DNA of 64,000 bases. Origin: a virus. The stretch is taken from the IMG/VR virus record IMGVR_UViG_3300039412_000320; one strand, given 5' to 3'. This document shows, one piece after another, positions 1-64,000 of the stretch. Each line of letters opens with the position of its first letter. The stretch's first letter is position 1. A model generated the notes under the pieces. That model saw only the letters and a list, made by a program, of their open reading frames with translations. It was not told where the DNA came from and did no database searches. Both the position numbers and the translations under genes were made by a program.

Positions 1-4
1 GGCA

Positions 5-1675
5 TTAAGCTGTGCCGCCTGCTCCCGGAGCTTTACCAGTGCCGGACTCTCTAACCTTGCTTGGTTTTCCATCGCCTTTTCCCTTCTTGGGGGCTGCCTT
101 CGCACAAATCTGCTCGATAAGCTTCCCCGAATTCTTGAACAGAGCTATAACCCCACTATGAAACTCATGTGGACTTTTTGTCATGTATTCCCGGACCTGC
201 GGGAGAGTGAACCACTCCAGCCCTTCGGTCTCCCATACGGCATCACTTTGAGGGTGGAAGTCAAATTCCTGCGCAGTCTCGCCGATGAAGTTAAAGTAAC
301 GAAATGTCCCACTTTGGAACACAAAGGCCGGGTGGAGAGTCATGCTGCCGCTATACCCCGTCTCCTCTCGAAGTTCCTTCTGTGCGCTCTCGCCGGGCTG
401 CATATTCTCTTGGATGGCTCCGCCGATAGTTCCCCAGCATGAACCCTGTTGGACCTCGGGAGACCGCCATGCAAAGCAAATACGACCCGTTGTAGTGCAG
501 ACCGGGAGAATTCCCGAGGCTCCGCCGCCATCACCGGCCCAGAAGCCCTGTTCGTCGTAATAGTCGGCCCTGACCGCCTTTGCCAAGGGCATAGGCTCGG
601 AGCCGGGTTCGGTAACTACGAGATTTGGTTTCTCTCCCGGACTACCAAGCTCCGGGTGTTGGGCATAGTATTCATCCTGTTTGCCCGTCCCCCACGCTCG
701 CATCTCATCGACCCGGAGGAAACGCCCCATTTTTTTCCTTCGTTCATCCGTGGCATCCTGATTCCATTTGATTTTAGCCGCTACCGCCTCGGGGGTTACT
801 TCCGTGGTATCCAAAACGAGAGTTGACTTGGTAGCGGCGTTATCGAAATAAACTATGAAACCGCCCACGCCGTTATCTCCAATGCCCTTCCATACGCCTC
901 CACCGGCCCTTACAGCGTCTTTATAGGCTTGGTTGGGGTCATCTCCCTTCTTTTTGTACTGCATTTTCAAAAGCTCATTGTGGAATCCCGGCCCCAGTGT
1001 TAATGTGCCCTTGGGCTGCCCCATGTTATCGTAGACCACGAGATACAGGGGGAACGGCTGGCTCTTGATGCTCTGGAAGCGATAGCGCCGGATAGCCTTG
1101 AGAACATCGTTCTTGGAGGGGTTGACCGGACGCTTGGGGACAATCTCCACCCGGCGCTGCCGGGGGCTGCGGTCTACCTTCTTACCTGCTGTCACCACAT
1201 ACCGCTGAGTCTCATTGATAAAGTCCGCAGGGATTTGAAATTCTCCCCGCACGGAGCCAATACTGGGGTCCTTCTCCCGATTCTCCGGGTGGTCATTAGC
1301 GACCAAATCCTTGTAGCAGGCTAGCGTGAGGGCGTAAATTTTGGCGATGACTTCTTTCTTGTAGCCCACCGATATCATGAAGGCGGTCATCTCATCCAGC
1401 ATGACCCCCAGTGCCTCGCTGGCGACCTGCTGGAAAGCTTGGGTCTCCTCGGGTATGGGGAACTTGATGGAGAACGTGGTAAACTTGGGAATTCCCAAAT
1501 CGAGGACGATGGAGGCAGTAGGAGACAAACCTGTGTGCATCGCTGAGACCTCCAGCGTAGCGAACGTCGGCGAAATGTAAGCTGTCTTATTCATCTGTTT
1601 AAGCGACAGGTAGTTCCCGCTTCTCCCGAAGCCAAGAAGCTTCAAAGGCTTCCATGACCCGCTCATGCCGGTCAC
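5..1675 (-). CDS. Hypothetical protein with C-terminal Nudix-like motif
   Basis: 556-aa ORF that is complete in the window. Its C-terminal region GGAIQENMQPGESAQKELREETGYSG resembles a degenerate Nudix box (GG.I..GE....KELREETG). The N-terminal ~400 aa are unassigned. It is the last gene of the minus-strand structural block. Confidence 0.5.
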   Translation of the reverse strand: MTGMSGSWKPLKLLGFGRSGNYLSLKQMNKTAYISPTFATLEVSAMHTGLSPTASIVLDLGIPKFTTFSIKFPIPEETQAFQQVASEALGVMLDEMTAFMISVGYKKEVIAKIYALTLACYKDLVANDHPENREKDPSIGSVRGEFQIPADFINETQRYVVTAGKKVDRSPRQRRVEIVPKRPVNPSKNDVLKAIRRYRFQSIKSQPFPLYLVVYDNMGQPKGTLTLGPGFHNELLKMQYKKKGDDPNQAYKDAVRAGGGVWKGIGDNGVGGFIVYFDNAATKSTLVLDTTEVTPEAVAAKIKWNQDATDERRKKMGRFLRVDEMRAWGTGKQDEYYAQHPELGSPGEKPNLVVTEPGSEPMPLAKAVRADYYDEQGFWAGDGGGASGILPVCTTTGRICFAWRSPEVQQGSCWGTIGGAIQENMQPGESAQKELREETGYSGSMTLHPAFVFQSGTFRYFNFIGETAQEFDFHPQSDAVWETEGLEWFTLPQVREYMTKSPHEFHSGVIALFKNSGKLIEQICAKAAPKKGKGDGKPSKVRESGTGKAPGAGGTA

Positions 1676-1784
1676 TCTTGAGTATATTCCTTAACTCCTC
1701 CAACATGTCCTCAGTGATTACCGTATTTTCCACGTTAACTGGTTTATCGTCAACCCTATTGTCGTACATTGAACCCATCTCCTT

Positions 1785-3266
1785 CTAACTCTCATTGAAA
1801 ATATTTAATATATCACCTTTGCACTCCCACACTGTGTTCTCCCTCGGAGCGAGCAGACCCATGGGGTTGTTGACATTCCAGTTGGCAACCTCTCCCGTGG
1901 GGGTGAATACGCCGCCAGCAACCCAACCAATTTGAATCCACTGACCGGGGTCCACAAGATAGTTGGTCCCGAGGCACTCCCACGTCACGGCGGTCGGCGG
2001 GCTGGTCGTACCATCGGTCACCGTTCCCCCCTGCGTGGTGGAGAAGGCCGGGGCGGTCATCCCACTAACTCCCCCTACTATAGCAATCTGGAGATTACCG
2101 TTTGGGTCGATGATGAACTGACCGGTATAATAGGTGGTCAGCGCCGTCCATGGGGCGATACCCACCGTATACATGCCGAAAGTGTTCCTGTAGTATGCTT
2201 GCCACACCGCAGGGGAGGGCAACAGCTTCCAATAAGCGTTGCTCGTACCAATGGTTGGCGGCTGATTGGTGTTGCGCTTAAGTGCCCGGTACATTTGGTA
2301 GCTTGGAATGGGAGGACTGGAGGTAGAGTACTGAACCAAGGCCCCCCGAGCATAAGTCATTCCACTGTTCCATTCAGCCGGGAGCAAAGTTGGCGGGGAG
2401 GTGGGGGCATAGTAGAGCGCCTGCCAATCCGCCTGAGATAGTGTCGGGGTCAAGTGCCTGCCGTATGCCGCCAAGGTGGTCTTGGGATGCTTGGGGTCAA
2501 ACAGGGGCGCTACCCACAGCATCGGACCGAGCGGAGGATTTTCCACCTGTAGGATGATGATACGCAGGATATCGTTGATGTTGAGGCTGACGTTCTCCGC
2601 TTCGGTGAATACCGTGGTGAACTCCAATCCCACATGGGCGGGCTTGGCTAGGTCGATAGCCCCGTAAAGATTCTGGACAATCTCCTGCAATTGGGTAAGA
2701 CTGAGGACGTTGTTTAGGGGGTTGTTTCCCCCCACGTTCACCGATACCTGAATGGCATTGCGGTCGGACTGGTCGTAAACTCCCTGCCCGATGAGCTTGT
2801 AAAGCTCCACCACCTGCACGGTCTTTCCCGTGTAAGCATAAATGACGGCGGCAATAGCAGCAGTGGTTGCCCCCATGCCATAGGCATTGATGAGGTCTAC
2901 CAACATGTCCCGGTAGCCCACGGGATTATCCAAGGCCCCGAACCCGGTGAAATCTCCCTTGTCATATTGAGCCGGATATGGGTAAGCGCTCTTGATTTGA
3001 AGGGGGGCGGCGTCCCGGCGCTTGATGTCGGGAGGAGTGAGGTATTGCGGTTGAATTCCGAGAATGTCATATTGATAATCATATTCGAGCTTGGCAAGTT
3101 CTTGTGCTATCACCCGAAGGAGATATCCCCACTGCGGCTGGTCATTCCTCGGAAGATAGTAATTAGCGGTTGCCTGCAACAGACCGAGCAGACGAGCATC
3201 CTCGAACAAGAGGAGTGATTCCCTCGGTAGCAGGTAGAGAAGGTCGGGATTGTTATTGGTCGCCAT
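1785..3266 (-). CDS. Hypothetical virion structural protein (baseplate or fibre-associated)
   Basis: 493-aa ORF, co-directional and tightly packed with the giant fibre genes. No recognisable catalytic motif. Confidence 0.55.
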   Translation of the reverse strand: MATNNNPDLLYLLPRESLLLFEDARLLGLLQATANYYLPRNDQPQWGYLLRVIAQELAKLEYDYQYDILGIQPQYLTPPDIKRRDAAPLQIKSAYPYPAQYDKGDFTGFGALDNPVGYRDMLVDLINAYGMGATTAAIAAVIYAYTGKTVQVVELYKLIGQGVYDQSDRNAIQVSVNVGGNNPLNNVLSLTQLQEIVQNLYGAIDLAKPAHVGLEFTTVFTEAENVSLNINDILRIIILQVENPPLGPMLWVAPLFDPKHPKTTLAAYGRHLTPTLSQADWQALYYAPTSPPTLLPAEWNSGMTYARGALVQYSTSSPPIPSYQMYRALKRNTNQPPTIGTSNAYWKLLPSPAVWQAYYRNTFGMYTVGIAPWTALTTYYTGQFIIDPNGNLQIAIVGGVSGMTAPAFSTTQGGTVTDGTTSPPTAVTWECLGTNYLVDPGQWIQIGWVAGGVFTPTGEVANWNVNNPMGLLAPRENTVWECKGDILNIFNES

Positions 3267-3267
3267 A

Positions 3268-3936
3268 CTAGGCAGCCTTAACTACTATAGCCTTGGGTTC
3301 CTTTAATGGGGAGGAATAACGATGCTCACCCCACCATTGTTTTTTAGCTATTCCTATACGAGAGTTTTTTTGTTGACGAATAAGCTCATTGAGCTTAGCA
3401 TCGTCGGAATAACCCGAGATTTTCCAAAGTCTGCTGGCTGTCATATAGGAAAATCCTAGTTGCTTGCTAATTTCTCTAAAAGTGCATCCCTTAATTCTAA
3501 GATTAATAACGTCGCCTATACGCCCCCAATACTTCTTTTTAGCTTCGGCGGCGTTATACCGATGAGTTTCAATCTTTGGTTTGCCTTTGAGTTTGAAGCT
3601 AATCGAAAGTTTATGTTCCATAGAAGGTACAAAACCGTCATGTCCATCTCCACCCCCAGTTATGTTATATCCAAAAATAGGATTATTAGATTGATATTTC
3701 CCTATGAAATATCTTTCTTGAGCGTTGAGGTCTTGTTTAGATGCCACAAACCCGGATAACAAGCATACTTCAAACGCCGTTTCTCCATACGCTCGAATAG
3801 CTCTATGAAAGTGGGTCTGGCTTCCTCTCTTTGCTTCTTGCTTATGCCTTGACCATCTTTTTGACGGGGTATTTCCCGAAGCCTTTCCGATATAAACTTT
3901 TTGATTTACTAAACATCGTACCAAGTATATAATCAT
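3268..3936 (-). CDS. GIY-YIG homing endonuclease
   Basis: N-terminal IYLVRCLVNQKVYIGKA...KRWSRH...YGETAFEV is the GIY-YIG motif set. It is inserted between two structural genes with 1-2 nt spacing. Confidence 0.8.
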   Translation of the reverse strand: MIIYLVRCLVNQKVYIGKASGNTPSKRWSRHKQEAKRGSQTHFHRAIRAYGETAFEVCLLSGFVASKQDLNAQERYFIGKYQSNNPIFGYNITGGGDGHDGFVPSMEHKLSISFKLKGKPKIETHRYNAAEAKKKYWGRIGDVINLRIKGCTFREISKQLGFSYMTASRLWKISGYSDDAKLNELIRQQKNSRIGIAKKQWWGEHRYSSPLKEPKAIVVKAA

Positions 3937-3938
3937 AC

Positions 3939-6900
3939 CTAAGTTCCTGATGTTAAATAATTTATAGTTACTCTCCCAGCAGAAAAATATTCCGTAGCAC
4001 TCAATGTTATATCTTTAGCACTACTCTCACCCTCTACAACATATGTGACAAAGTAAGACTTCAAAGAGGGGGAGGTGGTATCCGCAGGGATGGTGATGAT
4101 GACCTTTTGAGCATAGGCACTTTGATATTGCGCAGCAAGACCGGGGTCGTTGGTACCGATGATGTAGAAAGAGCCATTCTGTGACGAAACCAAGGGCGTG
4201 GCAGCGGTAGACAGGAAGTTGCTTATTGAAGAGGTACGGGCGTAAGCCTGACCCTCATAGAGCAATCCCACAAACGCTTCGGCAGGTCCGCCACTGGGCA
4301 CCGTGCTATCCGGTAAAATGGGAACGGTAGTGATGAAACTGTGGGCGGGCACCGCTTGTCCGCTAAAGGCCGGGTCATTCGTCAGAGGAGTCCACAGCGT
4401 GCCCGTGGGAATAACAAAGCCGATATCGTAAGAACCATCCGACTTGGCGCACTTGATGAGTGGGATTCCCACCGACTTGACGCCACTTATCGCCTGCACC
4501 AATGAAACGATGCTGGACTGATACAGAGTTCCCGTAGCGCTGTCCAACGCTTGGTCAATGGCGGTGCGCACAGCGGAGTCTACTGTATCCGGTGAAATGC
4601 CACTATTGAGAGTCACCGTCAAGGTGATGTCGATAGGATTGGCAACCATGGCCTTGACAAGGACGCTTGCACCCGCCGCCTTAGTGATGTTTATCTGGTT
4701 AACCAAGATGGGAACGAACGAGGGATACTCGGTCGCAGTGGTGAATGCTTCGGTGTAGAAGTAAGACACCAACACCTGCCCACCGTCTGGGATGCGGCTG
4801 GTCGCATTGGTGCCGAGATTGCGGGCAATGGTCACTGCGCCGGATGTCGTGTCCACGTTAAGAACAAAGTCCACGTTCTCAATCATGACCTCGTAGGCGG
4901 GCGGGCTGACGCTGGTCTGATAGAGGACTTCGATATAGCGGCTGTCATGAGGAACTCCCGCTCCCACCAGTCCGGTGGAGTTGGTGAGGTTGATGGTCCC
5001 ATCCGTATTGTATGCTGCCCCATTCAACGTCAAATCAAACCGGCCATAACTCTCGGGAAGCCACGTATTATACACAAACCCGTTGTTATCAAGGGAGTTT
5101 GCAACGCTGCCATTAAGGGTCTGAGGCTCCATGGAAGCGAAGCTGAGGTTCTCGTGCAGGATAAACTGATTGAAGCTCACCACGACTTGCTGGTTGTTCT
5201 GGATGGAGCTTCCGGTCGCTGTCCCCGTGTCGGAGGCAAAAGCATAATCGCTGTGATTGTAAACGGCAGTGAACTGTGTCCCATTGGAGCTTGCCACGGT
5301 CACATTCTGACCGTTAAGGAAAGAAGCGGATGTAAGTCCGGCAAGCGTGAGGGGCGCTCCTGCTCCAAAGCTGTTGATGCAATTTACGGTGAGGATGTTG
5401 TTGGAGATGGAGATACCTGTAATGGTCTTGGACACGGTGAGTGTTTTAAGGCCGTAGGTAGCGTAGCAGCCGACATAAGGCCCTGCGGGGGTGCCGTAAG
5501 GAGACGGCTCTGGCACCAAGGTGTAATCAGACCCGTTGACATACAGGGTAGACAGGTCCGAAGAACGGACTGAGAGGACATCCCCCAAAACACCACTAGG
5601 GTCAACGGAGATATCCATGGCGGTGCCGATGGTTACAGGTGTAGTGGTGCTAGCGGTGATGGTCACAGTGATGGGGGTTGTAGCGGTGGAGACCACCTGC
5701 ACCATGTCACCCGCCTGATTAGACCCACCATTGAGCAGGAAGTCAGAGGTGTGTACGAGGTCCAACAGGGCCTCGGGGATGGTGCCGGTGAAATTCGTCT
5801 GCCCGATGACCGAGTTGACGTTGGTGACCGGCTGATTCGTGGGGGTATCCACGAGGGGAGACTGGAGCCGGGCATTCAGGAGATAGGTGCCGTTGAATCC
5901 CACGCCCTGCACGGCGGCGAGATTGCTCAGTGGAGCGGCGAGCGTAGGATAAGAAATTCTGACCTGTGTTGCCCCGCTCCCGGAGATGTAGTAGGCATTG
6001 GCGCTGGGATTAAGGATGATGTATCCGCCATTGGTGTCGAACTGTGCCTCACTGATATCAAGGAAGAAGGAGTTGGAAAGCCCTTGAACGAGAAGCTCCA
6101 CTCCTTGGTAGAGAGGCCAATTAAGCGCTTGAAAGTTGGCGCTGGCAACCTGAAACTTGAGTAGGTTGTTGGTAGCCGACACGAGGGTGAGTGGAAGGTA
6201 GGTGCTGTATACTCCCGGAGCACTGGCATTATCATATTCAAACGATACGATGTCATCCTCCTCGGAGGAGGAAGTTCCCTGACAGTAAACGTCCACACAA
6301 CCAAACACGTGCTTTTGCCGAATGTTATCCCAGTCACGAACCATCTCAAGGTCACCGGCTGCTACCACTTCTACCGCAACGATGCCCGGTGTGGATGCTG
6401 CCGTGGTGTAATACCCATTGCGGGTTCCCGAGTCCACTCCAGTAAACTGCCGGTTGACAATGCGAGCGGCGAAGTGAGAGTTGATTTCATCATCAACTCC
6501 GAAGGTAGCCGCCGCAAGGTTGGTGACCGACCACCCTGCCGGGGCATTGGAGCCGATAGAGTTGATAGTCCCCGCTCCCACATTGGTACTGGAGCCGGTG
6601 GTTTGGCAAGATGCCGGAACTGTAACTCCCCACCAACCATACACGGGGTTGTAAAATGAGGCAGCGGAGGATGGGGTGATGGAGGCCGAACCGGTAGTCT
6701 GGAAGTTAATGGATGGGGTAGAGGCGTCTCCTGTGGTAGAACAGATGATGCCAGTAGGAAAGGTGGTGGTCGTTGTGGGCTGGCTATAGGTATAGAAAGT
6801 GAGATTGACGACCGATGGTGTAGCTCCTCCACGAGTGAGACCCACAGACTGTCCGAGATGGTCGAATTGTTGGTCAATGAATGTCTGAGTATCGGCGGCA

Positions 6901-8405
6901 TTAAGCCCATAAGCTCGGGCAATCTGCTGCTTTATAGGAGAAGCATTAAAGGTGTCACTAACCCCGTTACCACTTACATTATCTATCTGGCTTATTGCCG
7001 ATACCGATTGGGCGCACCGTGAAAACCACTCACGAACACTCATGTTGCTGAGTTCAATCGACACTGGGTCGATAAGCAAATCTCTTATCTCCGAACGAGG
7101 AGTCAAGTCAAGGTCGGGATAAAGCTGAGTCATTTGGGTGATAAGCCGACCGGCGATATCCTGTTGCCGTTGAAGAGCAAGAAAATCCGTAGGGTTAGCA
7201 AGAGATAAGTTGACAAAACCACACGTAACCGGTCCGCTTTGCTGACTCTCAAACAGGACGTTATTGAGAGGGCTTTGAACAACCACGGATAGCATTGCAT
7301 AAAACTGCGTGGCATTATTCACCGCACCGGGAGGAACATCCACGTAGTTATAGGTGTAGGCCACGGTACTGTTCGTGGTAGTTATGATTTCCTGTCCTGT
7401 AGTGGGGTCGTAATTAGTCACACTGTTGGTGTTGGTGATTTGCGTATTCACTCGGCTGACTTGGGTCAGAGGAACAACATCTCCATACTGAACATACGGA
7501 GGATTCACCCCGGCTGGGTCTGTGGACAACATCACCTTAACGCCGATAGCCCCAACAAAATTAGGCATGAGCCATTCTATCCGACAGCTTACCTGAGATT
7601 TATAGGCGTTTATTCCCGAAGGTGGGCCGATAACTTGAGCAAGGCCACTTTGCACTGGAACGATGGTAAATTGCACCGTGGGAGAAATGGCGTAGAAACC
7701 CACGTTGAGCCACGTGACATTTCCATCGGATGTAACTACGCCGGATGTGCCAGATTCCGGTGAGGGTTGCGAATAAGTCCCCGTGTAAGCGTAAATAGCC
7801 GTAAAACTGGTGGGAGTCACAGAAGCTACGATTACGCTCACACCGTTCAGGAAAGTGGCCTGCAAAAGGTTGTTAAAAGAAACGGTCATTCCCACGGAAA
7901 AATTGTGGTTGGAAGTAACAGTCAGCAAATTGTTGGATATCGCTATCCCGGTAACGGGAGCGGACAAATCCGAGGCTGCTCCCGATGTTGTAAACACCGT
8001 GGGTTCACTGCTTCCTGTGGACCCAGTGGAGGTGATAACCAACTGCACGTAGCCATTATCATCTACAAACCTATATCCCACGGCACGGGGAGTGCTGGCC
8101 TCCCAAGCCATCTGGCTGGGGTCGTAATTACGAGCTAAGAATTGAATAGAAGCATCCCCATAACCAACATCCAAAGTGATGCTGTCAGAAAACTGTGCTA
8201 CCCCATTTGACACAGTGGGGGTAGTGGTGATTTTTTGAGCATAAGGAAGAGAAACCTCAAGACGCACGTAGGACTGCCCAGCCTGTATGACATACGGAAG
8301 AACAGAGGTATCCACCGACATGGCATTAATCTGCACAGGCGGACTGCCGAAAGTGATAACCGGCGTGATGAACGTGAGCGGACTTCCTACACTGGGCGGT
8401 ATCAT
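3939..8405 (-). CDS. Giant tail fibre / baseplate structural protein
   Basis: 1488-aa ORF with Ser/Thr/Gly/Val-rich, beta-rich composition typical of phage fibres. Confidence 0.65.
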   Translation of the reverse strand: MIPPSVGSPLTFITPVITFGSPPVQINAMSVDTSVLPYVIQAGQSYVRLEVSLPYAQKITTTPTVSNGVAQFSDSITLDVGYGDASIQFLARNYDPSQMAWEASTPRAVGYRFVDDNGYVQLVITSTGSTGSSEPTVFTTSGAASDLSAPVTGIAISNNLLTVTSNHNFSVGMTVSFNNLLQATFLNGVSVIVASVTPTSFTAIYAYTGTYSQPSPESGTSGVVTSDGNVTWLNVGFYAISPTVQFTIVPVQSGLAQVIGPPSGINAYKSQVSCRIEWLMPNFVGAIGVKVMLSTDPAGVNPPYVQYGDVVPLTQVSRVNTQITNTNSVTNYDPTTGQEIITTTNSTVAYTYNYVDVPPGAVNNATQFYAMLSVVVQSPLNNVLFESQQSGPVTCGFVNLSLANPTDFLALQRQQDIAGRLITQMTQLYPDLDLTPRSEIRDLLIDPVSIELSNMSVREWFSRCAQSVSAISQIDNVSGNGVSDTFNASPIKQQIARAYGLNAADTQTFIDQQFDHLGQSVGLTRGGATPSVVNLTFYTYSQPTTTTTFPTGIICSTTGDASTPSINFQTTGSASITPSSAASFYNPVYGWWGVTVPASCQTTGSSTNVGAGTINSIGSNAPAGWSVTNLAAATFGVDDEINSHFAARIVNRQFTGVDSGTRNGYYTTAASTPGIVAVEVVAAGDLEMVRDWDNIRQKHVFGCVDVYCQGTSSSEEDDIVSFEYDNASAPGVYSTYLPLTLVSATNNLLKFQVASANFQALNWPLYQGVELLVQGLSNSFFLDISEAQFDTNGGYIILNPSANAYYISGSGATQVRISYPTLAAPLSNLAAVQGVGFNGTYLLNARLQSPLVDTPTNQPVTNVNSVIGQTNFTGTIPEALLDLVHTSDFLLNGGSNQAGDMVQVVSTATTPITVTITASTTTPVTIGTAMDISVDPSGVLGDVLSVRSSDLSTLYVNGSDYTLVPEPSPYGTPAGPYVGCYATYGLKTLTVSKTITGISISNNILTVNCINSFGAGAPLTLAGLTSASFLNGQNVTVASSNGTQFTAVYNHSDYAFASDTGTATGSSIQNNQQVVVSFNQFILHENLSFASMEPQTLNGSVANSLDNNGFVYNTWLPESYGRFDLTLNGAAYNTDGTINLTNSTGLVGAGVPHDSRYIEVLYQTSVSPPAYEVMIENVDFVLNVDTTSGAVTIARNLGTNATSRIPDGGQVLVSYFYTEAFTTATEYPSFVPILVNQINITKAAGASVLVKAMVANPIDITLTVTLNSGISPDTVDSAVRTAIDQALDSATGTLYQSSIVSLVQAISGVKSVGIPLIKCAKSDGSYDIGFVIPTGTLWTPLTNDPAFSGQAVPAHSFITTVPILPDSTVPSGGPAEAFVGLLYEGQAYARTSSISNFLSTAATPLVSSQNGSFYIIGTNDPGLAAQYQSAYAQKVIITIPADTTSPSLKSYFVTYVVEGESSAKDITLSATEYFSAGRVTINYLTSGT

Positions 8406-9190
8406 TGTTGATTCCCCACTAGCTGCCTAGACGATGTTATCGAAAACGAAACCGAAGACGGCGTAGTCTGATTGCCATAAGAAGTGACGGCGCATTGGGC
8501 GGCTACCGACGTTGGGTCAGGCATCGTTATCGAAATATTTCCTATGTCTTTAAGCATCTCCAAAAGGCTCAAACTCTGCACGGTTCTTTGAGCGGACTGA
8601 ATGTTTTTGATATTCTGGAGCGCATCCATTATCTGTGAAGAGATGTCTGCTTCGGTAATGGTCACCCCAAACTTCTTACCAATGTAACTCCGAATAGCAC
8701 AAGTGAACTGAGGATAAAACGGACACGTAGAGGTGAGAACGAACTTCAACACCTTCTGCACCAACTTGTTCGTATCCCAAACTCGCTGCATGGTGCCATA
8801 CGGAGATATCACAAAGTCATTAAGCTGCCCCGTAGCCGAGCATCGGAGGCAATAATCTTGAAGGGTGATATAACTCACCTCAATCAGGGGAACATACCAC
8901 CTCACCGGCTTGATGAACACTATTTTGTAAAACTGAGCGCTGGTGTTCAGCCGGTTCTCATCCGGGAGAATCTGATAAGCATAGGGATTGTTAGCTCCCG
9001 GCGTTGGAGAAGCCAACTCCCCGCTTATGTAAAGTTGTACGACCTCCTGACCGTTAATCGGAGCACGCATGTTCAAAGCCGGATTTGACGCTAAGTGCAA
9101 CGTCATAAAATCTGTAGTATCAATTACATACCTCTCCCCGTAAATCGTATGAGGACATGCTTGGAGACCGGTATTGAAGTCATAACTCAT
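8402..9190 (-). CDS. Hypothetical structural protein
   Basis: 262-aa ORF with a 4-nt overlap (ATGA) to the upstream gene, inside the structural operon. Confidence 0.5.
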   Translation of the reverse strand: MSYDFNTGLQACPHTIYGERYVIDTTDFMTLHLASNPALNMRAPINGQEVVQLYISGELASPTPGANNPYAYQILPDENRLNTSAQFYKIVFIKPVRWYVPLIEVSYITLQDYCLRCSATGQLNDFVISPYGTMQRVWDTNKLVQKVLKFVLTSTCPFYPQFTCAIRSYIGKKFGVTITEADISSQIMDALQNIKNIQSAQRTVQSLSLLEMLKDIGNISITMPDPTSVAAQCAVTSYGNQTTPSSVSFSITSSRQLVGNQQ

Positions 9191-9927
9191 GATGTCGAAC
9201 CCGTTGTTGGTGTTATAACCCCCCTATCCACGATATTGATGGGAGTGGTGGGCTGACTATGATTGGCCTGCTCCAACTCCCACTGAGTCATGTCATCGGC
9301 TTGATTAACTCGGGCATAGGGTTGACCTTTGTACAAATTCGCCGAATTGACATCATCCACTAATGTGATTTGATACTCCGGTTTTGCGAAATAGCTGTTA
9401 ATTTTGGTAAGCAGTTCCGGCAATGTTCTGGGGTTGACTCCCGTACTATCTGCTGGAGAGTCTTGCAAGAAGTCGTTTGCATATTGAGCAGCATCTTCGT
9501 TCTTTTCAATGAGACACCGCACCTGATTCATGTAAAAGACAGCATCATCCTCCCGTTCATGAATATACTGCATTCCCTTTTTTATCCGGCTGACCATAAC
9601 CATAGGGAGATGGTCATTCCCCACGGCATAGTTAAAGTGCCCATTTTCTCCTGGTTTCCACGAGGGCTTTTTGAATGTGGGAGCAAGGCTTTGATTGTGA
9701 GAAGCCGGGTCCTCGGGATAGACGGTGGAGTAGTACTGCTCAAGCACCCCCGCCGTTTTACGAAGTTGCTCCGCCCGGATACGATGGAAGGTGGAAATCG
9801 CCGCCACATCTCCCGTGCGGTTGTTGACCCACTTTTGGAAGGACTGCCACTGGGAGAGAGCGAAGTTCCCCAGCCAATGGAAGGGTGGTCCGGCGTATGA
9901 ATATTTAACAGGTGCTACGGCTGCCAT
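9187..9927 (-). CDS. Hypothetical structural protein
   Basis: 246-aa ORF in operonic arrangement. Confidence 0.5.
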   Translation of the reverse strand: MAAVAPVKYSYAGPPFHWLGNFALSQWQSFQKWVNNRTGDVAAISTFHRIRAEQLRKTAGVLEQYYSTVYPEDPASHNQSLAPTFKKPSWKPGENGHFNYAVGNDHLPMVMVSRIKKGMQYIHEREDDAVFYMNQVRCLIEKNEDAAQYANDFLQDSPADSTGVNPRTLPELLTKINSYFAKPEYQITLVDDVNSANLYKGQPYARVNQADDMTQWELEQANHSQPTTPINIVDRGVITPTTGSTS

Positions 9928-9935
9928 ATCCTCCC

Positions 9936-12900
9936 CTAACTGTAGGTTCCGGTTATCGTAGCCACATTGCCACTGATGTAAGTGACGGGCTGGCTAACGA
10001 TACTGGTCCCATTTAGAATGGTGGAGTTGCCCTCGACCGTCATACTCAGCACCGTGGAAATAGTCCCCGTTCCACTCGGGAATTGGGCCTGAATCGTCCA
10101 CCCTGTGAGCCAACCGGCGAGTGCCCCCGTACCATAGTTTGGATTGACGGCGATGACTGAGACACCGTTGGTGAACGAACAGCTTGAAACCCCTATCGAA
10201 GAGGCTACTCCACTTCCCCCTTGTTGCTGCGGGGAGATGGGCTGACTGAGGGTCACCACAAAGTTGTTATAGTTCGGGACCGTATAGGTAACCGAGATAT
10301 TAACACTTTGAAGTTGCAGAACTGCACCGGTTCCCGGCTGTTGCGAGCAGGATAGGTATAGAATGGCTCCGAAACCTGCGCTATTGACGATTGCCGGGGT
10401 AAGCCCTGCGGGGCTGTAGAAGCTGAAATCGTGAACAACATTCGCACCTTCTTGGGTCTGATTGATGGTAGAAGCCGCCCACCCCAAAAGGTTTATAGTA
10501 GTGTAAGCCCCACTCGTTCCGGCTGATTGAGTGAGGTAAACGCTGACATCCACATTAATGACGGTAGCGTTGCTCGGAATATTGAACCCAAGATTAGTCA
10601 GGAGCAGGTTCTTGGCGATGTGGGCATTGCTGTTATTAGAACCGTAGAGGGTGATGGTGTCTTGCCCACCAGAGCCGAGATTTCCATAAGTTATCCACCC
10701 CACGTCGCCGGAAACGTTAGTCTGTTCCACTTCCGAGTGAGGCAGGAAAGGACCACCCGTGTTGGTGGTGTAATTCAAAGGTGGAATGGTGACCGAAATC
10801 GGGCTGACAGAGGACACTGTGGGCTTACAGAAGTAGAGGAAATTAAGTCCCAACTGCTTGCCTCCACCGGAGCCTCCCACAGCAAACAGGTCGAAAGATT
10901 TGTTGCTGCCCTGATACCAAGCAATGTCTTGGTCGGATAGCGTCATGGAGTTTCCCGCCGAACCGGATACTGGAGTTCCTCCATTGTAAGAGAGTTGGAA
11001 ATTCGGATTGGTGTACCCAAAACTGATAAGTCCCTGATAGTTGTTGTTATCCCCGGACAGAGTAAAGTCTGTCGTGGCGGCGGTAGCAGCATCGGGGGTT
11101 TGACTGTTGTATCCTTGGAAGTCAAACTCCGGGCTGCTGGGGTTGTTATAGATGGGCAGTGTGGCGCTAACTCCCTGCAAGAGCGGTACGCCGTAGGACG
11201 GAATGCCGCCGCTGGTTACAGTGGTACGAAGTGCCCCATTGGTGTAGACCGTGTAGGTAAATGTAGCGGAAGCGTTAACCCCTCCCACATCGGTTACAGT
11301 GATGGGAAAGCTGCCACTTCCCGAGGAGAACGGTCCACTCAGGCGGATAAATGCCACTCCGCCACTTACCGACTCCACCACATAAGTGTATCCTGCGGGA
11401 GGAGTGGCACTAAGCTGACTGGTCTGTGTCGCAATGACCCCAAGAGCCACAACGTAGAACGACTTGTTTGTACGGGGGTTGATGGTGTCAACGTTGCCGT
11501 TTGCCACATAACCAAGAGAGCCGAGTGATAGGCCATTAACGTAGTCGATACCGGTCTTAAGGGTGAGACCGACAGCCACGGTGAGACTGAACTGCTTCTG
11601 GGTAGTAGAACCAGCGTTGTCCGTAACCTGAACGGTGAACGTGTAGGTTCCCGGTGCCGTGGTTTTTCCAGAAAGTATTCCCGTGGAGGAGTTGAGAGTC
11701 AGGCCGCTAGGCAAGGCCCCGGCGACAACAGTCCAAGAGTTGTATGGAGCGGAACCTCCCGAAGCGTTGAAGGTGACGGAGTAAGTAACCCCGGCTGTAG
11801 CCCCTGGTAGAGGTGAGGAGTTAGTAATAGCAAGGGTGCTAGCGGAGATGACCAACTGTAAGGGAGCGGTAATGGAGTCTGCCGGTGACATCCCATCGGA
11901 GACTGTAGCATTAAATGTCGTGTTTATCGCTGAGGCGGAAGTACCGGTCAGAAGACCCCCGGCGCTCAAACTGAAACCTCCCGGAAGACCCGTAGACGAC
12001 CACGTGTACACGGGCGCACCGCCCGTGGGCGAACCTCCTCCAGTAGCGGTTAGCTGCTGACTGTAGGCAATGTTGATAAGCCCCTGCGGAAGGGGTGAAG
12101 TGGAGGTGATAGCGATGTTGGTGCCAGCAGACATATTAACCACGGCGGTTGCCAGGTGTCCACCAAGGTCTACCGCTTGGAAAGTAACGGGGTCAGAAGC
12201 GAACGGAGCACCGGTATAAAGACCGGTGATACGGGCCGTTGCTCCATTGTCAGAGGAACTGGCTGTAAGGGTGAGAGGCCCACCTTCTCCCACAAAGAGG
12301 TTATCGGGGTCGGAAATCACCGTCCACGATACCGGTGTAGTAAAGCTGCCCTGGACCGCAAGGGTACCAAGATAATCCACTCCCCGGTTGATGGGTACTA
12401 CCCCGCTGGAGTCGATGGTCATACCAGAAAGCACGCCCACCGTGACAGTGAGTGTCTTATTGGCGGAGTTGGCAATGGAGTCTTGAACCGTAAAGGTAAC
12501 GGACTGACTTCCATAGGCAATGTCTGTAGTGGTGCCGGAAAGGACACCGGAACTATTGAACGTGATACCAGTCGGCAGGGGAGCGGCGGGCTGCCATGTG
12601 TAGGGAGCAATACCACCTACCGCCTGTAACTGGAATGTGTAGGGGGTTGCGGCGGTGATGGGGGCAATGGATGTGGTGGTGATGGTCAAAGCACTATTTA
12701 CCGTAAGAGTAATCACCCGGTGGGTAACAATACTGTTGCTATCAGTTAGAGTAAAGGTGACGTTAGCACTGTACGGCTCAGTCACTATACCAGAAGGAAC
12801 GGTCCCGGACAGAACTCCCGTAGAAGCATTAAGAGTAAGATAGGGGGAAAGTGGGGCGGCACTGGTCAGTATATCACTTGACCATGAGTAAGGAGGTACA

Positions 12901-15677
12901 CCACCATACCCCACAAGAGTCTGAGAGTATGGAACGGTCACCACAATAGACTGCAAAGTGCTCGTCAGGATTGTGAGCGGGGTGATGTACTGAATGGCGA
13001 GCCGCTGATAGAGATAGGAAGAGGACCCCGATGTGTCGGTAAGCTGAATCCACAAATCAAAATACCCAGCTTCGGTGGGAGTCCCACTCAAAGTAGCGGT
13101 GTTACCGGCAACAGCAAAACTTAAGCCAGCCGGGAGATGACCACGATACACCGTGGCGGATACCAAGGGAGCCGAACCGGAGGTAACAATGGTCCCTGTG
13201 TACGAGGTTGTGAGTTTACCCGTTCCGAGATGAGAAGTCAACGAGTTGCCCTTGGGGACCGTATTCCAATTGACGGTGATGGTGCCATGAACGTTGGAGG
13301 AGGCATCAATATACTCAAACACGGTTGCCGGGGCGTATGTGGCGAGCAAGTTTCCGTAGACTAGGCCCGTATTTTGGTCCAGAGATAAGCCGGTAGGTAG
13401 AGCAGAACCACTCTTAAGCCTAACAGTAAAAGAAGATTCTGGAGGACTACCAACGGGAAGCAATGAGGAGTTGAAATATGGGCGTTGGGGATTAAGTCCT
13501 ACAGCGTCCCCGATGATGTAAGGGCGGGCAAAGTTGGTCACCACTCCGATGTCTCCCAAAGAGGCAATGTCATTGTGGGAGAGGAGTGAGAAGGTACGGA
13601 TAATGGTTGCTACCGTATCTACCCCGTTGGTAAGAATGATGGGGACATCTGCTTCGGTGTTACCGTAGCTCGTGGGCGGGCCAGAGACTTCGATAAGTGG
13701 ACCGGCGACCGGAGGAGACTGAGGACTGACGGAGGTGATTGGGCAGACTGTTACAGCCAACCCATTGGGATTGACAAAGTCACCACCGGGAACGGGGAAG
13801 TTATTATTCTGATTGAGAACGAAACCTTGGAAGGTGCCAGATATCGCCTCTGTCAGGGGGTTGGTTTCTCCATATCCCCAGATGTGGTCGAATGCCGCTG
13901 CGGTATCGAGAATGTTGTTAACTTCGGTCTGAGCCGTGTAGTAAACTTTGGCAACAACAGTAGCGGGTGAGGGGGTAGCGCTGTCCGTCACGGGGATAGT
14001 CAGGTAGTGTACTCCCAGCTTATCGTTGGGGACAGTTATCTGTGCTTCCACTACTCCGTCGATGAGGCTGAAAGAAGCCAAGCTAAGGTCATCGGAGGGG
14101 GAGTTGAGGGTGTAGGGTGGGACTCCTCCAAACACCGGCACATCAATCCTGAAACTCTGCCCGGCGTAGATAACGGATTGGTCGGGATTCCCAACCGTAA
14201 GGGCCGCACGAGATAGTGTTAACGTAAAGGTACTGGAGGCCAGTGCTCCCACGGCGTCCTGAACCTGTATCGTAACGGAGAACAGGTTGCTAAAGTCTGT
14301 GAGACTATAGGTGCAAGGAACGCCGGAAATCAATCCGGTTGCAGGGTTGATGGTGAGACCAACCGGCAACGCTCCTCCCTGAATGGACCATGTGAATGGC
14401 AGCAATCCCCCGGTGTTCACCATTTGCTGGGTGTAGGGAGTAAGAACCGTCGCATTAGCAATGGACGTTGTAGTGATGGTAAGATTAGTGGGGATAGTGA
14501 AAGTGAATGTCCCCTCGGCGATAAATGCCGGTGTGGTGCTATCCATCACGGAGATGTTGACGGTGAAGTTGCCTAGTTGTGTGGGAGTACCGCTTATGGT
14601 TCCGTCGATACTCATCTTGAGGCCGGGAGGAAGCCCGTCCGCAAACCAACTATAAGGGGCATTACCACCCGCTGCCGCCATCTTGAAATCCAGCATGGGG
14701 ATACCAACATAAGAGTTGCTGGGCAGGGAAGCGGTTTGGATGCTGACAGGAGACAGTGTGCCTGTGCTGGGAACAACCTCTGTCAACGGCTCCAAAAGCT
14801 CCTGTGCTTGCGGGCGTCCTGAGAATGGGAACACGTCCAGCGCCATGGTGCCAAGGAGGCTGCTGGCATTGCTGTAACGGCTTGTAGCAACGAGAAGCTT
14901 GAGTTCGTTCGTTATCATGTCCCGGACGAGGCTGCGGACAATGACCTCAAAGGGCTGAGGTGCGGTCAGCACGGAGGTGTTGTTGACAATCTCGAATCCC
15001 TGTTCCCCGGCGACACCGAGGGTACCAGTGATGGAGGTTTCCGGGGCAGCGTTGTACTGCTGGTTCATCACGTAGACGCTGAAAGCAAATGACCGGGTGA
15101 GCTTAACGGGCGGTGTGTTGAGGCTGAAATCGTTAAGCACCTGCACAATAATGGTCTGAGTCCCCGGTGTGGTAAAAATCTTGGTGACTACCCGGTTGCT
15201 CAAAGGCAACGGACCGGAACTGGTGCCATCCTGATAGAGAACCTGCCACGAGCTTGAGTTCGAGCCATCGTAAAGGCTGCTGAGGGTGATGGTCAAAGTC
15301 TGCCCGAGAAGCAGGGTGCTGTTGTCATAAGCTACAAGGCTGCTCGTAATAGCGGGCGGGAAAGTGTGGTACACATCCCAGAAGGGGCTGTCCTGATATT
15401 GAGTAAGGTCGGAGGACACTGCAACCATACTCATGGCATAACCGCTCACCTGCAAGGTCTCTTCAAAGGACGGACTGCTTACCGTTCCCCCAAAACTCAA
15501 GCCGGTGGTGAAGACGGAAGTCGGAGAAGCATTCGGCGGGGTAGCAAGGTAGATGTTCCACCCGGAGTAGAGCGTGTATCCGCCATTGACCTTGGGCGGA
15601 GTCCAGTTTACCGTGAGGATATAACTTTCACTTATATCAGCTATTGTTGGAGAGGTTGGTAAAAGGGGTAAACTCAT
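9936..15677 (-). CDS. Giant adhesin-like structural protein with repeated putative Ig (He_PIG/CADG-like) domains
   Basis: 1913-aa ORF. It carries many repeats of the pattern LP.GL(S/T).(N/D)..TG.(I/L)SG(T/K)P...G.Y.F.V...D (for example LPSGLTLNSSTGILSGKTTAPGTYTFTVQVTD and LPAGLSFAVAGNTATLSGTPTEAGYFD). Confidence 0.7.
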   Translation of the reverse strand: MSLPLLPTSPTIADISESYILTVNWTPPKVNGGYTLYSGWNIYLATPPNASPTSVFTTGLSFGGTVSSPSFEETLQVSGYAMSMVAVSSDLTQYQDSPFWDVYHTFPPAITSSLVAYDNSTLLLGQTLTITLSSLYDGSNSSSWQVLYQDGTSSGPLPLSNRVVTKIFTTPGTQTIIVQVLNDFSLNTPPVKLTRSFAFSVYVMNQQYNAAPETSITGTLGVAGEQGFEIVNNTSVLTAPQPFEVIVRSLVRDMITNELKLLVATSRYSNASSLLGTMALDVFPFSGRPQAQELLEPLTEVVPSTGTLSPVSIQTASLPSNSYVGIPMLDFKMAAAGGNAPYSWFADGLPPGLKMSIDGTISGTPTQLGNFTVNISVMDSTTPAFIAEGTFTFTIPTNLTITTTSIANATVLTPYTQQMVNTGGLLPFTWSIQGGALPVGLTINPATGLISGVPCTYSLTDFSNLFSVTIQVQDAVGALASSTFTLTLSRAALTVGNPDQSVIYAGQSFRIDVPVFGGVPPYTLNSPSDDLSLASFSLIDGVVEAQITVPNDKLGVHYLTIPVTDSATPSPATVVAKVYYTAQTEVNNILDTAAAFDHIWGYGETNPLTEAISGTFQGFVLNQNNNFPVPGGDFVNPNGLAVTVCPITSVSPQSPPVAGPLIEVSGPPTSYGNTEADVPIILTNGVDTVATIIRTFSLLSHNDIASLGDIGVVTNFARPYIIGDAVGLNPQRPYFNSSLLPVGSPPESSFTVRLKSGSALPTGLSLDQNTGLVYGNLLATYAPATVFEYIDASSNVHGTITVNWNTVPKGNSLTSHLGTGKLTTSYTGTIVTSGSAPLVSATVYRGHLPAGLSFAVAGNTATLSGTPTEAGYFDLWIQLTDTSGSSSYLYQRLAIQYITPLTILTSTLQSIVVTVPYSQTLVGYGGVPPYSWSSDILTSAAPLSPYLTLNASTGVLSGTVPSGIVTEPYSANVTFTLTDSNSIVTHRVITLTVNSALTITTTSIAPITAATPYTFQLQAVGGIAPYTWQPAAPLPTGITFNSSGVLSGTTTDIAYGSQSVTFTVQDSIANSANKTLTVTVGVLSGMTIDSSGVVPINRGVDYLGTLAVQGSFTTPVSWTVISDPDNLFVGEGGPLTLTASSSDNGATARITGLYTGAPFASDPVTFQAVDLGGHLATAVVNMSAGTNIAITSTSPLPQGLINIAYSQQLTATGGGSPTGGAPVYTWSSTGLPGGFSLSAGGLLTGTSASAINTTFNATVSDGMSPADSITAPLQLVISASTLAITNSSPLPGATAGVTYSVTFNASGGSAPYNSWTVVAGALPSGLTLNSSTGILSGKTTAPGTYTFTVQVTDNAGSTTQKQFSLTVAVGLTLKTGIDYVNGLSLGSLGYVANGNVDTINPRTNKSFYVVALGVIATQTSQLSATPPAGYTYVVESVSGGVAFIRLSGPFSSGSGSFPITVTDVGGVNASATFTYTVYTNGALRTTVTSGGIPSYGVPLLQGVSATLPIYNNPSSPEFDFQGYNSQTPDAATAATTDFTLSGDNNNYQGLISFGYTNPNFQLSYNGGTPVSGSAGNSMTLSDQDIAWYQGSNKSFDLFAVGGSGGGKQLGLNFLYFCKPTVSSVSPISVTIPPLNYTTNTGGPFLPHSEVEQTNVSGDVGWITYGNLGSGGQDTITLYGSNNSNAHIAKNLLLTNLGFNIPSNATVINVDVSVYLTQSAGTSGAYTTINLLGWAASTINQTQEGANVVHDFSFYSPAGLTPAIVNSAGFGAILYLSCSQQPGTGAVLQLQSVNISVTYTVPNYNNFVVTLSQPISPQQQGGSGVASSIGVSSCSFTNGVSVIAVNPNYGTGALAGWLTGWTIQAQFPSGTGTISTVLSMTVEGNSTILNGTSIVSQPVTYISGNVATITGTYS

Positions 15678-16450
15678 ATAGTTTTTGTTTTCCTCTTTAA
15701 GGATTCCCGATTAATCGCCGCCAATCTAATCTTGGCTATGGTTTCGGGAGAATGTTTACGACCAATACGGGCAGCACTCAATTTGGCAAACATTTCTGGT
15801 GTACCCATAGTATGTTGAAGAGAAGCTCTAATCTTTGCTCGATGTTCATCCGAAAGTGTTTTTCCTGTCATAGCAAGACTTAACTTGGCACGAGTTTCTG
15901 GGGATAATTTTTTACCGGTTCGTACCTTGCTTAAGTTAGCGCACCATTCAGTCGAACGAACTTTTCCCGTATTGGCTGCTCGTATCTTAGCACGAGTTTC
16001 CATTGAACACGCCCCACGATGGATTCCTTTAAGGGACAAACTTATCTTTTTTCTTGTTTCCAAAGTGTGTTTCCTACCTGTCATAATCTTGCTTCTCTGA
16101 ATACGACTCTCAGGTGACCACCTCACCCCTATCGCTGAGCATTCACCACCGGTACTATAATTGTATCCAAAATCAGGATTCGTTGAACGATGGTTAAGTA
16201 TTTCCTTTATTTCCAGCACGTTAACTTCTTCTTTAGAAAGATGTGGTCCATGTAACACTTTTATGTCAAAGGATTCAAGACCATACTTTTTTAATGCCCT
16301 ATAGAGCCTAAGACCCTTTCTTTTAACTTCGGCACAATGTCCCCTCCATCTTGTCTTTATCCCATTGGAAGTCTGACCAACATAAACCTTTCCATTCACT
16401 TTATTAGTGATAAGATAAACTAGCCATACACGAGACTTTTTCATAAACAC
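15674..16450 (-). CDS. GIY-YIG homing endonuclease with NUMOD3-like repeats
   Basis: VWLVYLITNKVNGKVYVGQTSNGIKTRWRGH is the GIY-YIG motif. The C-terminal half repeats SPETRAKI/HRAKIRA DNA-binding modules. Confidence 0.8.
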   Translation of the reverse strand: MFMKKSRVWLVYLITNKVNGKVYVGQTSNGIKTRWRGHCAEVKRKGLRLYRALKKYGLESFDIKVLHGPHLSKEEVNVLEIKEILNHRSTNPDFGYNYSTGGECSAIGVRWSPESRIQRSKIMTGRKHTLETRKKISLSLKGIHRGACSMETRAKIRAANTGKVRSTEWCANLSKVRTGKKLSPETRAKLSLAMTGKTLSDEHRAKIRASLQHTMGTPEMFAKLSAARIGRKHSPETIAKIRLAAINRESLKRKTKTI

Positions 16451-16456
16451 ACAACC

Positions 16457-19400
16457 TTAAATCTGTGTAACCACAGAGCTTGTAGAATCGGTTGTTATTC
16501 CCCCGATAAAGGGGTCCAGAGCAACTGATCTTGCCAATATCGAATTTGCCGTCAGATTGGCTGCGCCTGCGGTCTGGAAAGTGCTGTCCGCCACGATGGT
16601 GGAGTTAAGCTGAGCGTAAGCCACAACCGTACTGGGGGCAATATTTGTCTCCTGACTGATTCCGTGCATAGACAGGTTGGTGCAGGAGGACCGCTCTGCG
16701 ATGAAGAAAGCTCCGGGGGTATCCCCGACCGCTACGGCAAGGGCCACACCGGATACAGTAAGCTCCGACTGAGACAAGACAAAGCCGGTGCCGGAAGTCG
16801 GCAAGCTGACCGAACCTCCGGTCATAATAACACCGCAGCCCTGCTCGAACCCGCCCGCCTGTGCATTGTTGACAAACACACAAGACACAAACTCTATATC
16901 GGAGTCAATACCGTAAACAGCGGGATTGACAAATCCTTGGAACTGGATGTTATTGAACAACACCCGGCTGTTGTCTACGAAGAACGCCGAGGTCGGCCCG
17001 TCGCCAAATCCACTGAATCCTGTGGCGTCAATGACGATAGGACTGGTAGCACTCGCCGTGCTAGTGATAACAATACGTCCCTCTTCCTGAATGGAGAAGG
17101 CGAGATTAGCAAGAGCATACCACTTGGCAGTACGAAGTGTTCCATCACCAAGAGCGATTACCTGCAAAGTGGAAGCGAGGCGGGTGATGTTATACGCTAT
17201 ACCCGTGGTGATAAGTTGAATGGAACAGGGGTGACGGAGGACCGGAGGCAGGCTGTTTACTGCCGCCGTGATGGTGAGCTTCGGCGTAGTCGGGTCCAGA
17301 CCATCATTGGAGTCGTTGCCGCTTACATTATTCACATACAGAACGATGGGAGCAACGGTCGCCTGCAAGTTCTGACCAAGTACCGTCTTCGGAGTTGGCG
17401 GGGCAATGGCAAACCCGACATGGGGGTTAGACTGCCCAAACCCTCTGCCGCCTGTACCACCTTGTAGAAGGGTAACGACCTTCCTGATATCCTTGTTCAT
17501 GGGCAGGATGAAATCGTTAGTATGCAGCGGGGCCTCGAAGGTGGTCTCCACGTTATTCTGCCGCATTGCCACATAGTTGCTATCGAAGAAGGTTGCCAAC
17601 GGGATATTGGCGAGACCAGAATCCGGCCAACTGACCAACCTCGGTAGCGGAATAGCGACGGGTAACTCCCGGTTATACGGGTACACATCCGAGAGTCCGA
17701 CCTGCGGAGCCGCCCCGGCACCGTTGGTGGTGATGAGAGCGTTATCAATGGTGTAGAGGATTTCGTACTGACGAGTCAAAACCCCCTCCCCCTGATAGGG
17801 AACATACCGCTCTTCCACCGTGAAGGTGGAGTTGGGGTCGAAAGCAGGGAGGATGGAGCCGACAAAGAAAGAGTAGGCTCCTCCGTTGTTCGGGTCAAGG
17901 TTAACTCCCGGTATGGTGATAATAACCAGACCGTTGTTGAAATCTGCCGTGGAGATGGGCACGGCGTTAAGGTTGTTGGATTGTCCCACCGCCCATACCA
18001 TCTTGATAACATCATCCCCGGAGATTCCCTTAATGGTACATCCCTTGGCGGCGAGAACCACTGTACTGGCATTAGTGACATTACTGTAGGAGACGGACTC
18101 TACAACCACCCTCGGGTCCATCCTGAGAGAAGAGAGAGCGGGAGGAAGATTACCGAAAAGGACGGTCTCCTCGATTTCCGTAATGCCCTTCACCGGGGCA
18201 TTGAATGCCGCCTGCGCCGTATTCTGTGCCATGAAGGACATGACCACGGTACTGGTGAGAGACACGGCTCCCTGAATGGTGACAATGCAGTTGGTGCCAC
18301 TTATGGTGCGAGAGGTGATGGCGTAGGATAGGCCCGAGGCGAGGTCAAACGCCGACACGACGTACAATCCGTTAACCGGCCCGTTGAGACTCTGATTGGG
18401 GACAATGAAGGTTGTAACGGGGCTACCCGCCACGGTCTGCTGAGTTCCCGAGGAACCCGCTACCTGCACATAGATGCGGGTCCCGAAGGCCACATTGGAG
18501 TACTCGGGGTTGAATGTCCAGACTTGGTAAGCTTCCGAAGAAATCTGCTGCGTTTGAATGGCGTATTCTGACACGCCGTAGACGGGAAGAGTCGTGCCAC
18601 TGGTATAGTCGTACAAGATACCGCCGTCCACAGCGAAAGGAGTCTGGATGAGATTCGCCGCTCCGCCAGCCGGGTAACTGATGCCGAGGGTAACATAAAG
18701 GTTGTTCGCTCCGGGGTCGAAGGGTGTCCCGTAAAGGTTGTTAGGGAATGATACGATGATGGTCTTTGAGTTCAGGCCGGTGATGAGAATCTGCCCGGAG
18801 AGGAGGTTGATGGGGGTTTTGATTCCCCCTACAAGGTTGAATCCCTGCACAAAGGCCGAGGTGATGGTTGCCACGGTGTTTGTCGGGAGGCTGACGGTGA
18901 AGGCGTCATTCTGTGCCCATGCCGCTCCCGGTGTACCCACGGACTTACCGATGGTTCCCGAGGTGCCATTCGGATTAGCGGGGGTGCTGGCAGTACCGTT
19001 TATGCTGATTTGCTTGGTCACATAGAAGGTCCGAGCGTCACTGCTGAATCCGTTGGAGAAGCCATCCCAAGCTTCCACGGTATTGCTACCGATGATTACA
19101 CTGGGGGCCATGGAGACGTAGTAGTCAAGCGTGGACCCGAGAGCGGAGACACTCATGCCGGGCGATTGTCCTCTGCCGATAGTGCTCCGCAGGTTACCGC
19201 TGATGAGGTCCACGAATCCCTCACCGATGAGCTTTTCGTAGTCCCAGCTATCTTGGCTTACCGACTGGCGTGTATCCACAGTATCGTCGGCGAATATCTG
19301 GTCTGCCAGACGAGAATCATACCGTCCCGAGAGACCATAAACGATGAGACCGGAGTTGGCATTGAGGGCATTGGCACACCCAAAGATGTTGCTTCCCAAG

Positions 19401-20266
19401 GAGAAGGGACCAGAGTTGCGTTGGAAGACCACGGCAACCGGCATAGCGTAGCTGTAGCCGTCCATGGTGCCCAACAGGTTGGTGGGGTCTCCATCTCCTG
19501 CCCGCCAAATGCCAGTGTCTCCCGTCACGGTTCCAAGATTCTGAAATTGGAAGGTGGTATTGCCGGTGACGGGGGAGGCCAAGCTGGCTTGTGCATAAAC
19601 AGCCTGATTGGTTCCGGCACCCGAGGGGTCAATGCCATAACGGAAACGGGTGAAGTCATAGGAAAGCCCGACCCGCTGGACATTAAGCCGCCACTGTATC
19701 TGGGCACGCTGGGTCGTGTAGAGTCCGTTGTTGAATACGTCCACTGAGTCATCCGGGATGGATTCGAGGAAAGCGGCGTTGGGTGTCACACAACCGTAGG
19801 GGTAGAAATAATTCAGATTCGTGGTCGGGTCAACATAATATCCAACTCCGGTCGTGGGGTCAAGTGATTGATACCAAAGCTCCAGAAAAACGACGTAGAT
19901 TCTTGCAGGTTCATCCGCCGTGTAGGTAGTCCAAAAGAGGGGAGCGGGCAGGACCACTTGGTTAAGGGCTTGATTGGCGGACAGGGAGCCGGTCATGGTG
20001 ACCACCTCTCCGTTGAAGAGAACGTCCGCTTGCGGAACAGTAAAGGTGTTGGCAACCGTGGTGTTGAAAACCATGGGACTCCATGTGAGGAATCCCGAGG
20101 TAACGGGGCTATCCTTTACAAGCTGTTGGCGCTGCAACCTTTGAAGGTCCTGTATCAGGTTGACATCGGCGTCCGAAATTTCATGGTCATGCAATCCGAC
20201 GACGGTCAAAAGACTTTTGCCGGTCGGGTCTAACGTTCTGGAAACCACCGAAGGATATTCAAACAT
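16457..20266 (-). CDS. Giant tail fibre / spike structural protein
   Basis: 1269-aa ORF with low-complexity, beta-rich, Gly/Ser/Thr-rich sequence. It is flanked by homing endonuclease genes. Confidence 0.65.
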   Translation of the reverse strand: MFEYPSVVSRTLDPTGKSLLTVVGLHDHEISDADVNLIQDLQRLQRQQLVKDSPVTSGFLTWSPMVFNTTVANTFTVPQADVLFNGEVVTMTGSLSANQALNQVVLPAPLFWTTYTADEPARIYVVFLELWYQSLDPTTGVGYYVDPTTNLNYFYPYGCVTPNAAFLESIPDDSVDVFNNGLYTTQRAQIQWRLNVQRVGLSYDFTRFRYGIDPSGAGTNQAVYAQASLASPVTGNTTFQFQNLGTVTGDTGIWRAGDGDPTNLLGTMDGYSYAMPVAVVFQRNSGPFSLGSNIFGCANALNANSGLIVYGLSGRYDSRLADQIFADDTVDTRQSVSQDSWDYEKLIGEGFVDLISGNLRSTIGRGQSPGMSVSALGSTLDYYVSMAPSVIIGSNTVEAWDGFSNGFSSDARTFYVTKQISINGTASTPANPNGTSGTIGKSVGTPGAAWAQNDAFTVSLPTNTVATITSAFVQGFNLVGGIKTPINLLSGQILITGLNSKTIIVSFPNNLYGTPFDPGANNLYVTLGISYPAGGAANLIQTPFAVDGGILYDYTSGTTLPVYGVSEYAIQTQQISSEAYQVWTFNPEYSNVAFGTRIYVQVAGSSGTQQTVAGSPVTTFIVPNQSLNGPVNGLYVVSAFDLASGLSYAITSRTISGTNCIVTIQGAVSLTSTVVMSFMAQNTAQAAFNAPVKGITEIEETVLFGNLPPALSSLRMDPRVVVESVSYSNVTNASTVVLAAKGCTIKGISGDDVIKMVWAVGQSNNLNAVPISTADFNNGLVIITIPGVNLDPNNGGAYSFFVGSILPAFDPNSTFTVEERYVPYQGEGVLTRQYEILYTIDNALITTNGAGAAPQVGLSDVYPYNRELPVAIPLPRLVSWPDSGLANIPLATFFDSNYVAMRQNNVETTFEAPLHTNDFILPMNKDIRKVVTLLQGGTGGRGFGQSNPHVGFAIAPPTPKTVLGQNLQATVAPIVLYVNNVSGNDSNDGLDPTTPKLTITAAVNSLPPVLRHPCSIQLITTGIAYNITRLASTLQVIALGDGTLRTAKWYALANLAFSIQEEGRIVITSTASATSPIVIDATGFSGFGDGPTSAFFVDNSRVLFNNIQFQGFVNPAVYGIDSDIEFVSCVFVNNAQAGGFEQGCGVIMTGGSVSLPTSGTGFVLSQSELTVSGVALAVAVGDTPGAFFIAERSSCTNLSMHGISQETNIAPSTVVAYAQLNSTIVADSTFQTAGAANLTANSILARSVALDPFIGGITTDSTSSVVTQI

Positions 20267-20861
20267 TTGTTGCCCCTTCTTCTACAAAGTGTGCGGTAGT
20301 TTTTTTATCTTGAAATGCTTGAATTTTCTTGATGTGGTTTAAGAAATCAGTTGTAATTAAGTTTCTCTTCATCCAATTGCATCTATGACAACAAGGAACG
20401 GTATTTTTCAGGGTATATCCCTGATTGTTGTCCAGACGGTCGAGACCATTATAGAAAAAACTACCATGTTGTTTGGATTTGTAACTAAGGTTTGTCGGTA
20501 ACCCCCCGCAATAAAAGCAGTTTTTAGTTATCAGGGTGAAAAAATCTGAAGCGGTTATGTCCCACCCAAGGTTTCTTTTCTTGGCTCCCTGTTTATAGGT
20601 ACGCAAAACACAATTCCTCGCTGCCTCTCCTTCGGGAAGGGAGGTTTTAATATTCCTAACTTTCAATGATTCCCTTTGTAGACAACCACAACTTTTTGTA
20701 TGACCGGACCTTATGGTCCAACCTACGGAAGGAAACTCTTTTCCACAACAGCACCTAACCTGCCAGAAAGCTTGAGTACTTTTCTGCTTTTCTTTTGGTA
20801 TTTTGCGTATAACAAAGAGAGTCCCATAGGTTTTACCAGTCATATCAATCAGTTCAGCCAC
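20259..20861 (-). CDS. His-Me finger (HNH/endonuclease VII-like) homing endonuclease, paralog family A
   Basis: N-terminal LTGKTYGTLFV...CCCGKE...TKSCGC zinc-ribbon-like segment plus C-terminal YNGLDRLDN..GYTLKNTVPCCHRCNWMK. It is paralogous to the ORFs at 21474, 23104 and 59042. Confidence 0.7.
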   Translation of the reverse strand: MAELIDMTGKTYGTLFVIRKIPKEKQKSTQAFWQVRCCCGKEFPSVGWTIRSGHTKSCGCLQRESLKVRNIKTSLPEGEAARNCVLRTYKQGAKKRNLGWDITASDFFTLITKNCFYCGGLPTNLSYKSKQHGSFFYNGLDRLDNNQGYTLKNTVPCCHRCNWMKRNLITTDFLNHIKKIQAFQDKKTTAHFVEEGATNV

Positions 20862-20956
20862 GGCGGTTACCTCTACTAATGAGTTGGAAAGTTAGATAAA
20901 TCCCATATGTGAATTCCAAAATTTCAACTTTCAATACCGTTTTTTAGGAGATTTAA

Positions 20957-21511
20957 ATGGCGAGTGTACCTTATAACTACATCAACCAGCCTATAGTATC
21001 AACGGCTCTCATACAAGCATCAAACTCAGATTCCTTTTATTTCCCGGAAATCAATAATCACTCAGGATTTGCTTTCAATGGAGCATACTACCAAAATGGA
21101 ATTGAGGTAACCTCACCTCCCACAGTTGCCTCTTGGTACTCTGAGGGTTCAGACCCCTACCGGGGCGTAATGGGAGCCTTTCCGGCCTACGGTCTAGTCC
21201 TTCTCGGAAGAGCCAACCTGACAATTCTTGATGAGAGCAGCCCGGCGTTGGCCCTGTGGATGACGTTTCTTCTGGGGGATAACCTACTTCTTACCAACAA
21301 CTTCGCACTAAATAACCCCAACTTTCCCTCGTCTTTGATAGGGTACACCCCCTCCAAGCTGGCTTATGCCAATGGAATCATCTCGGTGACGTATGTGCCG
21401 GATGCGGGGGCGGAGGATATTGGGCTTTCACCCCCCATGGGTTCCGCCAGTCACATGGTAGTACATATAGATTTCAGTTCTGACTCTGCCTTTCTGGATG
21501 TTGCAGTGTAA
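20957..21511 (+). CDS. Hypothetical protein
   Basis: 184-aa plus-strand ORF sandwiched between two minus-strand HNH genes. No motif recognised. Confidence 0.4.
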   Translation: MASVPYNYINQPIVSTALIQASNSDSFYFPEINNHSGFAFNGAYYQNGIEVTSPPTVASWYSEGSDPYRGVMGAFPAYGLVLLGRANLTILDESSPALALWMTFLLGDNLLLTNNFALNNPNFPSSLIGYTPSKLAYANGIISVTYVPDAGAEDIGLSPPMGSASHMVVHIDFSSDSAFLDVAV

Positions 21512-22202
21512 TTTTTCTGGCATGAGCCACAAACTCTTCCTTTGAAAGGTCCTTTTTCATCCAATTACATGTACCACACGAGGCCACACAGTTAATGCTA
21601 GTGTATCCAACCCTGTTATCTAGTCTATCTATACCATTATAAACAAAGGTAGAATAATCAAATGTACGTTTTAATACAAAGGTGTTACTTGGAGGCTCTC
21701 CACACCAAAAACACTTTGCTTTAAGCAGAGATACAACATCTTCTCTTTTCAGATTCCAAGTTATTTGGCGCACACTCGCACCACGTTTATATTGAGAGAT
21801 AATTTGGTTGGTGGCGGCATCTTCTACGGAAAGCCGTACCTGTGCTCTTCGTGAGCATTTTTTGCAATTTCTCATTCCTCCTGATGTAATCCTACTCCCC
21901 GATACCACCAAACAGACCCCGCAATCGCATCGAACACTCCATGTATAGTTTCCGCTTTCGTTTATACCCGCCTTTCCTATAACAGTAAGCTTTCCAAATC
22001 TTTGATTTGAAAGGTCAATATGACCCCTACACCCACAACTTTTAGTCTTTTTTCCAAGCAACTTTCCACTTGATATAGTTTTAATCGTACCACAGTCGCA
22101 CCGTACTTTCCATGCGGCATAAGCCCCCTGATACCCATCCCTAGAAATAACACTAAGCTTCCCAAAACGCTTTCCTGTCAAGTTAACGCAGCGTGGTCCC
22201 AT
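21474..22202 (-). CDS. His-Me finger (HNH-like) homing endonuclease, paralog family A
   Basis: LTGKRFGKLSVI...CDCG...KSCGC... and C-terminal YNGIDRLDNRVGYTSINCVASCGTCNWMKK. Confidence 0.7.
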   Translation of the reverse strand: MGPRCVNLTGKRFGKLSVISRDGYQGAYAAWKVRCDCGTIKTISSGKLLGKKTKSCGCRGHIDLSNQRFGKLTVIGKAGINESGNYTWSVRCDCGVCLVVSGSRITSGGMRNCKKCSRRAQVRLSVEDAATNQIISQYKRGASVRQITWNLKREDVVSLLKAKCFWCGEPPSNTFVLKRTFDYSTFVYNGIDRLDNRVGYTSINCVASCGTCNWMKKDLSKEEFVAHARKITLQHPERQSQN

Positions 22203-22316
22203 AAATACCCCTAATCATAAATCTGATAGTTTAGTAATGGTTAAAATTTTTGAAAGATATTGCTTATCTTAATTAAGATAATACAAACTACCCGTCGCTT
22301 TTATGGGGAGAAAATA

Positions 22317-22769
22317 ATGCAATACTCTAAAAAGGGAATACAACTTACAGAAAGTTTTGAGGGGTGCCGATTAACCGCTTACCAAGATACCGGGAAAGTT
22401 TGGACACTCGGTTACGGGCATACACACGGAGTTACATCCGGAATGACCTGCACACAGCAACAGGCGGAAATCTGGCTCCGTACCGATATGGCGGTAGCCG
22501 AGACGGGTGTACAAGCCTTGGTTAAAATCCCCCTGACGCAGGGTGAGTATGATGCTCTGGTGGATTTTGCCTTCAACTGCGGAGTGGGAAATCTCCGGGT
22601 ATCAACCCTGCTAAAGTTGGTCAACACGGGAGACTTCACCCATGCCGCTGCGGAGTTCGAGAAGTGGGACCACGTCAACAGTCAGGTAATGGCCGGTTTG
22701 CTACGGCGGCGGTTAGCGGAGGAGGCAGAGTTCAAGACACCGGACACACCGGCACCGGTACAGGCATAA
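22317..22769 (+). CDS. Phage lysozyme (GH24, lambda R/T4 e-like endolysin)
   Basis: LTESFEGCRLTAYQDTGKVWTLGYGHT matches the GH24 catalytic-region pattern E.G..L.AY.D..G.WT.G.GHT. Start chosen at the ATG preceded by GGGGAGAAAATA; the ORF track opens earlier at 22260. Confidence 0.8.
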   Translation: MQYSKKGIQLTESFEGCRLTAYQDTGKVWTLGYGHTHGVTSGMTCTQQQAEIWLRTDMAVAETGVQALVKIPLTQGEYDALVDFAFNCGVGNLRVSTLLKLVNTGDFTHAAAEFEKWDHVNSQVMAGLLRRRLAEEAEFKTPDTPAPVQA

Positions 22770-22822
22770 TTAGCCCATCCCCGGACATCCCTGGTCTTTT
22801 GCTTTTTGGTCACTGCATCCCA

Positions 22823-23107
22823 TTAGTCACCCTCCGTAACGCTCCTTGGGGGCAAGGGCCGCTCTACTTCTTGTAGAGGCCAGAGCTTGTCCCCCTCCTT
22901 CGCTTCGACTGACAACGTGGCGTTCCCCGACTCGTTGACCCCCACTTTAGCTACTTGGTCATCGGGTATCAACCGGGCGGCTCCGATGGCCTTGTGGATA
23001 TAGAAGAGCGACTGCCCCTCCTCCGGGTCGATTCCTCGCCGAGCGTAGGATTCCACCACGAATGCTAGGTACTTGTGCAGGTCGTCCTGCAAGACTAGGA
23101 TTCTCAT
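22823..23107 (-). CDS. Hypothetical protein
   Basis: 94-aa ORF whose start overlaps the stop of the upstream HNH gene (ATGA). Confidence 0.4.
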   Translation of the reverse strand: MRILVLQDDLHKYLAFVVESYARRGIDPEEGQSLFYIHKAIGAARLIPDDQVAKVGVNESGNATLSVEAKEGDKLWPLQEVERPLPPRSVTEGD

Positions 23108-23667
23108 TTTTTCCCCTTAAGATTGTGAGCAACTCTCATTACCCAAAGAATAAAATCATCATATGACATACTAGATTTAGCTCGATTGCAAATTTTACAG
23201 CAAGAGACCACATTTTCAGGAATATACCCAATGGTGTTGTTTATGCGGTCAATTCCGTTATATGTAAACGACCTATCTCCCCCCTTTGAGAACTTCTTCA
23301 TGGATGGAGGTATACCACAATAACGACAATTACCGCTCATAAGACTATCAAACAAAACATCATCTATCCCATACTGCAAACCACGCCTCTTTGCCGCCGC
23401 TTTGTATCTAAGCAAAATCTGATTTCTAGCGGGGTTGCCCTGACATCGCTCACATCCCAATTTAGCTGTTACCTCCGATTGAAAGCAACCACAACTTTTA
23501 GTTCGCTGTAGGCGTAAGTTAGTTCCTGAAAATGAGCCTATTTTACCACAAGAGCATCTACAAACCCAAGCTGCTTGTTTGGTTTTTTTAAAGTTATCCC
23601 GATAAAGAACAAGCAGTCTGCCAAATGTTTGTCCGGTTAAATCCTTTAATGCCCAACCTGAACCCAC
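23104..23667 (-). CDS. His-Me finger (HNH-like) homing endonuclease, paralog family A
   Basis: LTGQTFGRLLVL...CSCGK...KSCGC and YNGIDRINNTIGYIPENVVSCCKICNRAK. Confidence 0.7.
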   Translation of the reverse strand: MGSGWALKDLTGQTFGRLLVLYRDNFKKTKQAAWVCRCSCGKIGSFSGTNLRLQRTKSCGCFQSEVTAKLGCERCQGNPARNQILLRYKAAAKRRGLQYGIDDVLFDSLMSGNCRYCGIPPSMKKFSKGGDRSFTYNGIDRINNTIGYIPENVVSCCKICNRAKSSMSYDDFILWVMRVAHNLKGKK

Positions 23668-23676
23668 ACGGTCTCC

Positions 23677-24195
23677 TTATCTTTTAATACTGTAAAAAAT
23701 GTTTCTTTTAGATTCGGTTAGGTCTTGATACCCCCGAATAAGTTGGGACGCACACGGTTTCCAATCCGGCTGACCCGCCTTACAATTCAAAGCGAGGTAA
23801 AGGTAGTCCGGTGTAACCTCTCCATAATAGAGGACCTCGATTTTGGCATCTGTCAATCCGTCAAAGCCGAGCCGGTTCGCAGCCGCCGTGGAAACATCAA
23901 TGATACGCTTGGGTATCCCCGGTCCACGGTCGTTAATCCTCACCTTAACCTGTTTGTTGTTGTGCAGGTTGGTTACGAGCACGATGCTCCCAAAAGGCAG
24001 GGTACGGTGTGCTGCGGTAAGTTTGTGATAGTCAAACATTTCCCCACTGGAAGTAAGTTTCCCTTGACGTTCTTTCCCATAGGAAGACGCCTGTCCGAGT
24101 GAATCCCATTTTATCTTGGCAGACTGTGGCATAGCTGGCAAGGCAATGCCCGAAAGCGTCAAGAGGACGAGTAGAAATAGAGTGATTCTGCTCAA
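23677..24195 (-). CDS. Secreted RlpA-like double-psi beta-barrel protein (putative peptidoglycan lytic transglycosylase)
   Basis: N-terminal signal peptide (MSRITLFLLVLLTLSGIALPA). The segment SSGEMFDYHKLTAAHRTLPFGSIVLVTNLHNNKQVKVRINDRGP matches the RlpA/DPBB signature TASGE.F....TAAH..LPFG..V.VTN..N...V.VRINDRGP. Confidence 0.7.
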   Translation of the reverse strand: MSRITLFLLVLLTLSGIALPAMPQSAKIKWDSLGQASSYGKERQGKLTSSGEMFDYHKLTAAHRTLPFGSIVLVTNLHNNKQVKVRINDRGPGIPKRIIDVSTAAANRLGFDGLTDAKIEVLYYGEVTPDYLYLALNCKAGQPDWKPCASQLIRGYQDLTESKRNIFYSIKR

Positions 24196-24340
24196 ATTTC
24201 CTCCTTTTTACTACGAAATTCCGCCTTTCTTACTCTCCTTTCCGTCCAGACGGGCTGACTAGAGTGCATACAGTTTTACATTCCATAGTTGGACAATACT
24301 GCATCTCGGGCAAAAAAGTTGAAACAATCAGACTATTTGT

Positions 24341-27300
24341 CTAAAATGAAAACGGGGGGCTAGCCGGGGGGTCGGAGAAGATTGCCCTTGTGGGGATATG
24401 GGGTTCATAAAGGAAAGTCTGACTGTCCAGCGCCCGTCCGGCAACGATTATCCACTTGCAGTCAGATAGTATAACATCATTAAAATCTTGAGATAGCACG
24501 CCTCCGGGTCTGGCGTAGAGAAGTCCTCCGGGAATGAAGTTTGCACCCGGGATTTGGAATGCCGAACCATAGCCCACAGCGATAGTCACCGTGTTACCGG
24601 TGGTGACATCAGCTAAAGTTACACCGTCGATATACGGGTACACATCGTAGAAGAACGGTGGGGACAGAGACGGCCCCGGCGTCACACCCGTGGGGTCAAC
24701 CGGTACGACTCCTCCCGAGCCGTCCACGTAGACCGCCGTCAACGCTGCCATGTCGGCATCCGCCGTCAATGTCTGAGTTCCTCCCGAGGTGGGCGAGGGT
24801 GGGGCAACCGGGGTATTGTCCGGTGTGTTCTGATAGATGACAGCACTAAACAGGCTGCCCGGTCCCACCTGTTGAGGAATAGACAACCCGTGGGTAGCAA
24901 CCACCGTCAAAATATCACCCACGCTAAAATTGAAAGTCCCACTGAACGGCAGAATGAATGGACCTGTCTGACTGGTGGGTGAAGATTCAGTAATAATGGC
25001 AACTGGTGTCGGAGGAGACCCAGAAGCATATTGGGCATAAACGGTGACCGTCCTGACCCCGGCGTCCCCCGCTTCCCAGTTAAGTTGTCCCGTGACGGCA
25101 TAAGCTCCCGGCGCTGTGATGGTGTAAACGGGTGGGCTGAGGGAGACGTACCCCGTCAGGTCGAAGTCCACTTGGTCAAACACCACTTCGGCCCCATAGA
25201 CTCCCGTGGGGACGAGCGTGTAAGCAGCGTTTGACTCCACCTGAAATCCAAAGTTCTGTGCTCCCTGAATCTGCTGTTGCACCGTGGTGATGGCATCGGA
25301 GAATGCCTGCTGGATATTTGCCTTGTATGCCATGAGGCTGGCGGCGGATTGATTACAGGAGAGCATCGCCATCTGTACGGGGATGGTCTGCCCCTGTATG
25401 TCGGGCCGGGACAGATAGGCAACCGGGTCCAACGTTGTACCGTACCAGCCGGTCTGATTGGGGTCTTGCAAAGCACTCTGAGAGTAGGTAACGATAGGGG
25501 CGGTCGGAATGGGGAGGAGTGGGAAGCCCGGAGACCATGTCCGGCTGCGGGTGCTGGCGTCGGTCAGCACGGTGTTGTAATCAGTTGGGTTACCCAGTGG
25601 GTCAATAGCGGAGTCTAAGCTGGCGACGTAGGCACACACAAACCCGATGATGTAGGGGTCCTGCACGAGGAGTGTCCGGAGGTTGGCATTAAAGTCCCGC
25701 CAGAACTGCGTGAAGCGGTCCACCTGCTTGGCAATAGCGAACTGGTCGTAGGTGTAGCGATACTGCGGGTGGACACTCTGGTATTTCGTGTCAAGCTGGA
25801 TACGAGTATCCGCTAACGAAATGACAGACAGGAGATTTTTACCGATTGAAGTAGGGAATGTACAGGAAACAGGGTAGTCAGCTTCCCCTTCTCCCAGTAA
25901 AATTGCGGTGGTTCCAGCAGCACTGGATGTGGGGATGGACTGATAATCCAAATCCGTTTGGGTGAAACTCCCAACGTAGTTATTATCCGCATACCCATCC
26001 CACGTAGTGTTTCTAACATATCCGAGCACGGCGGCTTCGACATAAGACAATCTCCAAAGGGTGTTACCCTGTGTCTCCGTGAGTACCGGGGGCGAGCCTG
26101 CGGGGTTCAAGAGAAGAATGAGGGGCAGGGCTGCCGGGCCGGAATTGAGCACATCTCCGGGCAATACTTGATTCCATGGAATGGGGTTGGCGGCAAGATA
26201 ATCCACGGACGGCTGAACAAAAGTTTGATACGCCGCCTCGAAGTTGGTCAACCACTGACCGGCACGCCCATTCCGAGTACTGCTAAGATAGAATACCCAT
26301 GCGCTGGTAAGATTGGGGTCAAAGTTGCTGTCCACCACATTCCCCAAAGTCACATAACGGGTGAGGTCCTGACGAAGGGTCGCTTGCCGCACGGGAAGGT
26401 TGGGGCTGCTGTAATCCGGGTCGGTCGGCTCGATAACATCACCCGCCAAGGCGGGCAAGGTGCTGACAATGTTTGCCGCATAGGTCGCCGGGGGCATCTG
26501 ATAGTCGCTGATGACCGTCGCCGGATTAGGTAAGCTGCCCTGCATTGATGATTGAGGATTGAAGTAATTAGGGTAGCTCTGGTCCGGGGTATAAATGGGA
26601 ACATTCGTCGTGTTCTTCATCTGCTGGATGAACACTGGGTCGGAGAGATTGACTCCCGTGTTGGGAATGGCACCACCGAGGGGTGGAACAAACAGTGGTG
26701 TACCAAATGTAACCCCGCTGTAGGTCTGATTAGTGGTGGGGAAATTCCGCAGGATGTTGACATTTGGAACGTGCAATTGGCATTGCCCAAAAGCAAAGTT
26801 GGTATCGAAATTCGGGTGCGGAATAAAGCTCGCCAAGGGGAAGAACTTAAACCCGTTCCACTTCCAAATGGTATCGGAGAACAGGTTGGGGATGGCGGGT
26901 AGGTCCGGTAATGCCCAGTTGCAAATATCGTGAAGCATGGAGGCTATGGCGTTGAGGTTTGCCTGTACCATCTGGAGGATGTTCTGCTCCATGCTACTGA
27001 GGATGCCGATGTTCTTGGTAGCGGCACTAACGAGGCCAATAATCTCACTCTGAAACTGATTGACTTGCTGCATGAAAGTGATGATGTCATAGCCATATTT
27101 TATCGCCCGAGGTGGGTTGTCCAGCTTACCATCCGTCGCCAACTTAACTTGGTTGAATGCTTGTTGAATGTGCTTTTGGATGATATCCCGTTTCTCCATC
27201 ATCCAGTTGTTGGCATCGGTGACAGACTTCTCCAACTGCCGCCCATCTTCAAGAGACTTGTGGTAGAAGTTCTCAATCTTCGGGTCACCGAAGGGTTTGA

Positions 27301-27376
27301 ACCTTTGTACCGCCCCTTGGGCCTTGATGGGCCACGTTTGGGCTTGTTGCAGCGTTGATGTGAAAGGTGCTCCCAT
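24341..27376 (-). CDS. Large baseplate/fibre structural protein
   Basis: 1011-aa ORF, operonic with the other structural genes. Confidence 0.6.
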   Translation of the reverse strand: MGAPFTSTLQQAQTWPIKAQGAVQRFKPFGDPKIENFYHKSLEDGRQLEKSVTDANNWMMEKRDIIQKHIQQAFNQVKLATDGKLDNPPRAIKYGYDIITFMQQVNQFQSEIIGLVSAATKNIGILSSMEQNILQMVQANLNAIASMLHDICNWALPDLPAIPNLFSDTIWKWNGFKFFPLASFIPHPNFDTNFAFGQCQLHVPNVNILRNFPTTNQTYSGVTFGTPLFVPPLGGAIPNTGVNLSDPVFIQQMKNTTNVPIYTPDQSYPNYFNPQSSMQGSLPNPATVISDYQMPPATYAANIVSTLPALAGDVIEPTDPDYSSPNLPVRQATLRQDLTRYVTLGNVVDSNFDPNLTSAWVFYLSSTRNGRAGQWLTNFEAAYQTFVQPSVDYLAANPIPWNQVLPGDVLNSGPAALPLILLLNPAGSPPVLTETQGNTLWRLSYVEAAVLGYVRNTTWDGYADNNYVGSFTQTDLDYQSIPTSSAAGTTAILLGEGEADYPVSCTFPTSIGKNLLSVISLADTRIQLDTKYQSVHPQYRYTYDQFAIAKQVDRFTQFWRDFNANLRTLLVQDPYIIGFVCAYVASLDSAIDPLGNPTDYNTVLTDASTRSRTWSPGFPLLPIPTAPIVTYSQSALQDPNQTGWYGTTLDPVAYLSRPDIQGQTIPVQMAMLSCNQSAASLMAYKANIQQAFSDAITTVQQQIQGAQNFGFQVESNAAYTLVPTGVYGAEVVFDQVDFDLTGYVSLSPPVYTITAPGAYAVTGQLNWEAGDAGVRTVTVYAQYASGSPPTPVAIITESSPTSQTGPFILPFSGTFNFSVGDILTVVATHGLSIPQQVGPGSLFSAVIYQNTPDNTPVAPPSPTSGGTQTLTADADMAALTAVYVDGSGGVVPVDPTGVTPGPSLSPPFFYDVYPYIDGVTLADVTTGNTVTIAVGYGSAFQIPGANFIPGGLLYARPGGVLSQDFNDVILSDCKWIIVAGRALDSQTFLYEPHIPTRAIFSDPPASPPFSF

Positions 27377-29760
27377 TATCCTGTTGACACCGTATCGTTG
27401 ACTCCCGAGATGTAGCTTCCCTGATTATGCACAATATCAGGAGCCTCGGTCGTGTGGCGGGCTAGTGCCGCCTCAATAATTCTTTGAGCAGTCTGAACAT
27501 GCTCAGTCATTGTCACGCCCCGGAACTGGGCGCACTCCAACGTGTAAGTACCGGTTACGTGTTGGTGCATGTTACCGTAAACCATCATATCCACGTCACC
27601 GTTGATTTCCAGCCTGAGTCCCTTCTTAGCGGAGCTTTGACCAATGGTGAGTTCCACCCCGCCTGCCAAGGCCCCGGTAAGTGACCTGCCTTGCTTATCC
27701 GCTCCAGTTGCTATGACGATTCCGCCATCCAAATCCAACAAGAGGGATTGCCCGGAGTTCTTGTTGGCACCAATGCGGAGGAGGACATCCCGGACAGCGT
27801 GGAGGTCCAAGGACTGTCCATGAGCGTCCATTCCATTGGGAACAGGGTTACCCAGCCAAGAGTTGTAGGGCACCATGGGCATACCGTTGTTGCCGGTCGG
27901 TGCTCCTGCGGTGGTCAAATCATGGAATTGGAAAGTCGCATCTCCGCTGGGCGTATACATAGGCCGTCCGGGGCTGTGCGAGTTAACAACCGTGGGGTCA
28001 AACTGCTTGCCGGGTCCATCCGAATACCCGTTAATGATGTGCTTCCGCTTTACTCCGTCGTTGTCCCGGCGTGCCCCCAGCCGGACCACCACCGCTCCGT
28101 CTGTAGCCATGCGCAGACTGATGGCTTCCGCCGCCAGTTTATTGGTCAGCGTACCGCAGTCACCGATGCCCTGCAATTTACGATGGGCAGCGTCCCAGTA
28201 CTGGAGGGTCCGATTCTGTACGGCGTCCTGACTGCCTCGTATCTGCGTCTGCACGCTTCTCCCGGAGTTGGGGAGCGTGGTATCGTCACATCCGAGTCGT
28301 AGGATAGATTGTCCGAGAGCTTGGAGGTCAATGGCGTCCTCTTCGTCACGGTTCTTTCCTACGACTAGCTTTAATGAGCCTACAAGGTGCCCCTCAACGC
28401 TCCGACCGGCCCCGTGAGGGTACTCGTAGCCATTGAGCGGTTGAAATTGATTATTCTCCTTGGGCAGAGAGCTTCCCACCTCGAAGATGAGCATCCCCTC
28501 CTTGGTTACATCCCAGCGGGTGGTGTTATACTCGGTGGGGAACCGGGTGGAATAACAACTGGCGGCGGCACGGGCCTCGATATGGTCGGTGCTGTCCACT
28601 ACGGGATTGTACCCGCTCTCAAAATTGGCTCCAAACCGTCCGCCGCCATTGGGAGCGGCATTGGTAGTTAGTTCTGAAAGAACCGGCTTGAGAACCTGAC
28701 CGTAGGTGCTGTCGTCAAACAGGTTGTATCCTACCAACGTCCCCTCGCTGTGTTCCACGATAAATCCTTTGCGGGCAGGTGTGGGACCTTCATTCAAGGT
28801 GGGACCAATCAACCCCTTGTTGGTGGAGTCAGTGGGGTGGTCGAAGTCCTGATTGGCAAAATAGGTCTCATTGTCAACTTGGAACTTTCCTTGTGTCTTG
28901 ACGGTGGTGCGTATCCACGGATTAGCCGTGGTGCCGAGGATGTTATCCAGAAGGTCAGTCTGCAACACTTCGGGGGGCAACGGATAATCAAGAGCAAATT
29001 CCTGCACACGGGTGGTATTTTCGGTGTAAGCGGTCACATCCTGCTGACCGCTGAGATAACGGGAGGACAGAGGAACTTCCGGCTGTAGAAAGAGGGAGTA
29101 GTCCCGAGTTCCGTCCGGTAGAATGGTGGGATTGGGGATATTGTTGGCAGCCGGGCGCACGGCAGGCCCCTCGAAGCTTAGCCCGGCATCGGAATAACGC
29201 ACATGACGAGAGGTGACGGTACTCCATGTTCGACTGTAGGGATTGACACTTTCCCGGTCGAATCCCCCGGTTGCCTTATCCCAGCCGGGGTTTATTCGTT
29301 CTGTATATCCTTGTGAAAAGGCCGCTGTTCTTTCTCCGGGATAAGCTTTACGGTAATTACCCCGTTTACGTTCATCTCGTCCAGCGACCCCCTCCACCTC
29401 TCGCATGGCAATAGCGTCCTTGGCCCGAGCGATATGAGACATCGCCCAAGTAAGGATTGCCATCTGAGTATGACCTCCCATATAGAAAAGTGGAACCGCC
29501 AGACAGGTTGCCCCCTTTTCGGGCATTTGCAAATCAGTGGATTCGTAGGAACTATAAGAACAGGGAATGACCGCTACCTCATTGTAAACCTGCTTGGTAC
29601 GAAAATCCTCAATGGTGCATATCTGCCGTTCATAATCCACGGTCTGAACTGTAGCGAGAAAGACCTGAAATTGCTCCGTCAATTTAGTGGGAGCACTCGG
29701 TGGGTCTTTGTACATGTGCGTATTACTGGTCGGGAGCGCCATGTTAACTATTACCTCCAT
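27376..29760 (-). CDS. Large baseplate structural protein
   Basis: 794-aa ORF in tight operonic arrangement. Confidence 0.6.
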   Translation of the reverse strand: MEVIVNMALPTSNTHMYKDPPSAPTKLTEQFQVFLATVQTVDYERQICTIEDFRTKQVYNEVAVIPCSYSSYESTDLQMPEKGATCLAVPLFYMGGHTQMAILTWAMSHIARAKDAIAMREVEGVAGRDERKRGNYRKAYPGERTAAFSQGYTERINPGWDKATGGFDRESVNPYSRTWSTVTSRHVRYSDAGLSFEGPAVRPAANNIPNPTILPDGTRDYSLFLQPEVPLSSRYLSGQQDVTAYTENTTRVQEFALDYPLPPEVLQTDLLDNILGTTANPWIRTTVKTQGKFQVDNETYFANQDFDHPTDSTNKGLIGPTLNEGPTPARKGFIVEHSEGTLVGYNLFDDSTYGQVLKPVLSELTTNAAPNGGGRFGANFESGYNPVVDSTDHIEARAAASCYSTRFPTEYNTTRWDVTKEGMLIFEVGSSLPKENNQFQPLNGYEYPHGAGRSVEGHLVGSLKLVVGKNRDEEDAIDLQALGQSILRLGCDDTTLPNSGRSVQTQIRGSQDAVQNRTLQYWDAAHRKLQGIGDCGTLTNKLAAEAISLRMATDGAVVVRLGARRDNDGVKRKHIINGYSDGPGKQFDPTVVNSHSPGRPMYTPSGDATFQFHDLTTAGAPTGNNGMPMVPYNSWLGNPVPNGMDAHGQSLDLHAVRDVLLRIGANKNSGQSLLLDLDGGIVIATGADKQGRSLTGALAGGVELTIGQSSAKKGLRLEINGDVDMMVYGNMHQHVTGTYTLECAQFRGVTMTEHVQTAQRIIEAALARHTTEAPDIVHNQGSYISGVNDTVSTG

Positions 29761-32536
29761 TCAAAGCGTTTTTCAAGAAGGAGGGTAATGAAGGAGCGGG
29801 GGGTGATGGCGTGGTTGGGTTTGTTCCTTTAAGCTGCTTAATGGTTTGTACATTGGATGAGGAAATTCCACCTGTAAGGAAAACCCCCACCGTGCTCTTG
29901 ATATCGTTAAGGGCGGAAGTTCCAATTTCCACCTGTTGCTGCAAGTCAGGTTGGAGATTTTGAGTAAGACTCTTGTCTGTACCGGGTTGACCGGGTTGCG
30001 GGGTTACAAGCTCAATAACGGAGTCTGCGGTAACGGAGTCATACATTATATCAATAGATTGAGAAGCCTGAGAAGTTCCGGGTTGATTTCCGTTGAGCGG
30101 AGTGAGGTCGCCCGACTGTAATTGTCCCACAATACTGGGGTCACTCGGGTTAGTTACACCCGCAAACAGGAAAGCATTTACACTATCCACGGCTTTGGCA
30201 CGGAAAGTCAAAGCGGAGTTATCAGTCAAAATCCCTAAGCGACTTTCACGAAAAGCATCAGTTAGAGAAACCCATCTTCCCCACGGAAAGGGAGATATTA
30301 CCTCATACCCCTGCTCATCCGTGTAGGGCTGGGTATTGAGAACCTTCTGATAATAGACGGAGTTGATGCCGTTGTTCAACCAATAATTGGCGGAAAAGAA
30401 CGGGCTGCCAACCGTCATGGCACCAGTTCCACCTTGTTTGGCGGTCTCTCCCGTTTCCGGGTTAGTGGGCAAAGTGTTATACATGTCGGCATCTATTACA
30501 GTCGCCTTGTCATTCTGTAGCCTGAAACACTCGCTAGTGGTATCAAAACGAGTGGCCCAAAGATTACCTATCGTCTCCTTCCGCTGTTTAATGTAAGCCC
30601 ATTCATCTTGCGAGAAAGGCACATTGTCAGGCTGACGGACACTTCCTTGATTTCCCGCCTGTACCAATGCCGGATTCTTTGAGGGATTACCGCCCGGAGT
30701 AGCACCGGAAGAAGCCACTGAAACAAATTGTGAAGCCCAACCGGGAGGATTGACTACGGGTGTGTTTGCATCCGGGGGTTTCGTCCACTGATAAACAAGA
30801 TTCGGCTGACTGGTATAGGAGGTTACCGTCTTGGTTCCGATGGTCTTGGTGGAAGGAATGAGAGGCCGCTTTCGGACAGTATCCAGAGTTATCTGCATAT
30901 TGGCGGCTTGTCCCTGTTGATAGGTGATGCTCACTTGTTTGATGTACCCATACATATCCTTGTGAGGAAAATACATGGGGAATCCGAGGTGGATTTCCGG
31001 GCGCATGGGTATGGTAATGGTGTAGGTGCGATAAGCACGATTTGCCCGGTTGAGTTCCGAAGCGGCGTAAGCATACAGATTGACGAGATGGTTAGACTGA
31101 ATGAAAGGAAGCTGTCGGGCTGGTTCTTCCCTCAAACCGAACTTAGAGAGTTTCGCTATGTCGATGTGGTCTACAACTGGTTTGAGGATTCCACCCTCGG
31201 AATCAAAATGGAAGTTGGTAAGCCAGTCCCCTTGAATAGACATACGAGTGCAACGAATGCTATGCTCGTCTTCGGTCTCTGATTCACTCTCTATCTCACT
31301 CAAATGGACGACGAAGGGGTTGGTATTCTGAGTAAAATAATCAGCGGCATCGGGAAGTTGAGCATTGGGGTTAGTAATCCCTATATTGGTAACATCCAAA
31401 TTGTAATAAGGGGGCTTAAATATAATAGCCCCGTCCAAATCCTGAAACCCCTCATAGAGAAGCAAATTCACCACGGTACGCAGGCGCTCCAACCGAGAAG
31501 TAATCTTTCCATCATTGAGTTTTATGGAGTCCACCGACATATCGGGAAGATACTTACGCATGACATTGATGTACATGTTCTTGTCATTACGAGTGGTGCC
31601 GGGGGACTGTACCGCCAATCGGGCGCTGCGTGCTCCCATCATATCCGGGTCCATGCTGCCCACAGCGTCTTCCGGTTCTTTGCTGAGAACGTTGGTGATG
31701 ATGTTGGGGTCATCTTCCGTAATCACGGGAGAATTCTTCATGTCGTAGCCAAGGATACGGACATCCTTGACGAGATTAACGAGTTTTGTCTGCCAGCGTA
31801 TGATGTAGTTTTGCTTTATCGCCTTTCCCCAATCAGAGGGGTTATTTTGTTCGGCATTGATAGCCCCTTGGTCTAAAGCGTTGAGTTGAAATCCGGCTGG
31901 AGTAACCGAACGCAAAAACATATCGGCAAGCTGCTTGTAGGGGTCCATGGATGCGAGGTTGTTCTTATAAGGGGTGATGTAGTCCATGGAGGCATTGCTA
32001 ATGAGGGCTGCCGCAAGGTCAATCTGCATGAGTTCAAGAAAGCGGAGCGTCCCTAAACAGCTAATATTGATTTGTAGATTGGTTCCGGTGTCGCTATACC
32101 CGATATTGGAAATCATCCCCTTGAAAATACGGTAATACATGGTGTTTCCACGGGGGGAAGGAAAATACCCCTTGCCAAAAACCTGAACCTCCATCATGGT
32201 TTCAAGGATGTTGTTACCACCTGACGGGGCCTGAAATAGCCGCTTGAAGTTGTTAGGGACGAACATTGAGATAGACGCTGAAGGGATGAGATTGTCGATA
32301 TCATAAGAAGCGGAAAATGAGTCGATGAAGTCGTTGAAGTTGACAATCGTGTAGCTTCCATCCGATTGATTTGAAGCATCTTGTGAGTTTATGTAGGGGT
32401 TAATTAAGTAGGGGCGACCCTCAATATACACAACGATGTCCGGGGCGGTCTTTATTATTTCCCGCTCACCCACCGTTTGCATGATGTTTCGGATAAGGTT
32501 CGCCATGCGTCTCCTAGTTACTCCCCGTCGTGCCAA
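29744..32536 (-). CDS. Large baseplate structural protein
   Basis: 930-aa ORF in tight operonic arrangement. Confidence 0.6.
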   Translation of the reverse strand: MARRGVTRRRMANLIRNIMQTVGEREIIKTAPDIVVYIEGRPYLINPYINSQDASNQSDGSYTIVNFNDFIDSFSASYDIDNLIPSASISMFVPNNFKRLFQAPSGGNNILETMMEVQVFGKGYFPSPRGNTMYYRIFKGMISNIGYSDTGTNLQINISCLGTLRFLELMQIDLAAALISNASMDYITPYKNNLASMDPYKQLADMFLRSVTPAGFQLNALDQGAINAEQNNPSDWGKAIKQNYIIRWQTKLVNLVKDVRILGYDMKNSPVITEDDPNIITNVLSKEPEDAVGSMDPDMMGARSARLAVQSPGTTRNDKNMYINVMRKYLPDMSVDSIKLNDGKITSRLERLRTVVNLLLYEGFQDLDGAIIFKPPYYNLDVTNIGITNPNAQLPDAADYFTQNTNPFVVHLSEIESESETEDEHSIRCTRMSIQGDWLTNFHFDSEGGILKPVVDHIDIAKLSKFGLREEPARQLPFIQSNHLVNLYAYAASELNRANRAYRTYTITIPMRPEIHLGFPMYFPHKDMYGYIKQVSITYQQGQAANMQITLDTVRKRPLIPSTKTIGTKTVTSYTSQPNLVYQWTKPPDANTPVVNPPGWASQFVSVASSGATPGGNPSKNPALVQAGNQGSVRQPDNVPFSQDEWAYIKQRKETIGNLWATRFDTTSECFRLQNDKATVIDADMYNTLPTNPETGETAKQGGTGAMTVGSPFFSANYWLNNGINSVYYQKVLNTQPYTDEQGYEVISPFPWGRWVSLTDAFRESRLGILTDNSALTFRAKAVDSVNAFLFAGVTNPSDPSIVGQLQSGDLTPLNGNQPGTSQASQSIDIMYDSVTADSVIELVTPQPGQPGTDKSLTQNLQPDLQQQVEIGTSALNDIKSTVGVFLTGGISSSNVQTIKQLKGTNPTTPSPPAPSLPSFLKNALNGGNS

Positions 32537-33686
32537 AGACTAAGCTGCGCATATTAGGATTTCCCGCTGCATTAGGGACCGCCGCCGAGGAGGGGAACAG
32601 CGCCACATTAAGGGTATCCATATACGTGCCGCTCTGAATTGCCGGTGAAACGGGATTGATGCTCTTGAAGAGATTGGTGTTGTTTATCAAATTGGACACC
32701 ACTCCCTCAGTATTTACCCCCGTAGTCAGGGGAACACCATTCTGTGTACCCGCAGGCGGTGGTGCGGGTGTTTCCGTAGCCGTATACGCTCCATAAGAGT
32801 GCCCCCGCTGAATATTTGAGGGCTGACTATTGATATAGGGAGATGACGGTCGGAATCGCTCTCTCCATGAGAGAAAGCTAAAATGAAACTCCGCTCGGAA
32901 AGGATGGTCAGCATCTAAGGTATATCCAAAATCCTGAAACATCCCATTCCACACGAAGTTACCCACAATGAGTTGAACATCCTGATGCTTTTTTATGCGT
33001 CTACGGGTGTATCCGGGGGCTAGGGGTCCCTCATTTGCCTCTTCCCCCTCAAAAAAGTAGCCGTTGTTCTCAAAAAACATCACAAGCTGTTGGAGGTTAC
33101 GCCAAGACTCGGTAAAGTAGTAATACCCATCCGTTAGACCATAAGTCCAATACTGACCGGGGGTGTGACCGGTCATGGAGATGGTGGAGAGGCTCTCCCC
33201 CCACACACCATACTGCCAGCCGCCCCGAGCAAAGGATTGAGCATCTTCCGTACTCCGAGAAACCTGCGCCGTCTGAGGGTTGATGAGAAATCGGTACTCA
33301 GCGGTCAAAGCGGGGTTTGCCACTCCGTTAGAATTAAATCCCCGATGTGGTATGCGAATAACCACGTAATCCACAAACGGTTTGTTCGCCGCCGTGACAT
33401 AAGAATCCTTGGTGGAAGGGAGATTCTTTTCATTTTGTATGTTAAGCGCCGATTCAAGGGAAATCCTAGCCGAGGAACTTTCGGGAATAAAGCGCTTTTC
33501 CGCCCGTATTGGTAACAGCATTGAGGGCGTGGGAGAAGCCTTGGGGGTGATGGCATGAATGTCACTCATGTCATTGATATCACCCTTTGCTTGCTCGGGG
33601 ATAGCGCTTCCTCTCACGGTTATAGAAGTGGGGGGAATGCTCGGTGTTGGAGTGGTTCCCATTTTAAGTTGAAGGGTTAAACACAA
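32514..33686 (-). CDS. Hypothetical tail/baseplate protein
   Basis: 390-aa ORF between the SLT-domain hub protein and the baseplate proteins. Confidence 0.55.
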   Translation of the reverse strand: MCLTLQLKMGTTPTPSIPPTSITVRGSAIPEQAKGDINDMSDIHAITPKASPTPSMLLPIRAEKRFIPESSSARISLESALNIQNEKNLPSTKDSYVTAANKPFVDYVVIRIPHRGFNSNGVANPALTAEYRFLINPQTAQVSRSTEDAQSFARGGWQYGVWGESLSTISMTGHTPGQYWTYGLTDGYYYFTESWRNLQQLVMFFENNGYFFEGEEANEGPLAPGYTRRRIKKHQDVQLIVGNFVWNGMFQDFGYTLDADHPFRAEFHFSFLSWRERFRPSSPYINSQPSNIQRGHSYGAYTATETPAPPPAGTQNGVPLTTGVNTEGVVSNLINNTNLFKSINPVSPAIQSGTYMDTLNVALFPSSAAVPNAAGNPNMRSLVFGTTGSN

Positions 33687-35151
33687 ACCCCAGTGTCCTT
33701 TCTACCTGAAAAACAAAACTGAAAGTCCATTGAAATGGACTTGCCGCATCTTGAGTCCAGTTTAGGCTCTTGAAGTATCCCATATAGGTGGTGCCCTTAA
33801 ACTTCATAAGCACCGACCCCCGGCTCATCACATCATTAAGCCGCCCATTGAGCTGTGTGGCGGTGATAGCAAGTTCGGGAGACCAAGCGTCGATATCCAC
33901 CTGCTCTTTAGCCTGCCCTTTACCAGAACCCGCCTCTGCCTCAAAATCCTTATTGTAGAACCACCGAATTCCATTCATCTTGAACAAAGAAAGAAACTCC
34001 ACAAAGGCATCCTGTGCCGCAACCCTGAAAGCTTCTTGTGGGTTGGAAGTTCCGGTCTTTTGAGCAATAAGGTTATTAATCGTGTTGTTGGGTAAAGTTC
34101 CCGTGGGTGAGATTGTACTGTCTATTATTTCGCTTCCCGTGCCAGAAGCATTGAAGCCTGAAAGCAGAAGAGCCAAGGTATCAGAGCCGGGGTCCGCTGT
34201 ACTGAAAAAATCGGTAAGCCCAAACTGATTCATGAAGACGCCGGTAGTGCATTGTCCCTCTATCATGTCCGGCTGCATCCCCCACATCGTGATATGCCAT
34301 CCGGTGCGAGTTCGCTGTGGCCTCATGACATGCTTAGAGTTAATGTTGAAGCTTTTCATGCTGGCATTAAGCTGAACTTGCAAGGGTGGATACTGGTTAG
34401 CCGAGGTCGCCCCCGCAGGAGAAACAGGGAGATAAACATCCTGACGGTCATGCAACAGCACCTCGAACACCACGGGAGTTATGGAGTTTCTCACCTTGGG
34501 ATTCCCAGTGACTAAGCTCATATCGGAATACCATGGGGTATTATCCAGATTGGTGTTAATAATGGCATCCGGGAAGAGTGAAGTGTAGTCAATAGTGGGT
34601 GAGTCCAGAAGAAGCGGGTTGTAAGATGCAGCGGTCTTCAAAAGTGGGGCGTCTTGAGACCCATCCGACCGGGGGGTAGAGGGGTTGTTACCTCCCTGTG
34701 GGTTAGCGGTGATTTGAGACGAGTACCGGGCTACCGTGTCTATGAGACTTTGAGCATAGGGACTATTGAGACCGGCGTACCGATGTAGCGCCTCCTGCGG
34801 GTCGTTATTGGAAGCCCGCAGGCATTGAGCATAGAATTGGGTTGCCACTTGAATGTTGTATGCCGGGTCCGTGAGGAGTTGATTGGTGCTGACTGGTTGC
34901 CCATTCACCTTCAGGGAATCCACATTTCTGGTGTTGATTTGGCATAACCCATAGTCGGTACTAACACCGAGAGCTTTTCCGTTTTGGTTGATGGCATTGA
35001 CATAAAAGGAGGACTCGTGGGAGGCGATTCCTACCAGAATGTTGGGGTCTATGTTAGTGCCATTCTGATTATTATACTGAGTCACAACACTGTAAGCGGT
35101 GTCGTTGACCTGCTGCTCCGTAAGTTGTACTGGGGGTCCTTGGGTAGCCAT
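33664..35151 (-). CDS. Tail-associated protein with N-terminal SLT lytic transglycosylase domain
   Basis: VGIASHESSFYVNAINQNGKALGVSTDYGLCQINTRN carries the SLT family motifs ES...A...G..GLMQI. It lies immediately downstream of the tape measure gene. Confidence 0.7.
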   Translation of the reverse strand: MATQGPPVQLTEQQVNDTAYSVVTQYNNQNGTNIDPNILVGIASHESSFYVNAINQNGKALGVSTDYGLCQINTRNVDSLKVNGQPVSTNQLLTDPAYNIQVATQFYAQCLRASNNDPQEALHRYAGLNSPYAQSLIDTVARYSSQITANPQGGNNPSTPRSDGSQDAPLLKTAASYNPLLLDSPTIDYTSLFPDAIINTNLDNTPWYSDMSLVTGNPKVRNSITPVVFEVLLHDRQDVYLPVSPAGATSANQYPPLQVQLNASMKSFNINSKHVMRPQRTRTGWHITMWGMQPDMIEGQCTTGVFMNQFGLTDFFSTADPGSDTLALLLSGFNASGTGSEIIDSTISPTGTLPNNTINNLIAQKTGTSNPQEAFRVAAQDAFVEFLSLFKMNGIRWFYNKDFEAEAGSGKGQAKEQVDIDAWSPELAITATQLNGRLNDVMSRGSVLMKFKGTTYMGYFKSLNWTQDAASPFQWTFSFVFQVERTLGFVFNPST

Positions 35152-35154
35152 AGG

Positions 35155-38100
35155 TTATTGACCCCCGATACCTGGAATTTTTATGTTCGCTCCTAGCGTC
35201 GGATTAGCCAGCATATGGGCAAAGTCCTTCGCAGGGTTACCTGTAGATACGGTGGAGGTTTCGTGTGCTCCTCCGGGGAAAGTAGAGGGCAGGGTAACAT
35301 TAGGGCTGAATCCCTGAGCGATTTTGGTGGACGCATCGACTATAATGGGAGCATTACCGGCTGCTTTATTGGCTGTTCCCGTCGTAACTTGTGCATTTAC
35401 CCCCCCAGCAGCGACACCCGGTCCGGCTGCGGGAGGGATATCAGTGGTTCCACGATAGTAACCCTGTTTTATCATTACTTCTTCACGCAAGCGCTTTTCC
35501 ATGTCATAATACCCGGTAACATCATTTCCCGTAGCTATACCCCTTGACTTGACGGTGTTGATGGTGTTCTGCATAGCGGTAACAGTGTTAACTAAATTCT
35601 GTCTCTGTCCCTGAAACCCTGAGAGATTCAGCAGGTCGTTCTTGATTTTATCTGGTCCGGCCTTCTTGTCTTGGTCTTCCTTAAGCTGTTGTTGAGCGGC
35701 GATGATATACTTATCAAGAGTCTTGATTTCCTCCTGCCCCTTATCCATATCACCCTGAATGGTTCCGGGTCCTGTGGCAATAATTTTCGCCTGTATATCG
35801 GCGATATCTTCGGCTTTAGGCATAGTGTTCCCGCCGAAGAAGTCAAGTATTTTGGTGAGAGTGCCATAAACGAGGTTAATCAAAATCTGAGTAATCTGCT
35901 TGAGGTAGTCATCGGTGGTGGTCAAAGCCTCACCAAGACTTTTCTTCATAGTGTCGCTAAGTTCCTCACCCTGTTTCTTGGCGGAGTCGGCAAAGACTTT
36001 CGCCATAGCTCCACCTGCCTCAAAGTTCGAAGAGAACGTCTCCCAGTCCCCGGCTAACCCCTCCATAGCCTTCTGTTGTTCACTGGCGCTACCCTTCAAA
36101 TCCTTCATGACATCTTCACGTGTGGCTGTGGGCTTTAACCCAAGGTAACCCGCAATTTTCTTGTAGGTATGGTCATCTACATTCCCTGTTCCCATCATGG
36201 CTTCGTTGATACGAGCGCCAGATGCCGCCAGTTGAAGGGTTCGCAACTTAGGGATGTCCTCGGGGTTGAGTTGAAATGCTGTGGCAAATTTATTTATTTC
36301 CATCGACCGCTTAACTACTTCCTCAGGATGGAGAATGAACTTGCTCATTGCCTCATTCACATTCTTACCCACGCCCGCCTTCATAAGAGTCTGTTGGAGC
36401 TTTGTGATGTTCATAGCGGCGGTCATCGCCGGGCTTTGATTGGGAGCAAAAGCAAATTCCAAAGCGTTGCGGGTAGTGGGGTTCTTGACAAACAGGTTGG
36501 TCTGCTGTAGGGCCTGCTGACCGGCTGTTAACTGGTTGAGCGTAGCTCCCACTGCCTGCTTTTTAGTGGCGTCCCCCTTACCTTCGAGGTCACGGGCAGC
36601 GGCCATTGTAGCCATTCCCGCTGTGGTGGGATTAGACACCAAACTCTCCTTCGTGACACCGGACTGCCCTAATTTGGCCCTAGCTTGGTCTTCTGAGAAG
36701 CCAGCACTCTTATAGGCATCCAACAGGGCCTTGTAAGCATCGTCTGCCTGTTGCTCTACGTCCACACCTTGTGTGGCTTGGAGCATTTGCTGAGTGCCTC
36801 TGGTCATATGGAGCGCCATGAAAGCCCCCATCTCCGGGGTAGTCTTGGTGGTTATCATCGCTTTCATAGCGTCTTCCACCTGCTCCGAAGTGAGAAGCCC
36901 TGTGTGTCCCAGCATTCTCAGGGCGGAGGTGACATCATTTACACCCCGTGCCATATGGTCGAACTGCCCAGAGATGTCATCAAGAATTTGAATGTACTTG
37001 GTGGAGGTGATGCCTGCCGCTCGAATGTCGATGTTGAGCTTGTTGAAGAAAGCGTCCGTGCCTTCCAGCGACAGGTGGTATTGCTGGAGAAGCTTCATAA
37101 TTTGTTCGGTAGCGGCGGTCTGGTCCAGTCCGGCTAATCTCGCTCCACCAAAAATGGTAGCGGCAATTCCCTCCCCCGGTCTACCTCCTGCTTTACCAAT
37201 AATGTTTTGTTCCAGTCGATTGTTGGTTTCAGAGAGGTCGGCGACACTTACACCAAATTTGTTGATTGCCGCAGCGATATCAATGTTCTTCTCATAAGTC
37301 TGCCCATAGAGATTCATGCCGGGAGTCAGATTCATACGGACATTCTGAAACGCCGCTGCTCCCGAGGTACGCCCAGCAAATAATCCACTTTGTCCCAACT
37401 TGTCAAAGATTTGTTGATTGCTTTTAATCATACCATCAAAGGCATCTCGGAGCAAAGAGATAGCACCAATGAATATGCCTATCGGCCCCCCACCAGCAGC
37501 TTCTCCCAAAGCTCCCGCACCCATTTCCCCTGCACCTACTGCTGCCTCACCACCTCCTCCAACGGTAGCAGCGATACCCCCGGATGCTGTTGCGCCAATT
37601 CCTTCTTCGGCGGCTATACTTTTTGCCGCACTTTGTAAGGCCATGGCGGAAATCCGGGAACTTATCCCCGCACCCCTTCCACTGATTCCCCCCACCATCT
37701 CGGAAAGGTCTGCCTGTTTCATTCCCTTTACGACATTGGCACGCTCTTTAAGCTGTTGGAGTAAAGCGGGGTCCATTTTACTGATGGCATTCTTGGGTAT
37801 CGTACCAGTCTTAGGGTCAATCAAACCGGCAAGGTCTTTCATGAATCCCGTAGCTTCATTGGGGCCTTTTTCCGCCTCGAAAGTGACCATCCGCTGTTTG
37901 AATACACCGGCACCCTTCACTAAATTATCTCTAGCCTGTTCCGCTGCTCTTCGTCCTCGGTCCATTGTGCTAGTAGCTTTATCCCATGCTCGCATAAATG
38001 GTTCGAGCATTCCAATTCCCATTGCTCCAAAAGTATCTCGAAAGGTATCTCCTAATGCCCTTGCGGGACGCCGTAACTTTTCAATTTTTTCACGAACGGT

Positions 38101-38616
38101 GTCTAAAACGGCTGTCACCCCCTCCAAGGACTTTCTCAACTCCTTGGCGGAGGTGTCATCAAAAGCGTCATGCATACTCTTGGTGGTATCTCTAGCCCGG
38201 TCGTTGATTTTCTTCAACTCATCGTTAATGAGTTTGAGAGCCTTGATGGCCTTTTCCCGGTCTGCGACGGAGTAGCTACCGCTGTTCTTCACGTCCTCCG
38301 CTACCTTCTTTATCTTCTCAAGCTCCTCCTGAACTTCCTTGAAGTTTTTCTTTTGAAGAACCTGCCCAGAGTTGATGGCGTGAACCATCTTGAGGACACC
38401 ATCTAATCCCCGTTTTTGGTCTTCTACGTGGGTAACTAAAGCCTCGGCGGTGGTGTTGACCGTCCCAATACTCTCTTGCAGTTTAGCCATCAAGTCAACG
38501 AGTTGTTGTTCCTTGGCGACAATCAAATCCATCGTCCCGGATAAGGCTACAGTTGCCTTATTCAGGTTGTTGATGGAATCTTGCAAATCCTTCGGATTGT
38601 AGGGGGGTGCGGGCAT
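35155..38616 (-). CDS. Tail tape measure protein
   Basis: 1153-aa ORF with a long coiled-coil-like N-terminal region, Gly/Ala-rich hydrophobic stretches (GGIAATVGGGGEAAVGAGEMGAGALGEAAGGGPIGIFIGAISLL) and a position typical of tape measure proteins. Confidence 0.75.
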   Translation of the reverse strand: MPAPPYNPKDLQDSINNLNKATVALSGTMDLIVAKEQQLVDLMAKLQESIGTVNTTAEALVTHVEDQKRGLDGVLKMVHAINSGQVLQKKNFKEVQEELEKIKKVAEDVKNSGSYSVADREKAIKALKLINDELKKINDRARDTTKSMHDAFDDTSAKELRKSLEGVTAVLDTVREKIEKLRRPARALGDTFRDTFGAMGIGMLEPFMRAWDKATSTMDRGRRAAEQARDNLVKGAGVFKQRMVTFEAEKGPNEATGFMKDLAGLIDPKTGTIPKNAISKMDPALLQQLKERANVVKGMKQADLSEMVGGISGRGAGISSRISAMALQSAAKSIAAEEGIGATASGGIAATVGGGGEAAVGAGEMGAGALGEAAGGGPIGIFIGAISLLRDAFDGMIKSNQQIFDKLGQSGLFAGRTSGAAAFQNVRMNLTPGMNLYGQTYEKNIDIAAAINKFGVSVADLSETNNRLEQNIIGKAGGRPGEGIAATIFGGARLAGLDQTAATEQIMKLLQQYHLSLEGTDAFFNKLNIDIRAAGITSTKYIQILDDISGQFDHMARGVNDVTSALRMLGHTGLLTSEQVEDAMKAMITTKTTPEMGAFMALHMTRGTQQMLQATQGVDVEQQADDAYKALLDAYKSAGFSEDQARAKLGQSGVTKESLVSNPTTAGMATMAAARDLEGKGDATKKQAVGATLNQLTAGQQALQQTNLFVKNPTTRNALEFAFAPNQSPAMTAAMNITKLQQTLMKAGVGKNVNEAMSKFILHPEEVVKRSMEINKFATAFQLNPEDIPKLRTLQLAASGARINEAMMGTGNVDDHTYKKIAGYLGLKPTATREDVMKDLKGSASEQQKAMEGLAGDWETFSSNFEAGGAMAKVFADSAKKQGEELSDTMKKSLGEALTTTDDYLKQITQILINLVYGTLTKILDFFGGNTMPKAEDIADIQAKIIATGPGTIQGDMDKGQEEIKTLDKYIIAAQQQLKEDQDKKAGPDKIKNDLLNLSGFQGQRQNLVNTVTAMQNTINTVKSRGIATGNDVTGYYDMEKRLREEVMIKQGYYRGTTDIPPAAGPGVAAGGVNAQVTTGTANKAAGNAPIIVDASTKIAQGFSPNVTLPSTFPGGAHETSTVSTGNPAKDFAHMLANPTLGANIKIPGIGGQ

Positions 38617-38619
38617 CTA

Positions 38620-39249
38620 TTAAGCCTTTTGCTCCTTTTCTACCGCCGCCCTTTCCTCAGCAGACAACTGGGCTTCTAGGCTCTTTGCTACGGTGTCTTC
38701 AATTACTTCCTTGCTGGCATCGTGGATTTCCTTCAAAGCGGCCTCGAAAAACCGGCGCTCCACCTCGGTCATCAGTGTGCTTTGCGGAAAGTTCTTCTGC
38801 ATACGCTTTTCGATGTTGTCGGTGTGAACCATGAGAATCTTCCAAAGCGTCTGGAGGACCTCCTGTCCCCATCCGAGGAAAATGTTCCGCAGGACGACCT
38901 GCACATCCGATTTTTCATTGGTGGTGGGGTCTATCAGTATCCGCTGCTCTTCCATGAGGTTGCGAATGCTGATGCCGTTAATCCACGTCACCGCTCGGGA
39001 TAGTATCTCACACCGGATGCGCTGAACCCAAGCATACCCCTTAAGCTCCTCACAAGCAAGAAGTGCTTTCATCTCTTGGTCAGTGGGAATATTGGCAATT
39101 CTGAGACATACTGTCTTCCCAGATGCCTCAAAATTAAGGATTTCCTCGTTTTCTTCAATTCCGAACCCCTTAAGACCTAAAATTACCTCATCAAGGGACT
39201 TAGGGGCCTCAACAACCACCCCGGTTCCCGGCTTTGTCTTTGAACTCAT
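38620..39249 (-). CDS. Hypothetical protein (possible tail assembly chaperone, first gene of minus-strand module)
   Basis: 209-aa acidic ORF immediately upstream of the tape measure gene. The call rests on position only. Confidence 0.5.
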   Translation of the reverse strand: MSSKTKPGTGVVVEAPKSLDEVILGLKGFGIEENEEILNFEASGKTVCLRIANIPTDQEMKALLACEELKGYAWVQRIRCEILSRAVTWINGISIRNLMEEQRILIDPTTNEKSDVQVVLRNIFLGWGQEVLQTLWKILMVHTDNIEKRMQKNFPQSTLMTEVERRFFEAALKEIHDASKEVIEDTVAKSLEAQLSAEERAAVEKEQKA

Positions 39250-39324
39250 AATTCCTCCCTAATTAATCGGGTGACAGTCAGTTATCTGAAAATGACCACA
39301 AGAATTTTGGAAATTGAGGGCCGA

Positions 39325-39350
39325 ATCGTGGTATACTGGAAGTGGAGGAA
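39325..39350 (+). promoter_or_regulatory. Extended -10 promoter plus strong RBS (conserved motif copy 1)
   Basis: CGTGGTATACT GGAAGTGGAGGAA followed 6 nt later by ATG. The same TGGTATA(C/A)T...AGTG(G/A)AGGA block recurs at 49483 and 50829. Confidence 0.5.
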
Positions 39351-39356
39351 ACTTGT

Positions 39357-39635
39357 ATGGATGAAAGTTCGGAAGACAAAATGCTACGAGTGGCTCAAGG
39401 GCAGCGGGATTACCTAATATCCCTAGACGCCTATTACTCTCTTAAAGCTAAAGGAGTGAATCCACCCCTCTACCCATCAAGACCAAACTATGGTAGTGAG
39501 GGAACCGGTGGTGGTATCACCGAGACTATACTCGGACTCGGATTTTTCACGGGAGTTGGGGGAACATTAGGTTTAGGGGCATGGGTAGTCGTCTGTTCAA
39601 TCATGGGTTGGCATTGTTGGCCTATGCCTTATTAA
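39357..39635 (+). CDS. Small membrane protein, tandem paralog 1
   Basis: Contains ...QRDYLISLDAYYSLKAKGVNPPLYPSRPNYG... and a C-terminal hydrophobic segment. It is paralogous to the next ORF. Confidence 0.5.
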   Translation: MDESSEDKMLRVAQGQRDYLISLDAYYSLKAKGVNPPLYPSRPNYGSEGTGGGITETILGLGFFTGVGGTLGLGAWVVVCSIMGWHCWPMPY

Positions 39636-39671
39636 ACCCCCGGCTACTCCTGTTGATAATGGAGGATGCGT

Positions 39672-40004
39672 ATGGATGAAACAGCGGACGACAGGTTATC
39701 GCAACTACATCGGGCAGAAAGGGATTATTTAATCTCTTTGGATGCCTACCATTCCCTTAAAGCAAAGGGAGTGAACCCCCCATTTTACCCCGCTGGTCCA
39801 AACTACAATGGTGGGGGTAGATTGGGGTGGTCATGTACCCTCGCCCTATTCCTGATTTTAGTGGGTGGGATAATACTGTACCCAAGTTATGTTGGTATTT
39901 CATTTCTATCCATGTTTTTTCCCAATGTACCCGTATCGACATGGATTCTTATGTTTACGGCGATTTTTGTTCTAACAATTGCATGGTTTATCCACAAGCT
40001 ATAA
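39672..40004 (+). CDS. Small membrane protein, tandem paralog 2
   Basis: Contains ...ERDYLISLDAYHSLKAKGVNPPFYPAGPNYNGGG... and two hydrophobic segments. Start chosen at the ATG 5 nt after GGAGGA; the ORF track opens 6 nt earlier at 39666. Confidence 0.5.
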   Translation: MDETADDRLSQLHRAERDYLISLDAYHSLKAKGVNPPFYPAGPNYNGGGRLGWSCTLALFLILVGGIILYPSYVGISFLSMFFPNVPVSTWILMFTAIFVLTIAWFIHKL

Positions 40005-41150
40005 CTAATCCTGTTGGTAGCGCCGAATCTTTTCCCTCACGTCTCCGGGGAGTGGATTTGCACCCTCTCTGGTAACGGGGGTCGGGGTAATTCTCCCCTT
40101 CTGCAAGTCCCTCTCCCTCTTTGTAACCTCTTCCTCCGTTTCGATACGGATGGTTTCCTTGTTGATTCCGATACCCCCACGCCGGGTGACCATTTGCTCA
40201 ATCTCTCGCTTGCGTTGTTCGGCGGCATCCACCTGCTGCTTTTCAAATTTTGCCATGAGCTTCTCGTGGCGGTCGTTGGAAAGCATCCCATGAAATTCTT
40301 TGAGCATTCCCTCCTTGGTTTCCATGTTTTCCACGTGTGCCCACCCATCTTCAAGGCTGGTATCCACGGGGGCCGCTACTACATTCTCCCACGGCTCCAG
40401 AGCATCCACCCGCATCTTACGGGTTGCGTCTTTAAGCTCCGCCGCCAACCCATCTACAGACTTCCCCGCCCACGGGCGCATGATAAGCACAGCGTTCCAT
40501 GACTCATCCAAGCGCTTCTTGGCCTGCTCCCGATAAGTGCAGAGCGAGGCCCATAAACGGGTATGATTCGAGGGGCACAAGACCCGCATAGTCTTACCAT
40601 CCGGGAGGTTAATATTCCTAGTCTCGCAGGAGAAATAAGCACTGTGGCTATGCCAAAGCATTTCTGAGGTTCGGGTAGTGGAGAATGCCGATAGGTAAGG
40701 GAAGAGAGAGGCATCTCGGTCTCCCATTGCCAAAATAAGTTGGACAAGGCGATGAATCTCCAAGGAGGATAGAGACCCCAATTCTTCCTCATTAAGCGTT
40801 GTACTCAGCAATAGACACCTAAAGACAAACTCCAGACTATCCGGTATCCACCGCCTGAGGATGCGACGTTCGGTATCGTGAAAACCCCGCACCCACCCCC
40901 GCTGCTTGCCATCCACCATAAGAGGACGAATTCTTGCTCCTACACTGATAAGCTCATCACACGCCTCGGTAACTTTCTCCCGAACACCCTCTACATACTT
41001 GGTGGGTACCCGGTTGATTATACCCTCACCAAGTTTCCTAGCAATCTCCACCCCGAAAGTCATTTTACTTTCACCGGGTGAACCACCACCCACCCACCTT
41101 CCCGTGGGAGATGTACCAAGGACCGTTGGGGAGACATTCCCTCTAACCAT
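40005..41150 (-). CDS. Hypothetical protein
   Basis: 381-aa ORF. It has a Glu/Arg/Lys-rich C-terminus and no clear motif. Confidence 0.5.
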   Translation of the reverse strand: MVRGNVSPTVLGTSPTGRWVGGGSPGESKMTFGVEIARKLGEGIINRVPTKYVEGVREKVTEACDELISVGARIRPLMVDGKQRGWVRGFHDTERRILRRWIPDSLEFVFRCLLLSTTLNEEELGSLSSLEIHRLVQLILAMGDRDASLFPYLSAFSTTRTSEMLWHSHSAYFSCETRNINLPDGKTMRVLCPSNHTRLWASLCTYREQAKKRLDESWNAVLIMRPWAGKSVDGLAAELKDATRKMRVDALEPWENVVAAPVDTSLEDGWAHVENMETKEGMLKEFHGMLSNDRHEKLMAKFEKQQVDAAEQRKREIEQMVTRRGGIGINKETIRIETEEEVTKRERDLQKGRITPTPVTREGANPLPGDVREKIRRYQQD

Positions 41151-41655
41151 GTGGTCCTCCGTCCGGGGTAGCCGCTGGAAATATCCGCTTTTCCTTACGA
41201 GCGGATTCCAATATTTTACGACTTAGTTCTGCCTCAGCGGCGACCTCCTCTTTCCCAAAACGGACTTCCATAGACTTGATAGCCTTGTCATGGGCTGTTT
41301 CCTCTTCCTCCCCATCATCAGAAATTCGATTCATAAAAGTGGAGGGTTGGGGGGCCTGATATAAATCCACGGTGGAAAATCGACTGGCAGGTGGTAGTGA
41401 ACCCTTGTAGACCTTCCAAACCCTGGCGGCAATAGCCTCTGGAATGGCCGCAATTACCCGAATGGACTCTTTCAAAGATTGGGGCTTAATCCCAGAGACT
41501 TCGGCAAGAGCGGTTGATAGGACTGTGCGCAGGGGGTCTTCTCCCTTACCAATATGGATAGCCATTTCTTCTCTCCATGTGAGTTTTTTGAACCGGAACT
41601 TGTAGCGCAGTAGTTCCACATCCACAAAGTTGGAGTCAGTCATTTCTATACCCAT
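41143..41655 (-). CDS. Hypothetical protein
   Basis: 170-aa ORF with an 8-nt overlap to the downstream gene. Confidence 0.45.
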   Translation of the reverse strand: MGIEMTDSNFVDVELLRYKFRFKKLTWREEMAIHIGKGEDPLRTVLSTALAEVSGIKPQSLKESIRVIAAIPEAIAARVWKVYKGSLPPASRFSTVDLYQAPQPSTFMNRISDDGEEEETAHDKAIKSMEVRFGKEEVAAEAELSRKILESARKEKRIFPAATPDGGPHG

Positions 41656-41698
41656 ATGAACGGCCTATGAAGCCATCTTTCATAGAATCACTATCAGA

Positions 41699-42406
41699 AT
41701 GGTATTTAGAATATACGCAATGAAAATCAGAAGTCACACCACCGAGAAAAGCTGGATTGTCTACCTTATAACCAACAAAGTAAATGGGAAGGTGTATGTT
41801 GGTCAAACATCCTGTGGTTTGAAAAGGCGATGGGCACTCCATTGTTCCCCCTCGGCGGGAAACAAACATCTGTTGAACTCTATTCGTAAATATGGCCGTG
41901 ATTCCTTTGAAATCAGCATTATCCACGGTCCGGGGCTTACCTTTGAAGAATCTAGCACCTTAGAGAAACGGGAAATATCTAAGAGGAAGTCAACCGACCA
42001 CCAATTCGGATACAACCGAAGTACGGGGGGTGAAGGAGGTGCTAATGGTATGAGATTCCCCTCCGAAACTTACCCCAAAAGATTGGGTAGAAAATGCTCT
42101 GTCGAAACCATCAAAAAACTACGGGATGCTGCAATTGGCAGAAAGTGCTCACCCGAAACAAGAGTGAAATTGAGGCTGGCACTAAAGGGTAAGAAACCAT
42201 CTGCTAAGGCTATAGAAAACTCCCGTAATGTGTGGATTGGAAGAAAGCACTCACCGGAATCGAAAAGAAAAATAGGGGCGGCACAAAGGGAAGTTAGGGA
42301 GGTAAAACCGAGAACACCTGAAACAATTACTAAACTGAAAGCGGCTTGGAAACGACGTAAATTAAAAAACCCAGAAATGGTGTTCCCGTTTCAAAAGGAA
42401 AAATAG
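41699..42406 (+). CDS. GIY-YIG homing endonuclease
   Basis: WIVYLITNKVNGKVYVGQTSCGLKRRWALH is nearly identical in its GIY-YIG core to the ORF at 15674-16450. An alternative start lies at ATG 41720. The stop abuts the helicase start (TAGTATG). Confidence 0.8.
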   Translation: MVFRIYAMKIRSHTTEKSWIVYLITNKVNGKVYVGQTSCGLKRRWALHCSPSAGNKHLLNSIRKYGRDSFEISIIHGPGLTFEESSTLEKREISKRKSTDHQFGYNRSTGGEGGANGMRFPSETYPKRLGRKCSVETIKKLRDAAIGRKCSPETRVKLRLALKGKKPSAKAIENSRNVWIGRKHSPESKRKIGAAQREVREVKPRTPETITKLKAAWKRRKLKNPEMVFPFQKEK

Positions 42407-42407
42407 T

Positions 42408-44003
42408 ATGTATCTAACGGAGTTATGCCGAAGGTTGTGTACGCAGGATTTGTACCCATTTGTTCTACAAAACAAGAAAAAATTGATGTGGACCATCAAG
42501 TACTCCTTCACCATCGACTACATGCCAGATAGCGATGAAGTGGTTACCAGCAGAACCATGAAGGCTATATGGAAATACATCACCCGCTTCAAACGCCTTC
42601 CCGTGGGTCCGCAGGACGTTAAGGGGTACATCGTCACCAACCCCGACCACATCAAGGAGTTCTCTCGTGGGGGTGAGGATGGTGAAAAAGATGAAACCAC
42701 GGAAACCCTGCAACAGCTTGATACCTTGACCACATGGAATCCCCCCACGGAATCCGTCCGGGGGCTGGAATCCCTCATGGTTCTGGAGAACGCCTTCTCC
42801 AAGGTCCGGGGAGCTTGGCACTCTGTCGCTGCTAACCAATACTCCAAAATTGCCAACGGTATGGACTCCTTCAAGTGGTTTGAGAAGGGGGAGAAAAAGG
42901 AAGAGCGGGGTCCCGCTCCTGCCATGCGTTGGCTGCGCATGAAGTGGTTGGAAGACTACACCGACGATACACCGCCTGTAGATGGATTCCTGCACCAAAA
43001 CATGCAGGTAGTCCGGGAGGGTTTTGCCAACCTGATGAACGAGCAGAATGAGAACGGTCGGATGCTGCTTGGTCTGGACAACGTTGACAAGTGTGTGGTC
43101 ATTGGCAAACAGACAGACAACCGCTTCATCGGCATCGTCGGGCAGGCAAACGATGGCAAAACCACACTTGCCAACTACATAGTCTACAACTGGTTACGCC
43201 AAGGATTCAACGGTCTATATGTTTCCACCGAGCACACGTCCAAGCGAATTTGGGACGTGATGACTTACTTGCATTCCTCTCACCCGGATTATGGTGAGCT
43301 TGTCCTCCCTCCCACCAAAGAATGGGAAAACCGGAACGTCACTTCGGAACACATCCGGCACATGCAGGATATCTGCTTCGACATCGAAAATGGAAGGAAC
43401 CTGCCGGGAAAGCTCGAAGTCAAAGAGTTCCCCAATCGTGACTGGGATTCCATTGAAGACTGGCTCAAGCTCTATCACAGCAAGAACCACTATGACTTCC
43501 TGCTTTTGGACTACATCACCCGGCTGGAGATTCCCGGTGACCCCCGGTGGAAAGACCAAGGGATGAAGGAACTCATTCACCGCATCCAGAAGTTCACCCG
43601 CCAGTTTGACGAGAGCCGGGGCATCATCGTCATGAGTCCCGTGCAGATTACCAAGGAGTCCTACAAGGAAGCTATGAAGGGGGACTTCAAAGAGGGAATT
43701 GGGCACTACACACTGGATGCTATCCGCACATTTTCCGAACTGAAAGACGACATGGATGTCATCCTCACGGTGTGGTCGGACATCGAAATGAAGGCACCGG
43801 AACGCAACGAAATTGAAATTGGATGCGTAAAAAAGCGTGTCGGAGCACAACCTTTGGCGCAAATTGCGGTAATATCTCCTTGGACAGGTGCATTCGTCCG
43901 TAAGGGTGCCGCCGCCTCGGAACAACGTCCCCTGACCACGGAGTTGAAGCAGGTGATTCAGGAGGTAAGAAACATTGATTCCGAGATGGCTGATACACTT
44001 TAG
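42408..44003 (+). CDS. DnaB-like replicative helicase / RecA-fold ATPase
   Basis: Mid-protein Walker A (GIVGQANDGKTTLANY), Walker B-like FLLLDYITRL and PVQITKE, laid out as in the DnaB C-terminal domain. Confidence 0.55.
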   Translation: MYLTELCRRLCTQDLYPFVLQNKKKLMWTIKYSFTIDYMPDSDEVVTSRTMKAIWKYITRFKRLPVGPQDVKGYIVTNPDHIKEFSRGGEDGEKDETTETLQQLDTLTTWNPPTESVRGLESLMVLENAFSKVRGAWHSVAANQYSKIANGMDSFKWFEKGEKKEERGPAPAMRWLRMKWLEDYTDDTPPVDGFLHQNMQVVREGFANLMNEQNENGRMLLGLDNVDKCVVIGKQTDNRFIGIVGQANDGKTTLANYIVYNWLRQGFNGLYVSTEHTSKRIWDVMTYLHSSHPDYGELVLPPTKEWENRNVTSEHIRHMQDICFDIENGRNLPGKLEVKEFPNRDWDSIEDWLKLYHSKNHYDFLLLDYITRLEIPGDPRWKDQGMKELIHRIQKFTRQFDESRGIIVMSPVQITKESYKEAMKGDFKEGIGHYTLDAIRTFSELKDDMDVILTVWSDIEMKAPERNEIEIGCVKKRVGAQPLAQIAVISPWTGAFVRKGAAASEQRPLTTELKQVIQEVRNIDSEMADTL

Positions 44004-44032
44004 ATATATCAAAGTAACATATACTCAAGTTA

Positions 44033-44668
44033 TTGATAGGAGGTTGTTTGGCTAAGTACTCCATCGAAGACTCAGTGCCCCCCATCATGCCCATAAATTG
44101 GGCGGATTGGGAGGGGGATTTACACGTTCAAAAGATGCGGAAAGACCGTCAGAAAGAGGCGGAGCTTATCTACTTTCGCCTGCTCCTCAAACAGTGGTAT
44201 TTGGGCACCTTCCCAACTGATGCTTGGGAGCTAGCGCAACTCATCGGGGTTAGGTACCGGACGCTCACCCAGTGGTTGTACAAGTATGCCCACCTTTTCA
44301 GGTGCAACGACTGCAACGGAATCTTGTGGAACCCCAAATGGGGTCATAAGGTTAAGGACCATGTGGCAGTGAAAGGGCAGCGAACTGGCAGTAAGCTGGC
44401 ACTGGTCCGGCAGTGTCTGGGCAGTTGTCTGGCAGCGAACTGGTACTGTACCTGCACTAAACTGGCAGTGAGCGGGTACAACTTGAAACTCCGAAACTAT
44501 AGAAAAGACGTAACTTACTCACTTCCGCTCGGGACAACCGAATCTAATATAACCGAACCGAACCGAACCGAAGGGAAGCCGGAACGGCGGGTAGAACCAG
44601 AACCAAAACAAGAACCGGAAACGTCTGCCATTCCGGCTTCCCCCGTGGAAGAAGAAAACTGGAAATAG
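44033..44668 (+). CDS. Hypothetical protein
   Basis: 211-aa ORF. The start is uncertain (TTG at 44033, or TTG at 44048 after TAGGAGG). It contains an (AACCG)4 nucleotide repeat at 44551-44572. Confidence 0.45.
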   Translation: MIGGCLAKYSIEDSVPPIMPINWADWEGDLHVQKMRKDRQKEAELIYFRLLLKQWYLGTFPTDAWELAQLIGVRYRTLTQWLYKYAHLFRCNDCNGILWNPKWGHKVKDHVAVKGQRTGSKLALVRQCLGSCLAANWYCTCTKLAVSGYNLKLRNYRKDVTYSLPLGTTESNITEPNRTEGKPERRVEPEPKQEPETSAIPASPVEEENWK

Positions 44669-44675
44669 GAGATAC

Positions 44676-45149
44676 ATGGCGCAGCAACCGTTTGACCTTA
44701 GCAACACGTTCAAAGTTTTAGGGGAAGAGAAACCCGCTCCTCCTGCCTCCTCTTCTCCGGTGAATTCCTCTGCTTCCTCTCCGACGCAGAAATTCTCTCT
44801 CTCCGCTAAATGGAAAATATGGGTTGGGGATTGGAATGAGGACGATGATGAACCCATTCCGCAGAGAGAGATTTGGCGGGCTATCCACTGCTTGTTTAAC
44901 CCCAACTTCAAGGGGTGTGACCAGTGGTACAAAGAGCAAGTTCTGACAGTTGGGTTTGTACGCCGGAACGGGCGGAGGATGGTGGAAGATACACCACCCG
45001 ACTACAATCCCAAAGACCATCCGTGGGATATCCTGCATGTTCCTCAGCCGGATAAGCACTGCAAAAAGTGTTTGGGTATAGGCTGGAAAGATAGGCGAGA
45101 CCCCAACAGTCTTGCTACCGATAGAGAGTTTTGTGATTGCTGGAAATAG
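44676..45149 (+). CDS. Hypothetical protein
   Basis: 157-aa ORF with an AGGAG RBS and a Cys/His-containing C-terminus (HCKKC...CDCW). Confidence 0.5.
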   Translation: MAQQPFDLSNTFKVLGEEKPAPPASSSPVNSSASSPTQKFSLSAKWKIWVGDWNEDDDEPIPQREIWRAIHCLFNPNFKGCDQWYKEQVLTVGFVRRNGRRMVEDTPPDYNPKDHPWDILHVPQPDKHCKKCLGIGWKDRRDPNSLATDREFCDCWK

Positions 45150-45399
45150 CAGTATTATTCTATTCCGGGCCTTTGACCGGAACCCAAAAAAATATTTTTC
45201 ATGACTACTTCAAACCCACTATTGACTTCAATTTCCCCACTCCTCGAAATCCCCATTGGTGCTGTGATTTTTTTGTGCCCGGAGAGGTTTGCAAGTAATT
45301 TTGCATTTTCACTACCGGACCCATAAACAGCCGCAAGTATGACCGCAGACGTTCCAAATCCCGACAGAAGGACCGCAGGCTAACTTACAGGAGAGTCCT

Positions 45400-48282
45400 A
45401 TGACTTTGAAGAGTGGTGCTGTTACGCCGTTTCAAGAATATATCTATAAAAGTAGGTATGCCCGTTGGCTTCCTGAGAAGAGTCGTCGGGAAGACTGGTC
45501 TGAAACCGTTCACAGATACATCGAATTTATATCCAAGAGAATCCCCGCCGACGTTCGAGAAGAAACTTCAAAAGAGTTGGAAAATGCTATACTCAATCTG
45601 GAAGTCATGCCCTCCATGCGAGCCATGATGACCGCAGGAAAGGCGCTCGAAAAGGATGAAGTCGCCGCTTATAATTGCAGCTTTTTGGCTATTGATGACC
45701 CCCGTGCATTTGACGAAGCGATGTATATCAGTATGTGCGGTGTAGGCTTGGGTTTCTCCGTAGAGCGCCAATATGTAAATCAACTCCCCACCGTCGCCGA
45801 AAATTTCTATCCCGTTGAGACCATCATCAAAATTCGTGATTCCAAAATTGGCTGGGCTTCCGGTTTCCGCCAACTCATCGCTTTGCTCTACGGTGGTTCA
45901 ATCCCGCAATGGGACCTCTCCTCCGTCCGCCCGGCTGGTATGCCGCTCAAGACCTTCGGCGGCAGGGCATCCGGGCCGGGACCGTTAGACCGCCTCTTCA
46001 AGTTCACTGTTCAGCTTTTCAAGAATGCAGCTGGGCGCAAGCTCACGTCTCTCGAATGCCACGACCTCATGTGCATGGTAGCCGACATCGTGGTTTCAGG
46101 TGGTGTGCGCCGGTCGGCAATGATATCCCTCTCCAATTTATCCGATGACCGGATGCGCAACGCCAAGAACGGTCAGTGGTGGATTGAAAATCCGCAACGG
46201 GCCTTAGCCAACAACTCCGCCGTCTACACCGAAAAACCAGAGATGGTCACCTTCATCCGGGAGTGGTTGTCACTTTGTGAGAGCCGGTCCGGGGAGCGGG
46301 GCATCTACAACCGGGATGCTGCCGTCAAGAAAGCCAAGTCCGTGGGTCGCCGTAAGTGGGAGGGGATTGAGTTTGGAATCAACCCGTGTGGCGAAATTAT
46401 ACTTAGAAGTAAGGGTCTATGTGTATCAAAACAAACCCCCTTAATTACAAAATTAGGGATTATAAAAATAGGTGAAAATGTTGGAAAGACTGTTTCGGTG
46501 TGGAATGGAAAGGGCTGGTCGGACGTTGTTATCCGCCAGACTGGTTCATTACAACAGCTATTGCGTGTTACTTTATCTGATGGTTCTTACTTGGATTGCA
46601 CCCCTGACCACGGGTTCTCAGTAAAGACTAGATTTCAAAAAAATTGGAAACGGGTGGAAGCTAAAAACTTAATGAAGTATAGCAAATACCCCGTTCAGGT
46701 CGAACCTACAAAGATTGTTTCTTCAAAGGATGGAAACTGTATTAATCACGCTTATACCCTTGGTTTTTGCGTTGGTGACGGCAGTAGTAACGGGGATTCT
46801 AGTATTGTTACTGCTGACTTATATGGTCGTAAAGACCAGACCCTGCCCCTGGCAGGAAGTCGTGCGAAAGTACGCCGGAAACCGGGGTATAGTGTTGATA
46901 GTCAAAGAATCTCCTGCACAAAGTTTGTAGATGTCTCTTTAATGAAAGCCTTGAAAACAGATCATACGGCACTAGATAGGCTGTTCTTGTGGAATAAGAA
47001 ATCGGTTTTAGAGTTTGTGGCTGGGTGGATGGATGCCGATGGCTCTGAGACTGGAACAGGAGGAGTGCGCTTGTATATATCCGGTGAGCTTCGTGCTCGA
47101 AAGATGCAACTTCTTTTGACTAAACAAGGGATACGTTCATTGGTAAATTTGTGTGAGTCGGCAGGAATTAAGACCAACTACGGGGTTCGTAGTGATGATT
47201 TGTGGTACCTTCAAATAACAGATTGCTCTAATATCCCCAGTCATAGAGTGAATACAAAGGGTGGGCATATCCCAAGGTTTAAGGGGAAATATCAGATTGT
47301 TCGCAGCGTTGTTCCACTGCCGGGACGGCATGATGTTTTCTGTTTCTCCGAACCTGAGAAACATATGGCTCTCTTTGCTAATGTTCTGACATATCAATGC
47401 AATCTCACCGAGGTTGTCTGCCGTCCGTCCGACGACGCCGTCAGCCTTGAACGTAAAATATGCCTTGCGGCGATTCTAGGCACCCTACAATCGACGTTAA
47501 CGGAATTTAGGTACCTGCGTAAGGATTGGCAGCGAAACGCCGAGGAAGAGCGCTTATTGGGCGTTTCACTCTCGGGAATCATGGACAACCGGCTGCTCTC
47601 CACCAACAGCAAGGAGCTTGCTCCCCTTCTGGACCACCTCCGTCAACACGCTGTCGCCGTTAACGTGGAGTGGGCAGGGAAGCTGGGCATCACCCCCTCC
47701 GTCGCCGTTACCTGTGTCAAGCCGTCCGGCACGGTCAGCCAACTGGTCAACTGCTCGCCAGGCATCCATACGAGGTTTAGCGAATACCTCGTGCGGGCTA
47801 TCCGGGAAGACCGTAAAAATCCCATTGGGGCATTCCTCAAGGCATGTGGAGTTCCCAATGAGCCAGATGTTACGAAACCCAACGATGTGGATGTGTTCTT
47901 CTTCCCCTTGGCTTCCCCCGAGGGGTCTATCACTCGGAACAAGCTGACGGCTATTGAACAGCTTGAACTCTACCTCACTTACCGGCAGCACTGGACCGAA
48001 CACAACCCCAGTACGACCATCTATGTCCGGGACCACGAGTGGTTGGAAGTGGCTACATGGGTCTACAAGCACTTTGACCAAATCGGCGGGATAGCATTCC
48101 TTCCATTCACCAACCACATCTATAAGCAGGCTCCCTACACGGAGGTATCCGAAGTGGAGTATCGGGCGGCTAGTCTTAAGATGCCGGAAATAGACTGGTT
48201 AAAGCTTCCTGAATTTGAGAAAGATGACCACACCACGGCGATGAAGGAAGTTGCTTGCTCTGGAAACAGTTGCGATATATAA
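45400..48282 (+). CDS. nrdJ: Class II (adenosylcobalamin-type) ribonucleotide reductase, interrupted by an intein
   Basis: Extein motifs GGVRRSAMISLSNL and NPCGEIILRSKGL...CNLTEV match the NrdJ active-site pattern NPCGE(x8)CNL. A 326-aa insertion sits exactly before the CNL cysteine. Confidence 0.8.
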   Translation: MTLKSGAVTPFQEYIYKSRYARWLPEKSRREDWSETVHRYIEFISKRIPADVREETSKELENAILNLEVMPSMRAMMTAGKALEKDEVAAYNCSFLAIDDPRAFDEAMYISMCGVGLGFSVERQYVNQLPTVAENFYPVETIIKIRDSKIGWASGFRQLIALLYGGSIPQWDLSSVRPAGMPLKTFGGRASGPGPLDRLFKFTVQLFKNAAGRKLTSLECHDLMCMVADIVVSGGVRRSAMISLSNLSDDRMRNAKNGQWWIENPQRALANNSAVYTEKPEMVTFIREWLSLCESRSGERGIYNRDAAVKKAKSVGRRKWEGIEFGINPCGEIILRSKGLCVSKQTPLITKLGIIKIGENVGKTVSVWNGKGWSDVVIRQTGSLQQLLRVTLSDGSYLDCTPDHGFSVKTRFQKNWKRVEAKNLMKYSKYPVQVEPTKIVSSKDGNCINHAYTLGFCVGDGSSNGDSSIVTADLYGRKDQTLPLAGSRAKVRRKPGYSVDSQRISCTKFVDVSLMKALKTDHTALDRLFLWNKKSVLEFVAGWMDADGSETGTGGVRLYISGELRARKMQLLLTKQGIRSLVNLCESAGIKTNYGVRSDDLWYLQITDCSNIPSHRVNTKGGHIPRFKGKYQIVRSVVPLPGRHDVFCFSEPEKHMALFANVLTYQCNLTEVVCRPSDDAVSLERKICLAAILGTLQSTLTEFRYLRKDWQRNAEEERLLGVSLSGIMDNRLLSTNSKELAPLLDHLRQHAVAVNVEWAGKLGITPSVAVTCVKPSGTVSQLVNCSPGIHTRFSEYLVRAIREDRKNPIGAFLKACGVPNEPDVTKPNDVDVFFFPLASPEGSITRNKLTAIEQLELYLTYRQHWTEHNPSTTIYVRDHEWLEVATWVYKHFDQIGGIAFLPFTNHIYKQAPYTEVSEVEYRAASLKMPEIDWLKLPEFEKDDHTTAMKEVACSGNSCDI
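46420..47397 (+). mobile_element. Intein with LAGLIDADG homing endonuclease domain inside nrdJ
   Basis: Begins CVSKQTPLITKLGII (intein block A). Contains LGFCVGDGSS and VAGWMDADGSETG (LAGLIDADG motifs). Ends ...DVFCFSEPEKHMALFANVLTYQ with a C-terminal Gln instead of Asn, followed by the +1 Cys of CNL. Confidence 0.8.
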
Positions 48283-48332
48283 TCCTGTAGTTTTGGTATT
48301 TGTGAACTATAGAAACCTTTATCAGAGGGGCC

Positions 48333-49091
48333 ATGAAACAAGTATGTGGAGTTTACTGTATTTCTCTTGTTAATACAGAGCGCAACTATGTCGGGCAAGC
48401 CAAAGATGTTTTCAAACGTTGGAGGGAGCATCGGTGGGCTTTATCTAAGGGTGTGAATAAATCCAAAAGATTGCAAAGGGCGTGGAACAAATACGGTTCC
48501 GCTGCTTTTCTATTTAGGGTTTTGGAAGAATGTCCGTGCGACCCACTTGTGTTACTTACGAGAGAACAATATTGGATTGATGAACTTCAAGCCCACAAGA
48601 AAGGATTTAACTGTTCTCCGGTTGCTGGTTTGTCTACCTTGGGGGTTAAGTTTTCCGCTTCAACTAAGGCTAAGATATCAGAAAAAGCCAAAGGAAGGGT
48701 GATATCGGAAGAAACAAGAAGGAAAATTAGTGATGCCTTGAAGGGTCGATTATTTTCCTCAGAGCATAGGGCTCGATTATCGAAGGTAAGTACTCAAAGA
48801 ATGCTTACCTCTCCTGATAGATTTATTATCGGAAAGTGGTCTCACAACCACCCTCGTTTTGGAAAGGACAACTCGTTTTATGGTAAGCATCACTCGGATG
48901 ATGTAAAATTAATAATGTCAGAAAAACATCAAGGGAAAACAGCCTCTTCTGAGCTTTGTGCTTTACGCTCTAAAAATGCAACTGGGAAAAACAACCCCAT
49001 GTTTGGAAGAAAACATTCAGAAGAGACTAAGGAAAAAATTAGGCAAGCCCGAATTTTACGGGTTACGAGTATTGTAAGACAGGAAAGCTGA
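48333..49091 (+). CDS. GIY-YIG homing endonuclease with NUMOD3-like repeats
   Basis: GVYCISLVNTERNYVGQAKDVFKRWREH is the GIY-YIG motif; it also has repeated S(E/P)ETRRKIS / HSEETKEKIRQAR modules. It sits immediately downstream of nrdJ. Confidence 0.8.
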   Translation: MKQVCGVYCISLVNTERNYVGQAKDVFKRWREHRWALSKGVNKSKRLQRAWNKYGSAAFLFRVLEECPCDPLVLLTREQYWIDELQAHKKGFNCSPVAGLSTLGVKFSASTKAKISEKAKGRVISEETRRKISDALKGRLFSSEHRARLSKVSTQRMLTSPDRFIIGKWSHNHPRFGKDNSFYGKHHSDDVKLIMSEKHQGKTASSELCALRSKNATGKNNPMFGRKHSEETKEKIRQARILRVTSIVRQES

Positions 49092-49107
49092 TTATTAAAG
49101 GATACAC

Positions 49108-49398
49108 ATGGAAACAATTCTTAAGTTCGTTCTGACTTTCGTGGATGGTACTACGGAGGTGCAGGAGTTGCCCGTCCCATCTGAACATGCTGAGGCTCTC
49201 GCCATGCAGGCGATTGTGCAGTATGCCAGTGTGGGTCTCCTCAAGAAGTTGGAGAAGGAGAATAAATTTGTGCTCATTGCGGCGAGTCAAATCGCCATGG
49301 TAGAGGTGGAGCTTCCTAAAGTCACCCTTGCCACAAGCCTTGATGCCAAAATAGCGGGGAACGCTGCCGATAATATCCGTAAAATCACCCTCGGCTAA
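49108..49398 (+). CDS. Hypothetical protein
   Basis: 96-aa ORF with an AAGGA RBS. Confidence 0.45.
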   Translation: METILKFVLTFVDGTTEVQELPVPSEHAEALAMQAIVQYASVGLLKKLEKENKFVLIAASQIAMVEVELPKVTLATSLDAKIAGNAADNIRKITLG

Positions 49399-49482
49399 GC
49401 CCCGTAGTAGAGTCCCCTATCGTACCCCGCCCCCCGATGGACGCTGCCGGAAATTAAAATTCCTTCGGCGTCCATCCCGCAC

Positions 49483-49508
49483 GTGGTATACTGAGAGTGA
49501 AGGATTTT
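49483..49508 (+). promoter_or_regulatory. Extended -10 promoter plus RBS (conserved motif copy 2)
   Basis: ACGTGGTATACT GAGAGTGAAGGA TTTT ATG. Confidence 0.5.
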
Positions 49509-49766
49509 ATGCGACAGGCGGAGTGTAACTGCCGGTATCCGGGGCCATGCTTCCCCCGCTCTAAGGATGAAGCTGTGGTGGACATTCAAAAAGTTGGACA
49601 GGATGGCACTGCCATACTTCTTCTGCATCACATCAAAGCAGGACCTTTCCCCATTCACAACATCCGCAGTGTTAAGACCAACCTGATTTTTTTTCTCAAA
49701 AGCAATCAGCAGAGGCACCGTAATTTGCGGGTTCTGAATCGGGGTCCAGCGAAGTATTACTCTTAG
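49509..49766 (+). CDS. Hypothetical small Cys-rich protein
   Basis: 85-aa ORF (MRQAECNCRYPGPCF...) directly downstream of the conserved promoter/RBS motif. It overlaps a minus-strand ORF of equal plausibility. Confidence 0.4.
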   Translation: MRQAECNCRYPGPCFPRSKDEAVVDIQKVGQDGTAILLLHHIKAGPFPIHNIRSVKTNLIFFLKSNQQRHRNLRVLNRGPAKYYS

Positions 49767-49774
49767 GTGAGTCT

Positions 49775-50242
49775 ATGGTCGTGGAATTGCGTCAAATCGC
49801 ACTGTACCCCGAATCGGGGAAGCTGTGTCGGCTCCCGTACCCCGGTCATCCGAAGGGCTGTCCATGTTACGGACATAAAGTAGGGTGCCCCCCTGAGTGC
49901 GTCCGGTTTGTTGATAAGATAGATACCTCCCAACCCGTTTACGCTATAATCAATGAATTCGACTTAGCAAACCATATGCGAAGGATGAAGTTGCGTCATC
50001 CGCAGTGGTCGGAACGGCAACTTCGGTGTTGCCTGTACTGGCAGACCGGGCCACGCAAGAAGCTCGCTGCCAAGGTTACGGCGTTTCTCGTGGAGCATGA
50101 GGATTATGTCGCTGATTTCTGTCCCGAGGCGGAGGGGGTGAATGTCACTCAGACTCTCCGATTATCTGGTATTAACTTAGAGTGGCCTCCGAGGAAAATA
50201 GCTCGGCAAGTCGCCTTCGTCGGCGTCCCAAAGGAGAAATAA
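49775..50242 (+). CDS. Hypothetical Cys-rich protein
   Basis: 155-aa ORF with the cysteine cluster CRLPYPGHPKGCPCYGHKVGCPPEC. Its stop overlaps the start of the peptidase gene. Confidence 0.5.
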   Translation: MVVELRQIALYPESGKLCRLPYPGHPKGCPCYGHKVGCPPECVRFVDKIDTSQPVYAIINEFDLANHMRRMKLRHPQWSERQLRCCLYWQTGPRKKLAAKVTAFLVEHEDYVADFCPEAEGVNVTQTLRLSGINLEWPPRKIARQVAFVGVPKEK

Positions 50243-50796
50243 TGTCTTGTGTAGCAGCCGTGGTTGAAAAAGGAAAGGTTTGGATGGGCGCTGATTCTGC
50301 GGCCTCTGATGGTGAGGATATGGTGACTCTCACCAACAGGAAGGCATTCTTTAACGGACCCTACTTGATTGGAGCGGTGGGGTCGATGCGTATGACACAG
50401 CTTCTCCAATACAAGCTGGAACCCCCTGCTTACACGGACCCCAAGGTTCCCCTGATAAAGTTCATGGCAACCGAGTTTATTGAGGCGGTGCGCCGGACGT
50501 TCAATGTGGGCGGCTTCATGGCACAGCAGGATGAGCACAGCAGCACCGGGATATTTCTCGTGGCCTTTAGGGGACACATCTTCCGCTTCGAGGGAGACTT
50601 TCAGGTGTTTGAGAGGGTGGACGGCTTTGAGGCAATCGGCTGTGGAAGTCCTTACGCTCTTGGGGCGCTTAGCGTCACCCCTGACGACCCTGCTAAGCCC
50701 CGGCTGGAGAAAGCACTTATGGCGGCGACATATTTCAGCGCCCATGTGCGCAAGCCCCACCTGATACTGAATGAGGATGGCAAGGAAAATTGTTAA
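50242..50796 (+). CDS. HslV/proteasome beta-like Ntn-hydrolase peptidase
   Basis: C-terminal FEAIGCGSPYALGALSV closely parallels HslV AIGSGGPYALAAARAL. The N-terminus MSCVAAVVEKGKVWMGADSAASDG parallels HslV (M)TTIVSVRRNG...GDGQ but has Ser/Cys at the nucleophile position. Start taken at the ATG after AAGGAGAAATA. Confidence 0.6.
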   Translation: MSCVAAVVEKGKVWMGADSAASDGEDMVTLTNRKAFFNGPYLIGAVGSMRMTQLLQYKLEPPAYTDPKVPLIKFMATEFIEAVRRTFNVGGFMAQQDEHSSTGIFLVAFRGHIFRFEGDFQVFERVDGFEAIGCGSPYALGALSVTPDDPAKPRLEKALMAATYFSAHVRKPHLILNEDGKENC

Positions 50797-50828
50797 GGCA
50801 AATTATTTCCTTTAAAATCTTGAAATCT

Positions 50829-50858
50829 GTGGTATAATGTAAGTGGAAGGATTTGATT
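50829..50858 (+). promoter_or_regulatory. Extended -10 promoter plus RBS (conserved motif copy 3)
   Basis: TTGAAATCTGTGGTATAAT GTAAGTGGAAGGA TTTGATT ATG. Confidence 0.5.
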
Positions 50859-50990
50859 ATGAAAAAATTTGTTGGCACTTATCGTGACCGTAGGGTTAAG
50901 ATTGAGGCCATTAGTGCCGGGAAGGCCATCCTTACTGTCAGTAAGATTTTCGGTGTGAAGCCAACCAAGGTCAGCGTTCGTCAAATTTAA
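50859..50990 (+). CDS. Small basic protein (43 aa)
   Basis: MKKFVGTYRDRRVKIEAISAGKAILTVSKIFGVKPTKVSVRQI. It is preceded by the conserved promoter/RBS and followed by a structured 3' region and a terminator. Confidence 0.35.
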   Translation: MKKFVGTYRDRRVKIEAISAGKAILTVSKIFGVKPTKVSVRQI

Positions 50991-51160
50991 GTTTTGATGT
51001 TTTTGAACTACCGACAGTATTATATAGAAGCGAGATGAACATGAAAACGGTCATCACAAACCCGGTTGACACGATAGAAGCGGTCGCCGCAGTGTGTGAG
51101 GGAGGCGATACCTCGCCTTCGGGAGGGCTTGGATAGAAAATCCAAGCAAGGACCCCCGAA

Positions 51161-51189
51161 GGCGCTCGAAAGAGCGCCTTTTGTGTTTT
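51161..51189 (+). terminator. Intrinsic terminator
   Basis: GGCGCTC GAAA GAGCGCC hairpin (GNRA loop) followed by TTTTGTGTTTT. Confidence 0.6.
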
Positions 51190-51202
51190 AAGGAGACTTT
51201 TT

Positions 51203-51281
51203 ACTCCGGTGAGTCGAGCGGCTAAGACACCTGCCTTACAAGCAGGTAAACTCGTGGGTTCGAGTCCCACCCGGAGTACCA
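51203..51281 (+). tRNA. tRNA, anticodon UAC (Val) by manual fold
   Basis: Acceptor ACTCCGG/CCGGAGT. Anticodon arm CCTGC-CTTACAA-GCAGG has a loop identical to E. coli tRNA-Val(UAC). T arm GTGGG-TTCGAGT-CCCAC. CCA is encoded. Confidence 0.75.
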
Positions 51282-51292
51282 AAATTAAATAT

Positions 51293-51370
51293 GCCCCGGT
51301 AGCTTAGTGGCTTCAAAGCGCCACCTTCACACGATGGAGAACACAGGTTTGAGTCCTGTTCGGGGCACCA
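51293..51370 (+). tRNA. tRNA, anticodon CAC (Val?) by manual fold
   Basis: Acceptor GCCCCGG/TCGGGGC. D stem GCTT/AAGC. Anticodon arm CCACC-TTCACAC-GATGG (one mismatch). T arm ACAGG-TTTGAGT-CCTGT. CCA is encoded. Confidence 0.7.
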
Positions 51371-51604
51371 AGTTCTGGTTGACAGTAATGTCTACCAGAT
51401 GTCAACGTATACGGCTAATCCGGCTGACGACCGGTGTTATCGGCGACTTACGTTAAGAGCCGCCCTGTTTTAAGCCTTGTGGCGGGTAACCGCAGCGGTC
51501 ATAGACGACTGTAAATAGAAGGGCATCCAAGGCTGGCCTCTCCCGTTCGATTTGGGATACTGTGCTCATGGGTATGGTAAGCCAGCCCACAAGGCGAAAG
51601 ATTT

Positions 51605-51678
51605 GCAGGGGTAGCACAATGGCAGTGCGGGACGTTGCCAACGTTCATACGGGAGTTCGATTCTCCTCCTCTGCTCCA
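51605..51678 (+). tRNA. tRNA-Gly (GCC)
   Basis: Acceptor GCAGGGG/CCTCTGC. D arm GCAC-AATGGCA-GTGC. Anticodon arm GGACG-TTGCCAA-CGTTC. T arm GGGAG-TTCGATT-CTCCT. CCA is encoded. Confidence 0.85.
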
Positions 51679-51685
51679 AGTTTGT

Positions 51686-51759
51686 GGGGCCATCGTCTAA
51701 TGGGAGGACTTCTGCCTTGCACGCAGAAAACCGGGGTTCGACCCCCCGTGGTTCCACCA
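51686..51759 (+). tRNA. tRNA-Ala (UGC)
   Basis: Acceptor GGGGCCA/TGGTTCC with G3:U70. Anticodon arm TCTGC-CTTGCAC-GCAGA. T arm CGGGG-TTCGACC-CCCCG. CCA is encoded. Confidence 0.85.
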
Positions 51760-51763
51760 AAGT

Positions 51764-52312
51764 TTAGGCATACTTAGACATCCCTCGGGATTGTCTTCCG
51801 TTGCCTTTATTTCGACCACAGAAAGTTGGAGTCTGGCTGTTGCAGTTTGGACAAGTTAAGCGGACGTTGTCTGGTTTACAGTTTCCAGCATCTCCATCAA
51901 TGTGGTCTACGACTGGAATAAGGGGTTTGTTGCACCAAACGAGCAGCATACCGCAGATTTCACAGTTATTTCCTCTTTTTGAGATGAGGATTTTGCGGAT
52001 GGTTTTTCGGTGCTTGACTCCCCCTAGTTCAAACTGTTCTAGGGCCTTTGCATGGAGGTAGTGCCCACGTCCTTTCGGTTCTGGTTTCGGTTTTTTTGGT
52101 CTCTTTGCGTTGCTTGCTTTTGCCGAACAAGAACTGGAGCAATATGTGTTATCAAACCGTTTGTTGTAGGGGATGGATGCTTCGCATACGGGGCAACGTT
52201 TAGGGCTGAGCATGTATTTAGCTTCATTTTTAGCAGTCCGGCTCTTGTTGCTGCATGCTAGCGAACAATAGATGTGGTTTGCTGGTGTATTACAGACTGG
52301 GCATTGATTCAT
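51764..52312 (-). CDS. HNH homing endonuclease
   Basis: VDHIDGDAGNCKPDNVRLTCPNCN is the classic HNH core; there are several CxxC pairs upstream. Start placed at the internal Met (MNQCPVCN). The longer ORF-track start at 52363 would overlap the tRNA-Gly at 52326. Confidence 0.65.
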   Translation of the reverse strand: MNQCPVCNTPANHIYCSLACSNKSRTAKNEAKYMLSPKRCPVCEASIPYNKRFDNTYCSSSCSAKASNAKRPKKPKPEPKGRGHYLHAKALEQFELGGVKHRKTIRKILISKRGNNCEICGMLLVWCNKPLIPVVDHIDGDAGNCKPDNVRLTCPNCNSQTPTFCGRNKGNGRQSRGMSKYA

Positions 52313-52325
52313 AGTTGTTTTTTGG

Positions 52326-52400
52326 GCGGGATTGATGTCAATGGTAGCATGCCACGCTTCCAACGTGGTCGTACCGATTCGACTTCGGTATCCCGCTCCA
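52326..52400 (+). tRNA. tRNA-Gly (UCC)
   Basis: Acceptor GCGGGAT/ATCCCGC. Anticodon arm CCACG-CTTCCAA-CGTGG. T arm ACCGA-TTCGACT-TCGGT. CCA is encoded. Confidence 0.85.
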
Positions 52401-52446
52401 ACCTCCTATAAAAGGAGGTCGAAAGTCGGTTTTCGCTAAAGTTTAG

Positions 52447-52520
52447 GCGGGTATGGTATATTGGGTGTGCCCAACCTTCCCAAGGTTGTGAAACGGATTC
52501 GATTCCCATGTCCCGCTCCA
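52447..52520 (+). pseudogene. Degenerate tRNA-Gly-like element (anticodon CCC), probable pseudo-tRNA
   Basis: Its ends (GCGGGTA...GTCCCGCTCCA) match the neighbouring Gly tRNAs and it has a clean anticodon arm CAACC-TTCCCAA-GGTTG. The T stem (ACGGA/CCCAT) does not pair and acceptor pairs 6 and 7 are mismatched. It also contains TGGTATATT, an extended -10-like sequence. Confidence 0.4.
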
Positions 52521-52681
52521 AGATTGTAGTCACTCTAAGGGCTGTCGAAGCTGACGAGTGGCGAGGTTCTACCAGCAGGGTCCCTCAGTAAGGGGGACTG
52601 TGGTGGTTCCCCTGAAAAGGGACCCCGAGCAGTAGAACCTGCGGATGACTAGCTTAACCAGCCGGTTGTCCCGAATTTTGC

Positions 52682-52783
52682 GGGTGTAGCTTAATCAGAG
52701 CGGTGGTCCACCAGACCACGCCGTGTCCGGGCTTGATATCAAGTCAGGCATGTTGTACCGGCTGAACGCCGGTCGCCCGCTCC
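52682..52783 (+). ncRNA. tRNA-Gly-like element with a ~37-nt insertion between the anticodon arm and T arm
   Basis: It shares its 5' end GCGGGTGTAG and 3' end CGCCCGCTCCA with tRNA-Gly(CCC) at 58750. The acceptor pairs, the anticodon-like arm is GTGGT-CCACCAG-ACCAC, the T-like arm is ACCGG-CTGAACG-CCGGT, and there is a long extra region containing the palindrome CTTGATATCAAG. Confidence 0.4.
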
Positions 52784-52790
52784 AGTTTGT

Positions 52791-52865
52791 GGGCCTGTAG
52801 CTCAGCGGGAGAGCGCTTGCTCGACAAGCAAGAGGTGGTAGGCTCGACCCCTACCGGGCGCACCA
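52791..52865 (+). tRNA. tRNA, anticodon GAC (Val?) with C33
   Basis: Acceptor GGGCCTG/CGGGCGC (6 of 7 pairs). D arm GCTC-AGCGGGA-GAGC. Anticodon arm CTTGC-TCGACAA-GCAAG. T arm GTAGG-CTCGACC-CCTAC. CCA is encoded. The unusual C at position 33 lowers confidence in the anticodon call. Confidence 0.65.
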
Positions 52866-52877
52866 AAGTTTGGGACC

Positions 52878-52958
52878 GGAGCTTAAGCAGAACCTTCTGC
52901 CATCGGAAGAGCGTAGTGTTTACAACACTTGGGGGTGGGAATCCCTCCGGCTCCACCA
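52878..52958 (+). ncRNA. tRNA-like element ending in CCA, non-canonical
   Basis: 3' end CGGCTCC-A-CCA with T-like arm GGGGG-TGGGAAT-CCCTC and a 5' partner GGAGCTT. The interior (hairpins GCAG-AACCTT-CTGC and GTGTT-TAC-AACAC) cannot be folded into a standard cloverleaf by hand. Confidence 0.3.
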
Positions 52959-53044
52959 AGAACGACGCTGGGTTCGTGCTCCAGAAGTGGGTGACACGAC
53001 GCCAAGGAGAGGGGTTAACAGCCCGGAGAGTAGGACCAGCGTCA

Positions 53045-53695
53045 TCAAGTTTTGGGTACGTCGCCTAATGGGATGGCACTTCCCTCGCACGGAAGAACGA
53101 TTGCGGGTTCGACTCCCGCCGTATCCACCAAGTTTTTGAAAGTATATAGTCCATCCTTAGCGATGAAGTGTTCATCTTCATGGCAGGTGGGGCAAAGGAT
53201 TTCAAGGTTTTCAGGTTTGTTGTTTTTTCGATTGCGGTCTATATGGTGAACCCGCAGAACTGGGGTAAAGCGGGCGTATCCACAACGATTGCATTTTTTT
53301 GGATGATGTTTGAATGCAATTTCTCGATACGCCGCTCCACCGTTAGTGTAATGGTCTGGTCTCATATCATGAAATGCCTCACCGGATAGGATAGACTGAG
53401 CGTGGTCTTTACATGCCCGTGAGCAAAAAAGCAGACCAGATTTTGATGCTTTAATTTGAGCGGGGCGTTTTTCAAAGCTAGTAAAGCAAAATGAGCATTT
53501 TACAGTAACTCTTGTTCTACTAGCAACCCCCGAGCACTCTCTTGAGCAGTATTGACCATTAGAGTGTTTGGGTAAGTAAAAAGGCCTTTTGCATGTGGGA
53601 AGTGTACAGTAATGAAGAAACAGCCTTCTTGGCTTCCCATCGTAGAGTGTAGATATTATTGATTCTTCGGGTGGATTTGATATGTCAGTATGCAA
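53045..53695 (-). CDS. HNH homing endonuclease
   Basis: RVHHIDRNRKNNKPENLEILCPTCHEDEH is the HNH core. The stop-to-stop ORF runs across the tRNA-Ala(CGC) gene on the opposite strand. Confidence 0.65.
   Translation of the reverse strand: MHTDISNPPEESIISTLYDGKPRRLFLHYCTLPTCKRPFYLPKHSNGQYCSRECSGVASRTRVTVKCSFCFTSFEKRPAQIKASKSGLLFCSRACKDHAQSILSGEAFHDMRPDHYTNGGAAYREIAFKHHPKKCNRCGYARFTPVLRVHHIDRNRKNNKPENLEILCPTCHEDEHFIAKDGLYTFKNLVDTAGVEPAIVLPCEGSAIPLGDVPKT
53054..53130 (+). tRNA. tRNA-Ala (CGC)
   Basis: Acceptor GGGTACG/CGTATCC with G3:U70. Anticodon arm CTTCC-CTCGCAC-GGAAG. T arm GCGGG-TTCGACT-CCCGC. CCA is encoded. Confidence 0.8.
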
Positions 53696-53737
53696 GTGTG
53701 ATTACCTCCACCTATGTATTTGATAGTTGATTTTCAC

Positions 53738-53811
53738 GGCCTGTTCGTCTATCGGCAGGACAGCAGATTCTCAATCTGTAAAGAGGGGTTCGATTCCCCT
53801 ACGGGCTACCA
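53738..53811 (+). tRNA. tRNA, anticodon CUC (Glu) by manual fold
   Basis: Acceptor GGCCTGT/ACGGGCT. Anticodon arm GCAGA-TTCTCAA-TCTGT. T arm AGGGG-TTCGATT-CCCCT. CCA is encoded. Confidence 0.75.
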
Positions 53812-53818
53812 AATTCAT

Positions 53819-53895
53819 GGGGTCGTAGACAAGTGGCTTAAGTCGCCAGATTCTCAATCTGGAAACCGTGGGTTCAAATCCCATCGGCCCTGCCA
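53819..53895 (+). tRNA. tRNA, anticodon CUC (Glu?) by manual fold; second copy with a different body
   Basis: Acceptor GGGGTCG/CGGCCCT. Anticodon arm CCAGA-TTCTCAA-TCTGG. T arm GTGGG-TTCAAAT-CCCAT. Discriminator G. CCA is encoded. Confidence 0.75.
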
Positions 53896-53907
53896 AGTGG
53901 AGATGTT

Positions 53908-54105
53908 GTGGCAACGTTGACGCTGGACATAAACGAGGAAGCGAAGTTCAAGGCTTGGGAGAAAGAGCACAAGAAAAAGTGCAAACTCCGGCCCGGTACG
54001 TGTGGTGACCTTTACAGCTTCAACATCTGCCCAAGTGGTATTGGGGATTTTATCAGTGTTCACTGCCCGTGTGGAGCACAAGCAGACCTGACGGGAAGTT
54101 TGTAA
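53908..54105 (+). CDS. Small Cys-rich protein (zinc-ribbon-like)
   Basis: 65-aa ORF with a GTG start after GGAG. Contains CKLRPGTCGD...CPSGIGDFISVHCPCG. Confidence 0.35.
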   Translation: MATLTLDINEEAKFKAWEKEHKKKCKLRPGTCGDLYSFNICPSGIGDFISVHCPCGAQADLTGSL

Positions 54106-54375
54106 AAGGCAAGACCATGAGCCTATGGATAACATCATTCACAAACTGCTGGTATACGAGCCAATTCGTATATTTGATGAGTTTAGCCACTGGATTGTGG
54201 TAGGATGGATGATTCTCCATACGTTGAGTTGGGCGATAGTGGAAGGATGCCGACTCTACTGGTCAACGAAAATAAAGATTAGGCGCATTTTCATACAAGA
54301 TGTCGCCGAAGAGTAACGCACCTGTCGCCAAGTGGAAAGGCATAATTTGAACTACCAACCCCCTTTATAGGGGTT

Positions 54376-54888
54376 ATGATGCTTATTTGCAAAAATTGCG
54401 GTGGGTATATTCCATCAAGGGTAAATGTTGATGGGAAAATAAAAAAGCTGAACGGTCGCAGGTATTGTTTATCCTGTAGCCCATTTAAGGGAAAGAAATT
54501 TAATTATGAAACTGACCGGGATGAGAATAGAAATTTCCACTGCCGCTTATGTGGTCAGAACACCGGTCCTCGCAGGCGTATGTGTAATACCTGTGTATCC
54601 CGCATTAGACGTTTTCGAGCTAAACGTACAGCCGTAAAGTGGCTTGGAGGAAAATGCAATCGGTGTGGATGGGTCGGAGACATTGCGGCTTTTGAGTTTC
54701 ACCACCCCGGAGACAACAAAGAGTTCGATATTGGTACGGTTAGTAACAGAGCATGGGCAACGATAGTCAAAGAATTAAAAAAATGTGAATTACTCTGTTC
54801 CAACTGTCATCGTACCGAACATCATGGCATCCGTGATGAGAATTTCTTAAAAATAGCGGATGAATATGGTGGAAAAATTTATGTTTAG
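54376..54888 (+). CDS. HNH homing endonuclease
   Basis: N-terminal CxxC pairs. C-terminal FEFHHPGDNKEFDIG...CELLCSNCHRTEHH is the HNH core. Confidence 0.7.
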   Translation: MMLICKNCGGYIPSRVNVDGKIKKLNGRRYCLSCSPFKGKKFNYETDRDENRNFHCRLCGQNTGPRRRMCNTCVSRIRRFRAKRTAVKWLGGKCNRCGWVGDIAAFEFHHPGDNKEFDIGTVSNRAWATIVKELKKCELLCSNCHRTEHHGIRDENFLKIADEYGGKIYV

Positions 54889-54889
54889 T

Positions 54890-54963
54890 GACTCGGATTC
54901 CGAATGGTTAGGAGGCGGTCTGCAAAACCGTTTAAGTGGGTTCGATTCCCATCCGGGTCTCCA
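54890..54963 (+). tRNA. tRNA-Cys (GCA)
   Basis: Acceptor GACTCGG/CCGGGTC. Anticodon arm GCGGT-CTGCAAA-ACCGT. T arm GTGGG-TTCGATT-CCCAT. CCA is encoded. The gene starts 2 nt after the HNH stop. Confidence 0.85.
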
Positions 54964-54969
54964 GTTTAA

Positions 54970-55046
54970 GCACGGGTACCCAAGCGGCTTAAGGGACAGG
55001 TCCGCAAAACCTGCATTCATAGGTTCAAATCCTATCCCGTGCTCCA
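54970..55046 (+). tRNA. tRNA, anticodon GCA-like (Cys?) with C33
   Basis: Acceptor GCACGGG/CCCGTGC. D arm CCC-AAGCGGCTTAA-GGG. Anticodon arm CAGGT-CCGCAAA-ACCTG. T arm ATAGG-TTCAAAT-CCTAT. CCA is encoded. Confidence 0.65.
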
Positions 55047-55155
55047 AGTGAGGTCATGGCTACCATTGACCACGTAGTGGGTGCGGGCAAAATGATGAGG
55101 CTGCTGCCCGCCTTTGTACTCCCAAACGTGGATACTTCGCAGCCTCAAACTTTAT

Positions 55156-55233
55156 ACCGTGGAAGACAAAGTCGTCGAGTCCTCTGGCTTTCAACCAGAG
55201 CATTAGCGGGTCCGAGTCCCGTCCACGGTACCA
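55156..55233 (+). tRNA. tRNA-Glu (UUC)
   Basis: Acceptor ACCGTGG/CCACGGT. Anticodon arm TCTGG-CTTTCAA-CCAGA. T arm GCGGG-TCCGAGT-CCCGT. CCA is encoded. Confidence 0.8.
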
Positions 55234-55238
55234 ACTCT

Positions 55239-55332
55239 GGGGGATAGCACCGACGTGCAGGCAGGTCCTATAAACCTGTAGTTGCGGCTGATTACCGTGC
55301 TCGGCGGGGATTGACACCCCGGTCCCCTACCA
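55239..55332 (+). ncRNA. 94-nt tRNA-like element (class II-like, non-canonical)
   Basis: 7-bp acceptor GGGGGAT/GTCCCCT plus A-CCA. T-like arm CGGGG-ATTGACA-CCCCG. Anticodon-like arm CAGGT-CCTATAA-ACCTG. Long extra arm with a GCGG/CCGT hairpin. The D region is a tight GCAC-CGAC-GTGC hairpin with no GG. It is followed by TTTTTT. Confidence 0.4.
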
Positions 55333-55368
55333 TTTTTTAAGAATCTCAGTATTAGTCCTTGGGAGCAT

Positions 55369-55575
55369 ATGATGAAAAAGGAAAAAATCAGGGATTACGA
55401 GGTTCAGGCAAAACTCACACTCTACACCAGTACCACTGTTTCGGCCCGGTCTTTAGAGGAAGCGACTGAAAAGTCAAAAAACCTTAAGGAGCAGGATTTC
55501 GTAGACTTCAACGGTGATTACATCGATGGTAATATGCGGATTACCGGAGTCTATGAGTCTGGGTTTGAACTATAA
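55369..55575 (+). CDS. Hypothetical small protein
   Basis: 68-aa ORF between the tRNA block and the tmRNA. Confidence 0.4.
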   Translation: MMKKEKIRDYEVQAKLTLYTSTTVSARSLEEATEKSKNLKEQDFVDFNGDYIDGNMRITGVYESGFEL

Positions 55576-55675
55576 GTAATGTGACGGTTTGGGACACTCC
55601 GGTGGTTACATAAGGGACATGCCTTAGGGCACTACGCTCACACTGGGTAGCATATATGCGGTGTCCCGTTTAATG

Positions 55676-56026
55676 TGGGGGCGTTCTGGTTTCGACGGGA
55701 GCGCTCATTGCAGGAAGGCACGCCGGGAGGTTACCCTGCCCGTAACAAGGGTTAACAACGCAATTGCCACAGCGCAATATGCATTTGCTTAATCGCTAGA
55801 TTAGGCACGCTTGCTCTGCTTTAGCCTGTCGGGTAGAGGCCAAGCGCCGATAGAGAGGCTGCGACCGGGGATGCAGCCGATATCCGGCGAGATAAAGGCT
55901 TGCACCGTGGTTCTGATATGCCTGTTTCAGCAGAGTCATGGCAAAGAGCAGTACGAAGCAGGATAAGCGTGTAGTCTTCTTGTTGTGACACTTTTCGGAC
56001 CTGGGTTCAAATCCCAGCGCCTCCAC
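55676..56026 (+). ncRNA. ssrA: tmRNA (transfer-messenger RNA)
   Basis: 5' end GGGGGCGTTCTGGTTTCGACGGG matches the tmRNA consensus GGGGCUGAUUCUGGAUUCGACGGG. The 3' tRNA-like end CTGGG-TTCAAAT-CCCAG CGCCTCC A CCA pairs with the 5' end. An internal tag ORF GCA ATT GCC ACA GCG CAA TAT GCA TTT GCT TAA encodes (ANN)AIATAQYAFA*. Confidence 0.8.
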
Positions 56027-56208
56027 CAAAAAATTTATGGCTTCCGCCAAATGTTCCAAATGCAAGCATCGTAAATACAAAAAGCCCTGCACCGTAAGGG
56101 TCAAGGTCAAGGGGTGGATGAAGAGTATCCCGCCCGGATGGCAACAGGATTATGAACCCTGCGGGTGCAAGGAGACGGTGTGAGTAATTGCGACCGCTGA
56201 TATCCATT

Positions 56209-56820
56209 ATGAGTTGCCACGCTCACCGTCGCTGGCAGCAGCAACTCAGGGAAACATGGTTGAGAGAGTGCCCGGTTGATTATCGGTTTTTCTTGGGTAG
56301 TCCCAAATTGGAAAATGCTGATGATGATGAGGTTTCGCTGAATGTTTCTGACACATACGGAGACCTCTCATCCAAGGTCCAAGCTGCATATCAATGGGTG
56401 ATAATGTACAGCTATGACCACGTTTTTAAGTGTGATGTTGATACCTATGTTTGCACCCCTCGGTTACTCCGGTCGGGGTTTGAGCGGCATGACCATATAG
56501 GACAACGGGGTGTGGGGGAAAATAACCAACCCTACGGAGGCTCCGGGTACTGGCTCAGTAGGAAAGCGTTAGAGTTTCTTGCGTCAGCGCCCTGCTTAAA
56601 GGACACCCGTTGCTACAACGATGAGGATTGGTGGGTATGGGCAACGCTGTCATTTAATAGCGTTTGTCCCACAGAGCACGATGGTCGTTACAGTATGACG
56701 GAGGGAAGGGTCCCTCTCCCGGAAAACGACATCATCACTTACCACCCACACACACTTACCACCGAAGAACGTTTCATGGGCATTCAAATGGTCCACGAAA
56801 AGGCCAAGGAGATTAGATGA
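56209..56820 (+). CDS. GT31-family (Fringe/beta-1,3-galactosyltransferase-like) glycosyltransferase
   Basis: HRRWQQQLRETW fits the GT31 signature RR..IR.TW. It also has a DxD-like KCDVDTYV and YGGSGYWLSRKAL (GT31 GGGyvlSr motif). Start taken at the ATG at 56209; the ORF track starts at TTG 56188. Confidence 0.6.
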   Translation: MSCHAHRRWQQQLRETWLRECPVDYRFFLGSPKLENADDDEVSLNVSDTYGDLSSKVQAAYQWVIMYSYDHVFKCDVDTYVCTPRLLRSGFERHDHIGQRGVGENNQPYGGSGYWLSRKALEFLASAPCLKDTRCYNDEDWWVWATLSFNSVCPTEHDGRYSMTEGRVPLPENDIITYHPHTLTTEERFMGIQMVHEKAKEIR

Positions 56821-56833
56821 ATTTGGTAGCACT

Positions 56834-56870
56834 ATGTAGTGTGAGATGTAGTGTGAGATGTAAGGTGACG
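56834..56870 (+). repeat. Tandem 12-nt direct repeat (ATGTAGTGTGAG x2 plus a degenerate third copy)
   Basis: ATGTAGTGTGAG ATGTAGTGTGAG ATGTAAGGTGACG, directly downstream of the glycosyltransferase stop and upstream of the RNase P RNA-like element. Confidence 0.6.
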
Positions 56871-56959
56871 GCGTGAGCATCGGGAGCATGAGTTACTATC
56901 TTACTTTGAAGGCCCTTGACCCGGATGGGTCGAAGGGAATCTTCGCTCCTAATAATCCC

Positions 56960-57205
56960 AAGTTTGGAAAAGGTTTGTGGACTGGACAACTGCTGCCCCG
57001 CAAGGGGGAGAGGAAAGTCGGAGCTACACAGAGCACCGTGCGGGGTAACGCCCCGGCGCAGTAGCAATACTGCGACAATTAGAGCAACAGAGACGAGCCG
57101 GTTAAGTCCGGGTGAAACGGGCAATCTTCACGGGGAGCAATCTCGAATAGGAGGGGATGAACCTGCTCGGTTCGCTATAACCCTCGGGTTGAGAGCTTGA
57201 CCCCC
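56960..57205 (+). ncRNA. rnpB: RNase P RNA-like element (bacterial type A-like, apparently minimised)
   Basis: Collinear matches to E. coli M1 RNA conserved regions. (1) GAGAGGAAAGUCGGAGCUACACAGAGCA matches GGAGGAAAGUCCGGGCUCCAUAGGGCA. (2) Hairpin CGGGG-UAACG-CCCCG matches CCAGG-UAACG-CCUGG, with compensatory changes. (3) GCAACAGAGA is an exact 10-mer. (4) CCGGGUGAAACGGG matches AGGGUGAAAGGGUG. (5) GAUGAACCUGCUCGGUUCGC matches GACAGAACCCGGCUUAUCGG, with AGUCGG/UCGGUU able to form P4. It has a short GCAA-capped P3. Boundaries are approximate. No credible protein ORF covers the region. Confidence 0.45.
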
Positions 57206-57323
57206 CTAGTAATAGGGGGGGCTAGATTGATGGTTGTCGCCTCGCAAGAGGAACAAAACTCCGCTTATAAGTCCACAAATAATTTAGTGATTTGACTACG
57301 GCAACCTTATTAGAGAGATTGCC

Positions 57324-57788
57324 ATGAAACAAAGTAAGTCACAAAAGCGGTTGAATGCGGACTATACAAGACAGTTAGGTATGAGTCCGGGGTCAGCTAC
57401 CCATAAGCTTACTCGAAACCTTCTTTTTAGGTACATCCAACAAAACCACGATGATGTTTGTTATCGCTGTGGTTCAAAGATTGAGACGTTAGCATCTTTT
57501 AGCATTGAACACAAAGAGCCTTGGCGTAATTCGGACCCGAATCTGTTTTGGGATTTAGAAAATATTTCGTTTGCCCATAAAAAATGCAATATTCAGGCAG
57601 CCCAACACATCGGAAAAAGAGTAATAGGTCCACCGGGAACAAGCTGGTGCTCAAATCACAAAATGTTTTTTCCTGTTGATAGGTTTTATAAAAACCGGTC
57701 AATGTGGAATGGGTTACACCGTCAGTGTAAAGAGTGTCATAAAAATTGGAAGAAGGCTTATAGGTCCACAAAATTTTCAGTATTATAG
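57324..57788 (+). CDS. HNH homing endonuclease
   Basis: CYRCGSKIE...FSIEHKEPWRNSDPNLFWDLENISFAHKKCN is an HNH core with a zinc ribbon. Confidence 0.65.
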   Translation: MKQSKSQKRLNADYTRQLGMSPGSATHKLTRNLLFRYIQQNHDDVCYRCGSKIETLASFSIEHKEPWRNSDPNLFWDLENISFAHKKCNIQAAQHIGKRVIGPPGTSWCSNHKMFFPVDRFYKNRSMWNGLHRQCKECHKNWKKAYRSTKFSVL

Positions 57789-58076
57789 CTTGGTGCGTGA
57801 TGCGAATCAGCGCTGCTTGACCACGGATTTACTCAGCAATGGGAGCCGAGCTAGTAACTCTTTTACCGGGGGCCGCAAGAAGAGTGCGGATAGTCGGCTC
57901 ACTTCCAATTCCGCCGACGATAAAGATTGTAGGATGGTGAACAAGGCTACCCTATCGGGTCGAACCTTACTTTAGTTAGTAGTTGTGATTGGTCGTTTGT
58001 GGTCGCTGTTGTTGCGATTATTGATTAGGACCCACGACGCTGACTTGTTGGTCCCCGTCCAAATTCAAGGAGGCAT

Positions 58077-58712
58077 ATGAAATCCGATTCCGCATTTATC
58101 GCCGTAGTTTTAGACCGTTCCGGTTCCATGAGCATCGTCAAGGATGCGACCATCGACGGCTTCAACGAGTTCATCAATGGGCAGAAGCAGCAGCCCGGAG
58201 AAGCCCATCTCCTGTTGGTCCAATTCGACTCCATTGACCCCCATGAAATCGTTATCGACGCACCTTTGACGGACGTTCCAAATCTGACCAAGGACACCTT
58301 CTCCCCACGGGAGAACACTCCCCTGCATGACGCCATGGGGTGGACGATTATCGAGGTTGGCGAGCGGCTGGAAAAGATGCCGGAAGAGGAGCGCCCGGAG
58401 AAGGTCATCATCGTCATCCTCACGGATGGTCATGAGAACGCCAGCAAGGAATTCACGAAGGAAAATGTGGCGAACATGGTGAAGCACCAGACAGAGAAGT
58501 ACAACTGGACCTTCATCTTCTTGGGAGCCAATCAGAACGCCGTTCTGACCGCCAAGGGATTCAACATTTCGGCGGATACTTCCATGAGCTACAACAACAA
58601 CCCCTCCTCCACTCAGGAGGTATACCTTGCCGTAAGCGCCAACACCAGCGCCGTCCGGCGTGGTCTCAAGGCGTCGTTCACTTCCGCCCAACGGAAGGCG
58701 GCAAAACAGTAG
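58077..58712 (+). CDS. von Willebrand factor A (vWA) domain protein
   Basis: AVVLDRSGSM is the MIDAS DxSxS motif; it is followed by IIVILTDGHEN and a Rossmann-like alternation. RBS AGGAGG. Confidence 0.7.
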   Translation: MKSDSAFIAVVLDRSGSMSIVKDATIDGFNEFINGQKQQPGEAHLLLVQFDSIDPHEIVIDAPLTDVPNLTKDTFSPRENTPLHDAMGWTIIEVGERLEKMPEEERPEKVIIVILTDGHENASKEFTKENVANMVKHQTEKYNWTFIFLGANQNAVLTAKGFNISADTSMSYNNNPSSTQEVYLAVSANTSAVRRGLKASFTSAQRKAAKQ

Positions 58713-58749
58713 CCTGTTTGTATAGACAGGCTACCGAATCCTTATATAT

Positions 58750-58826
58750 GCGGGTGTAGTTCAGTCCGGTAGAACGCCAGCTTCCCAAGCTGGATGTCGT
58801 GGGTTCAAATCCCATCGCCCGCTCCA
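58750..58826 (+). tRNA. tRNA-Gly (CCC)
   Basis: Acceptor GCGGGTG/CGCCCGC. D arm GTTC-AGTCCGGTA-GAAC. Anticodon arm CCAGC-TTCCCAA-GCTGG. T arm GTGGG-TTCAAAT-CCCAT. CCA is encoded. Confidence 0.85.
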
Positions 58827-58828
58827 AT

Positions 58829-59023
58829 ATGCGTCACGTGGATACAATCCCCGACTGCCTCCTGCCTTTCATGACGCAAGAAAATTTCAATCTACTCGAA
58901 GCTACCCCGTGGTCAACCATTTTAGAGGAACGTAAGAGGCTCGCCGACGCTGGCAACTGGTATAGGCTGCAAGCAATAAACACCTACGTTTTTCAATATT
59001 ATAAGGACGGGAATAGACATTAG
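58829..59023 (+). CDS. Hypothetical small protein
   Basis: 64-aa ORF starting 3 nt after the tRNA. The longer ORF-track version overlaps the tRNA. Confidence 0.3.
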   Translation: MRHVDTIPDCLLPFMTQENFNLLEATPWSTILEERKRLADAGNWYRLQAINTYVFQYYKDGNRH

Positions 59024-59041
59024 ATTTTAAGTATTTGGTAT

Positions 59042-59671
59042 ATGGAACCCCTAGTGGGGGGCAATATGCCAAATATAGATTGGATTGGTAGGGAATTTGG
59101 GCTTTGGAGAGTCTTATCCCAAGGTAAGCGGGATGGGTATTTGCTGTGCTTGTGTCAAGGATGTAATAATCAAAAAGAGGTTGGGAAACAGACTCTCAAG
59201 AGAGGGACATCTACAAAATGCTTACAATGTAGGTACCGTAGCCAAAGGGGAAAACAATACCCTTGGGGTCCTCCGCAGTCTTCTCTCTCTGTAGAGGAGA
59301 TTTTTGTTAATAGACTCTTCTATCGGTACCGTCAACATGCAGAAGAACGGGGCCTTGAGTGGAAACTCACGAGAGAGGAGTTCTCCTCTATCATAAAGCG
59401 GGATTGTTACTGGGGCGGCTGTGCTCCGAAGATGAGGTTTATGCGCAAACACAAAAAGGATGTCAAGAGGGGTCGGGATGTTGGGATGATTGCAAATGGT
59501 ATTGACAGGTTGGACAACTCACTGGGGTATACTTTGGACAACACGGTTCCATGTTGCAAGGAGCATAATACCATGAAGTCTTCTCTCCCCGCCAATAGGT
59601 TCTTGGAATTAGTGAAGTCAGTATACATGCTTCATTGCAGGGGGGTTGATGAAAGCTCAGCTTTTGAGTGA
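59042..59671 (+). CDS. His-Me finger (HNH-like) homing endonuclease, paralog family A
   Basis: IDWIGREFGLWRVL...CLCQGCNN...TKCLQC and C-terminal ANGIDRLDNSLGYTLDNTVPCCKEHNTMK. A likely alternative start is ATG 59066 after GGGGGG. Confidence 0.7.
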   Translation: MEPLVGGNMPNIDWIGREFGLWRVLSQGKRDGYLLCLCQGCNNQKEVGKQTLKRGTSTKCLQCRYRSQRGKQYPWGPPQSSLSVEEIFVNRLFYRYRQHAEERGLEWKLTREEFSSIIKRDCYWGGCAPKMRFMRKHKKDVKRGRDVGMIANGIDRLDNSLGYTLDNTVPCCKEHNTMKSSLPANRFLELVKSVYMLHCRGVDESSAFE

Positions 59672-60383
59672 TATCCATTCTGAATTTTATAAAAATCCCC
59701 TTGAGTTCCTAGACTCCTTGGAGTTTTCTCCTAACCTTGATTTCCTTTTACTTCCCGGAGACCTCGTGGTACCCTGCTCACAAGGTAAGGAAAAGACCAA
59801 ACGGGTTGTAGATTACTTTGCTAGGAAGGCTCGCCACTGCATTTTTACTTGCGGAAACCATTGCTATTATTATGGTACTAAAGAAGCTGCCGAGGGAATC
59901 CTTATTTCCGTAATGCCTTCAAATTTCCACTGGTTAAGGAATTCTGTCGAGACGGTTGACGGAATTGGGTTTTTCGGTGGAGCAATGTGGTTTCCTGATG
60001 CCCCCCATAATAAGATGTATGAAGACCAATTAAGCGATTTTCTTGTTATTAGGGGATTTAAGGACTGGGTATACGAGGAAAATCATAAATTTATAGAAGC
60101 GGGCAAAAAATATATCACTGACAAGACCATTGTCCTTACCCATCACGTTCCCGCCTATAGTGTAGTTGCTCCAGTCTTTCAAGGCGATAATCTAAACCGA
60201 TTTTTTGTTTGTGATATGACTCACCTTATTTTAAAGAGAAAGCCGCCCCTATGGGTTTATGGGCATACCCACCTCCCCGGAAATAGAATGATGGGGGAAA
60301 CAAGGATTGTAGCAAACCCGTATGGATATCCTTTAGAAAGGAAAAATTTAGGGCCGTATCCTCCCGTTGTTTTTGAAATCTAG
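59646..60383 (+). CDS. Calcineurin-like metallophosphoesterase
   Basis: Motifs LSDIHSE, LLPGDLV, CGNHC, LTHHVP and YGHTHLP are in canonical order. Confidence 0.7.
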   Translation: MMKAQLLSDIHSEFYKNPLEFLDSLEFSPNLDFLLLPGDLVVPCSQGKEKTKRVVDYFARKARHCIFTCGNHCYYYGTKEAAEGILISVMPSNFHWLRNSVETVDGIGFFGGAMWFPDAPHNKMYEDQLSDFLVIRGFKDWVYEENHKFIEAGKKYITDKTIVLTHHVPAYSVVAPVFQGDNLNRFFVCDMTHLILKRKPPLWVYGHTHLPGNRMMGETRIVANPYGYPLERKNLGPYPPVVFEI

Positions 60384-60402
60384 CGAAGCAGTATTATTAC
60401 TC

Positions 60403-60760
60403 ATGAACCCCGCCGTTGTAGCCGCCATCATCAAAAAATACGGAACTCACCTTGCCGGGGGTGAGTACGAGATTTTTGTTTCCCTCGCCGACGTGCAATC
60501 CATTCCGGTCGGCTCCGGGATGCGTGAGTACCAAGAACGGCCGCCGCAACGGGGTCGTCCTCCGCTTGTTTCAACGCCCGCAGGTTATCGACATCACCGC
60601 CACGGTGACCGACCTTGAAGGTAACCCCATCGTGAAAGCTCCCCCCGCTCCCCCGCCTGAACCGCCTCCTACCCCGGCCCCCGAGCCATTGTCAAAAGAC
60701 CCAATCTTTCAGACACTTGTAGATGTTGCCTCCTCCGCTACTCCCCCACCCCAAGCCTAA
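60403..60760 (+). other. Possible single gene split across two reading frames (frameshift or sequencing error) with a Pro-rich C-terminus
   Basis: Frame A (60403 onward) reads MNPAVVAAIIKKYGTHLAGGEYEIFVSLADVQSIPVGSGM and then turns to low-quality sequence. Frame B (+1), from about 60530, reads ...NGVVLRLFQRPQVIDITATVTDLEGNPIVKAPPAPPPEPPPTPAPEP...TPPPQA*. Confidence 0.3.
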
Positions 60761-60803
60761 CCAGTAAGTTCCGTCTTTTCAGATTCTATTTAGAGGGAAA
60801 ACT

Positions 60804-62255
60804 ATGCGCAACCCACTGTTGTGTCCAAAGACGGCTATCTTGACTTCACCCAGTTATCTGGAGTCTCTCTATTCCCTCCTTTCGGGTGACCAAAGAAATG
60901 ACCGGTCCGCTTATCTCGAAGCCCGTCAGCATCTTGGCTCCGCCATCAACACCGTATCGGCAAAGATTCCCCCCAAGAGTCGGTTGACCAGAGATATCCG
61001 CTTTGCTCGCTGGGATATGGAGACCGCTAACGCCTTCGCCAAATCGGGAGATTGGGGCGCAGCAGCAGATAGCCAGCTACACGCTGTCTGGAAACTCCAG
61101 AACGTCGTAGCGGCCCTCCAGCGCAGCAAAAAGGCATACGGGTATGATGTTTGTCTTACCGCTGACTCTCAACTTCCGCTGCTGGACGGAACAGAAATAG
61201 CCATAGTTGACCTTCTAGGAAAGGACCATTTCTGGGTTTATTCAATAAACGAGAAGGGAATGCTTAGACCCGGATACGGGCATGACGCCCGACTGGTTGA
61301 AAAAGATGCCCCCCTACTAGAAGTAAGGTTGGACAACGGTAAAACTATAAGGTGTACCTTTACCGAGAGATTTATGCTAAGAGGGGGAGGATACAAACGG
61401 GCAGCAGAACTTATCCCCGGAGATTCCTTGATGCCTCTCTACAGAGACTTGGCTCCGATTGCTTTTGAGGGTAATGAATATGAAAGGACATACGAGCCGG
61501 GTAGAGAATCGTGGAAGTTTACCCATCGTTTTGCGGAAGCTAGATGTCCAAAGGGGTATGTAAGACATCATAAAGATTTGAATCGCTTCAACAATTCCCC
61601 TGACAATCTCGCTGTTATAACTTGGGAAGAACATCAGAAATTGCATCAAGAGTTGGGAGTTCCAGTTACAGATAAAGGGCGGACGGCACGTAGCCGTAAC
61701 ATGTCCAAAATTAACTCTGACCGCAAGGGGAAACCACGTCCTTGGGCACACTTTCCTCATCCGTGGGTGAATAAAGAAGAAAAGGCCAATATTTTGGTGA
61801 AATACAGGGAGTTGTTGGGGGAAGAGGGGTTTGTTGTTGCCCAGAAGCACAGAAGTCAACTAGCTACCCACAAACGCTGGCACACAGACCGCCAGATAGT
61901 CTCTGCCACTTGTTTGCTTTGTGCCTCCGTTAATCATAAGGTGGTATCAGTCGCATCTGCTGGTACTGCTGATGTATATGATTTTATTGTTGATAAGTAT
62001 CATAATTTCGCTTTGAGTGCCGGGGTTTTTGTACATAACAGTGGGCAAACACAGGGAGAAATTTTCAACGGCTCGGAGGCAATTGCCAACCGGGAAAACC
62101 AGAAGAATATTGACGACACGGCACAGCCGTTTGAGCAGCACCAGAATGTTAAAAATCCACTAAATCTAACAAGGGACTGGGAGGCGGAGAACGACTACCC
62201 CTCGCTCGCTGAAAAGAAGAGCAAGCGGATTCACTGGCCTCCCCGACTGAGATAA
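60804..62255 (+). CDS. Small hypothetical protein interrupted by an HNH-containing intein
   Basis: Exteins are aa 1-116 and the last 71 aa. The central 296 aa show intein termini. Confidence 0.65.
61152..62039 (+). mobile_element. Intein with embedded HNH endonuclease domain
   Basis: Begins [21 protein letters not shown] (block A). Internal [27 protein letters not shown] is an HNH motif. Ends [24 protein letters not shown] followed by +1 Ser (block G, HN|S). Confidence 0.75.
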
Positions 62256-63607
62256 TGCCAGCTATCAGAGTCATAGACCCGGTCAACCCCAACTCCGTTT
62301 TCACTATCGACGGCATCCTCGTCACGTATGTGAAGCCGTGGAATAATACCATCACCTATCAGTTTGGCAACGCCCTCACCTACAACGGCTCCTCGTGGAT
62401 TTCGCTCCAGAACAACAACCGGGGCAACACCCCCTTCGTCGGCTCCACGTGGTGGGGTCTCATTGCCCAGAGTGTGACCGGCACGACCGGCCCTACGGGG
62501 CCGCTCGGTGCCACAGGACCGGGAAACTTTACAGGGTATACCGGCTACAGCGGCCCCAGCGGTTTCACGGGTTACACTGGTCCGGGCAATTTTACAGGAT
62601 ATTCGGGTCCGACCGGTTACACTGGAGATTCTGGGCCGACCGGACCTACCGGACCCGGCATAACCGGATATACAGGAACGACCGGACCTACTGGGCCGGG
62701 TAATTTTACCGGTTTCACGGGCTATACGGGGGACAGCGGCCCCACGGGTCCCGGCAACTTTACCGGATATTCGGGGTATACAGGACCGATTGGGCCAGCT
62801 GGGTATACCGGCTATACCGGTCCTGAAAGCACGGGGTACACAGGCTTTACAGGAGCCAGTGGATTCACCGGACCCACCGGACCGGGGAACTTCACGGGTT
62901 ACACTGGTTACACGGGAACGAGCGGCTACACAGGTCCAACTGGACCCGGAAATTCCACAGGTTATACGGGATATTCGGGGGCTACAGGGCCTACCGGACC
63001 GGGCAATTTTACTGGGTCTACAGGCTACAGCGGATATACGGGAGCGACCGGTCCGGGCAATTTTACAGGTTACACAGGATACACGGGTTATACCGGAGTA
63101 ACTGGTTACACTGGACCCAGTGTCACCGGATATACGGGCTATTCAGGATACACAGGTTACACAGGACCCGGTAATTTTACGGGTTACTCAGGTTACACCG
63201 GCTACACGGGACCGATTGGTTATACGGGTTACACAGGCTATACGGGACCTTCATCGGGAGCCATTGTTTTTGTTATTGACGGCAGAGGTTCGGTGCCTGC
63301 CACAGGGTCGTATGGGTATGTTCAAGTTCCCTACAACGCAACCATCACAGGTTGGACATTGCTCGCCAACGCCTCGGGCACAGCACAGATTACCATCAAG
63401 AAATGTACTTATGCAAGCTTCCCCACGACCGCCAGTATTGTAGCGTCTGCTCCTCCCAACTTAAGTGGGCCACAGCAGAATAATACCAGCACTGCGGTAG
63501 ATACGTGGACAAGGACCCTGACGCTGGGGGATGTTTTAGAGTTTAACCTTGACGCCGCCGCAACCGTCAACCGACTGGCGCTGATGCTGGATATTACGAG
63601 GAGCTAA
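62255..63607 (+). CDS. Collagen-like triple-helix repeat protein (probable fibre) with globular C-terminal domain
   Basis: About 250 aa of G-X-(T/S) triplets ([38 protein letters not shown]...) with a recurring GPGNFTGY unit. The start overlaps the previous stop (TAATG). Confidence 0.7.
62500..63250 (+). repeat. Tandem 9-nt-periodic nucleotide repeat encoding the collagen-like region
   Basis: Reiterated GGN TAC ACN / GGN CCN ACN units. They generate long shadow ORFs in the other two forward frames. Confidence 0.7.
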
Positions 63608-64000
63608 TGGCGAACACGCTCATTTGCGGGTTCGAGATGGGGAGCACCAACGAAGGTCTTCCAAGTGGTGGAACTGCGACGGTTGAAGTCATTGCCGCCG
63701 CCCGCCGCACGGGAAACTATGGTCTGCATGTGAAAGCGGCAGCGGGTCAGACCGGATATTTGTACTTCTACCAAGAAACCGCTGTTGGTGTTTATGCTCA
63801 GTTTGTTCAGAGCTACCGATTTTACTTTCAGCTTTTGCACCTCCCCGGCACTACCGTTGTGTTTGCTCAGGTATATAACAGCGCAAACACCCAATCATAT
63901 ATTGGCATCAACCCAAGCGGCACCCTATATTGTCAAACGACTACAGGTAACACATCTGCCAACAGCACTCAGGCTCTTACGGTAGATGGCTTGTGGCATC
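63607..64000 (+). CDS. Hypothetical protein (partial, continues past the window end)
   Basis: ORF starting with a TAATG overlap to the collagen-like gene. It has no stop within the window. Confidence 0.45.
   Translation, partial: MANTLICGFEMGSTNEGLPSGGTATVEVIAAARRTGNYGLHVKAAAGQTGYLYFYQETAVGVYAQFVQSYRFYFQLLHLPGTTVVFAQVYNSANTQSYIGINPSGTLYCQTTTGNTSANSTQALTVDGLWH

Follow-up and report, generated by a model that had tools for sequence, protein, structure and literature searches.

What is the 326-residue element that interrupts the active site of a viral ribonucleotide reductase (RNR), and how could a working enzyme be made around it? The question is raised by nrdJ in the window, the 64,000-nucleotide stretch of viral DNA analysed here. 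Its open reading frame (45400–48282, + strand) encodes a 960-residue precursor, an RTPR-like (monomeric class II) RNR containing an intein, and the genome carrying both looks like that of a huge phage. We favour, with a probability of roughly 0.6, an active bifunctional LAGLIDADG intein that was acquired by homing and would splice by the class 1 route with cyclization of a C-terminal Gln, lodged in the RTPR-like nrdJ of a huge-phage-like genome. This figure is a joint one for the whole explanation, including horizontal acquisition through homing and the site-specific cleavage predicted for the endonuclease.

We first consider the host protein. The precursor matches the RTPR profile TIGR02505 at E=2e-77 with the match split into three stretches, and the spliced sequence scores 283.4 bits, its best stretch running unbroken from residue 142 to 603 across the junction at 340/341. 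That score is below the equivalog cut-off of 340 bits, and the host RNR is best described from its sequence as RTPR-like, yet of a diverged subfamily. The nrdJ product also matches PDB 1L1L (E=1.4e-48), and this alignment and the motif positions locate the active-site cysteines. The N-extein (45400–46419, + strand; residues 1–340) contains Cys93 (YNCSF), aligned with RTPR Cys119, and Cys330 of NPCGE (precursor residues 328–332), aligned with the thiyl-radical cysteine Cys408. NPCGE is followed by eight residues, IILRSKGL, and then by the insert. Directly after the insert comes Cys667-Asn-Leu, in which Cys667 (C341NL in mature numbering) aligns with Cys419 of L. leichmannii RTPR. The C-extein (47398–48282, + strand; residues 667–960 and the stop codon) includes a C-terminal CxxxxC pair. 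Counterparts of Cys119, Cys408 and Cys419 and the C-terminal pair are all present (YNC93SF, NPC330GE, C341NL and ACSGNSC, mature numbering). The encoded RNR is predicted to depend on B12, its substrate presumably being an NTP or an NDP.

The boundaries of the insert are exact. It occupies 46420–47397 (+ strand; precursor residues 341–666, Cys1 to Gln326), between NPCGEIILRSKGL and CNL and directly ahead of the Cys419 counterpart, opening with CVSKQTPLITKLG at residue 341 (nucleotide 46420) and closing with ANVLTYQ at residue 666 (nucleotide 47397). Two homologues that are 96% identical, P0003 and P0004, lack exactly this segment; removal of 46420–47397 leaves 634 residues, the length of both. 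The spliced sequence aligns with 1L1L without a gap from NPCGE to CNL. At the DNA level, homology to the intein-less syntenic locus L003 breaks at 46403–46422 and restarts exactly at 47398, the uninterrupted site of the L003 allele reading ...CGGTCGAAGGGGTTG/TGCAACCTCACCGAAG... (the slash marks the insertion point). The insert is neither a chance event nor an assembly artefact, since the identical 960-residue protein is found on 17 contigs from several samples.

The fold of the insert is that of an intein. Its AF2 model (pLDDT 94, pTM 0.91) has a HINT domain, with Foldseek matches to TliVMA (1.9e-15), PI-SceI (1e-11), PI-PfuI (3.5e-11), I-DmoI (about 1e-6) and the Ssp DnaE mini-intein. Its endonuclease domain resembles I-DmoI and is a two-motif LAGLIDADG domain with both catalytic acidic residues. 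Profile searches are less telling. Both curated intein models stay below threshold (PF14890, 15.5 bits versus 35.8; TIGR01445, 22.2 versus 24.5), LAGLIDADG_3 (PF14528) is marginal at 21.3 bits against a cut-off of 22.5, and a sequence search with the intein matched no PDB chain. The family is poorly covered by PF14890 and TIGR01445. Precomputed annotation in the source databases gives RNR_Alpha alone for the nrdJ protein, with no intein domain. In place of an intein, this annotation and the sub-threshold models would speak for an insertion domain native to RNRs or for a chimeric assembly. We reject both as virtually impossible: homologues 96% identical lack exactly this segment, the DNA homology to L003 is broken at its edges, the fold is HINT plus LAGLIDADG, RNRs with exteins only 24–56% identical carry homologous segments at this very site, and the allele recurs on 17 contigs. 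The initial annotation had described a class II RNR split by a LAGLIDADG intein just before the CNL cysteine, and all its statements about the sequence (the positions of the reading frame, the motif, the insert, the blocks and the GIY-YIG gene) hold. Neither of the findings that it named as refuting an intein was obtained: homologues free of the segment exist, and the signatures of blocks A, B, F and G are all there.

All signature blocks of the element can be located on the + strand: A, B, F and G, the two LAGLIDADG motifs and the TYQ end. Searches with the intein yield 1,423 relatives at E<=1e-3 and 115 at E<=1e-30; residue counts below refer to 112 full-length relatives and those for the +1 context to 126. 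Block A, CVSKQTPLITKLG (46420–46458), begins with Cys1, present in 112/112. Block B, DGSYLDCTPDHGFSV (46579–46623), has the TxxH motif, with Thr61 (B:7; T in 109/112), His64 (B:10; H in all 112) and Phe66 (B:12; Phe in 66, Trp in 46). LAGLIDADG motif 1, YTLGFCVGDG (46753–46782), supplies catalytic Asp120 and motif 2, LEFVAGWMDADG (47008–47043), catalytic Asp207, each an Asp in 109/112; Gly119-Asp120-Gly121, Asp205, Asp207 and Gly208 are invariant in alignment A1. Block F, HDVFCFSEPEKHMALF (47329–47376), contains Cys308, Glu311 and His315. Cys308 and Glu311 are found in all 112 relatives and Asp305 in just 56. Cys308 was assigned to F:4 from spacing and alignment rather than from coordinates: the spacing Cys308-Thr324-Gln326 (16 and 18 residues) equals that of F:4, G:5 and the C terminus of gp41-1, an intein onto which the WCT triplet has been grafted (PMC7664689). 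Block G, ANVLTYQ, with Cys+1 (47377–47400) comprises Thr324 (G:5), Tyr325 (G:6) and Gln326 (G:7). The block G consensus is His-Asn; here the terminus is Tyr-Gln with no penultimate His, and Cys+1 is present.

The Tyr-Gln terminus is a departure from consensus that does not disqualify the element, since Gln is a documented functional stand-in for Asn and splicing is also known for inteins that lack a His at the penultimate position (PMC4031507). Gln-ended inteins have been characterized experimentally in Chilo iridescent virus (CIV) RNR and in Pol II of Pyrococcus abyssi (Pab) and Methanoculleus marisnigri (Mma) (PMC4031507). By its published description, the CIV RIR1 intein shares with the present one the Gln end, the RNR large subunit as host protein and full length with an endonuclease, and replacing its native Gln by Asn makes it splice less well (PMC4031507, PMC1635734); it differs in residing in the class I RNR of a virus of eukaryotes. 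The two Pol II inteins are also Gln-ended, with another host protein and slow splicing with Gln.

Gln is also the rule among the relatives. It ends 101/112 of them, Asn the other 11; Thr324 is kept in 106, and G:6 is variable (Tyr 45, Lys 30, Gly 19, His 10). Thr at G:5 covaries with the last residue, occurring in 100 of 101 inteins ending in Gln and 6 of 11 ending in Asn (Fisher p=2e-5, phylogeny not corrected). The +1 residue is Cys in nearly all and starts CNL in 75/126. A word-indexed protein search found two relatives, at 49% and 62% identity, with the ends TYQ/CNL (L001) and TFQ/CNL (P0002). The element thus has what defines the Gln-terminated RNR intein family by homology (full-length homology, Cys1, Gln at G:7 and an active-site Cys at +1), and every one of its catalytic residues is the family consensus. 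It is an ordinary further member of a large known RNR intein family in which a Gln ending is normal. The terminal Gln accordingly looks selected and not an error, because its codon, CAA, is two changes away from an Asn codon, the allele is on 17 contigs, relatives have Gln and Gln-ended inteins have been published to splice. The remark that a C-terminal Gln is rare survives for inteins overall and fails for this family.

Same-site relatives extend beyond viruses. The nrdJ inteins of filamentous cyanobacteria (loci L011–L041; Phormidium, Leptolyngbya, Pseudanabaena, Prochloron, Limnothrix, Laspinema and others) are 42–47% identical across the full 326 residues and share the insertion point, NPCGEIxGxxFH/C...TGQ/CNL, together with Cys1, the block-F Cys, Thr G:5, Gln and the LAGLIDADG domain. 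They differ in being chromosomal, in belonging to another class II RNR lineage and in having penultimate Gly where Tyr stands here. These cyanobacterial inteins often lie 12 residues past a second intein at NP/CGE, and some of the loci have stop-containing, non-RNR sequence directly upstream of the N-extein. More distant homologues sit in NrdA of cultured phages (Vibrio phage ICP1, Staphylococcus Silviavirus, Aeromonas PhAER-3 and -4), with 28–29% full-length identity (E 1e-17 to 4e-26). They share Cys1 with CVAP.T..LT, the LAGLIDADG domain and, in the three read (ICP1, Staphylococcus and Aeromonas phage), the end LTGQ/C, but their hosts are class I RNRs and their site, SNL/C(S/Q/L)E, precedes the radical Cys and not the redox-pair Cys. 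The ICP1 NrdA record is itself labelled ‘intein-containing ... precursor’. PI-PfuI (Pyrococcus furiosus, PDB 1DQ3), which is an RNR intein as well, PI-SceI and TliVMA/PhoVMA have the same HINT and two-motif LAGLIDADG fold (Foldseek E 1e-11 to 2e-15, TM 0.6–0.66), yet only 11–17% sequence identity and lengths of 360–540 residues against 326. Insertion at a catalytic-core cysteine is a normal intein habit. The location in the catalytic core that had been pointed out is correct, whereas its presumed oddity is not, other inteins preceding the other two active-site cysteines in close relatives.

These features suggest how the enzyme could be made. In the favoured explanation, the 960-residue precursor would be translated whole and would be non-catalytic before splicing, because the intein parts the NPCGE loop, with its radical Cys, from the redox-pair Cys (the RTPR Cys419 counterpart). 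The HINT domain would excise itself along the usual class 1 pathway: Thr61 and His64 would activate Cys1 for making the N-terminal thioester, the N-extein would be passed to Cys+1, the catalytic Cys itself, Gln326 would cyclize instead of Asn to release the intein, and an S-to-N shift would then rebuild the NPCGEIILRSKGL-CNL peptide. Cys308 and Thr324 would assume the helper roles usual for Asp F:4 and the penultimate His. The chemistry may depart from textbook class 1 since these step-3 helpers are absent (Tyr in place of His, Cys in place of Asp F:4), and the identity of the first nucleophile is less certain because the block-F Cys, Thr G:5 and aromatic B:12 occupy the class 3 WCT positions.

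Trp B:12, Cys F:4 and Thr G:5 are the class 3 signature positions (PMC2807308, PMC5222942), filled here by Phe66, Cys308 and Thr324 (F:4 assigned by the gp41-1 spacing, PMC7664689). Class 3 inteins such as mycobacteriophage Bethlehem DnaB, Msm and Mch DnaB-1 and Dra Snf2 have Cys F:4, Thr G:5 and aromatic B:12; with F:4 so assigned, the present intein would resemble them at these positions, and B:12 is Trp in 41% of its family. Cys308 could accordingly act as a nucleophile, either by a class 3 route, in which it would attack the N-terminal junction to give a block-F branched thioester that passes to Cys+1, or in a relay from Cys1 through Cys308 to Cys+1; Gln would cyclize either way. We regard this as an unlikely but serious alternative. 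Cys308 is as invariant as Cys1 and Thr G:5 almost so (106/112), B:12 is always aromatic, the full W-C-T triplet is found in 44/112 relatives, and the covariation of Thr G:5 with the terminal residue may be counted on the same side, again uncorrected for phylogeny. Moreover, within the same RNR clade, the inteins at the site equivalent to Cys119 have the same VFC..EP and TGN blocks with H-R-W, and two of them, P0058 and P0272, which share 57% identity, begin with Pro1 and hence lack an N-terminal nucleophile. The present intein is only distantly related to these Pro1 inteins, however (26% over 125 residues, E=3e-5). Class 3 inteins lack an N-terminal Cys, Ser or Thr nucleophile or can dispense with it, whereas Cys1 is lost in none of the 112 diverse relatives and the class 1-activating Thr B:7 and His B:10 are kept. 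B:12 here is Phe, and mutation of Trp B:12 stopped class 3 splicing (PMC5222942); +1 is Cys, a position held by Ser or Thr in almost every class 3 intein (PMC2807308). The terminus is Tyr-Gln and not His-Asn, and the intein resides in an RNR instead of a helicase or terminase.

A broader proposal, which we advance only tentatively, is that the large RNR-intein clade represented by the present intein is a natural class 1/class 3 hybrid in which the block-F Cys would serve either as a further nucleophile that splicing requires or as a redox gate. The clade combines an obligatory Cys1, an invariant block-F Cys, Thr G:5, Phe or Trp at B:12, no penultimate His and a Gln predicted to cyclize. If the proposal is true, the clade and the Pro1 inteins, with their class 3 signature at the Cys119-equivalent site of sister RNRs, would show how class 3 splicing originated or works beyond helicases and terminases and with a +1 Cys. 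The class-3-like positions of the family are worth a look by specialists.

Redox gating is compatible with either nucleophile scheme. Cys1, Cys308 and Cys+1 may lie close enough for a disulfide to hold back splicing of the precursor as long as the cell is not reducing, which would couple RNR maturation to thiol redox state. The active site has three invariant cysteines, that at +1 being a redox-active RNR residue, and disulfide switches occur in other inteins: work cited in PMC4031507 concerns one in the Gln-ended Mma Pol II intein, and a DnaB intein of class 3 reportedly acts as a sensor of oxidative stress (PMC6195587). Since the proposal is drawn purely by analogy and catalysis accounts equally well for Cys conservation, we think it distinctly improbable.

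Under the favoured explanation the intein would also be mobile: its LAGLIDADG domain would cleave intein-less nrdJ at the insertion site during co-infection, and the cut allele would therefore receive a copy of the intein with a short flanking stretch of extein. Several observations are consistent with acquisition by homing. Syntenic relatives with the 96% identical protein have neither the intein nor the GIY-YIG gene, and alleles with and without the intein come from assemblies whose ENA accessions lie close together (ERZ272497xx to ERZ272499xx). The GC content of the intein is 0.43 against 0.52–0.54 for the exteins, and several pairs have higher identity between inteins (45–55%) than between exteins (24–28%). 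Abutting the intein, 46360–46419 (+ strand) differs from L003 at 14 nucleotides and no amino acid, with 1–3 differences in each of the five preceding 60-nucleotide bins; this cluster of synonymous differences, with AT-rich codons, resembles a co-conversion tract.

Divergence from L003 is not confined to this tract. Identity of nrdJ is 79–97% per 150-nucleotide window versus 97–100% for the upstream genes, and the C-extein part is 89.8% identical in nucleotides against about 95–96% for the flanking regions (whole BLAST segments). The lower identity per window in nrdJ, the Tyr-Gln terminus and the slow splicing of the Pab and Mma Pol II inteins that end in Gln (PMC4031507) might point to an intein that is splicing-dead or very slow, with this nrdJ copy effectively a pseudogene tolerating the insert. 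We consider this very improbable: the 2.9-kb frame is unbroken, the extein catalytic residues are all retained, the differences from L003 are nearly all synonymous, the intein residues are the family consensus with Gln conserved family-wide, and the allele is on 17 contigs.

A second mobile element adjoins nrdJ. As first noted, a GIY-YIG gene follows at once: a 252-residue reading frame (48333–49091, + strand; GC 0.41) starts 50 nucleotides past the nrdJ stop. It encodes a GIY-YIG domain (PF01541, 5.6e-9, 36.6 bits versus 22.6) and three NUMOD3 motifs (PF07460, 4.4e-18, 65.3 versus 20.4) and matches TIGR01453 (1.9e-35, 122.9 bits versus 56.05) and phrog_314 (6.6e-38). Residence in a group I intron, implied by the name of TIGR01453, is not borne out: an Rfam search of 45100–49500 gave no match at E<=1, and the gene fills an intergenic spacer. 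It is missing from L003–L006, where 23 nucleotides separate nrdJ from a 96-residue reading frame, and it is free-standing because it fills the spacer that is 23 nucleotides long in L003. The initial annotation had both elements striking nrdJ itself; this is true of the intein, whereas the GIY-YIG gene lies beside an intact nrdJ. It is a separate, free-standing homing endonuclease gene in an intergenic slot. Its protein is just 36% identical to its best viral relatives. I-TevI/Seg-family and mobE-type free-standing phage endonucleases likewise combine a GIY-YIG domain with NUMOD3 repeats; the gene here is not inside an intron. Free-standing endonuclease genes between nrd genes have been described (PMC3653736), and the gene resembles these phage endonuclease genes, mobE between the T4 nrd genes included, in its intergenic place beside an nrd gene, its presence/absence polymorphism and its diverged flanks. 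Homology to L003 ends at 48260 and restarts at 49092, and the 3′ end of nrdJ beside the insertion (48238–48282, + strand) has 17 nucleotide differences from L003 in 45.

The nrdJ precursor, a 960-residue ORF at 45400–48282 (+), carries NPCGE at residues 328–332, followed by IILRSKGL, and a 326-residue insert (nucleotides 46420–47397, residues 341–666, +) that ends in TYQ directly before the Cys of CNL; each of these elements, listed in the initial annotation, was confirmed. The precursor matches TIGR02505, the NCBIfam model of adenosylcobalamin-dependent ribonucleoside-triphosphate reductase (RTPR), over three stretches (E=2e-77), and one of them ends exactly at residue 341. Without the insert, the best stretch of the 634-residue product runs unbroken over residues 142–603, spanning the former junction at residues 340/341. 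Its score of 283 bits falls short of the 340-bit equivalog cut-off, and hence we call the enzyme RTPR-like. The product also aligns to the structure of Lactobacillus leichmannii RTPR (1L1L, E=1.4e-48). In the structural alignment, YNC-SF of the window ribonucleotide reductase (RNR) corresponds to RTPR Cys119, NPC-GE to Cys408 and the Cys of CNL to Cys419. In RTPR, Cys408 is the thiyl radical site and Cys419 the redox partner of Cys119. Judged from sequence, the window RNR is an RTPR-like class II enzyme, with cofactor and substrate putative.

The insert is an intein, as indicated by its exact absence from homologues, its modelled fold, its conserved blocks and its recurrence. It is missing from two RNR proteins (P0003 and P0004) that are 96% identical and exactly 634 residues long, which argues against a native RNR insertion, and from more than 100 further homologues of 627–667 residues. 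The contigs that carry intein-less homologues (L003–L006, the longest 364 kb) share synteny with the window. BLASTN against an intein-less relative gives homology to 46403–46422, none over the insert, and homology again from 47398; in L003 the empty site reads ...GAAATCATCCTCCGGTCGAAGGGGTTG|TGCAACCTCACCGAAGTTGTC.... The insert begins with CVSKQTPLITKLG and has Cys1, block B (Thr61-x-x-His64), two LAGLIDADG motifs (Asp120 and Asp207), block F (HDVFCFSEPEKHMALF) and block G (ANVLTYQ, with Gln codon CAA, then Cys+1 of Cys-Asn-Leu). All are kept in relatives. Intein blocks A, B, F and G are present. The intein sequence has no match in the PDB at E≤1, and fold comparison was therefore needed. A confident AlphaFold2 model (20-sequence alignment, pLDDT 94, pTM 0.91) has as its best PDB matches the endonuclease-bearing inteins TliVMA (1.9e-15), PI-SceI (1e-11), PI-PfuI (3.5e-11) and PI-TkoII; I-DmoI fits its endonuclease domain, and its HINT domain is matched by the Ssp DnaE mini-intein. 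Seventeen contigs from several samples carry the identical 960-residue precursor, so an assembly artefact is excluded.

Curated models stay below threshold (PF14890, 15.5 versus 35.8; TIGR01445, 22.2 versus 24.5; PF14528, 21.3 versus 22.5), and the precomputed annotation of the precursor in its source databases is 'RNR_Alpha' only, with no intein domain. Many precursors of this kind are therefore probably unrecognised as intein-bearing. A PHROGs search with the intein gave no family, and megablast of the nrdJ gene against 50,697 phage records gave no match. A fractured gene, with a split intein and an endonuclease gene between its halves, was rejected, the intein being contiguous and in frame and the neighbouring GIY-YIG gene lying past the nrdJ stop.

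An exhaustive HMMER search with the intein across 1.84 billion cluster representatives returned 1423 relatives at E≤1e-3, 115 of them at E≤1e-30. Of the best 150 of these 1423, 126 are complete enough for the C-terminal residue to be read, which is Gln in 113 and Asn in 11. The same RNR site, x|CNL, is occupied in 75 of these 126; other relatives precede the radical Cys in RNRs of class I (SNL|CxE) or class II (NP|CxE), and a few lie in unrelated proteins. Inteins in chromosomal nrdJ genes of Phormidium, Leptolyngbya, Pseudanabaena, Prochloron, Limnothrix, Laspinema and other cyanobacteria share the window's site, are 42–47% identical to its intein and end TGQ|CNL. The NrdA inteins of Vibrio phage ICP1, a Staphylococcus Silviavirus and an Aeromonas phage, three of 319 matching phage records, are 28–29% identical and end LTGQ|C; in ICP1 the annotation already names an intein-containing precursor. 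Among 112 full-length inteins (111 relatives and the window's own), G:7 is Gln in 101 and Asn in 11, with G:6 being Tyr (45), Lys (30), Gly (19) or His (10). On these alignments, a C-terminal Gln is a trait of this RNR intein family. For the RNR intein of Chilo iridescent virus (CIV), splicing is better with the native Gln than with an Asn in its place, and the Pol II inteins of Pyrococcus abyssi and Methanoculleus marisnigri splice slowly with Gln (PMC4031507, PMC1635734). By indirect statements in PMC1635734, the CIV RIR1 intein is allelic with those of Bacillus prophage and cyanobacterial RNRs. The Gln ending had been called rare; this stands for inteins at large but fails for RNR inteins of this lineage, given the family-wide Gln and the published splicing of Gln-ended inteins.

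The best match of a word-indexed protein search with the intein (P0001, 49% identical) comes from a 4,876-bp ENA contig of 2x coverage (L001). Its nrdJ bears two inteins: one occupies the Cys119-equivalent site and ends TKN|CSY, the other shares the window's site and ends TYQ|CNL. An Acb3-family gene lies downstream. Several frameshifts break this nrdJ, probably as errors of low-coverage assembly.

The best reading, to which we give a probability of about 0.6, is class 1-type splicing with Gln cyclisation, coupled with LAGLIDADG homing. The precursor would be inactive before splicing, since the intein parts the radical loop from the Cys419 equivalent. Cys1, aided by Thr61 and His64, would form the thioester; the N-extein would pass to Cys+1, cyclisation of Gln326 would free the intein and an S-to-N shift would rebuild the RNR active site. 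The LAGLIDADG domain would home into empty alleles. In the 112 full-length inteins Cys1, His B:10, block-F Cys308 and Glu311 are invariant (112/112 each), Thr B:7 is found in 109 and Thr G:5 in 106, and B:12 is Phe (66) or Trp (46).

Cys308 is assigned to F:4 by ungapped alignment and by spacing: Thr G:5 follows it at 16 residues and the C terminus at 18, exactly the spacing of positions 107, 123 and 125 in gp41-1 (PMC7664689). Asp305 was rejected as F:4, being present in 56/112 inteins versus 112/112 for Cys308, whose distance from the C terminus is also the suitable one. F:4 is normally Asp; what marks out class 3 inteins is Cys F:4 in combination with Trp B:12 and Thr G:5 (PMC2807308, PMC5222942). 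The family combines Phe or Trp B:12, Cys F:4 and Thr G:5, without a penultimate His, and this recurrent set is what speaks for splicing by a class-3-like or relay mechanism. So do two sister RNRs (P0058 and P0272), whose inteins at the Cys119-equivalent site have the full class 3 signature (Pro1, H-R-W, Cys F:4 and T-G-N). The family, however, never loses Cys1 or Cys+1 and nearly always keeps Thr B:7, and we regard such a mechanism as rather unlikely. The window intein itself departs from class 3 in its N-terminal nucleophile and its Cys at +1; at the triplet positions it has Phe66, Cys308 and Thr324. A redox-gating role for Cys308, which fits either nucleophile scheme, seems more doubtful still. 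Within the family, Thr G:5 goes with the terminal residue, occurring in 100/101 inteins that end in Gln and in 6/11 that end in Asn (p=2e-5 by Fisher's test, with no correction for phylogeny).

The inteins of the class II RNRs P0058 (958 residues, 342-kb ENA contig) and P0272 (partial, from an NCBI MAG) are 57% identical and have an unusual Cys at +1. Allelic inteins in P0011, P0014 and P0108 share the triplet but have Cys1. In PMC2807308 and PMC5222942, class 3 inteins are described from helicase-like proteins and terminases, with Cys+1 in one example only; Tori et al. (2010) also list three inteins that have the WCT triplet but begin with Ser1 or Cys1.

Composition and comparison with L003 bear on mobility. 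GC content is 0.43 in the intein versus 0.52–0.54 in the exteins. Over its final 60 nt the N-extein differs from L003 at 14 positions, all synonymous (for example GGCGAAATTATACTTAGAAGTAAGGGTCTA versus GGCGAAATCATCCTCCGGTCGAAGGGGTTG), whereas the five preceding 60-nt bins differ at 1–3 each. Such a tract is expected from co-conversion with a donor allele richer in AT, going by known homing behaviour. Across nrdJ, identity to L003 is 79–97% per 150-nt window, with differences almost all synonymous, versus 97–100% in the upstream helicase region, which suggests that nrdJ may have undergone repeated recombination or import. The inteins of P0135–P0137 are 45–49% identical, their exteins only 24–26%; intein identity is often far above extein identity in this way, which shows that the intein has spread horizontally between distant RNRs.

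None of the 120 closest RNR homologues has the window-type intein, and six have others, before the Cys119 equivalent (P0011, P0014, P0058 and P0108) or the radical Cys (P0009 and P0061). With the CNL Cys, all three active-site cysteines are therefore landing sites in this RNR clade. Tandem inteins 10–12 extein residues apart occur in an IMG/VR contig (L042) and in cyanobacterial loci L017, L020, L025, L031, L034, L039 and L041. L042 reads ...VLVHN|SEIILRPYQF|CVSPD..., an intein before SEI, with an NPC|SEI-type junction that resembles that of the NrdJ-1 split intein, being followed by a Gln-type one; the cyanobacterial tandems read ...AHN|CGEIIGADFH|CV.... In four other cyanobacterial loci (L011, L026, L037 and L038), stop codons and non-RNR sequence lie directly upstream of the last N-extein residues and could be an intron.

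The GIY-YIG gene at 48333–49091 (+) encodes 252 residues with a GIY-YIG domain and three NUMOD3 motifs (GC 0.41), and matches TIGR01453 (122.9 bits versus a cut-off of 56) and phrog_314, 'homing endonuclease' (E=6.6e-38). In L003–L006 only 23 nt separate the nrdJ stop from the next gene, a 96-aa ORF, and the window has the GIY-YIG cassette in this same spacer. Homology to L003 ends 22 nt before the nrdJ stop and restarts at 49092; the last 45 nt of the window nrdJ contain 17 differences from L003. An Rfam scan of 45100–49500 gave no RNA family, group I introns included, at the gathering threshold or E≤1, and a group I intron around the gene was rejected on this result. Since it lies in the spacer beyond the nrdJ stop and no RNA family was found in that interval, the gene is a free-standing homing endonuclease gene adjoining nrdJ. 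It is not a second interruption, and the initial view that two kinds of mobile element hit nrdJ is not upheld. In L007, whose RNR protein is 91% identical, the slot between nrdJ and the 96-aa ORF holds a different, 191-aa ORF (11902–12477), its C terminus HNH-like by eye and without a Pfam match. Free-standing endonuclease genes appear to have a hot spot in this slot.

The initial annotation is thus confirmed as an observation and upheld in part as an interpretation. RNRs rank among the commonest hosts of inteins, which habitually sit in front of a catalytic Cys, Ser or Thr; phage nrd genes are well known to have free-standing genes for homing endonucleases as neighbours. The element is a Gln-ended LAGLIDADG RNR intein with an adjoining free-standing GIY-YIG endonuclease gene, a kind already known; as found it is of little import, with host, site, Gln ending and adjoining gene all precedented. 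The modest upside lies in a family-level active-site signature and a clean plus/minus allele pair. The signature (Cys1, block-F Cys, Thr G:5, Gln and no penultimate His) and the co-variation of G:5 with Gln yield testable hypotheses on the catalysis of Gln cyclisation and on the relation between classes 1 and 3. The paired alleles, whose RNR proteins are about 96% identical once the intein is set aside, either have both mobile elements or lack both; they come from assemblies with neighbouring accession numbers and, with the co-conversion-like tract, suit studies of homing in huge phages.

The stretch appears to come from the genome of a huge phage. The syntenic contigs are 316–364 kb long, very large ORFs lack a family match, and the window encodes a DnaB-like helicase, an SLT transglycosylase, a collagen-repeat tail fibre and a head-decoration match. 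Just downstream of the nrdJ locus lie 13 tRNA genes (51203–58826, +), a tmRNA (55677–56028, +; tag ATAQYAFA*) and a complete bacterial class A RNase P RNA (56974–57283, +; 185.7 bits, E=2e-58, model positions 1–367). The RNase P RNA and tmRNA are kept in the 364-kb L003 at 93% and 98% nucleotide identity, respectively; literature searches turned up no account of an RNase P RNA encoded by a phage. Further downstream, the ORF at 60804–62255 (+) matches Pfam Intein_splicing (7.8e-13, residues 127–412) and HNH_3 (residues 247–278), with junctions ...AYGYDV|CLTADS...FVHN|SGQTQ and short exteins of ~116 and ~64 residues.

Follow-up and report, generated by a model that had tools for sequence, protein, structure and literature searches.

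An RNase P RNA gene within the tRNA and tmRNA island of a jumbo phage genome

Huge phages are known for translation-gene repertoires that include tmRNA and numerous tRNAs (Al-Shayeb et al. 2020, PMC7162821), although RNAs were sought in that survey by tRNAscan-SE and ARAGORN only, and RNase P, rnpB and ribozymes are not mentioned in its text. HDV-like theta ribozymes adjoin tRNAs in gut phages, and it has been proposed that they make the phage independent of the host nucleases that process tRNAs (PMC10879173). The tRNA cluster of phage T4 holds the free-standing homing endonuclease SegB, which targets a motif conserved in tRNA genes and biases inheritance towards itself and the adjoining tRNA genes; related phages lack SegB (PMC2330249). 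Among organelles, jakobid mitochondria (PMC3590771) and glaucophyte plastids (PMC6330054) have kept their own rnpB and ssrA genes. The only earlier claim of a virus-borne RNase P-like RNA that we found in the searched literature concerns an orthopoxvirus candidate, which has some structural resemblance only and no pre-tRNA processing activity (PMC3001073).

Here we describe a locus in a 64-kb stretch of viral DNA, which is called the window. Its tmRNA and tRNA part fits the picture drawn by Al-Shayeb et al. 2020, and the ribozyme gene is an added element. With theta ribozymes the locus shares the linkage of a ribozyme gene to tRNA genes in a phage genome; however, those RNAs are small, self-cleaving and proposed to act in cis on 3′ trailers, whereas RNase P RNA is trans-acting and multiple-turnover and acts on 5′ leaders. 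As in T4, free-standing endonuclease genes lie inside the tRNA cluster, but SegB is a GIY-YIG enzyme, whereas five HNH genes are present here, one of them putatively targeting the rnpB end instead of a tRNA gene (cleavage is inferred). As in the two organelles, a small dependent genome has RNase P RNA and tmRNA beside tRNAs, although the organelle genes derive from the bacterial ancestor and the phage copies are accessory, close relatives such as Tunturi_5 (100 kb scanned) lacking them. The phage RNA differs from the orthopoxvirus candidate in that its sequence and structure place it unambiguously in the bacterial family.

Composition of the island and identity of the genome

The window represents 64 kb of jumbo myophage DNA from a huge soil phage with a genome of approximately 320 to 340 kb, and it encodes a baseplate wedge, a tail fibre, a lysozyme, an RNR and a helicase loader. 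For the baseplate wedge protein, identity to the counterpart in the cultured jumbo myophage Tunturi_5, a Tunturiibacter phage to which the window is related, amounts to 46%. This kinship makes Acidobacteriota a possible host phylum, by inference from sequence alone. For comparison we used a 317-kb IMG/VR contig (L047) that is approximately 95% identical to the window. No integrase was present among the window ORFs scanned, and nothing convincing as a promoter or terminator was found. The genome is rich in conflict elements.

The island spans positions 51203 to 58826 on the + strand and comprises 13 tRNA genes, a tmRNA gene and an RNase P RNA gene (Table 1). All 13 tRNAs identified by ARAGORN lie on this strand and have an encoded 3′ CCA. 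At Rfam gathering thresholds 12 of these are supported (49 to 70 bits), and the other one (52447–52520) falls just below, at 27.3 bits against a threshold of 29. Four more tRNA-like stretches (52679–52784, ~52880–52958, 55160–55237 and 55239–55332) gave no match to the Rfam tRNA model at E ≤ 1, and therefore the count is 13, not 15. The third of these has a UUC anticodon-like loop, and ARAGORN reports the fourth (as 'Ile-UAU') only when its threshold is relaxed. At the site of this remnant pair L047 has a canonical tRNA-Glu (UUC), which the window lacks.

The tmRNA shows G3:U70 in its acceptor stem and encodes CCA. Its tag, ATAQYAFA*, is common to the tmRNAs of the window, L047 and two other contigs (L297 and L302), and the tmRNA is 97.8% identical between the window and L047. 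The glycosyltransferase-like ORF has an 80% identical copy at a different position in L047, and there are repeats at its junctions.

A first-pass annotation had proposed that 13 to 15 tRNAs, a tmRNA and an RNase P RNA lie together in a phage-like genome as a self-contained toolkit, with four interleaved HNH genes occupying every larger gap. This reading is supported in its main points. The adjacency of the RNA genes held (ARAGORN; RF00010 and RF00023 above threshold), as did the lower tRNA figure, the phage assignment, given the structural and replication genes, and the four HNH genes (PHROG and Pfam), with a fifth just outside the range reported. The statement on gaps held only roughly, for four of the six gaps longer than 500 nt; the gap at 55047–55676 holds tRNA-like remnants and a 68-aa ORF without an HNH gene, and that at 56029–56973 the glycosyltransferase-like gene. 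'Self-contained' was overstated, since the search of the 64-kb window yielded neither an RnpA nor an SmpB gene. Presumably, the phage RNAs rely on host proteins or on genes elsewhere in the genome, although this is an inference.

Table 1. Features of the stable-RNA island and its surroundings (window coordinates).
Feature	Position	Strand	Support and remarks
tRNA-Val (UAC)	51203..51281	+	ARAGORN; Rfam 56.3 bits; CCA encoded
tRNA-Val (CAC)	51293..51370	+	ARAGORN, Rfam; CCA encoded; 11-nt spacer to preceding tRNA
tRNA-Gly (GCC)	51605..51678	+	ARAGORN, Rfam
tRNA-Ala (UGC)	51686..51759	+	ARAGORN, Rfam; 7-nt spacer to preceding tRNA
HNH endonuclease 1	51764..52363	-	PHROG HNH families E 2e-18; weak Pfam HNH_3
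tRNA-Gly (UCC)	52326..52400	+	ARAGORN, Rfam
tRNA-Gly (CCC), borderline	52447..52520	+	ARAGORN; 81% identical to L047 tRNA-Gly (UCC)
tRNA-like remnant, 105 nt	52679..52784	+	Gly-like acceptor ends; repeat families D4, D18; no Rfam match E ≤ 1
tRNA-Val (GAC)	52791..52865	+	ARAGORN, Rfam
HNH endonuclease 2	53045..53695	-	Pfam HNH 25.5 bits vs 21.4; PHROG HNH E 2e-19
tRNA-Ala (CGC)	53054..53130	+	ARAGORN, Rfam; crossed antisense by HNH 2 3′ end
tRNA-Glu (CUC), copy 1	53738..53811	+	ARAGORN, Rfam
tRNA-Glu (CUC), copy 2	53819..53895	+	ARAGORN, Rfam; 7-nt spacer
HNH endonuclease 3	54376..54888	+	phrog_2255 HNH E 1e-28; ends 1 nt before tRNA-Cys
tRNA-Cys (GCA), copy 1	54890..54963	+	ARAGORN, Rfam
tRNA-Cys (GCA), copy 2	54970..55046	+	ARAGORN, Rfam
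Two tRNA-like remnants	55160..55332	+	No Rfam support
tmRNA (ssrA), one piece	55677..56028	+	ARAGORN; RF00023 134.5 bits vs threshold 47
Glycosyltransferase-like ORF	56188..56820	+	Weak Pfam Galactosyl_T; between tmRNA and rnpB
RNase P RNA (rnpB), bacterial class A, 310 nt	56974..57283	+	RF00010 185.7 bits vs threshold 100, E 2e-58
Putative imported tract: diverged rnpB 3′ end (P18 to P1 3′ strand) and HNH 4 cassette	57201..57755	+	Inferred from L047 comparison
HNH endonuclease 4, at rnpB 3′ end	57324..57788	+	Pfam HNH 27.4 bits; PHROG E 1e-22
Displaced original rnpB 3′ end copy (GCTTATAGGTCCACAAAATTTTCAGT)	57756..57781	+	Repeat family D8
vWA-domain protein (phrog_7371), conserved neighbour	58077..58712	+	Pfam, PHROG
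tRNA-Gly (CCC), top-scoring tRNA	58750..58826	+	ARAGORN; Rfam 70.3 bits
Fifth HNH/endonuclease VII-like ORF	59042..59671	+	PHROG E 1e-14; absent from L013

Structure, constraint and recurrence of the RNase P RNA

The match of rnpB to RF00010 (RNaseP_bact_a) spans the model from 1 to 367, end to end. Like bacterial class-A RNase P RNA, of which E. coli M1 RNA is an example, the phage RNA has P1–P5, P7–P12 and P15–P18, and its P4 (the CR-I/CR-V core with the bulged U), L15 GGU motif and P18 GNRA hairpin are all intact. The conserved motifs, checked by E. coli numbering, include J11/12 'ACAGAGA', 'GGGUGAAA' and L15 'CGGGU', the last containing the GGU that serves as the CCA-binding motif; CCA is encoded in all 13 tRNAs and in the tmRNA. 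The phage gene differs from bacterial class-A rnpB in being virus-encoded, in its length (310 nt versus a 367-column consensus) and in having no cognate rnpA nearby. P13 and P14 are lacking and P12 is minimal. This P13/P14-less junction is shared with many Burkholderiales, Omnitrophota and Planctomycetia rnpBs, the groups in which it mainly occurred among the rows returned by our genome scan, and none of the returned rows with this architecture was from Acidobacteriota. Accordingly, neither where the gene came from nor how well it suits the host RnpA is settled.

Purifying selection on rnpB is evident from the comparison with L047, in which nucleotides 1 to 227 of the gene contain a single difference, versus 10 differences in the 115-nt leader and 82 in 1695 nt of flanking coding DNA (5 to 9%). 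When 12 rnpBs from tRNA arrays were compared, changes on both sides were seen at 54 of the 81 base pairs, and 96.2% of the cells were paired; slid alignments gave only 35 to 43% paired, and none of 500 shuffles reached the observed values. Note that catalytic activity is inferred, without experiment or transcript data. Nevertheless, the phage rnpB is likely functional.

Genes for RNase P RNA within same-strand tRNA arrays were found in at least 25 viral or metagenomic contigs (RF00010 above threshold) of up to 463 kb, with at least six different conserved neighbour contexts; sizes of rnpB-carrying contigs include 463, 369, 359, 317, 265 and 205 kb. The ORFs flanking the array copies match phage orthologue groups. 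Spacers of only 0 to 6 nt separate rnpB from tRNAs in 12 contigs, which implies, by inference, cotranscription and release by tRNA-processing enzymes. An assembly chimera is ruled out, because the same arrangement was seen in independent JGI, ENA and Logan assemblies. The order Cys, rnpB, Gly is kept from two array contigs (L007 and L018) through to the window, even in phages whose rnpBs are only 65 to 68% identical, a pattern that favours descent within the phage lineage. The window copy itself is no longer flanked by tRNAs, having the glycosyltransferase gene upstream and an HNH gene downstream.

The expectation of the first-pass annotation that a phage-borne RNase P RNA would be unusual held against deposited phage genomes and the literature: no credible rnpB turned up among 50,697 deposited records, and the papers that could be searched yielded no description of one. 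A match in 'Microcystis phage MaAM05' sits among fabI, engB and glyS. Five IMG/VR contigs (L003, L014, L048, L025 and L045) with very bacterial-looking rnpBs of 265 to 349 bits are probable host flanks; in contrast to the array copies, these have 0 to 1 tRNA nearby. In Tunturi_5, the closest cultured relative, no rnpB or tmRNA was present in the 100 kb scanned, where there are 34 tRNAs, and rnpB is therefore dispensable for this phage type.

Proposed role and rival explanations

The identity and integrity of the RNAs, the selective constraint and covariation, the recurrence and spacing in other phage contigs, and the presence or absence of HNH genes with target duplication are shown. The best explanation for the whole is likely to be that the phage's own RNase P RNA matures the island tRNAs, with its activity, protein partner, cotranscription and benefit being inferred. 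The island would then be the stable-RNA operon region of a tailed phage of approximately 320 to 340 kb, whose tRNA and tmRNA genes would be transcribed as multi-gene precursors. The RNA would fold as a normal class-A ribozyme, its L15 GGU would pair with the encoded 3′ CCA of substrates, and it would cut off 5′ leaders, probably with the host RnpA protein. As the window search turned up no RnpA gene, activity in vivo would depend on a host protein of uncertain compatibility. The effect may be extra tRNA-maturation capacity or independence from host rnpB during infection. Among the related phages, the gene mostly forms just one unit of the tRNA array, 0 to 6 nt from its neighbours; tRNA-processing enzymes would then make its own ends, the 3′ end arising by RNase P cleavage at the following tRNA.

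An unlikely alternative is that rnpB serves in conflict, either as a decoy that sequesters host RnpA and halts host tRNA maturation, or as a replacement for host RNase P RNA that a host defence, or host shut-off by the phage itself, destroys. Discussions of phage tRNA sets often treat them as substitutes for host components, the island lies within a genome rich in conflict elements, the phage RNA must interact with the host protein since no phage RnpA was found, and a possible decoy function has been considered for the orthopoxvirus RNA (PMC3001073). However, a pure decoy needs no intact catalytic core, CCA-matched GGU motif or covariation in every helix; a place as a unit inside tRNA operons suits a processing role, and no known defence system targeting RNase P RNA was identified in our analysis.

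Two further alternatives are far less plausible. That rnpB is a recent, functionless host capture or a bacterial-phage assembly or binning artefact draws some support from the probable host flanks among the IMG/VR matches and from the 'Microcystis phage MaAM05' record, but is largely refuted by the occurrence of the window's arrangement in more than 20 contigs of independent assemblies and in diverged relatives (L047, L013 and L302), by a core far more conserved than its flanks, by abundant compensatory changes and by the Cys-Gly placement kept across divergent rnpBs. The other possibility is an att-site mimic: numerous elements bring along the 3′ portion of a tRNA or tmRNA gene, which restores the target after integration, and rnpB might serve likewise. 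Stable-RNA genes (tRNA and tmRNA, occasionally others, such as ffs; PMC12540744) are common integration targets, and the rnpB 3′ end is duplicated in the window. Yet the whole gene is present and not merely its 3′ part, the duplicated stretches enclose an HNH gene and no integrase, none being found among the ORFs scanned, and in most phages rnpB lies inside tRNA arrays.

HNH genes and proposed remodelling of the array

The four HNH genes interleaved in the island all match HNH-endonuclease PHROGs (E 1e-18 to 1e-28). Together with the fifth, they are missing from relatives approximately 95% identical in the flanks, and are thus mobile. The likely start of HNH 1 is the Met at 52312, as the longer ORF would overlap tRNA-Gly; this gene is absent from the L047 array, which has no internal ORF. 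HNH 4 is absent from L047 and L013; its insertion point coincides exactly with the rnpB 3′ end, and 17 to 26 nt of the target are duplicated. A homologue, 68% identical, occupies the same rnpB site in the more distant relative L302, and more distant homologues adjoin tRNAs. The earlier suggestion that the RNA genes are homing targets is supported by these absences and by the position of HNH 4 with its duplication. Under the model of RNase P-mediated maturation, the HNH genes would be selfish homing endonucleases that land at conserved RNA-gene ends and reshuffle the array via gene conversion.

The segment 57756–57781 is a direct repeat of 57263–57288, and the HNH 4 ORF reads through it. Identity between the window and L047 is 99.6% over 56974–57200, 75.9% over 57201–57283 and complete (113/113) after 57756; the diverged rnpB 3′ patch beside HNH 4 appears co-conversion-like, as inferred from sequence alone. 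The tRNA-Val (GAC) gene is a mosaic, because its 5′ 27 nt are identical to those of the L047 tRNA-Ala (GGC).

The RNase P RNA gene and its RNA neighbors

By using Rfam models, we identified the rnpB gene within the tRNA array of the window as a full-length bacterial class A RNase P RNA. The RF00010 alignment retains the P4 catalytic helix, with CR-I (GAGGAAAGUC...), CR-V (ACAnAAC..GCUUA) and the bulged U, together with the motifs of J11/12 and J12/13 and a P18 hairpin capped by a GNRA loop. The L15 GGU motif, which pairs with the 3′ RCCA of RNase P substrates, is also present, with 'CUCGGGUUGAGA' of the window aligned to the consensus 'CGGGUa'. Its position corresponds to G292-U294 of E. coli M1 RNA. 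P13 and P14 are missing, with 43 positions of the model deleted, and only a small hairpin is left of P12. P13 and P14, which lie in the specificity domain, are typical of class A RNAs but not universal. Their absence does not exclude class A membership, because many bacterial genomes lack them too.

Covariation was assessed with 12 rnpB sequences that lie in tRNA arrays on viral or metagenomic contigs. RNAalifold yielded a structure of 81 pairs, 54 of which show compensatory double changes, and this structure reproduces the canonical class A helices. Paired cells amount to 96.2%, compared with 35 to 43% when partners are slid, and the covariation score is 0.68 versus about 0.1 in controls; none of 500 shuffles matched the observed values. 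The pairs of P4 (columns 67-75 with 478-485) are 100% paired, and five of the eight covary. Note that the structure was derived from the same 12 sequences, which favors it somewhat; the margin over controls is very large. The first 227 nt of rnpB carry a single difference from L047, a close relative of the window, and the flanks of the two differ at 82 of 1695 positions of coding DNA (~5%) and at 10 of 115 positions of the rnpB leader (9%). In our judgment, the window rnpB is probably a working ribozyme, structurally intact and under selection, where catalysis, a protein partner and a benefit are inferred. No Pfam match to the protein subunit RnpA was found among the ~37 ORFs scanned within the 64-kb window, and an RNR-motif regular expression applied to all ORFs of the window and the comparison loci gave nothing credible.

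The surrounding array comprises 13 tRNA genes and one tmRNA gene by ARAGORN, all on the plus strand, of which 12 tRNAs and the tmRNA were independently recovered by Rfam at curated thresholds. A 3′ CCA is encoded in all 13 tRNAs and in the tmRNA. The acceptor stem of the latter (GGGGGCG/CGCCUCC, then CCA) has a G3:U pair and thereby meets the tRNA-Ala-like G3:U70 criterion, and its internal tag ORF encodes ATAQYAFA followed by a stop, a tag identical in four relatives. Four additional tRNA-like stretches were spotted by eye or when ARAGORN was run with relaxed settings; they fail the Rfam tRNA model at E ≤ 1 and were counted as remnants, not as tRNAs. Promoter and terminator sites were no more numerous than in shuffled sequence. 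SmpB was likewise not matched among the ~37 window ORFs scanned with Pfam, and it could be host-borne or encoded elsewhere in the genome.

Several minor features of the array were recorded. Two weak sub-threshold Rfam matches, to tmRNA_permuted and sraL, are most likely chance or tRNA-like echoes. The tRNAs adjoining rnpB read almost only GNN codons (Val, Ala, Gly and Glu, with Asp in relatives) plus Cys. This restricted set is found again in L047 and in three further array loci (L007, L018 and L009), and this phage therefore seems to group its tRNA genes by first codon base. The genes bordering the island encode an HslV-like peptidase on one side and, on the other, a vWA-domain protein (phrog_7371); both are kept in L047 and in two other comparison loci (L302 and L297).

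Coordinates of the RNA genes, endonuclease genes and associated features
Feature	Location	Strand	Details
GIY-YIG/NUMOD3 endonuclease gene	window 41699-42406		
RNR gene	window 45400-48282		
Insert in RNR gene	window 46405-47397		331 aa, in frame
GIY-YIG/NUMOD3 endonuclease gene	window 48333-49091		missing from L047
HslV-like peptidase	window 50182-50796		
Weak Rfam match	window 51050-51186		sraL, 24.5 bits
tRNA array	window 51203-58826	+	13 tRNAs
HNH 1	window 51764-52363	-	
13th tRNA	window 52447-52520	+	27.3 bits, slightly below Rfam threshold
HNH 2	window 53045-53695	-	
HNH 3	window 54376-54888	+	
tmRNA	window 55677-56028	+	RF00023, 134.5 bits (threshold 47)
Weak Rfam match	window 55991-56187		tmRNA_permuted, 24.9 bits
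19-nt repeat	window 56166-56184		junction of glycosyltransferase gene
Three tandem 12-nt units	window 56834-56869		ATGTAGTGTGAG twice, then ATGTAAGGTGAC; other junction of glycosyltransferase gene
rnpB	window 56974-57283	+	RF00010, 185.7 bits (threshold 100), E 2e-58, model 1-367, untruncated
Variable hairpin	window ~57196-57232		P18 by E. coli numbering
HNH 4	window 57324-57788	+	
Site lacking DUF6847-like segment	window 57863-57868		
vWA-domain protein	window 58077-58712		phrog_7371
HNH 5	window 59042-59671	+	HNH/EndoVII-like, after island
ORF with intein	window 60804-62255		483 aa; intein bears HNH_3 domain
DUF6847-like segment	L047 705-1100		~630 bp, downstream of rnpB; also in L013
Endonuclease ORF	L047 3222-3695		phrog_5046 HNH family
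Compact rnpB	L037 7749-8036		288 nt, 166.9 bits
Compact rnpB	L002 340-627		288 nt, 166.9 bits
GOLLD RNA	L041 5070-5488		212 bits

Phage context, host and earlier records

The genome sampled by the window is that of a phage. Its other genes encode a baseplate wedge protein, a collagen-like tail fibre, a phage lysozyme, an SLT-domain tail lysin, a DnaB/DnaC-like helicase loader, a ribonucleotide reductase (RNR) and two GIY-YIG endonucleases. The baseplate wedge protein (1488 aa) shares 46% identity over 78% of its length with the counterpart in the closest cultured relative, Tunturiibacter phage Tunturi_5, a 309-kb jumbo myovirus of Acidobacteriota that carries 43 tRNAs (PMC11924767), and the order of genes is similar around the tape-measure, replication and RNR genes. 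Rfam searches of the 190- to 290-kb region of Tunturi_5 (100 kb, 34 tRNAs) revealed no rnpB and no tmRNA. Close relatives in IMG/VR are L047 (a 316,945-bp contig) and L013 (a 75-kb contig).

Assembly chimerism, by which the island would be an artificial join, is excluded because the HNH 4 protein and the gene order recur across assemblies from independent sources: the exact protein is present on more than 20 contigs (JGI, ENA, Logan and NCBI assemblies; the longest is 338,351 bp) in the same order of genes. The identity of the host is less clear. Relatedness to Tunturi_5 and the peat and soil sources suggest Acidobacteriota, whereas the P13/P14-less rnpB points to Burkholderiales, Omnitrophota or Planctomycetia, the groups in which this architecture was mainly found among the 120 genome rows returned.

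With the island as blastn query, 50,697 deposited phage records gave tRNA-sized matches only, and the island therefore has no close deposited relative. When a 4.5-kb concatenate of 13 diverse rnpB genes was used as the query, no credible rnpB was found in these records; the 11 matches were all bacterial-looking or unannotated fragments. We discounted a Salmonella genome, contigs of 'Acinetobacter phage MD-2021a' and unannotated faecal 'Bacteriophage sp.' fragments. The sole match to a cultured 'jumbo phage', Microcystis phage MaAM05 (L296, MW495066.1, 111-119 kb), was rejected because the gene is flanked by fabI, engB, mtgA and glyS and the region looks like bacterial chromosome.

In the literature searched, which was open-access only, no paper describing an RNase P RNA encoded by a phage was encountered, such that an earlier report cannot be excluded. 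The term RNase P has zero occurrences in the recent jumbo-phage reviews within that literature. In the main huge-phage survey, RNAs were sought with tRNAscan-SE and ARAGORN alone and RNase P goes unmentioned (PMC7162821), and surveys relying on tRNA and tmRNA finders alone have missed phage rnpB. The only viral precedent found is an orthopoxvirus RNase P-like RNA, which is inactive (PMC3001073). A phage-encoded RNase P RNA has thus probably not been described so far, while the tRNA, tmRNA and HNH parts of the island are of kinds already known.

The first-pass annotation had proposed 13 to 15 tRNAs, a tmRNA and an RNase P RNA-like gene that form a self-contained toolkit, and had called a phage-borne RNase P RNA unusual. 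Both the tmRNA and RNase P RNA claims held, with Rfam matches above threshold, and the tRNA count held at 13 (ARAGORN; 12 by Rfam) rather than 15. The judgment of rarity also held, as measured against the deposited records and open-access literature searched. Self-containedness was not supported, given that RnpA and SmpB were not found in the 64-kb window. Overall, the observation is real and its interpretation essentially right, except for self-containedness and the upper tRNA count.

rnpB genes in the tRNA arrays of other contigs

An IMG/VR scan for the CR-I motif yielded 53 loci, in most of which rnpB was confirmed by Rfam, and these loci were of two kinds. Some have zero or one tRNA nearby and a very bacterial-looking rnpB (265-349 bits), and are likely to be host flanks. 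In about twenty others, on contigs of up to 463 kb, rnpB resides inside dense same-strand tRNA arrays (L002, L007, L009, L010, L012, L018, L021, L024, L026, L027, L030, L034, L035, L037, L042, L047, L049, L050, L052 and L053). A second motif, specific to the P13/P14-less junction, added L054, L055/L139, L108, L158, L162 and L166. Embedding of rnpB in tRNA operons was thus observed in at least 25 large-phage contigs (viral or metagenomic). The ORFs flanking array rnpB genes belong to phage orthologue groups by sequence match, among them those of a phage helicase and of an RtcB-type tRNA ligase.

In many of these loci, rnpB is set as close to its neighbors as a tRNA would be (spacers of 0/2 nt in L050, 6/6 in L007 and L018, 5/0 in L037), and eight further loci have a spacer of 0-5 nt on one side (L035, L024, L049, L030, L021, L162, L054 and L166). 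Neighbor pairs are constant within groups and different between groups: Cys-rnpB-Gly, Leu(CAG)-rnpB-Arg(UCG), Ile-rnpB-Asp, Val-rnpB-Arg, Phe-rnpB-Ser and Gln-rnpB-Gln. The lineage of the window retains the Cys ... rnpB ... Gly order, and between Cys and Gly it has gained genes for a tmRNA, a glycosyltransferase, an HNH protein and a vWA protein. The rnpB sequences fall into about ten clusters and thus point to several lineages, which could reflect either independent acquisitions or old divergence.

Because the spacing between rnpB and tRNAs is tight, we infer that the ribozyme would be co-transcribed with the tRNAs and released in tRNA style. The tRNA-processing machinery would excise it from the precursor, and RNase P itself would make the rnpB 3′ end. 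A bolder, joint reading is that a functional RNase P ribozyme is encoded by many huge phages as one unit of the tRNA operon, released by tRNA-style punctuation and with RNase P itself forming its 3′ end; that maturation of phage tRNAs and tmRNA is thereby freed from the host rnpB; and that one HNH family has the 3′ ends of rnpB and tRNA genes as its specific homing sites. We consider this combined proposal as likely to be wrong as right. RNase P is considered an enzyme that all cells have and need and, to our knowledge, phage tRNAs from the classic T4 precursors onward have not been described other than as substrates of host RNase P. If the joint reading is true, it would establish a class of auxiliary phage genes not recognized before, as well as the first functional RNase P encoded by a virus. 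A genuine, selectively maintained phage RNase P ribozyme gene enlarges the list of core translation-related functions that viruses can carry. The phage rnpB genes also provide compact natural ribozyme variants (288-310 nt, without P13/P14), and their embedding in tRNA operons suggests a self-releasing arrangement that is possibly useful for synthetic tRNA arrays.

Some individual loci depart from the common pattern. In L108, L054, L055/L139 and L166, CR-I reads GAGGAAGUUC in place of the near-universal GAGGAAAGUC; compensating CR-V changes (ACAGAAUCCUGGCUAU) are present, and the catalytic P4 helix therefore has a covarying variant in these loci. The class A RNA shared by L037 and L002 is a very compact natural variant; on a 205-kb viral contig, only 5 nt separate it from tRNA-Val and 0 nt from tRNA-Arg. 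The RNase P motif match in L041, a 385-kb IMG/VR contig, proved to be spurious, and this contig carries a GOLLD RNA within a 20-tRNA array.

HNH genes at the rnpB end and other mobile elements

The four HNH genes of the island are small stand-alone ORFs, all of which match PHROG HNH families (E 1e-18 to 1e-28); two of the four also match Pfam HNH. The 14 tRNAs of the L047 array are packed into 2.3 kb, and no ORF lies among them. HNH 1-4 are missing from L047 and HNH 4-5 from L013, and since the flanks in these relatives are ~95-98% identical, all five HNH genes are insertions relative to them.

Insertion is clearest for HNH 4. In both L047 and L013, the HNH-less sequence at the rnpB end reads ...CCGCTTATAGGTCCACAAAATTTTCAGTATTATAGC..., and the L047-type target, or junction, is GCTTATAGGTCCACAAAATTTTCAGTATTATAGC. 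The window rnpB terminates in ...CCGCTTATAAGTCCACAAATAAT and is followed by the HNH 4 gene, and a copy of the old rnpB end (GCTTATAGGTCCACAAAATTTTCAG) reappears at 57756, where it forms the final codons of the HNH 4 ORF. The window agrees with L047 at 99.6% of positions up to 57200, at 75.9% over 57201-57283, and at 113 of 113 positions after 57756 (past the duplicated 17 nt). This is the pattern expected if a ~555-bp tract, comprising the rnpB 3′ end and HNH 4, was imported from a diverged donor, which we regard as the likely history, as inferred from sequence alone. Within this tract, most positions of the P18 stem differ from L047 and its pairing is kept. Signs of gene conversion are therefore present at HNH 4 in the form of a co-converted-like flank and a target that is altered in the carrier. 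Identity between the tRNAs of the window and those of L047 is only 67-81%, and mosaic tRNAs occur, which fits repeated gene conversion.

An IMG/VR related-locus search with HNH 4 returned no matches, and its homologues were obtained via protein search. A more distant relative of the window, L302, carries a 68%-identical HNH gene at the same site, 34 nt past rnpB. Other homologues reside inside a tRNA array (44% identical, L303) and directly after a tRNA in a bacterial contig (46%, L305). The HNH genes are likely to be free-standing homing endonucleases, with site-specific cleavage inferred. A well-studied analogue is T4 SegB, which is located in the T4 tRNA cluster and, by recognizing the T-psi-C motif, promotes inheritance of that region (PMC2330249); the inferred HNH homing in the island would be another case of this known phenomenon. 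With the HNH 4 insertion, a specific site in a ribozyme gene becomes available for testing homing. The first-pass claim of four interleaved HNH endonucleases held, and its proposal that the RNA genes are homing targets is supported by the absence of HNH genes from relatives and by the duplicated rnpB end, again with cleavage inferred.

Other mobile elements were observed nearby. The insert in the RNR gene has weak intein-splicing and LAGLIDADG signals, is absent from L047, and is likely an intein with a homing endonuclease. A protein homologous to the intein-containing 483-aa ORF occurs in L018, downstream of its rnpB array. With two GIY-YIG genes, five HNH ORFs and two inteins as counted here, about 20 kb is unusually rich in selfish endonucleases. 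Near its tmRNA, L047 has a 140-aa ORF and a different endonuclease ORF, abutting the tmRNA, with a LAGLIDADG-like 'GLIDGEG' motif; the window has neither. The segment that encodes a DUF6847-like protein downstream of rnpB in L047 and L013 is missing from the window. The glycosyltransferase gene splits two segments that are contiguous in L047 and has repeats at both junctions, and it has therefore moved.

Follow-up and report, generated by a model that had tools for sequence, protein, structure and literature searches.

Non-canonical tRNA-like elements of different histories in the tRNA array of a huge phage

The window analysed here, a 64,000-nucleotide stretch of a phage of ~338 kb from a huge-phage family, carries a non-coding RNA island at 51.2–58.8 kb, in which a tmRNA and a phage-encoded RNase P RNA accompany tRNAs that cover every GNN codon box and Cys (coordinates are window positions, on the plus strand unless stated). 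The RNase P RNA (56974..57283), of bacterial class A (Rfam RF00010, 185.7 bits), is kept in the related phages L001, L025 and L028 (188–194 bits; n = 4 genomes with the window) and is the likely 5'-processing enzyme of the array. Array synteny extends to L001, L020, L022, L023, L025–27, L028, L029, L031 and L047. Unlike its relatives, the window has no tRNA-Asp, tRNA-Ala(GGC) or canonical tRNA-Glu(UUC); as the relatives do have tRNA-Asp and tRNA-Ala(GGC), individual members of the array can be dispensed with, and each may be under weak selection. Positions 49108–57695 are 100% identical in eight contigs from eight different sample accessions, which rules out an assembly artefact, and three of these eight cover both elements b and c described below.

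A sequence-only reading of this stretch had reported four tRNA-like elements with abnormal interiors, here called a to d. All four exist, on the plus strand, and they have different histories rather than being of one kind. The three options which that reading offered for the whole set (decaying duplicates, tRNA-derived regulatory RNAs, or recognition or insertion scars of neighbouring HNH endonucleases) each proved partly right, for different elements. A scan of both strands of the 64-kb window, requiring full pairing of acceptor (7/7) and T stem (5/5), a 7-nt loop and CCA, matched array members alone, including b, d and an element absent from the earlier list at 55156–55233.

Comparison with related phages indicates that the neighbourhood is a mosaic built by HNH endonuclease cassettes. 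HNH-type gene 1 (51764..52363, minus strand; Pfam HNH_3, a weak 20.6 bits; likely start at the Met codon at 52312) encodes a protein 66% identical to an L029 ORF and travels with tRNA-Gly(UCC) (52326–52400) and element a. The tract carrying this gene and a (51734–52679) matches the distant relative L029 at 75% over 959 nt and is absent from the close relatives L001 and L031. The 3' end of HNH gene 2 (53045..53695, minus strand; Pfam HNH 25.8 bits, over the cutoff) overlaps tRNA-Ala(CGC) (53054–53130), and its L047 homolog, 56% identical, likewise overlaps a tRNA-Ala gene in a similar array. HNH-like gene 3 (54376..54888), recognised by an H-N-H type motif, is followed by a replacement tRNA-Cys (54890–54963); its L022 homolog (60% identical) lies immediately 5' of a tRNA-Cys. 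A truncated tRNA-Cys 5' fragment, comprising acceptor strand and D arm (54318..54341), equals the first 24 nt of the L001 tRNA-Cys (7959–8033); there homology stops and the HNH ORF comes next, which on this comparison marks the fragment as a true endonuclease-insertion scar in the resident tRNA-Cys. The suggested link between the abnormal elements and the HNH genes stands for a, through the shared HNH tract, with the true scar lying elsewhere, at this fragment. The array's tRNA-Val(GAC) (52791..52865), with a G2.G71 mismatch, is also a mosaic: the 46 nt at its 5' end share 91% identity with the Ala(ggc) genes of L020, L022 and L023, and its 3' half does not.

Element a (52447..52520) was called tRNA-Gly(ccc) by ARAGORN at default settings, the only standard tRNA call for any of the four elements and one made by ARAGORN only; its Rfam tRNA score of 27.3 bits is under the gathering score of 29. 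It had been described as Gly-like with an unpaired T stem; that stem, ACGGA/CCCAT, pairs at 3/5 positions and the acceptor GCGGGTA/GTCCCGC at 5/7. The ortholog in L029 (12476–12549), 93% identical, is paired throughout and reaches 48.6 bits. The two differ at five positions, four of which break base pairs; these four fall within positions 61–67. Judged by this ortholog, a is a recently crippled tRNA-Gly(CCC), redundant with the canonical tRNA-Gly(CCC) gene at 58750..58826 (Rfam tRNA 70.3 bits).

Element c (52872..52958) has a T arm and an ACCA end, with no consistent cloverleaf. Its reported T loop, TGGGAAT, was found again, closed by a 5-bp T stem (GGGGG-TGGGAAT-CCCTC), and the start at 52878 (81 nt) originally given is as good as one at 52872 (87 nt), with a 6/7 acceptor in either register. 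About 17 other sites in the window pass the looser criterion that c passes, so its acceptor/T-arm alone is not significant, and its fold is no better than shuffled sequence (z = -1.1 for 81 nt, -0.55 for 87 nt). The 3' 30 nt match the tRNA-Ala 3' end of L028 at 24/30 positions, and comparison with L031 places c in the tRNA-Val(GAC) slot, directly before a spacer, sp2; a search for homologs found none. Element c looks like a tRNA relic, and both a and c were probably damaged by gene conversion that homing endonucleases drove here. The stem-breaking changes in these two, the redundancy of isoacceptors and the loss of Ala(GGC), Asp and canonical Glu(UUC) relative to other phages would also suit the view that all four elements are mere decaying duplicates (pseudogenes) of array tRNAs. 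Damaged duplicates describes a and c well; for the whole set we consider it very unlikely, given the pairing of b and d.

Between a and b lies sp1 (52521..52679), a conserved structured spacer RNA for which an Rfam search gave no match. It is 99.4% identical to L001 and 85–87% identical to L020, L022 and L023, with a predicted fold of -72 kcal/mol (z = -5.3) and compensatory changes at 6 pairs. Element b follows as a 105-nt tRNA-Gly-like RNA (52680..52784), recognised by its fold, the acceptor/T-arm scan and a covariance model; the limits assigned to it before, 52682–52783, were off by 2 and 1 nt. It shares its first 10 and last 12 nt exactly with tRNA-Gly(CCC) 58750–58826, and it contains the palindrome CTTGATATCAAG at 52732–52743, both as reported, with no second exact copy of the palindrome in the window. 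Describing b as a copy of that gene plus an insertion is too simple, as the D, anticodon and T arms differ too. The variable arm is 31 nt (52722–52752), and the loops are AAUCA (D), CUGAACG (T) and CCACCAG (anticodon, with C33 and A34), where a possible C32-G38 pair would close the anticodon loop to 5 nt.

Folded unaided, b takes a five-arm cloverleaf as its minimum-free-energy structure (-49.6 kcal/mol, z = -3.9), which 0/200 shuffles matched; acceptor (7/7) and T stem (5/5) are fully paired, CCA is present, and the 33 modelled base pairs contain no mismatch, contrary to the idea of a decaying duplicate. Element b carries G1:C72, C2:G71, G3:C70, U73, C35 and C36, which together make up the E. 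coli tRNA-Gly identity set. Its covariance model matched tRNA-Gly genes only, best the gene at 58750 (33.9 bits), its nearest relative, where the arm appears as a 31-nt deletion. ARAGORN was silent on b, even in intron mode or at an 80% threshold, and no homolog was found in relatives, IMG/VR, JGI metagenomes, GTDB genomes or cultured phages; b and c are each known as a single sequence. By its pairing and ends, b is an intact, window-specific tRNA-Gly paralogue that gained a 31-nt variable arm, although its intactness could merely reflect young age. Such an RNA can probably be processed and perhaps glycylated, and its aberrant anticodon loop argues against normal decoding.

Elements b and c might alternatively serve only as RNase P/RNase Z punctuation, freeing sp1 and sp2 from a polycistronic transcript, in which case selection would act on the acceptor/T-arm minihelix and CCA alone. 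These are the best-surviving parts of b and c, the two border sp1 and sp2, both of them conserved structured RNAs, and the phage supplies RNase P RNA itself. However, relatives flank the same spacers with ordinary tRNAs, so that a special element is unnecessary, and the D, anticodon and variable arms of b are perfect too, beyond what punctuation needs. We regard this role as unlikely.

Element d (55239..55332), or I*, is a class-II-shaped tRNA with anticodon UAU, identified through orthologs and covariation. Its 94-nt length, D hairpin GCAC-CGAC-GTGC and long variable arm, all noted previously, are borne out in the sequence. The acceptor/T branch is 7/5, with A73 and an encoded CCA; a tetraloop caps the D hairpin, the variable arm has 4–5 bp and a 7-nt loop, the T loop is AUUGACA, and the window copy has C33; G18G19 and the T54-Psi55-C56 elbow signature are missing. 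It lies directly upstream of tmRNA in 7/7 related phages in which this could be checked, with orthologs at that site in L001, L022, L023, L025, L028 and L029. The family consists of two sequence types with wholly different acceptor stems, across which the anticodon loop CYUAUAA and A73 are invariant and the variable-arm loop is conserved as C[U/A]GAUUA. ARAGORN at default settings called tRNA-Ile(tat) for the orthologs in L022 and L025, and for the window copy it did so only at the 80% threshold; the Rfam tRNA model gave no match to the window copy at E<=10, and the L029 ortholog gave a weak tRNA-Sec match (23.6 bits).

In the stems of d, 144/147 pair cells are canonical (98%; seven genomes) and 14/21 stem positions show compensatory double changes, despite neighbouring proteins that are only ~52–60% identical between the genomes carrying it. 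This covariation refutes the view of d as a decaying pseudogene, and marks it as a real family-wide gene.

AUA accounts for 11 per 1000 codons in the phage, 20% of its Ile codons, and no second AUA decoder was found in any of the arrays examined. At aligned positions AUA corresponds to I (50%), V (25%), L (10%) and S (<1.4%), the same as AUU/AUC, whereas CUU aligns with L (72%) and UCU with S (57%); AUA is read as Ile in this phage. Element d would be excised by RNase P and then most likely act as the phage's AUA (Ile) decoder, although long variable arms are not known to us from any natural tRNA-Ile. A73 is the LeuRS discriminator in bacteria. The class II shape and A73 of d could instead draw LeuRS, by analogy with nematode nev-tRNAs, which combine a long variable arm, A73 and a non-Leu anticodon (PMC3333845), so that d, mis-charged with Leu or Ser like nev-tRNA-Ile(UAU), would recode or mistranslate AUA. 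The alignment of AUA with Ile positions, unlike CUU or UCU, and the lack in d of the D loop elements used by bacterial LeuRS make this extremely unlikely.

The neighbour of d at 55156..55233, found by the structure scan and its orthologs and named E*, is a conserved gene that resembles tRNA-Glu(UUC) in non-canonical form, called by neither ARAGORN nor Rfam. Acceptor (7/7) and T stem (5/5) pair fully and CCA is present; the D stem has 3 bp, the D loop lacks GG and the T loop is UCCGAGU. With orthologs in L001, L023, L025 and L028, 85/85 pair cells are canonical and 6/17 positions compensatory. The window, L023, L025 and L028 have no UUC-anticodon gene besides E*, L001 has both E* and the canonical gene, and L022 and L029 have only the canonical one; E* replaces canonical Glu(UUC) in four lineages. 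The reasoning applied to d predicts that E* decodes GAA (Glu).

Elements b and d may act as regulators or decoys. As non-adaptor tRNA mimics, d and perhaps b would be decoys or antidotes against tRNA-targeting toxins of host or competitor, or regulatory RNAs, roles also proposed for allo-tRNA(UAU) and B. cereus tRNA(Other). Allo-tRNAs of the commonest class share the tetraloop D hairpin, long variable arm and UAU of d; they do not work in translation and are linked to toxin-antitoxin loci in acidobacterial and peat metagenomes (PMC5389517). In d, the conserved variable-arm loop suggests a protein partner, both b and d lack the elbow signature, and C32-G38 can shrink the b anticodon loop. Against this, d has the 7/5 geometry expected by EF-Tu, A73, and a perfectly conserved anticodon loop of 7 nt that includes A37 and A38; the heavily used AUA has no other encoded decoder, and all other array members are decoders. 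We think the mimic role rather unlikely, and decoding the better account of d.

The C33 reported in two otherwise good tRNAs was confirmed in tRNA-Val(GAC) at 52791 (anticodon loop TCGACAA) and in tRNA-Cys(GCA) at 54970..55046 (loop CCGCAAA; Rfam tRNA 56.5 bits). Among 96 family tRNAs, 15 have C33 and 12 have C55, and duplicated isodecoders have different bodies. Together with the odd elbows of d and E* (no G18G19, altered T loops), these changes are plausibly tolerated or selected because they would turn phage tRNAs into poor substrates of host tRNA-directed nucleases. Such evasion by the family tRNAs is suggested by analogy with phage tRNAs that escape defences aimed at tRNAs (van den Berg 2023, PMC10264068). 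A T5 tRNA likewise neutralises PARIS (PMC11464382), and phage tRNAs evade a retron (PMC11555353). The main text of PMC10264068, the one paper searched for them, mentions neither U33/U55 changes nor whole-arm remodelling. Overall, we think it somewhat probable that d and E* are decoders of AUA and GAA, b an intact Gly paralogue and a and c conversion casualties. The comparisons establish the sequences, structures, conservation, covariation, mosaicism and the reading of AUA as Ile, and on that basis we predict expression, processing, charging, decoding and nuclease evasion.

Free-standing homing endonucleases occur in phage tRNA clusters, as with T4 SegB and the T5 F-Tfl HNH enzymes. HNH or GIY-YIG genes lie between or in phage tRNA genes, and co-conversion of flanking tRNA yields mosaics, duplicate isoacceptors and truncated fragments. 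The window array resembles such clusters in its endonuclease insertions, mosaic make-up, duplicated isoacceptors and truncated tRNA. Unlike the T4 SegB and T5 systems, its cassettes appear to bring a replacement tRNA (Gly(UCC), Cys), and the outcome, known here from sequence, includes the crippled copies a and c. The defence-evading phage tRNAs (PMC10264068, PMC11464382, PMC11555353) are likewise phage isoacceptors with off-norm anticodon loops; for the window array, evasion is a prediction. Nev-tRNAs (Hamashima et al. 2012, PMC3333845), nematode class II tRNAs whose anticodons are those of Ile(UAU) and Gly(CCC), share a long variable arm and the amino-acid families of d (Ile) and b (Gly); they are, however, eukaryotic, tRNA-Leu-derived and Leu-charged with different D arms, whereas here AUA is Ile and b comes from tRNA-Gly.

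Bacterial tRNA-Sec (RF01852) resembles d in its long variable arm and in the 4-nt loop on its D stem, and differs in its 8/5 branch, UCA and G73 against 7/5, UAU and A73; the tRNA-Sec score of the L029 ortholog is below the gathering score of 47 bits, and the window copy has no match. That weak match recalls the way in which allo-tRNAs, tRNA-Sec-like RNAs with UAU as predominant anticodon, first came to light (Mukai et al. 2016/17, PMC5389517). Allo-tRNA(UAU), inactive in E. coli translation (PMC5389517), is the described RNA most similar to d, having UAU, a tRNA-Sec-type D arm (long stem and tetraloop) and a long variable arm; both also come from soil and peat metagenomes and from polycistrons of irregular tRNAs, some in phages. 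Element d differs in its 7/5 branch (allo-tRNAs have 8/4 or 9/3, and an eighth pair in d would be A.G or A.A) and in having A73 where allo-tRNAs have G73 or U73. It is also well paired and conserved where allo-tRNAs carry stem-destabilising mutations, and it lies in a phage decoder array beside tmRNA, whereas allo-tRNAs lie beside toxin-antitoxin genes.

Long structural-type ORFs, together with one GIY-YIG and several HNH genes, suggest that the window is part of a large phage genome, and a protein from its RNA island was found again on contigs of up to 338 kb; no close cultured relative was found. Non-coding RNA genes crowd the + strand at 51.2-58.8 kb. They include 13 tRNAs called by ARAGORN (Val UAC/CAC/GAC, Ala UGC/CGC, Gly GCC/UCC/CCC x2, Glu CUC x2, Cys GCA x2), a tmRNA (55677-56028, +; tag ATAQYAFA) that is conserved in relatives, and a bacterial class-A RNase P RNA (56974-57283, +; Rfam, 185.7 bits). 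The four odd tRNA-like elements described in the sequence-only reading were present where it had placed them, (a) at 52447-52520, (c) at 52878-52958 and (d) at 55239-55332, except that its limits for (b) were only roughly right, the real element being 52680-52784 (105 nt). A fifth odd element lies at 55156-55233. The set is a conserved class-II-shaped tRNA(UAU), which is (d), a conserved tRNA-Glu variant at 55156-55233, an intact orphan tRNA-Gly derivative with a giant variable arm, (b), and two damaged copies, (a) and (c), lying where endonucleases have scrambled the array. Different explanations fit different elements, which supports the earlier interpretation in part. Of those offered earlier for the whole set, decay of duplicates suits (a) and (c), and an origin linked to HNH endonucleases suits (a) and probably (c); neither suits (b) or (d).

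A galactosyltransferase-like protein and an HslV-like peptidase, encoded on the flanks of the island, served as queries to find related phages. These gave a 317-kb and a 75-kb contig (L001 and L002) whose proteins are ~93% identical, the closest relative by gene content (L031), three further contigs (L020, L022 of 339 kb, and L023), and L025-27, L028 and L029, in which the HslV-like protein is 52-58% identical; L047 was recovered later, via an HNH homolog. The tmRNA tag is ANMQYAFA in L025 and AEPLSMYAMA in L029. An island order common to all relatives runs from Val UAC, Val CAC, Gly GCC, Ala UGC and Gly UCC and/or Gly CCC, through Ala GGC, Asp GUC (one or two copies), Val GAC, Ala CGC, Glu CUC (one or two) and Cys (one or two), to Glu UUC in some, two non-canonical elements, and then the tmRNA and Gly CCC. 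From this shared order, the array decodes GNN codons only, plus Cys and UAU. Such GNN-only arrays (Val, Ala, Asp, Glu and Gly, with nearly every anticodon) with Cys and UAU were seen in the window, where the array extends over 51203-58826, and in L001, L020, L022, L023, L025, L028, L029, L031 and L047. Many anticodons are doubled in the arrays, with two different tRNA bodies (74-75 nt versus 77-79 nt). CCA is encoded by all array genes of the window and by nearly all of those in relatives. Ala(GGC) and Asp(GUC) have been lost from the window, which also lacks the canonical Glu(UUC) found in three relatives.

Eight contigs from as many sample accessions (ERZ27250114, ERZ27249722, ERZ27250065, ERZ27249792, SRR12951267, SRR5824232, SRR7027753 and SRR13201612) match the window at 100% identity within 49108-57695, and both (b) and (c) are spanned by three of them. 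Given this identical recurrence across samples, neither element is an assembly artefact. Strain variants showing how (b) and (c) evolve were sought, and all eight contigs were 100% identical. Seven of the eight end within a 0.7-kb stretch (at 52331, 52520, 52556, 52822, 52840, 52982 and 53010), which suggests branching of the assembly graph at (a), (b) and (c), from strain variation or from tRNA repeats.

We scanned both strands of the whole window for tRNA geometry (7/7 acceptor pairs directly next to a T stem paired 5/5 around a 7-nt loop, then a discriminator and CCA). Only array members matched, among them (b), (d) and 55156-55233. Acceptor and T-stem pairing is thus complete in these three, and stands at 6/7 and 5/5 in (c) and at 5/7 and 3/5 in (a). 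Some 17 other places in the window satisfy the looser 6/7 plus 5/5 criterion that (c) fits, so (c) is not significant by that alone. As a test of canonical form we used the Rfam RF00005 gathering score of 29 bits or an ARAGORN call at default settings. Element (a) was called tRNA-Gly(ccc) by ARAGORN at default and scored 27.3 bits against the Rfam tRNA model, below gathering. No RF00005 match was obtained for (b), (c), (d) or 55156-55233, even at E<=10; ARAGORN called (d) tRNA-Ile(tat) at the 80% threshold only, and it called none of (b), (c) and 55156-55233, with or without intron mode. None of the five is thus a fully canonical tRNA in the window; a standard call of the kind that would count against the earlier description was obtained for (a) alone, and from ARAGORN only. 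A search of 4227 Rfam families across 49-61 kb (E<=10) placed no ribozyme, Y-RNA or tRNA-like family on the elements or the spacers between tRNA genes. We also looked for U33 and for the elbow signature of tRNAs, which pairs G18G19 of the D loop with T54-Psi55-C56 of the T loop. Elements (b) (D loop AAUCA, T loop CUGAACG) and (d) (D tetraloop CGAC, T loop AUUGACA) lack the signature and have C33; the signature is also absent from (c), with its T loop UGGGAAU, and from 55156-55233, whose D loop has no GG and whose T loop is UCCGAGU.

Orthologs of (d) lie directly upstream of the tmRNA in L001, L022, L023, L025, L028 and L029. The family comprises two sequence types with wholly different acceptor stems (GGGGGAU/GUCCCCU versus CCCGGUG/CACCGGG) built on one architecture: a 7-bp acceptor, a D stem of 4 bp (type 1) or 5 bp (type 2) whose tetraloop reads CGAC, CGGC or AGGC, an anticodon stem of 5 bp, a variable arm of 4-5 bp ending in a C[U/A]GAUUA-like loop of 7 nt, a 5-bp T stem with a non-standard loop, A73 and CCA. 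The anticodon loop, C[C/U]UAUAA, is unchanged in all seven sequences. Pairs were counted on a manual, motif-anchored structural segmentation, because MAFFT misaligned the two types. By this count all but three of the 147 pair cells are canonical (144), and at 14 of 21 stem positions both sides have changed with pairing kept. Such conservation and compensation are strong evidence for a functional RNA with a class-II-shaped fold. Element (d) is not an HNH scar. Folds with an 8/4 or 9/3 branch were rejected since the eighth pair is mismatched (A8.G in type 1, A8.A in type 2); a 7/5 acceptor/T arrangement fits all seven sequences. R1, a covariance model of the four type-1 sequences, scores the type-2 copies at 22-40 bits and detects no further RNA of this sort. 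A search for more homologs by exact motifs and R1 returned known contigs only, and kinship of (b) with (d) was dismissed, as R1 does not match (b). ARAGORN at default calls the L022 and L025 copies tRNA-Ile(tat), and the L029 copy has a weak tRNA-Sec match, consistent with a Sec-like D arm.

The identity set of E. coli IleRS comprises an NAU anticodon, A37, A38 and A73, and it is complete in each of the seven sequences. AUA is used at 11 per 1000 codons in the ORFs of the window, or 20% of Ile codons. In alignments of orthologs at 35-85% identity, AUA codons face I in 50% of cases, V in 25%, L in 10% and M in 5%, a profile indistinguishable from those of AUU and AUC and unlike those of CUU (L 72%) or UCU (S 57%). 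From this likeness, AUA is read as Ile in these phages, and its recoding as Leu or Ser is unlikely. The main rival is that (d) is a non-translational tRNA mimic, in line with the nearest described RNAs, the allo-tRNA(UAU), which share features with it and are inactive in E. coli translation (PMC5389517). Against this stand the IleRS-type anticodon loop, A73 and the lack of another AUA decoder in any of the arrays. We therefore favour (d) as a probable working AUA (Ile) decoder with an unorthodox body.

The neighbouring element at 55156-55233 is 78 nt long, with the anticodon loop CUUUCAA (UUC, Glu) and a D stem of 3 bp (GAC/GUC). It has orthologs in L001, L023, L025 and L028; every one of the 85 pair cells in the family is canonical and 6 of 17 positions are compensated. 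As the UUC-anticodon gene, this type stands alone in the window, L023, L025 and L028, canonical tRNA-Glu(UUC) stands alone in L022 and L029, and L001 has both. Such swapping between the two argues for 55156-55233 as a functional Glu(UUC) isodecoder and, by extension, would mean that non-canonical tRNA bodies are tolerated in the array system.

Element (b) folds without constraint into a five-arm cloverleaf at -49.6 kcal/mol (z = -3.9), and none of 200 shuffled sequences folded as well. Its arms are an acceptor of 7 bp, a D arm of 4 bp with a 5-nt loop, an anticodon arm of 5-6 bp, a variable arm of 31 nt made of two 6-bp helices that include the palindrome, and a T arm of 5-6 bp. Residues G1:C72, C2:G71, G3:C70, U73, C35 and C36 make up the identity set of E. 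coli GlyRS, and all are found in both (a) and (b). A covariance model of (b) recovered ordinary tRNA-Gly genes only, with the gene at 58750 on top (33.9 bits) and the variable arm scored as a 31-nt deletion. Its origin from tRNA-Gly and its extra arm, as read earlier, were upheld; a simple copy plus insertion was not, since the D, anticodon and T arms all differ. Element (b) is, on these sequence comparisons, best described as a diverged tRNA-Gly paralogue. Its anticodon loop is CCACCAG, with C33 and A34, and in the minimum-free-energy fold a C32-G38 Watson-Crick pair reduces the loop to 5 nt. This departs from a functional loop (7 nt, U33, and a purine or U/C/G at 34), and the loop of (a), UUCCCAA, is normal. 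An intron in (b), of the group I or archaeal bulge-helix-bulge type, was rejected: ARAGORN called neither (b) nor (c) in intron mode or at lowered thresholds, and the insertion in (b), at 31 nt in the variable region, is too short for a group I intron. The palindrome as a repeated protein site was set aside too, having no second exact copy in the window. No homolog of (b) or of (c) was found by blastn against cultured phages, in the fetched relatives (word size 7), by exact patterns in IMG/VR, or in JGI metagenomes or GTDB. No scar could be made out at (b) or (c), as neither adjoins an ORF or has an allele elsewhere; (b) is judged not to be an HNH scar. Its intactness means that it is either young or constrained. 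In our judgement (b) is probably processed as RNA and possibly chargeable; service as a normal decoder is unlikely. A second hairpin-grafted tRNA was seen in this phage family, a tRNA-Asp(GUC) at 12737-12847 of L028 whose D loop, judged against 13183-13260 of L025, contains a cleanly inserted hairpin of 33 nt; the tRNA is otherwise intact (z = -2.25).

The slot of (a) is occupied in the close relatives L001 and L031 by tRNA-Gly(UCC). Positions 51734-52679 of the window match the distant L029 over 959 nt at 75% identity, a tract comprising an HNH gene (66% amino-acid identity), a tRNA-Gly(UCC) of the other type and a tRNA-Gly(CCC). Since the tract resembles L029 and not the close relatives, it looks as if it had been imported by endonuclease-associated gene conversion. 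The L029 tRNA-Gly(CCC), 93% identical to (a), has all its pairs and reaches 48.6 bits. Of the five differences, four fall at positions 61-67 of (a) and each of these breaks a pair, leaving 3/5 in the T stem (53:61 being lost) and 5/7 in the acceptor. In the seven genomes scored with Rfam, no other ARAGORN-called tRNA scores as low as (a), and none but (a) falls below gathering. Given these changes and the canonical Gly(CCC) at 58750, we conclude from sequence comparison that (a) is a recently crippled, redundant copy of tRNA-Gly(CCC).

Where the window has (c), L031 has tRNA-Val(GAC), directly 5' of the conserved spacer at 52959-53053. The acceptor of (c) is mismatched whether the element starts at 52878 or at 52872, and no consistent layout of D arm, anticodon and variable region could be found. 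It folds no better than shuffled sequence (z = -1.1 and -0.55 from the two starts, respectively); an 8/4 fold is possible (7/8 and 4/4) and no better than the alternatives. The last 30 nt agree with the 3' end of tRNA-Ala at 24 positions, and the middle is similar to a disrupted Ala anticodon arm. We read element (c) as a relic derived from a tRNA. The adjacent tRNA-Val(GAC) at 52791 is a mosaic, its 5' half being the Ala(GGC) of relatives, C33 loop included, and it has a G2.G71 mismatch.

HNH ORFs with Pfam matches above cutoff lie at 53131-53695 and 57324-57788, an ORF with a weak HNH_3 match at 51764-52363, and an ORF with an HNH-type motif and no Pfam match at 54376-54888. To count as a scar, a target gene had to be truncated or mosaic and lie against an endonuclease ORF, and relatives had to have its uninterrupted allele. 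Two were found. One is the resident tRNA-Cys broken by the 54376-54888 gene, of which the first 24 nt remain at 54318-54341, identical to L001, where the allele is intact; the other is the tract 51734-52679, which contains (a). A complete, different tRNA-Cys lies 3' of the 54376-54888 ORF, and a 60%-identical homolog of that ORF directly precedes tRNA-Cys in L022. A homolog of the 53045-53695 gene overlaps tRNA-Ala in L047, as in the window. The neighbourhood of homologs of this gene was inspected in case (b) or (c) moves with it, and L047 has no (b)- or (c)-like element. The proposed link to HNH endonucleases thus holds for the locus as a whole and for (a), which is a by-product of their traffic, as (c) probably is, and fails for (b) and (d). 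A GIY-YIG/NUMOD3 homing endonuclease gene (48333-49091) and an intein-like insertion of ~890 bp (~61153-62040, in the ORF 60804-62255) are both absent from the close relative L001. The genome of the window is heavily colonised by selfish elements.

Other RNA features accompany the array. One, lying between tRNA genes, is the spacer at 52521-52679 (L001 6644-6802; L022 12850-13008), a highly conserved structured RNA of ~110-160 nt. Its identity to L001 is 99% and its folding energy -72 kcal/mol (z = -5.3); it has 6 compensatory pairs and matches no Rfam family. A hammerhead was considered for it on the strength of CUGAYGAG and rejected, as the core misfits by eye and there is no Rfam hammerhead match. 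Spacers at 55047-55155, 52959-53053 and 51371-51604 keep 75-82% identity in relatives and may be additional small RNAs. A terminator-like hairpin (51158-51181) lies 5' of the first tRNA; in a scan for promoters and terminators, sites were no more frequent than in shuffled sequence. Class-A RNase P RNAs are also encoded in L001 (11155-11463), L025 (15849-16162) and L028 (16328-16646), and those of the four genomes are ~310 nt long and score 186-194 bits. The phage RNA has a shortened P12 and is missing a stretch of ~43 nt of the Rfam model, which we take to be the P13/P14 region. A full-text search found no paper describing a phage-encoded RNase P RNA.

Positions 33 and 55 are almost invariant U in cellular tRNAs. 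The C33 noted earlier in the tRNAs at 52791 and 54970 was borne out, and among the 96 ARAGORN-called tRNAs of the window, L001, L022, L023, L025, L028 and L029, C33 occurs in 15 and C55 in 12. Both toggle, orthologs in other genomes having U at the same positions. These residues could reflect tolerance, nuclease evasion or C-to-U editing. The paired bodies, the encoded CCA and the phage RNase P RNA fit a phage that supplies both substrates and processing, in which departures from canonical tRNA design would be tolerated, or selected to escape host tRNA-directed nucleases. Escape of this kind, proposed for tRNAs of other phages (PMC10264068), is something we can only infer by analogy here.

A fuller and, in our judgement, rather improbable proposal is that these huge phages (~320-340 kb) run a semi-autonomous tRNA system. 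Its parts would be their own reduced class-A RNase P RNA, a tmRNA, a complete set of GNN-codon decoders and re-engineered adaptors, namely a class-II-shaped, Sec-like-armed tRNA-Ile(UAU), a D-arm-variant tRNA-Glu(UUC), tRNAs with extra hairpins in the variable arm or D loop, and frequent C33 and C55. The bodies of these adaptors would have moved away from the universal elbow design so as to be processed by the phage enzyme and keep working in translation while staying invisible to host defence nucleases directed at tRNA; in a sub-variant, C-to-U editing would turn genomic C33 and C55 back to U. If the system were real, (d) would be, among natural bacterial-type tRNA-Ile, the first to have a long variable arm.

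Four of the five odd elements escape standard tRNA finders, two of these four being under clear structural selection family-wide, so inventories of phage tRNAs are incomplete, as are the arguments on codon supply that draw on them. If (d) is a true AUA decoder, bacterial translation accepts an Ile adaptor with a long variable arm and without the canonical elbow, which would be of use for orthogonal tRNA design. The phage RNase P RNA, the repeated C33 and C55 and the shuffling by endonucleases make the locus a natural experiment on the extent to which tRNA architecture drifts once substrate and processing enzyme both come from a virus, and a concrete test case for phage tRNAs evolving to escape tRNA-targeting immunity.

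The set is a variant of the non-canonical tRNAs, for which the closest cases in the literature are allo-tRNA(UAU) and nev-tRNAs. Like allo-tRNA(UAU) (PMC5389517), (d) has a UAU anticodon, a long variable arm and a D arm ending in a tetraloop; the long stem and tetraloop that make the D arm of allo-tRNAs Sec-like are likewise found in (d). However, the 12-bp branch of allo-tRNAs is 8/4 or 9/3, whereas that of (d) is 7/5, and their discriminator is G73 or U73 (Ser identity), whereas that of (d) is A73; on these two grounds (d) is not an allo-tRNA. The nematode nev-tRNAs are leucylated class II tRNAs that have UAU and CCC anticodons, and they provide a second parallel (PMC3333845).
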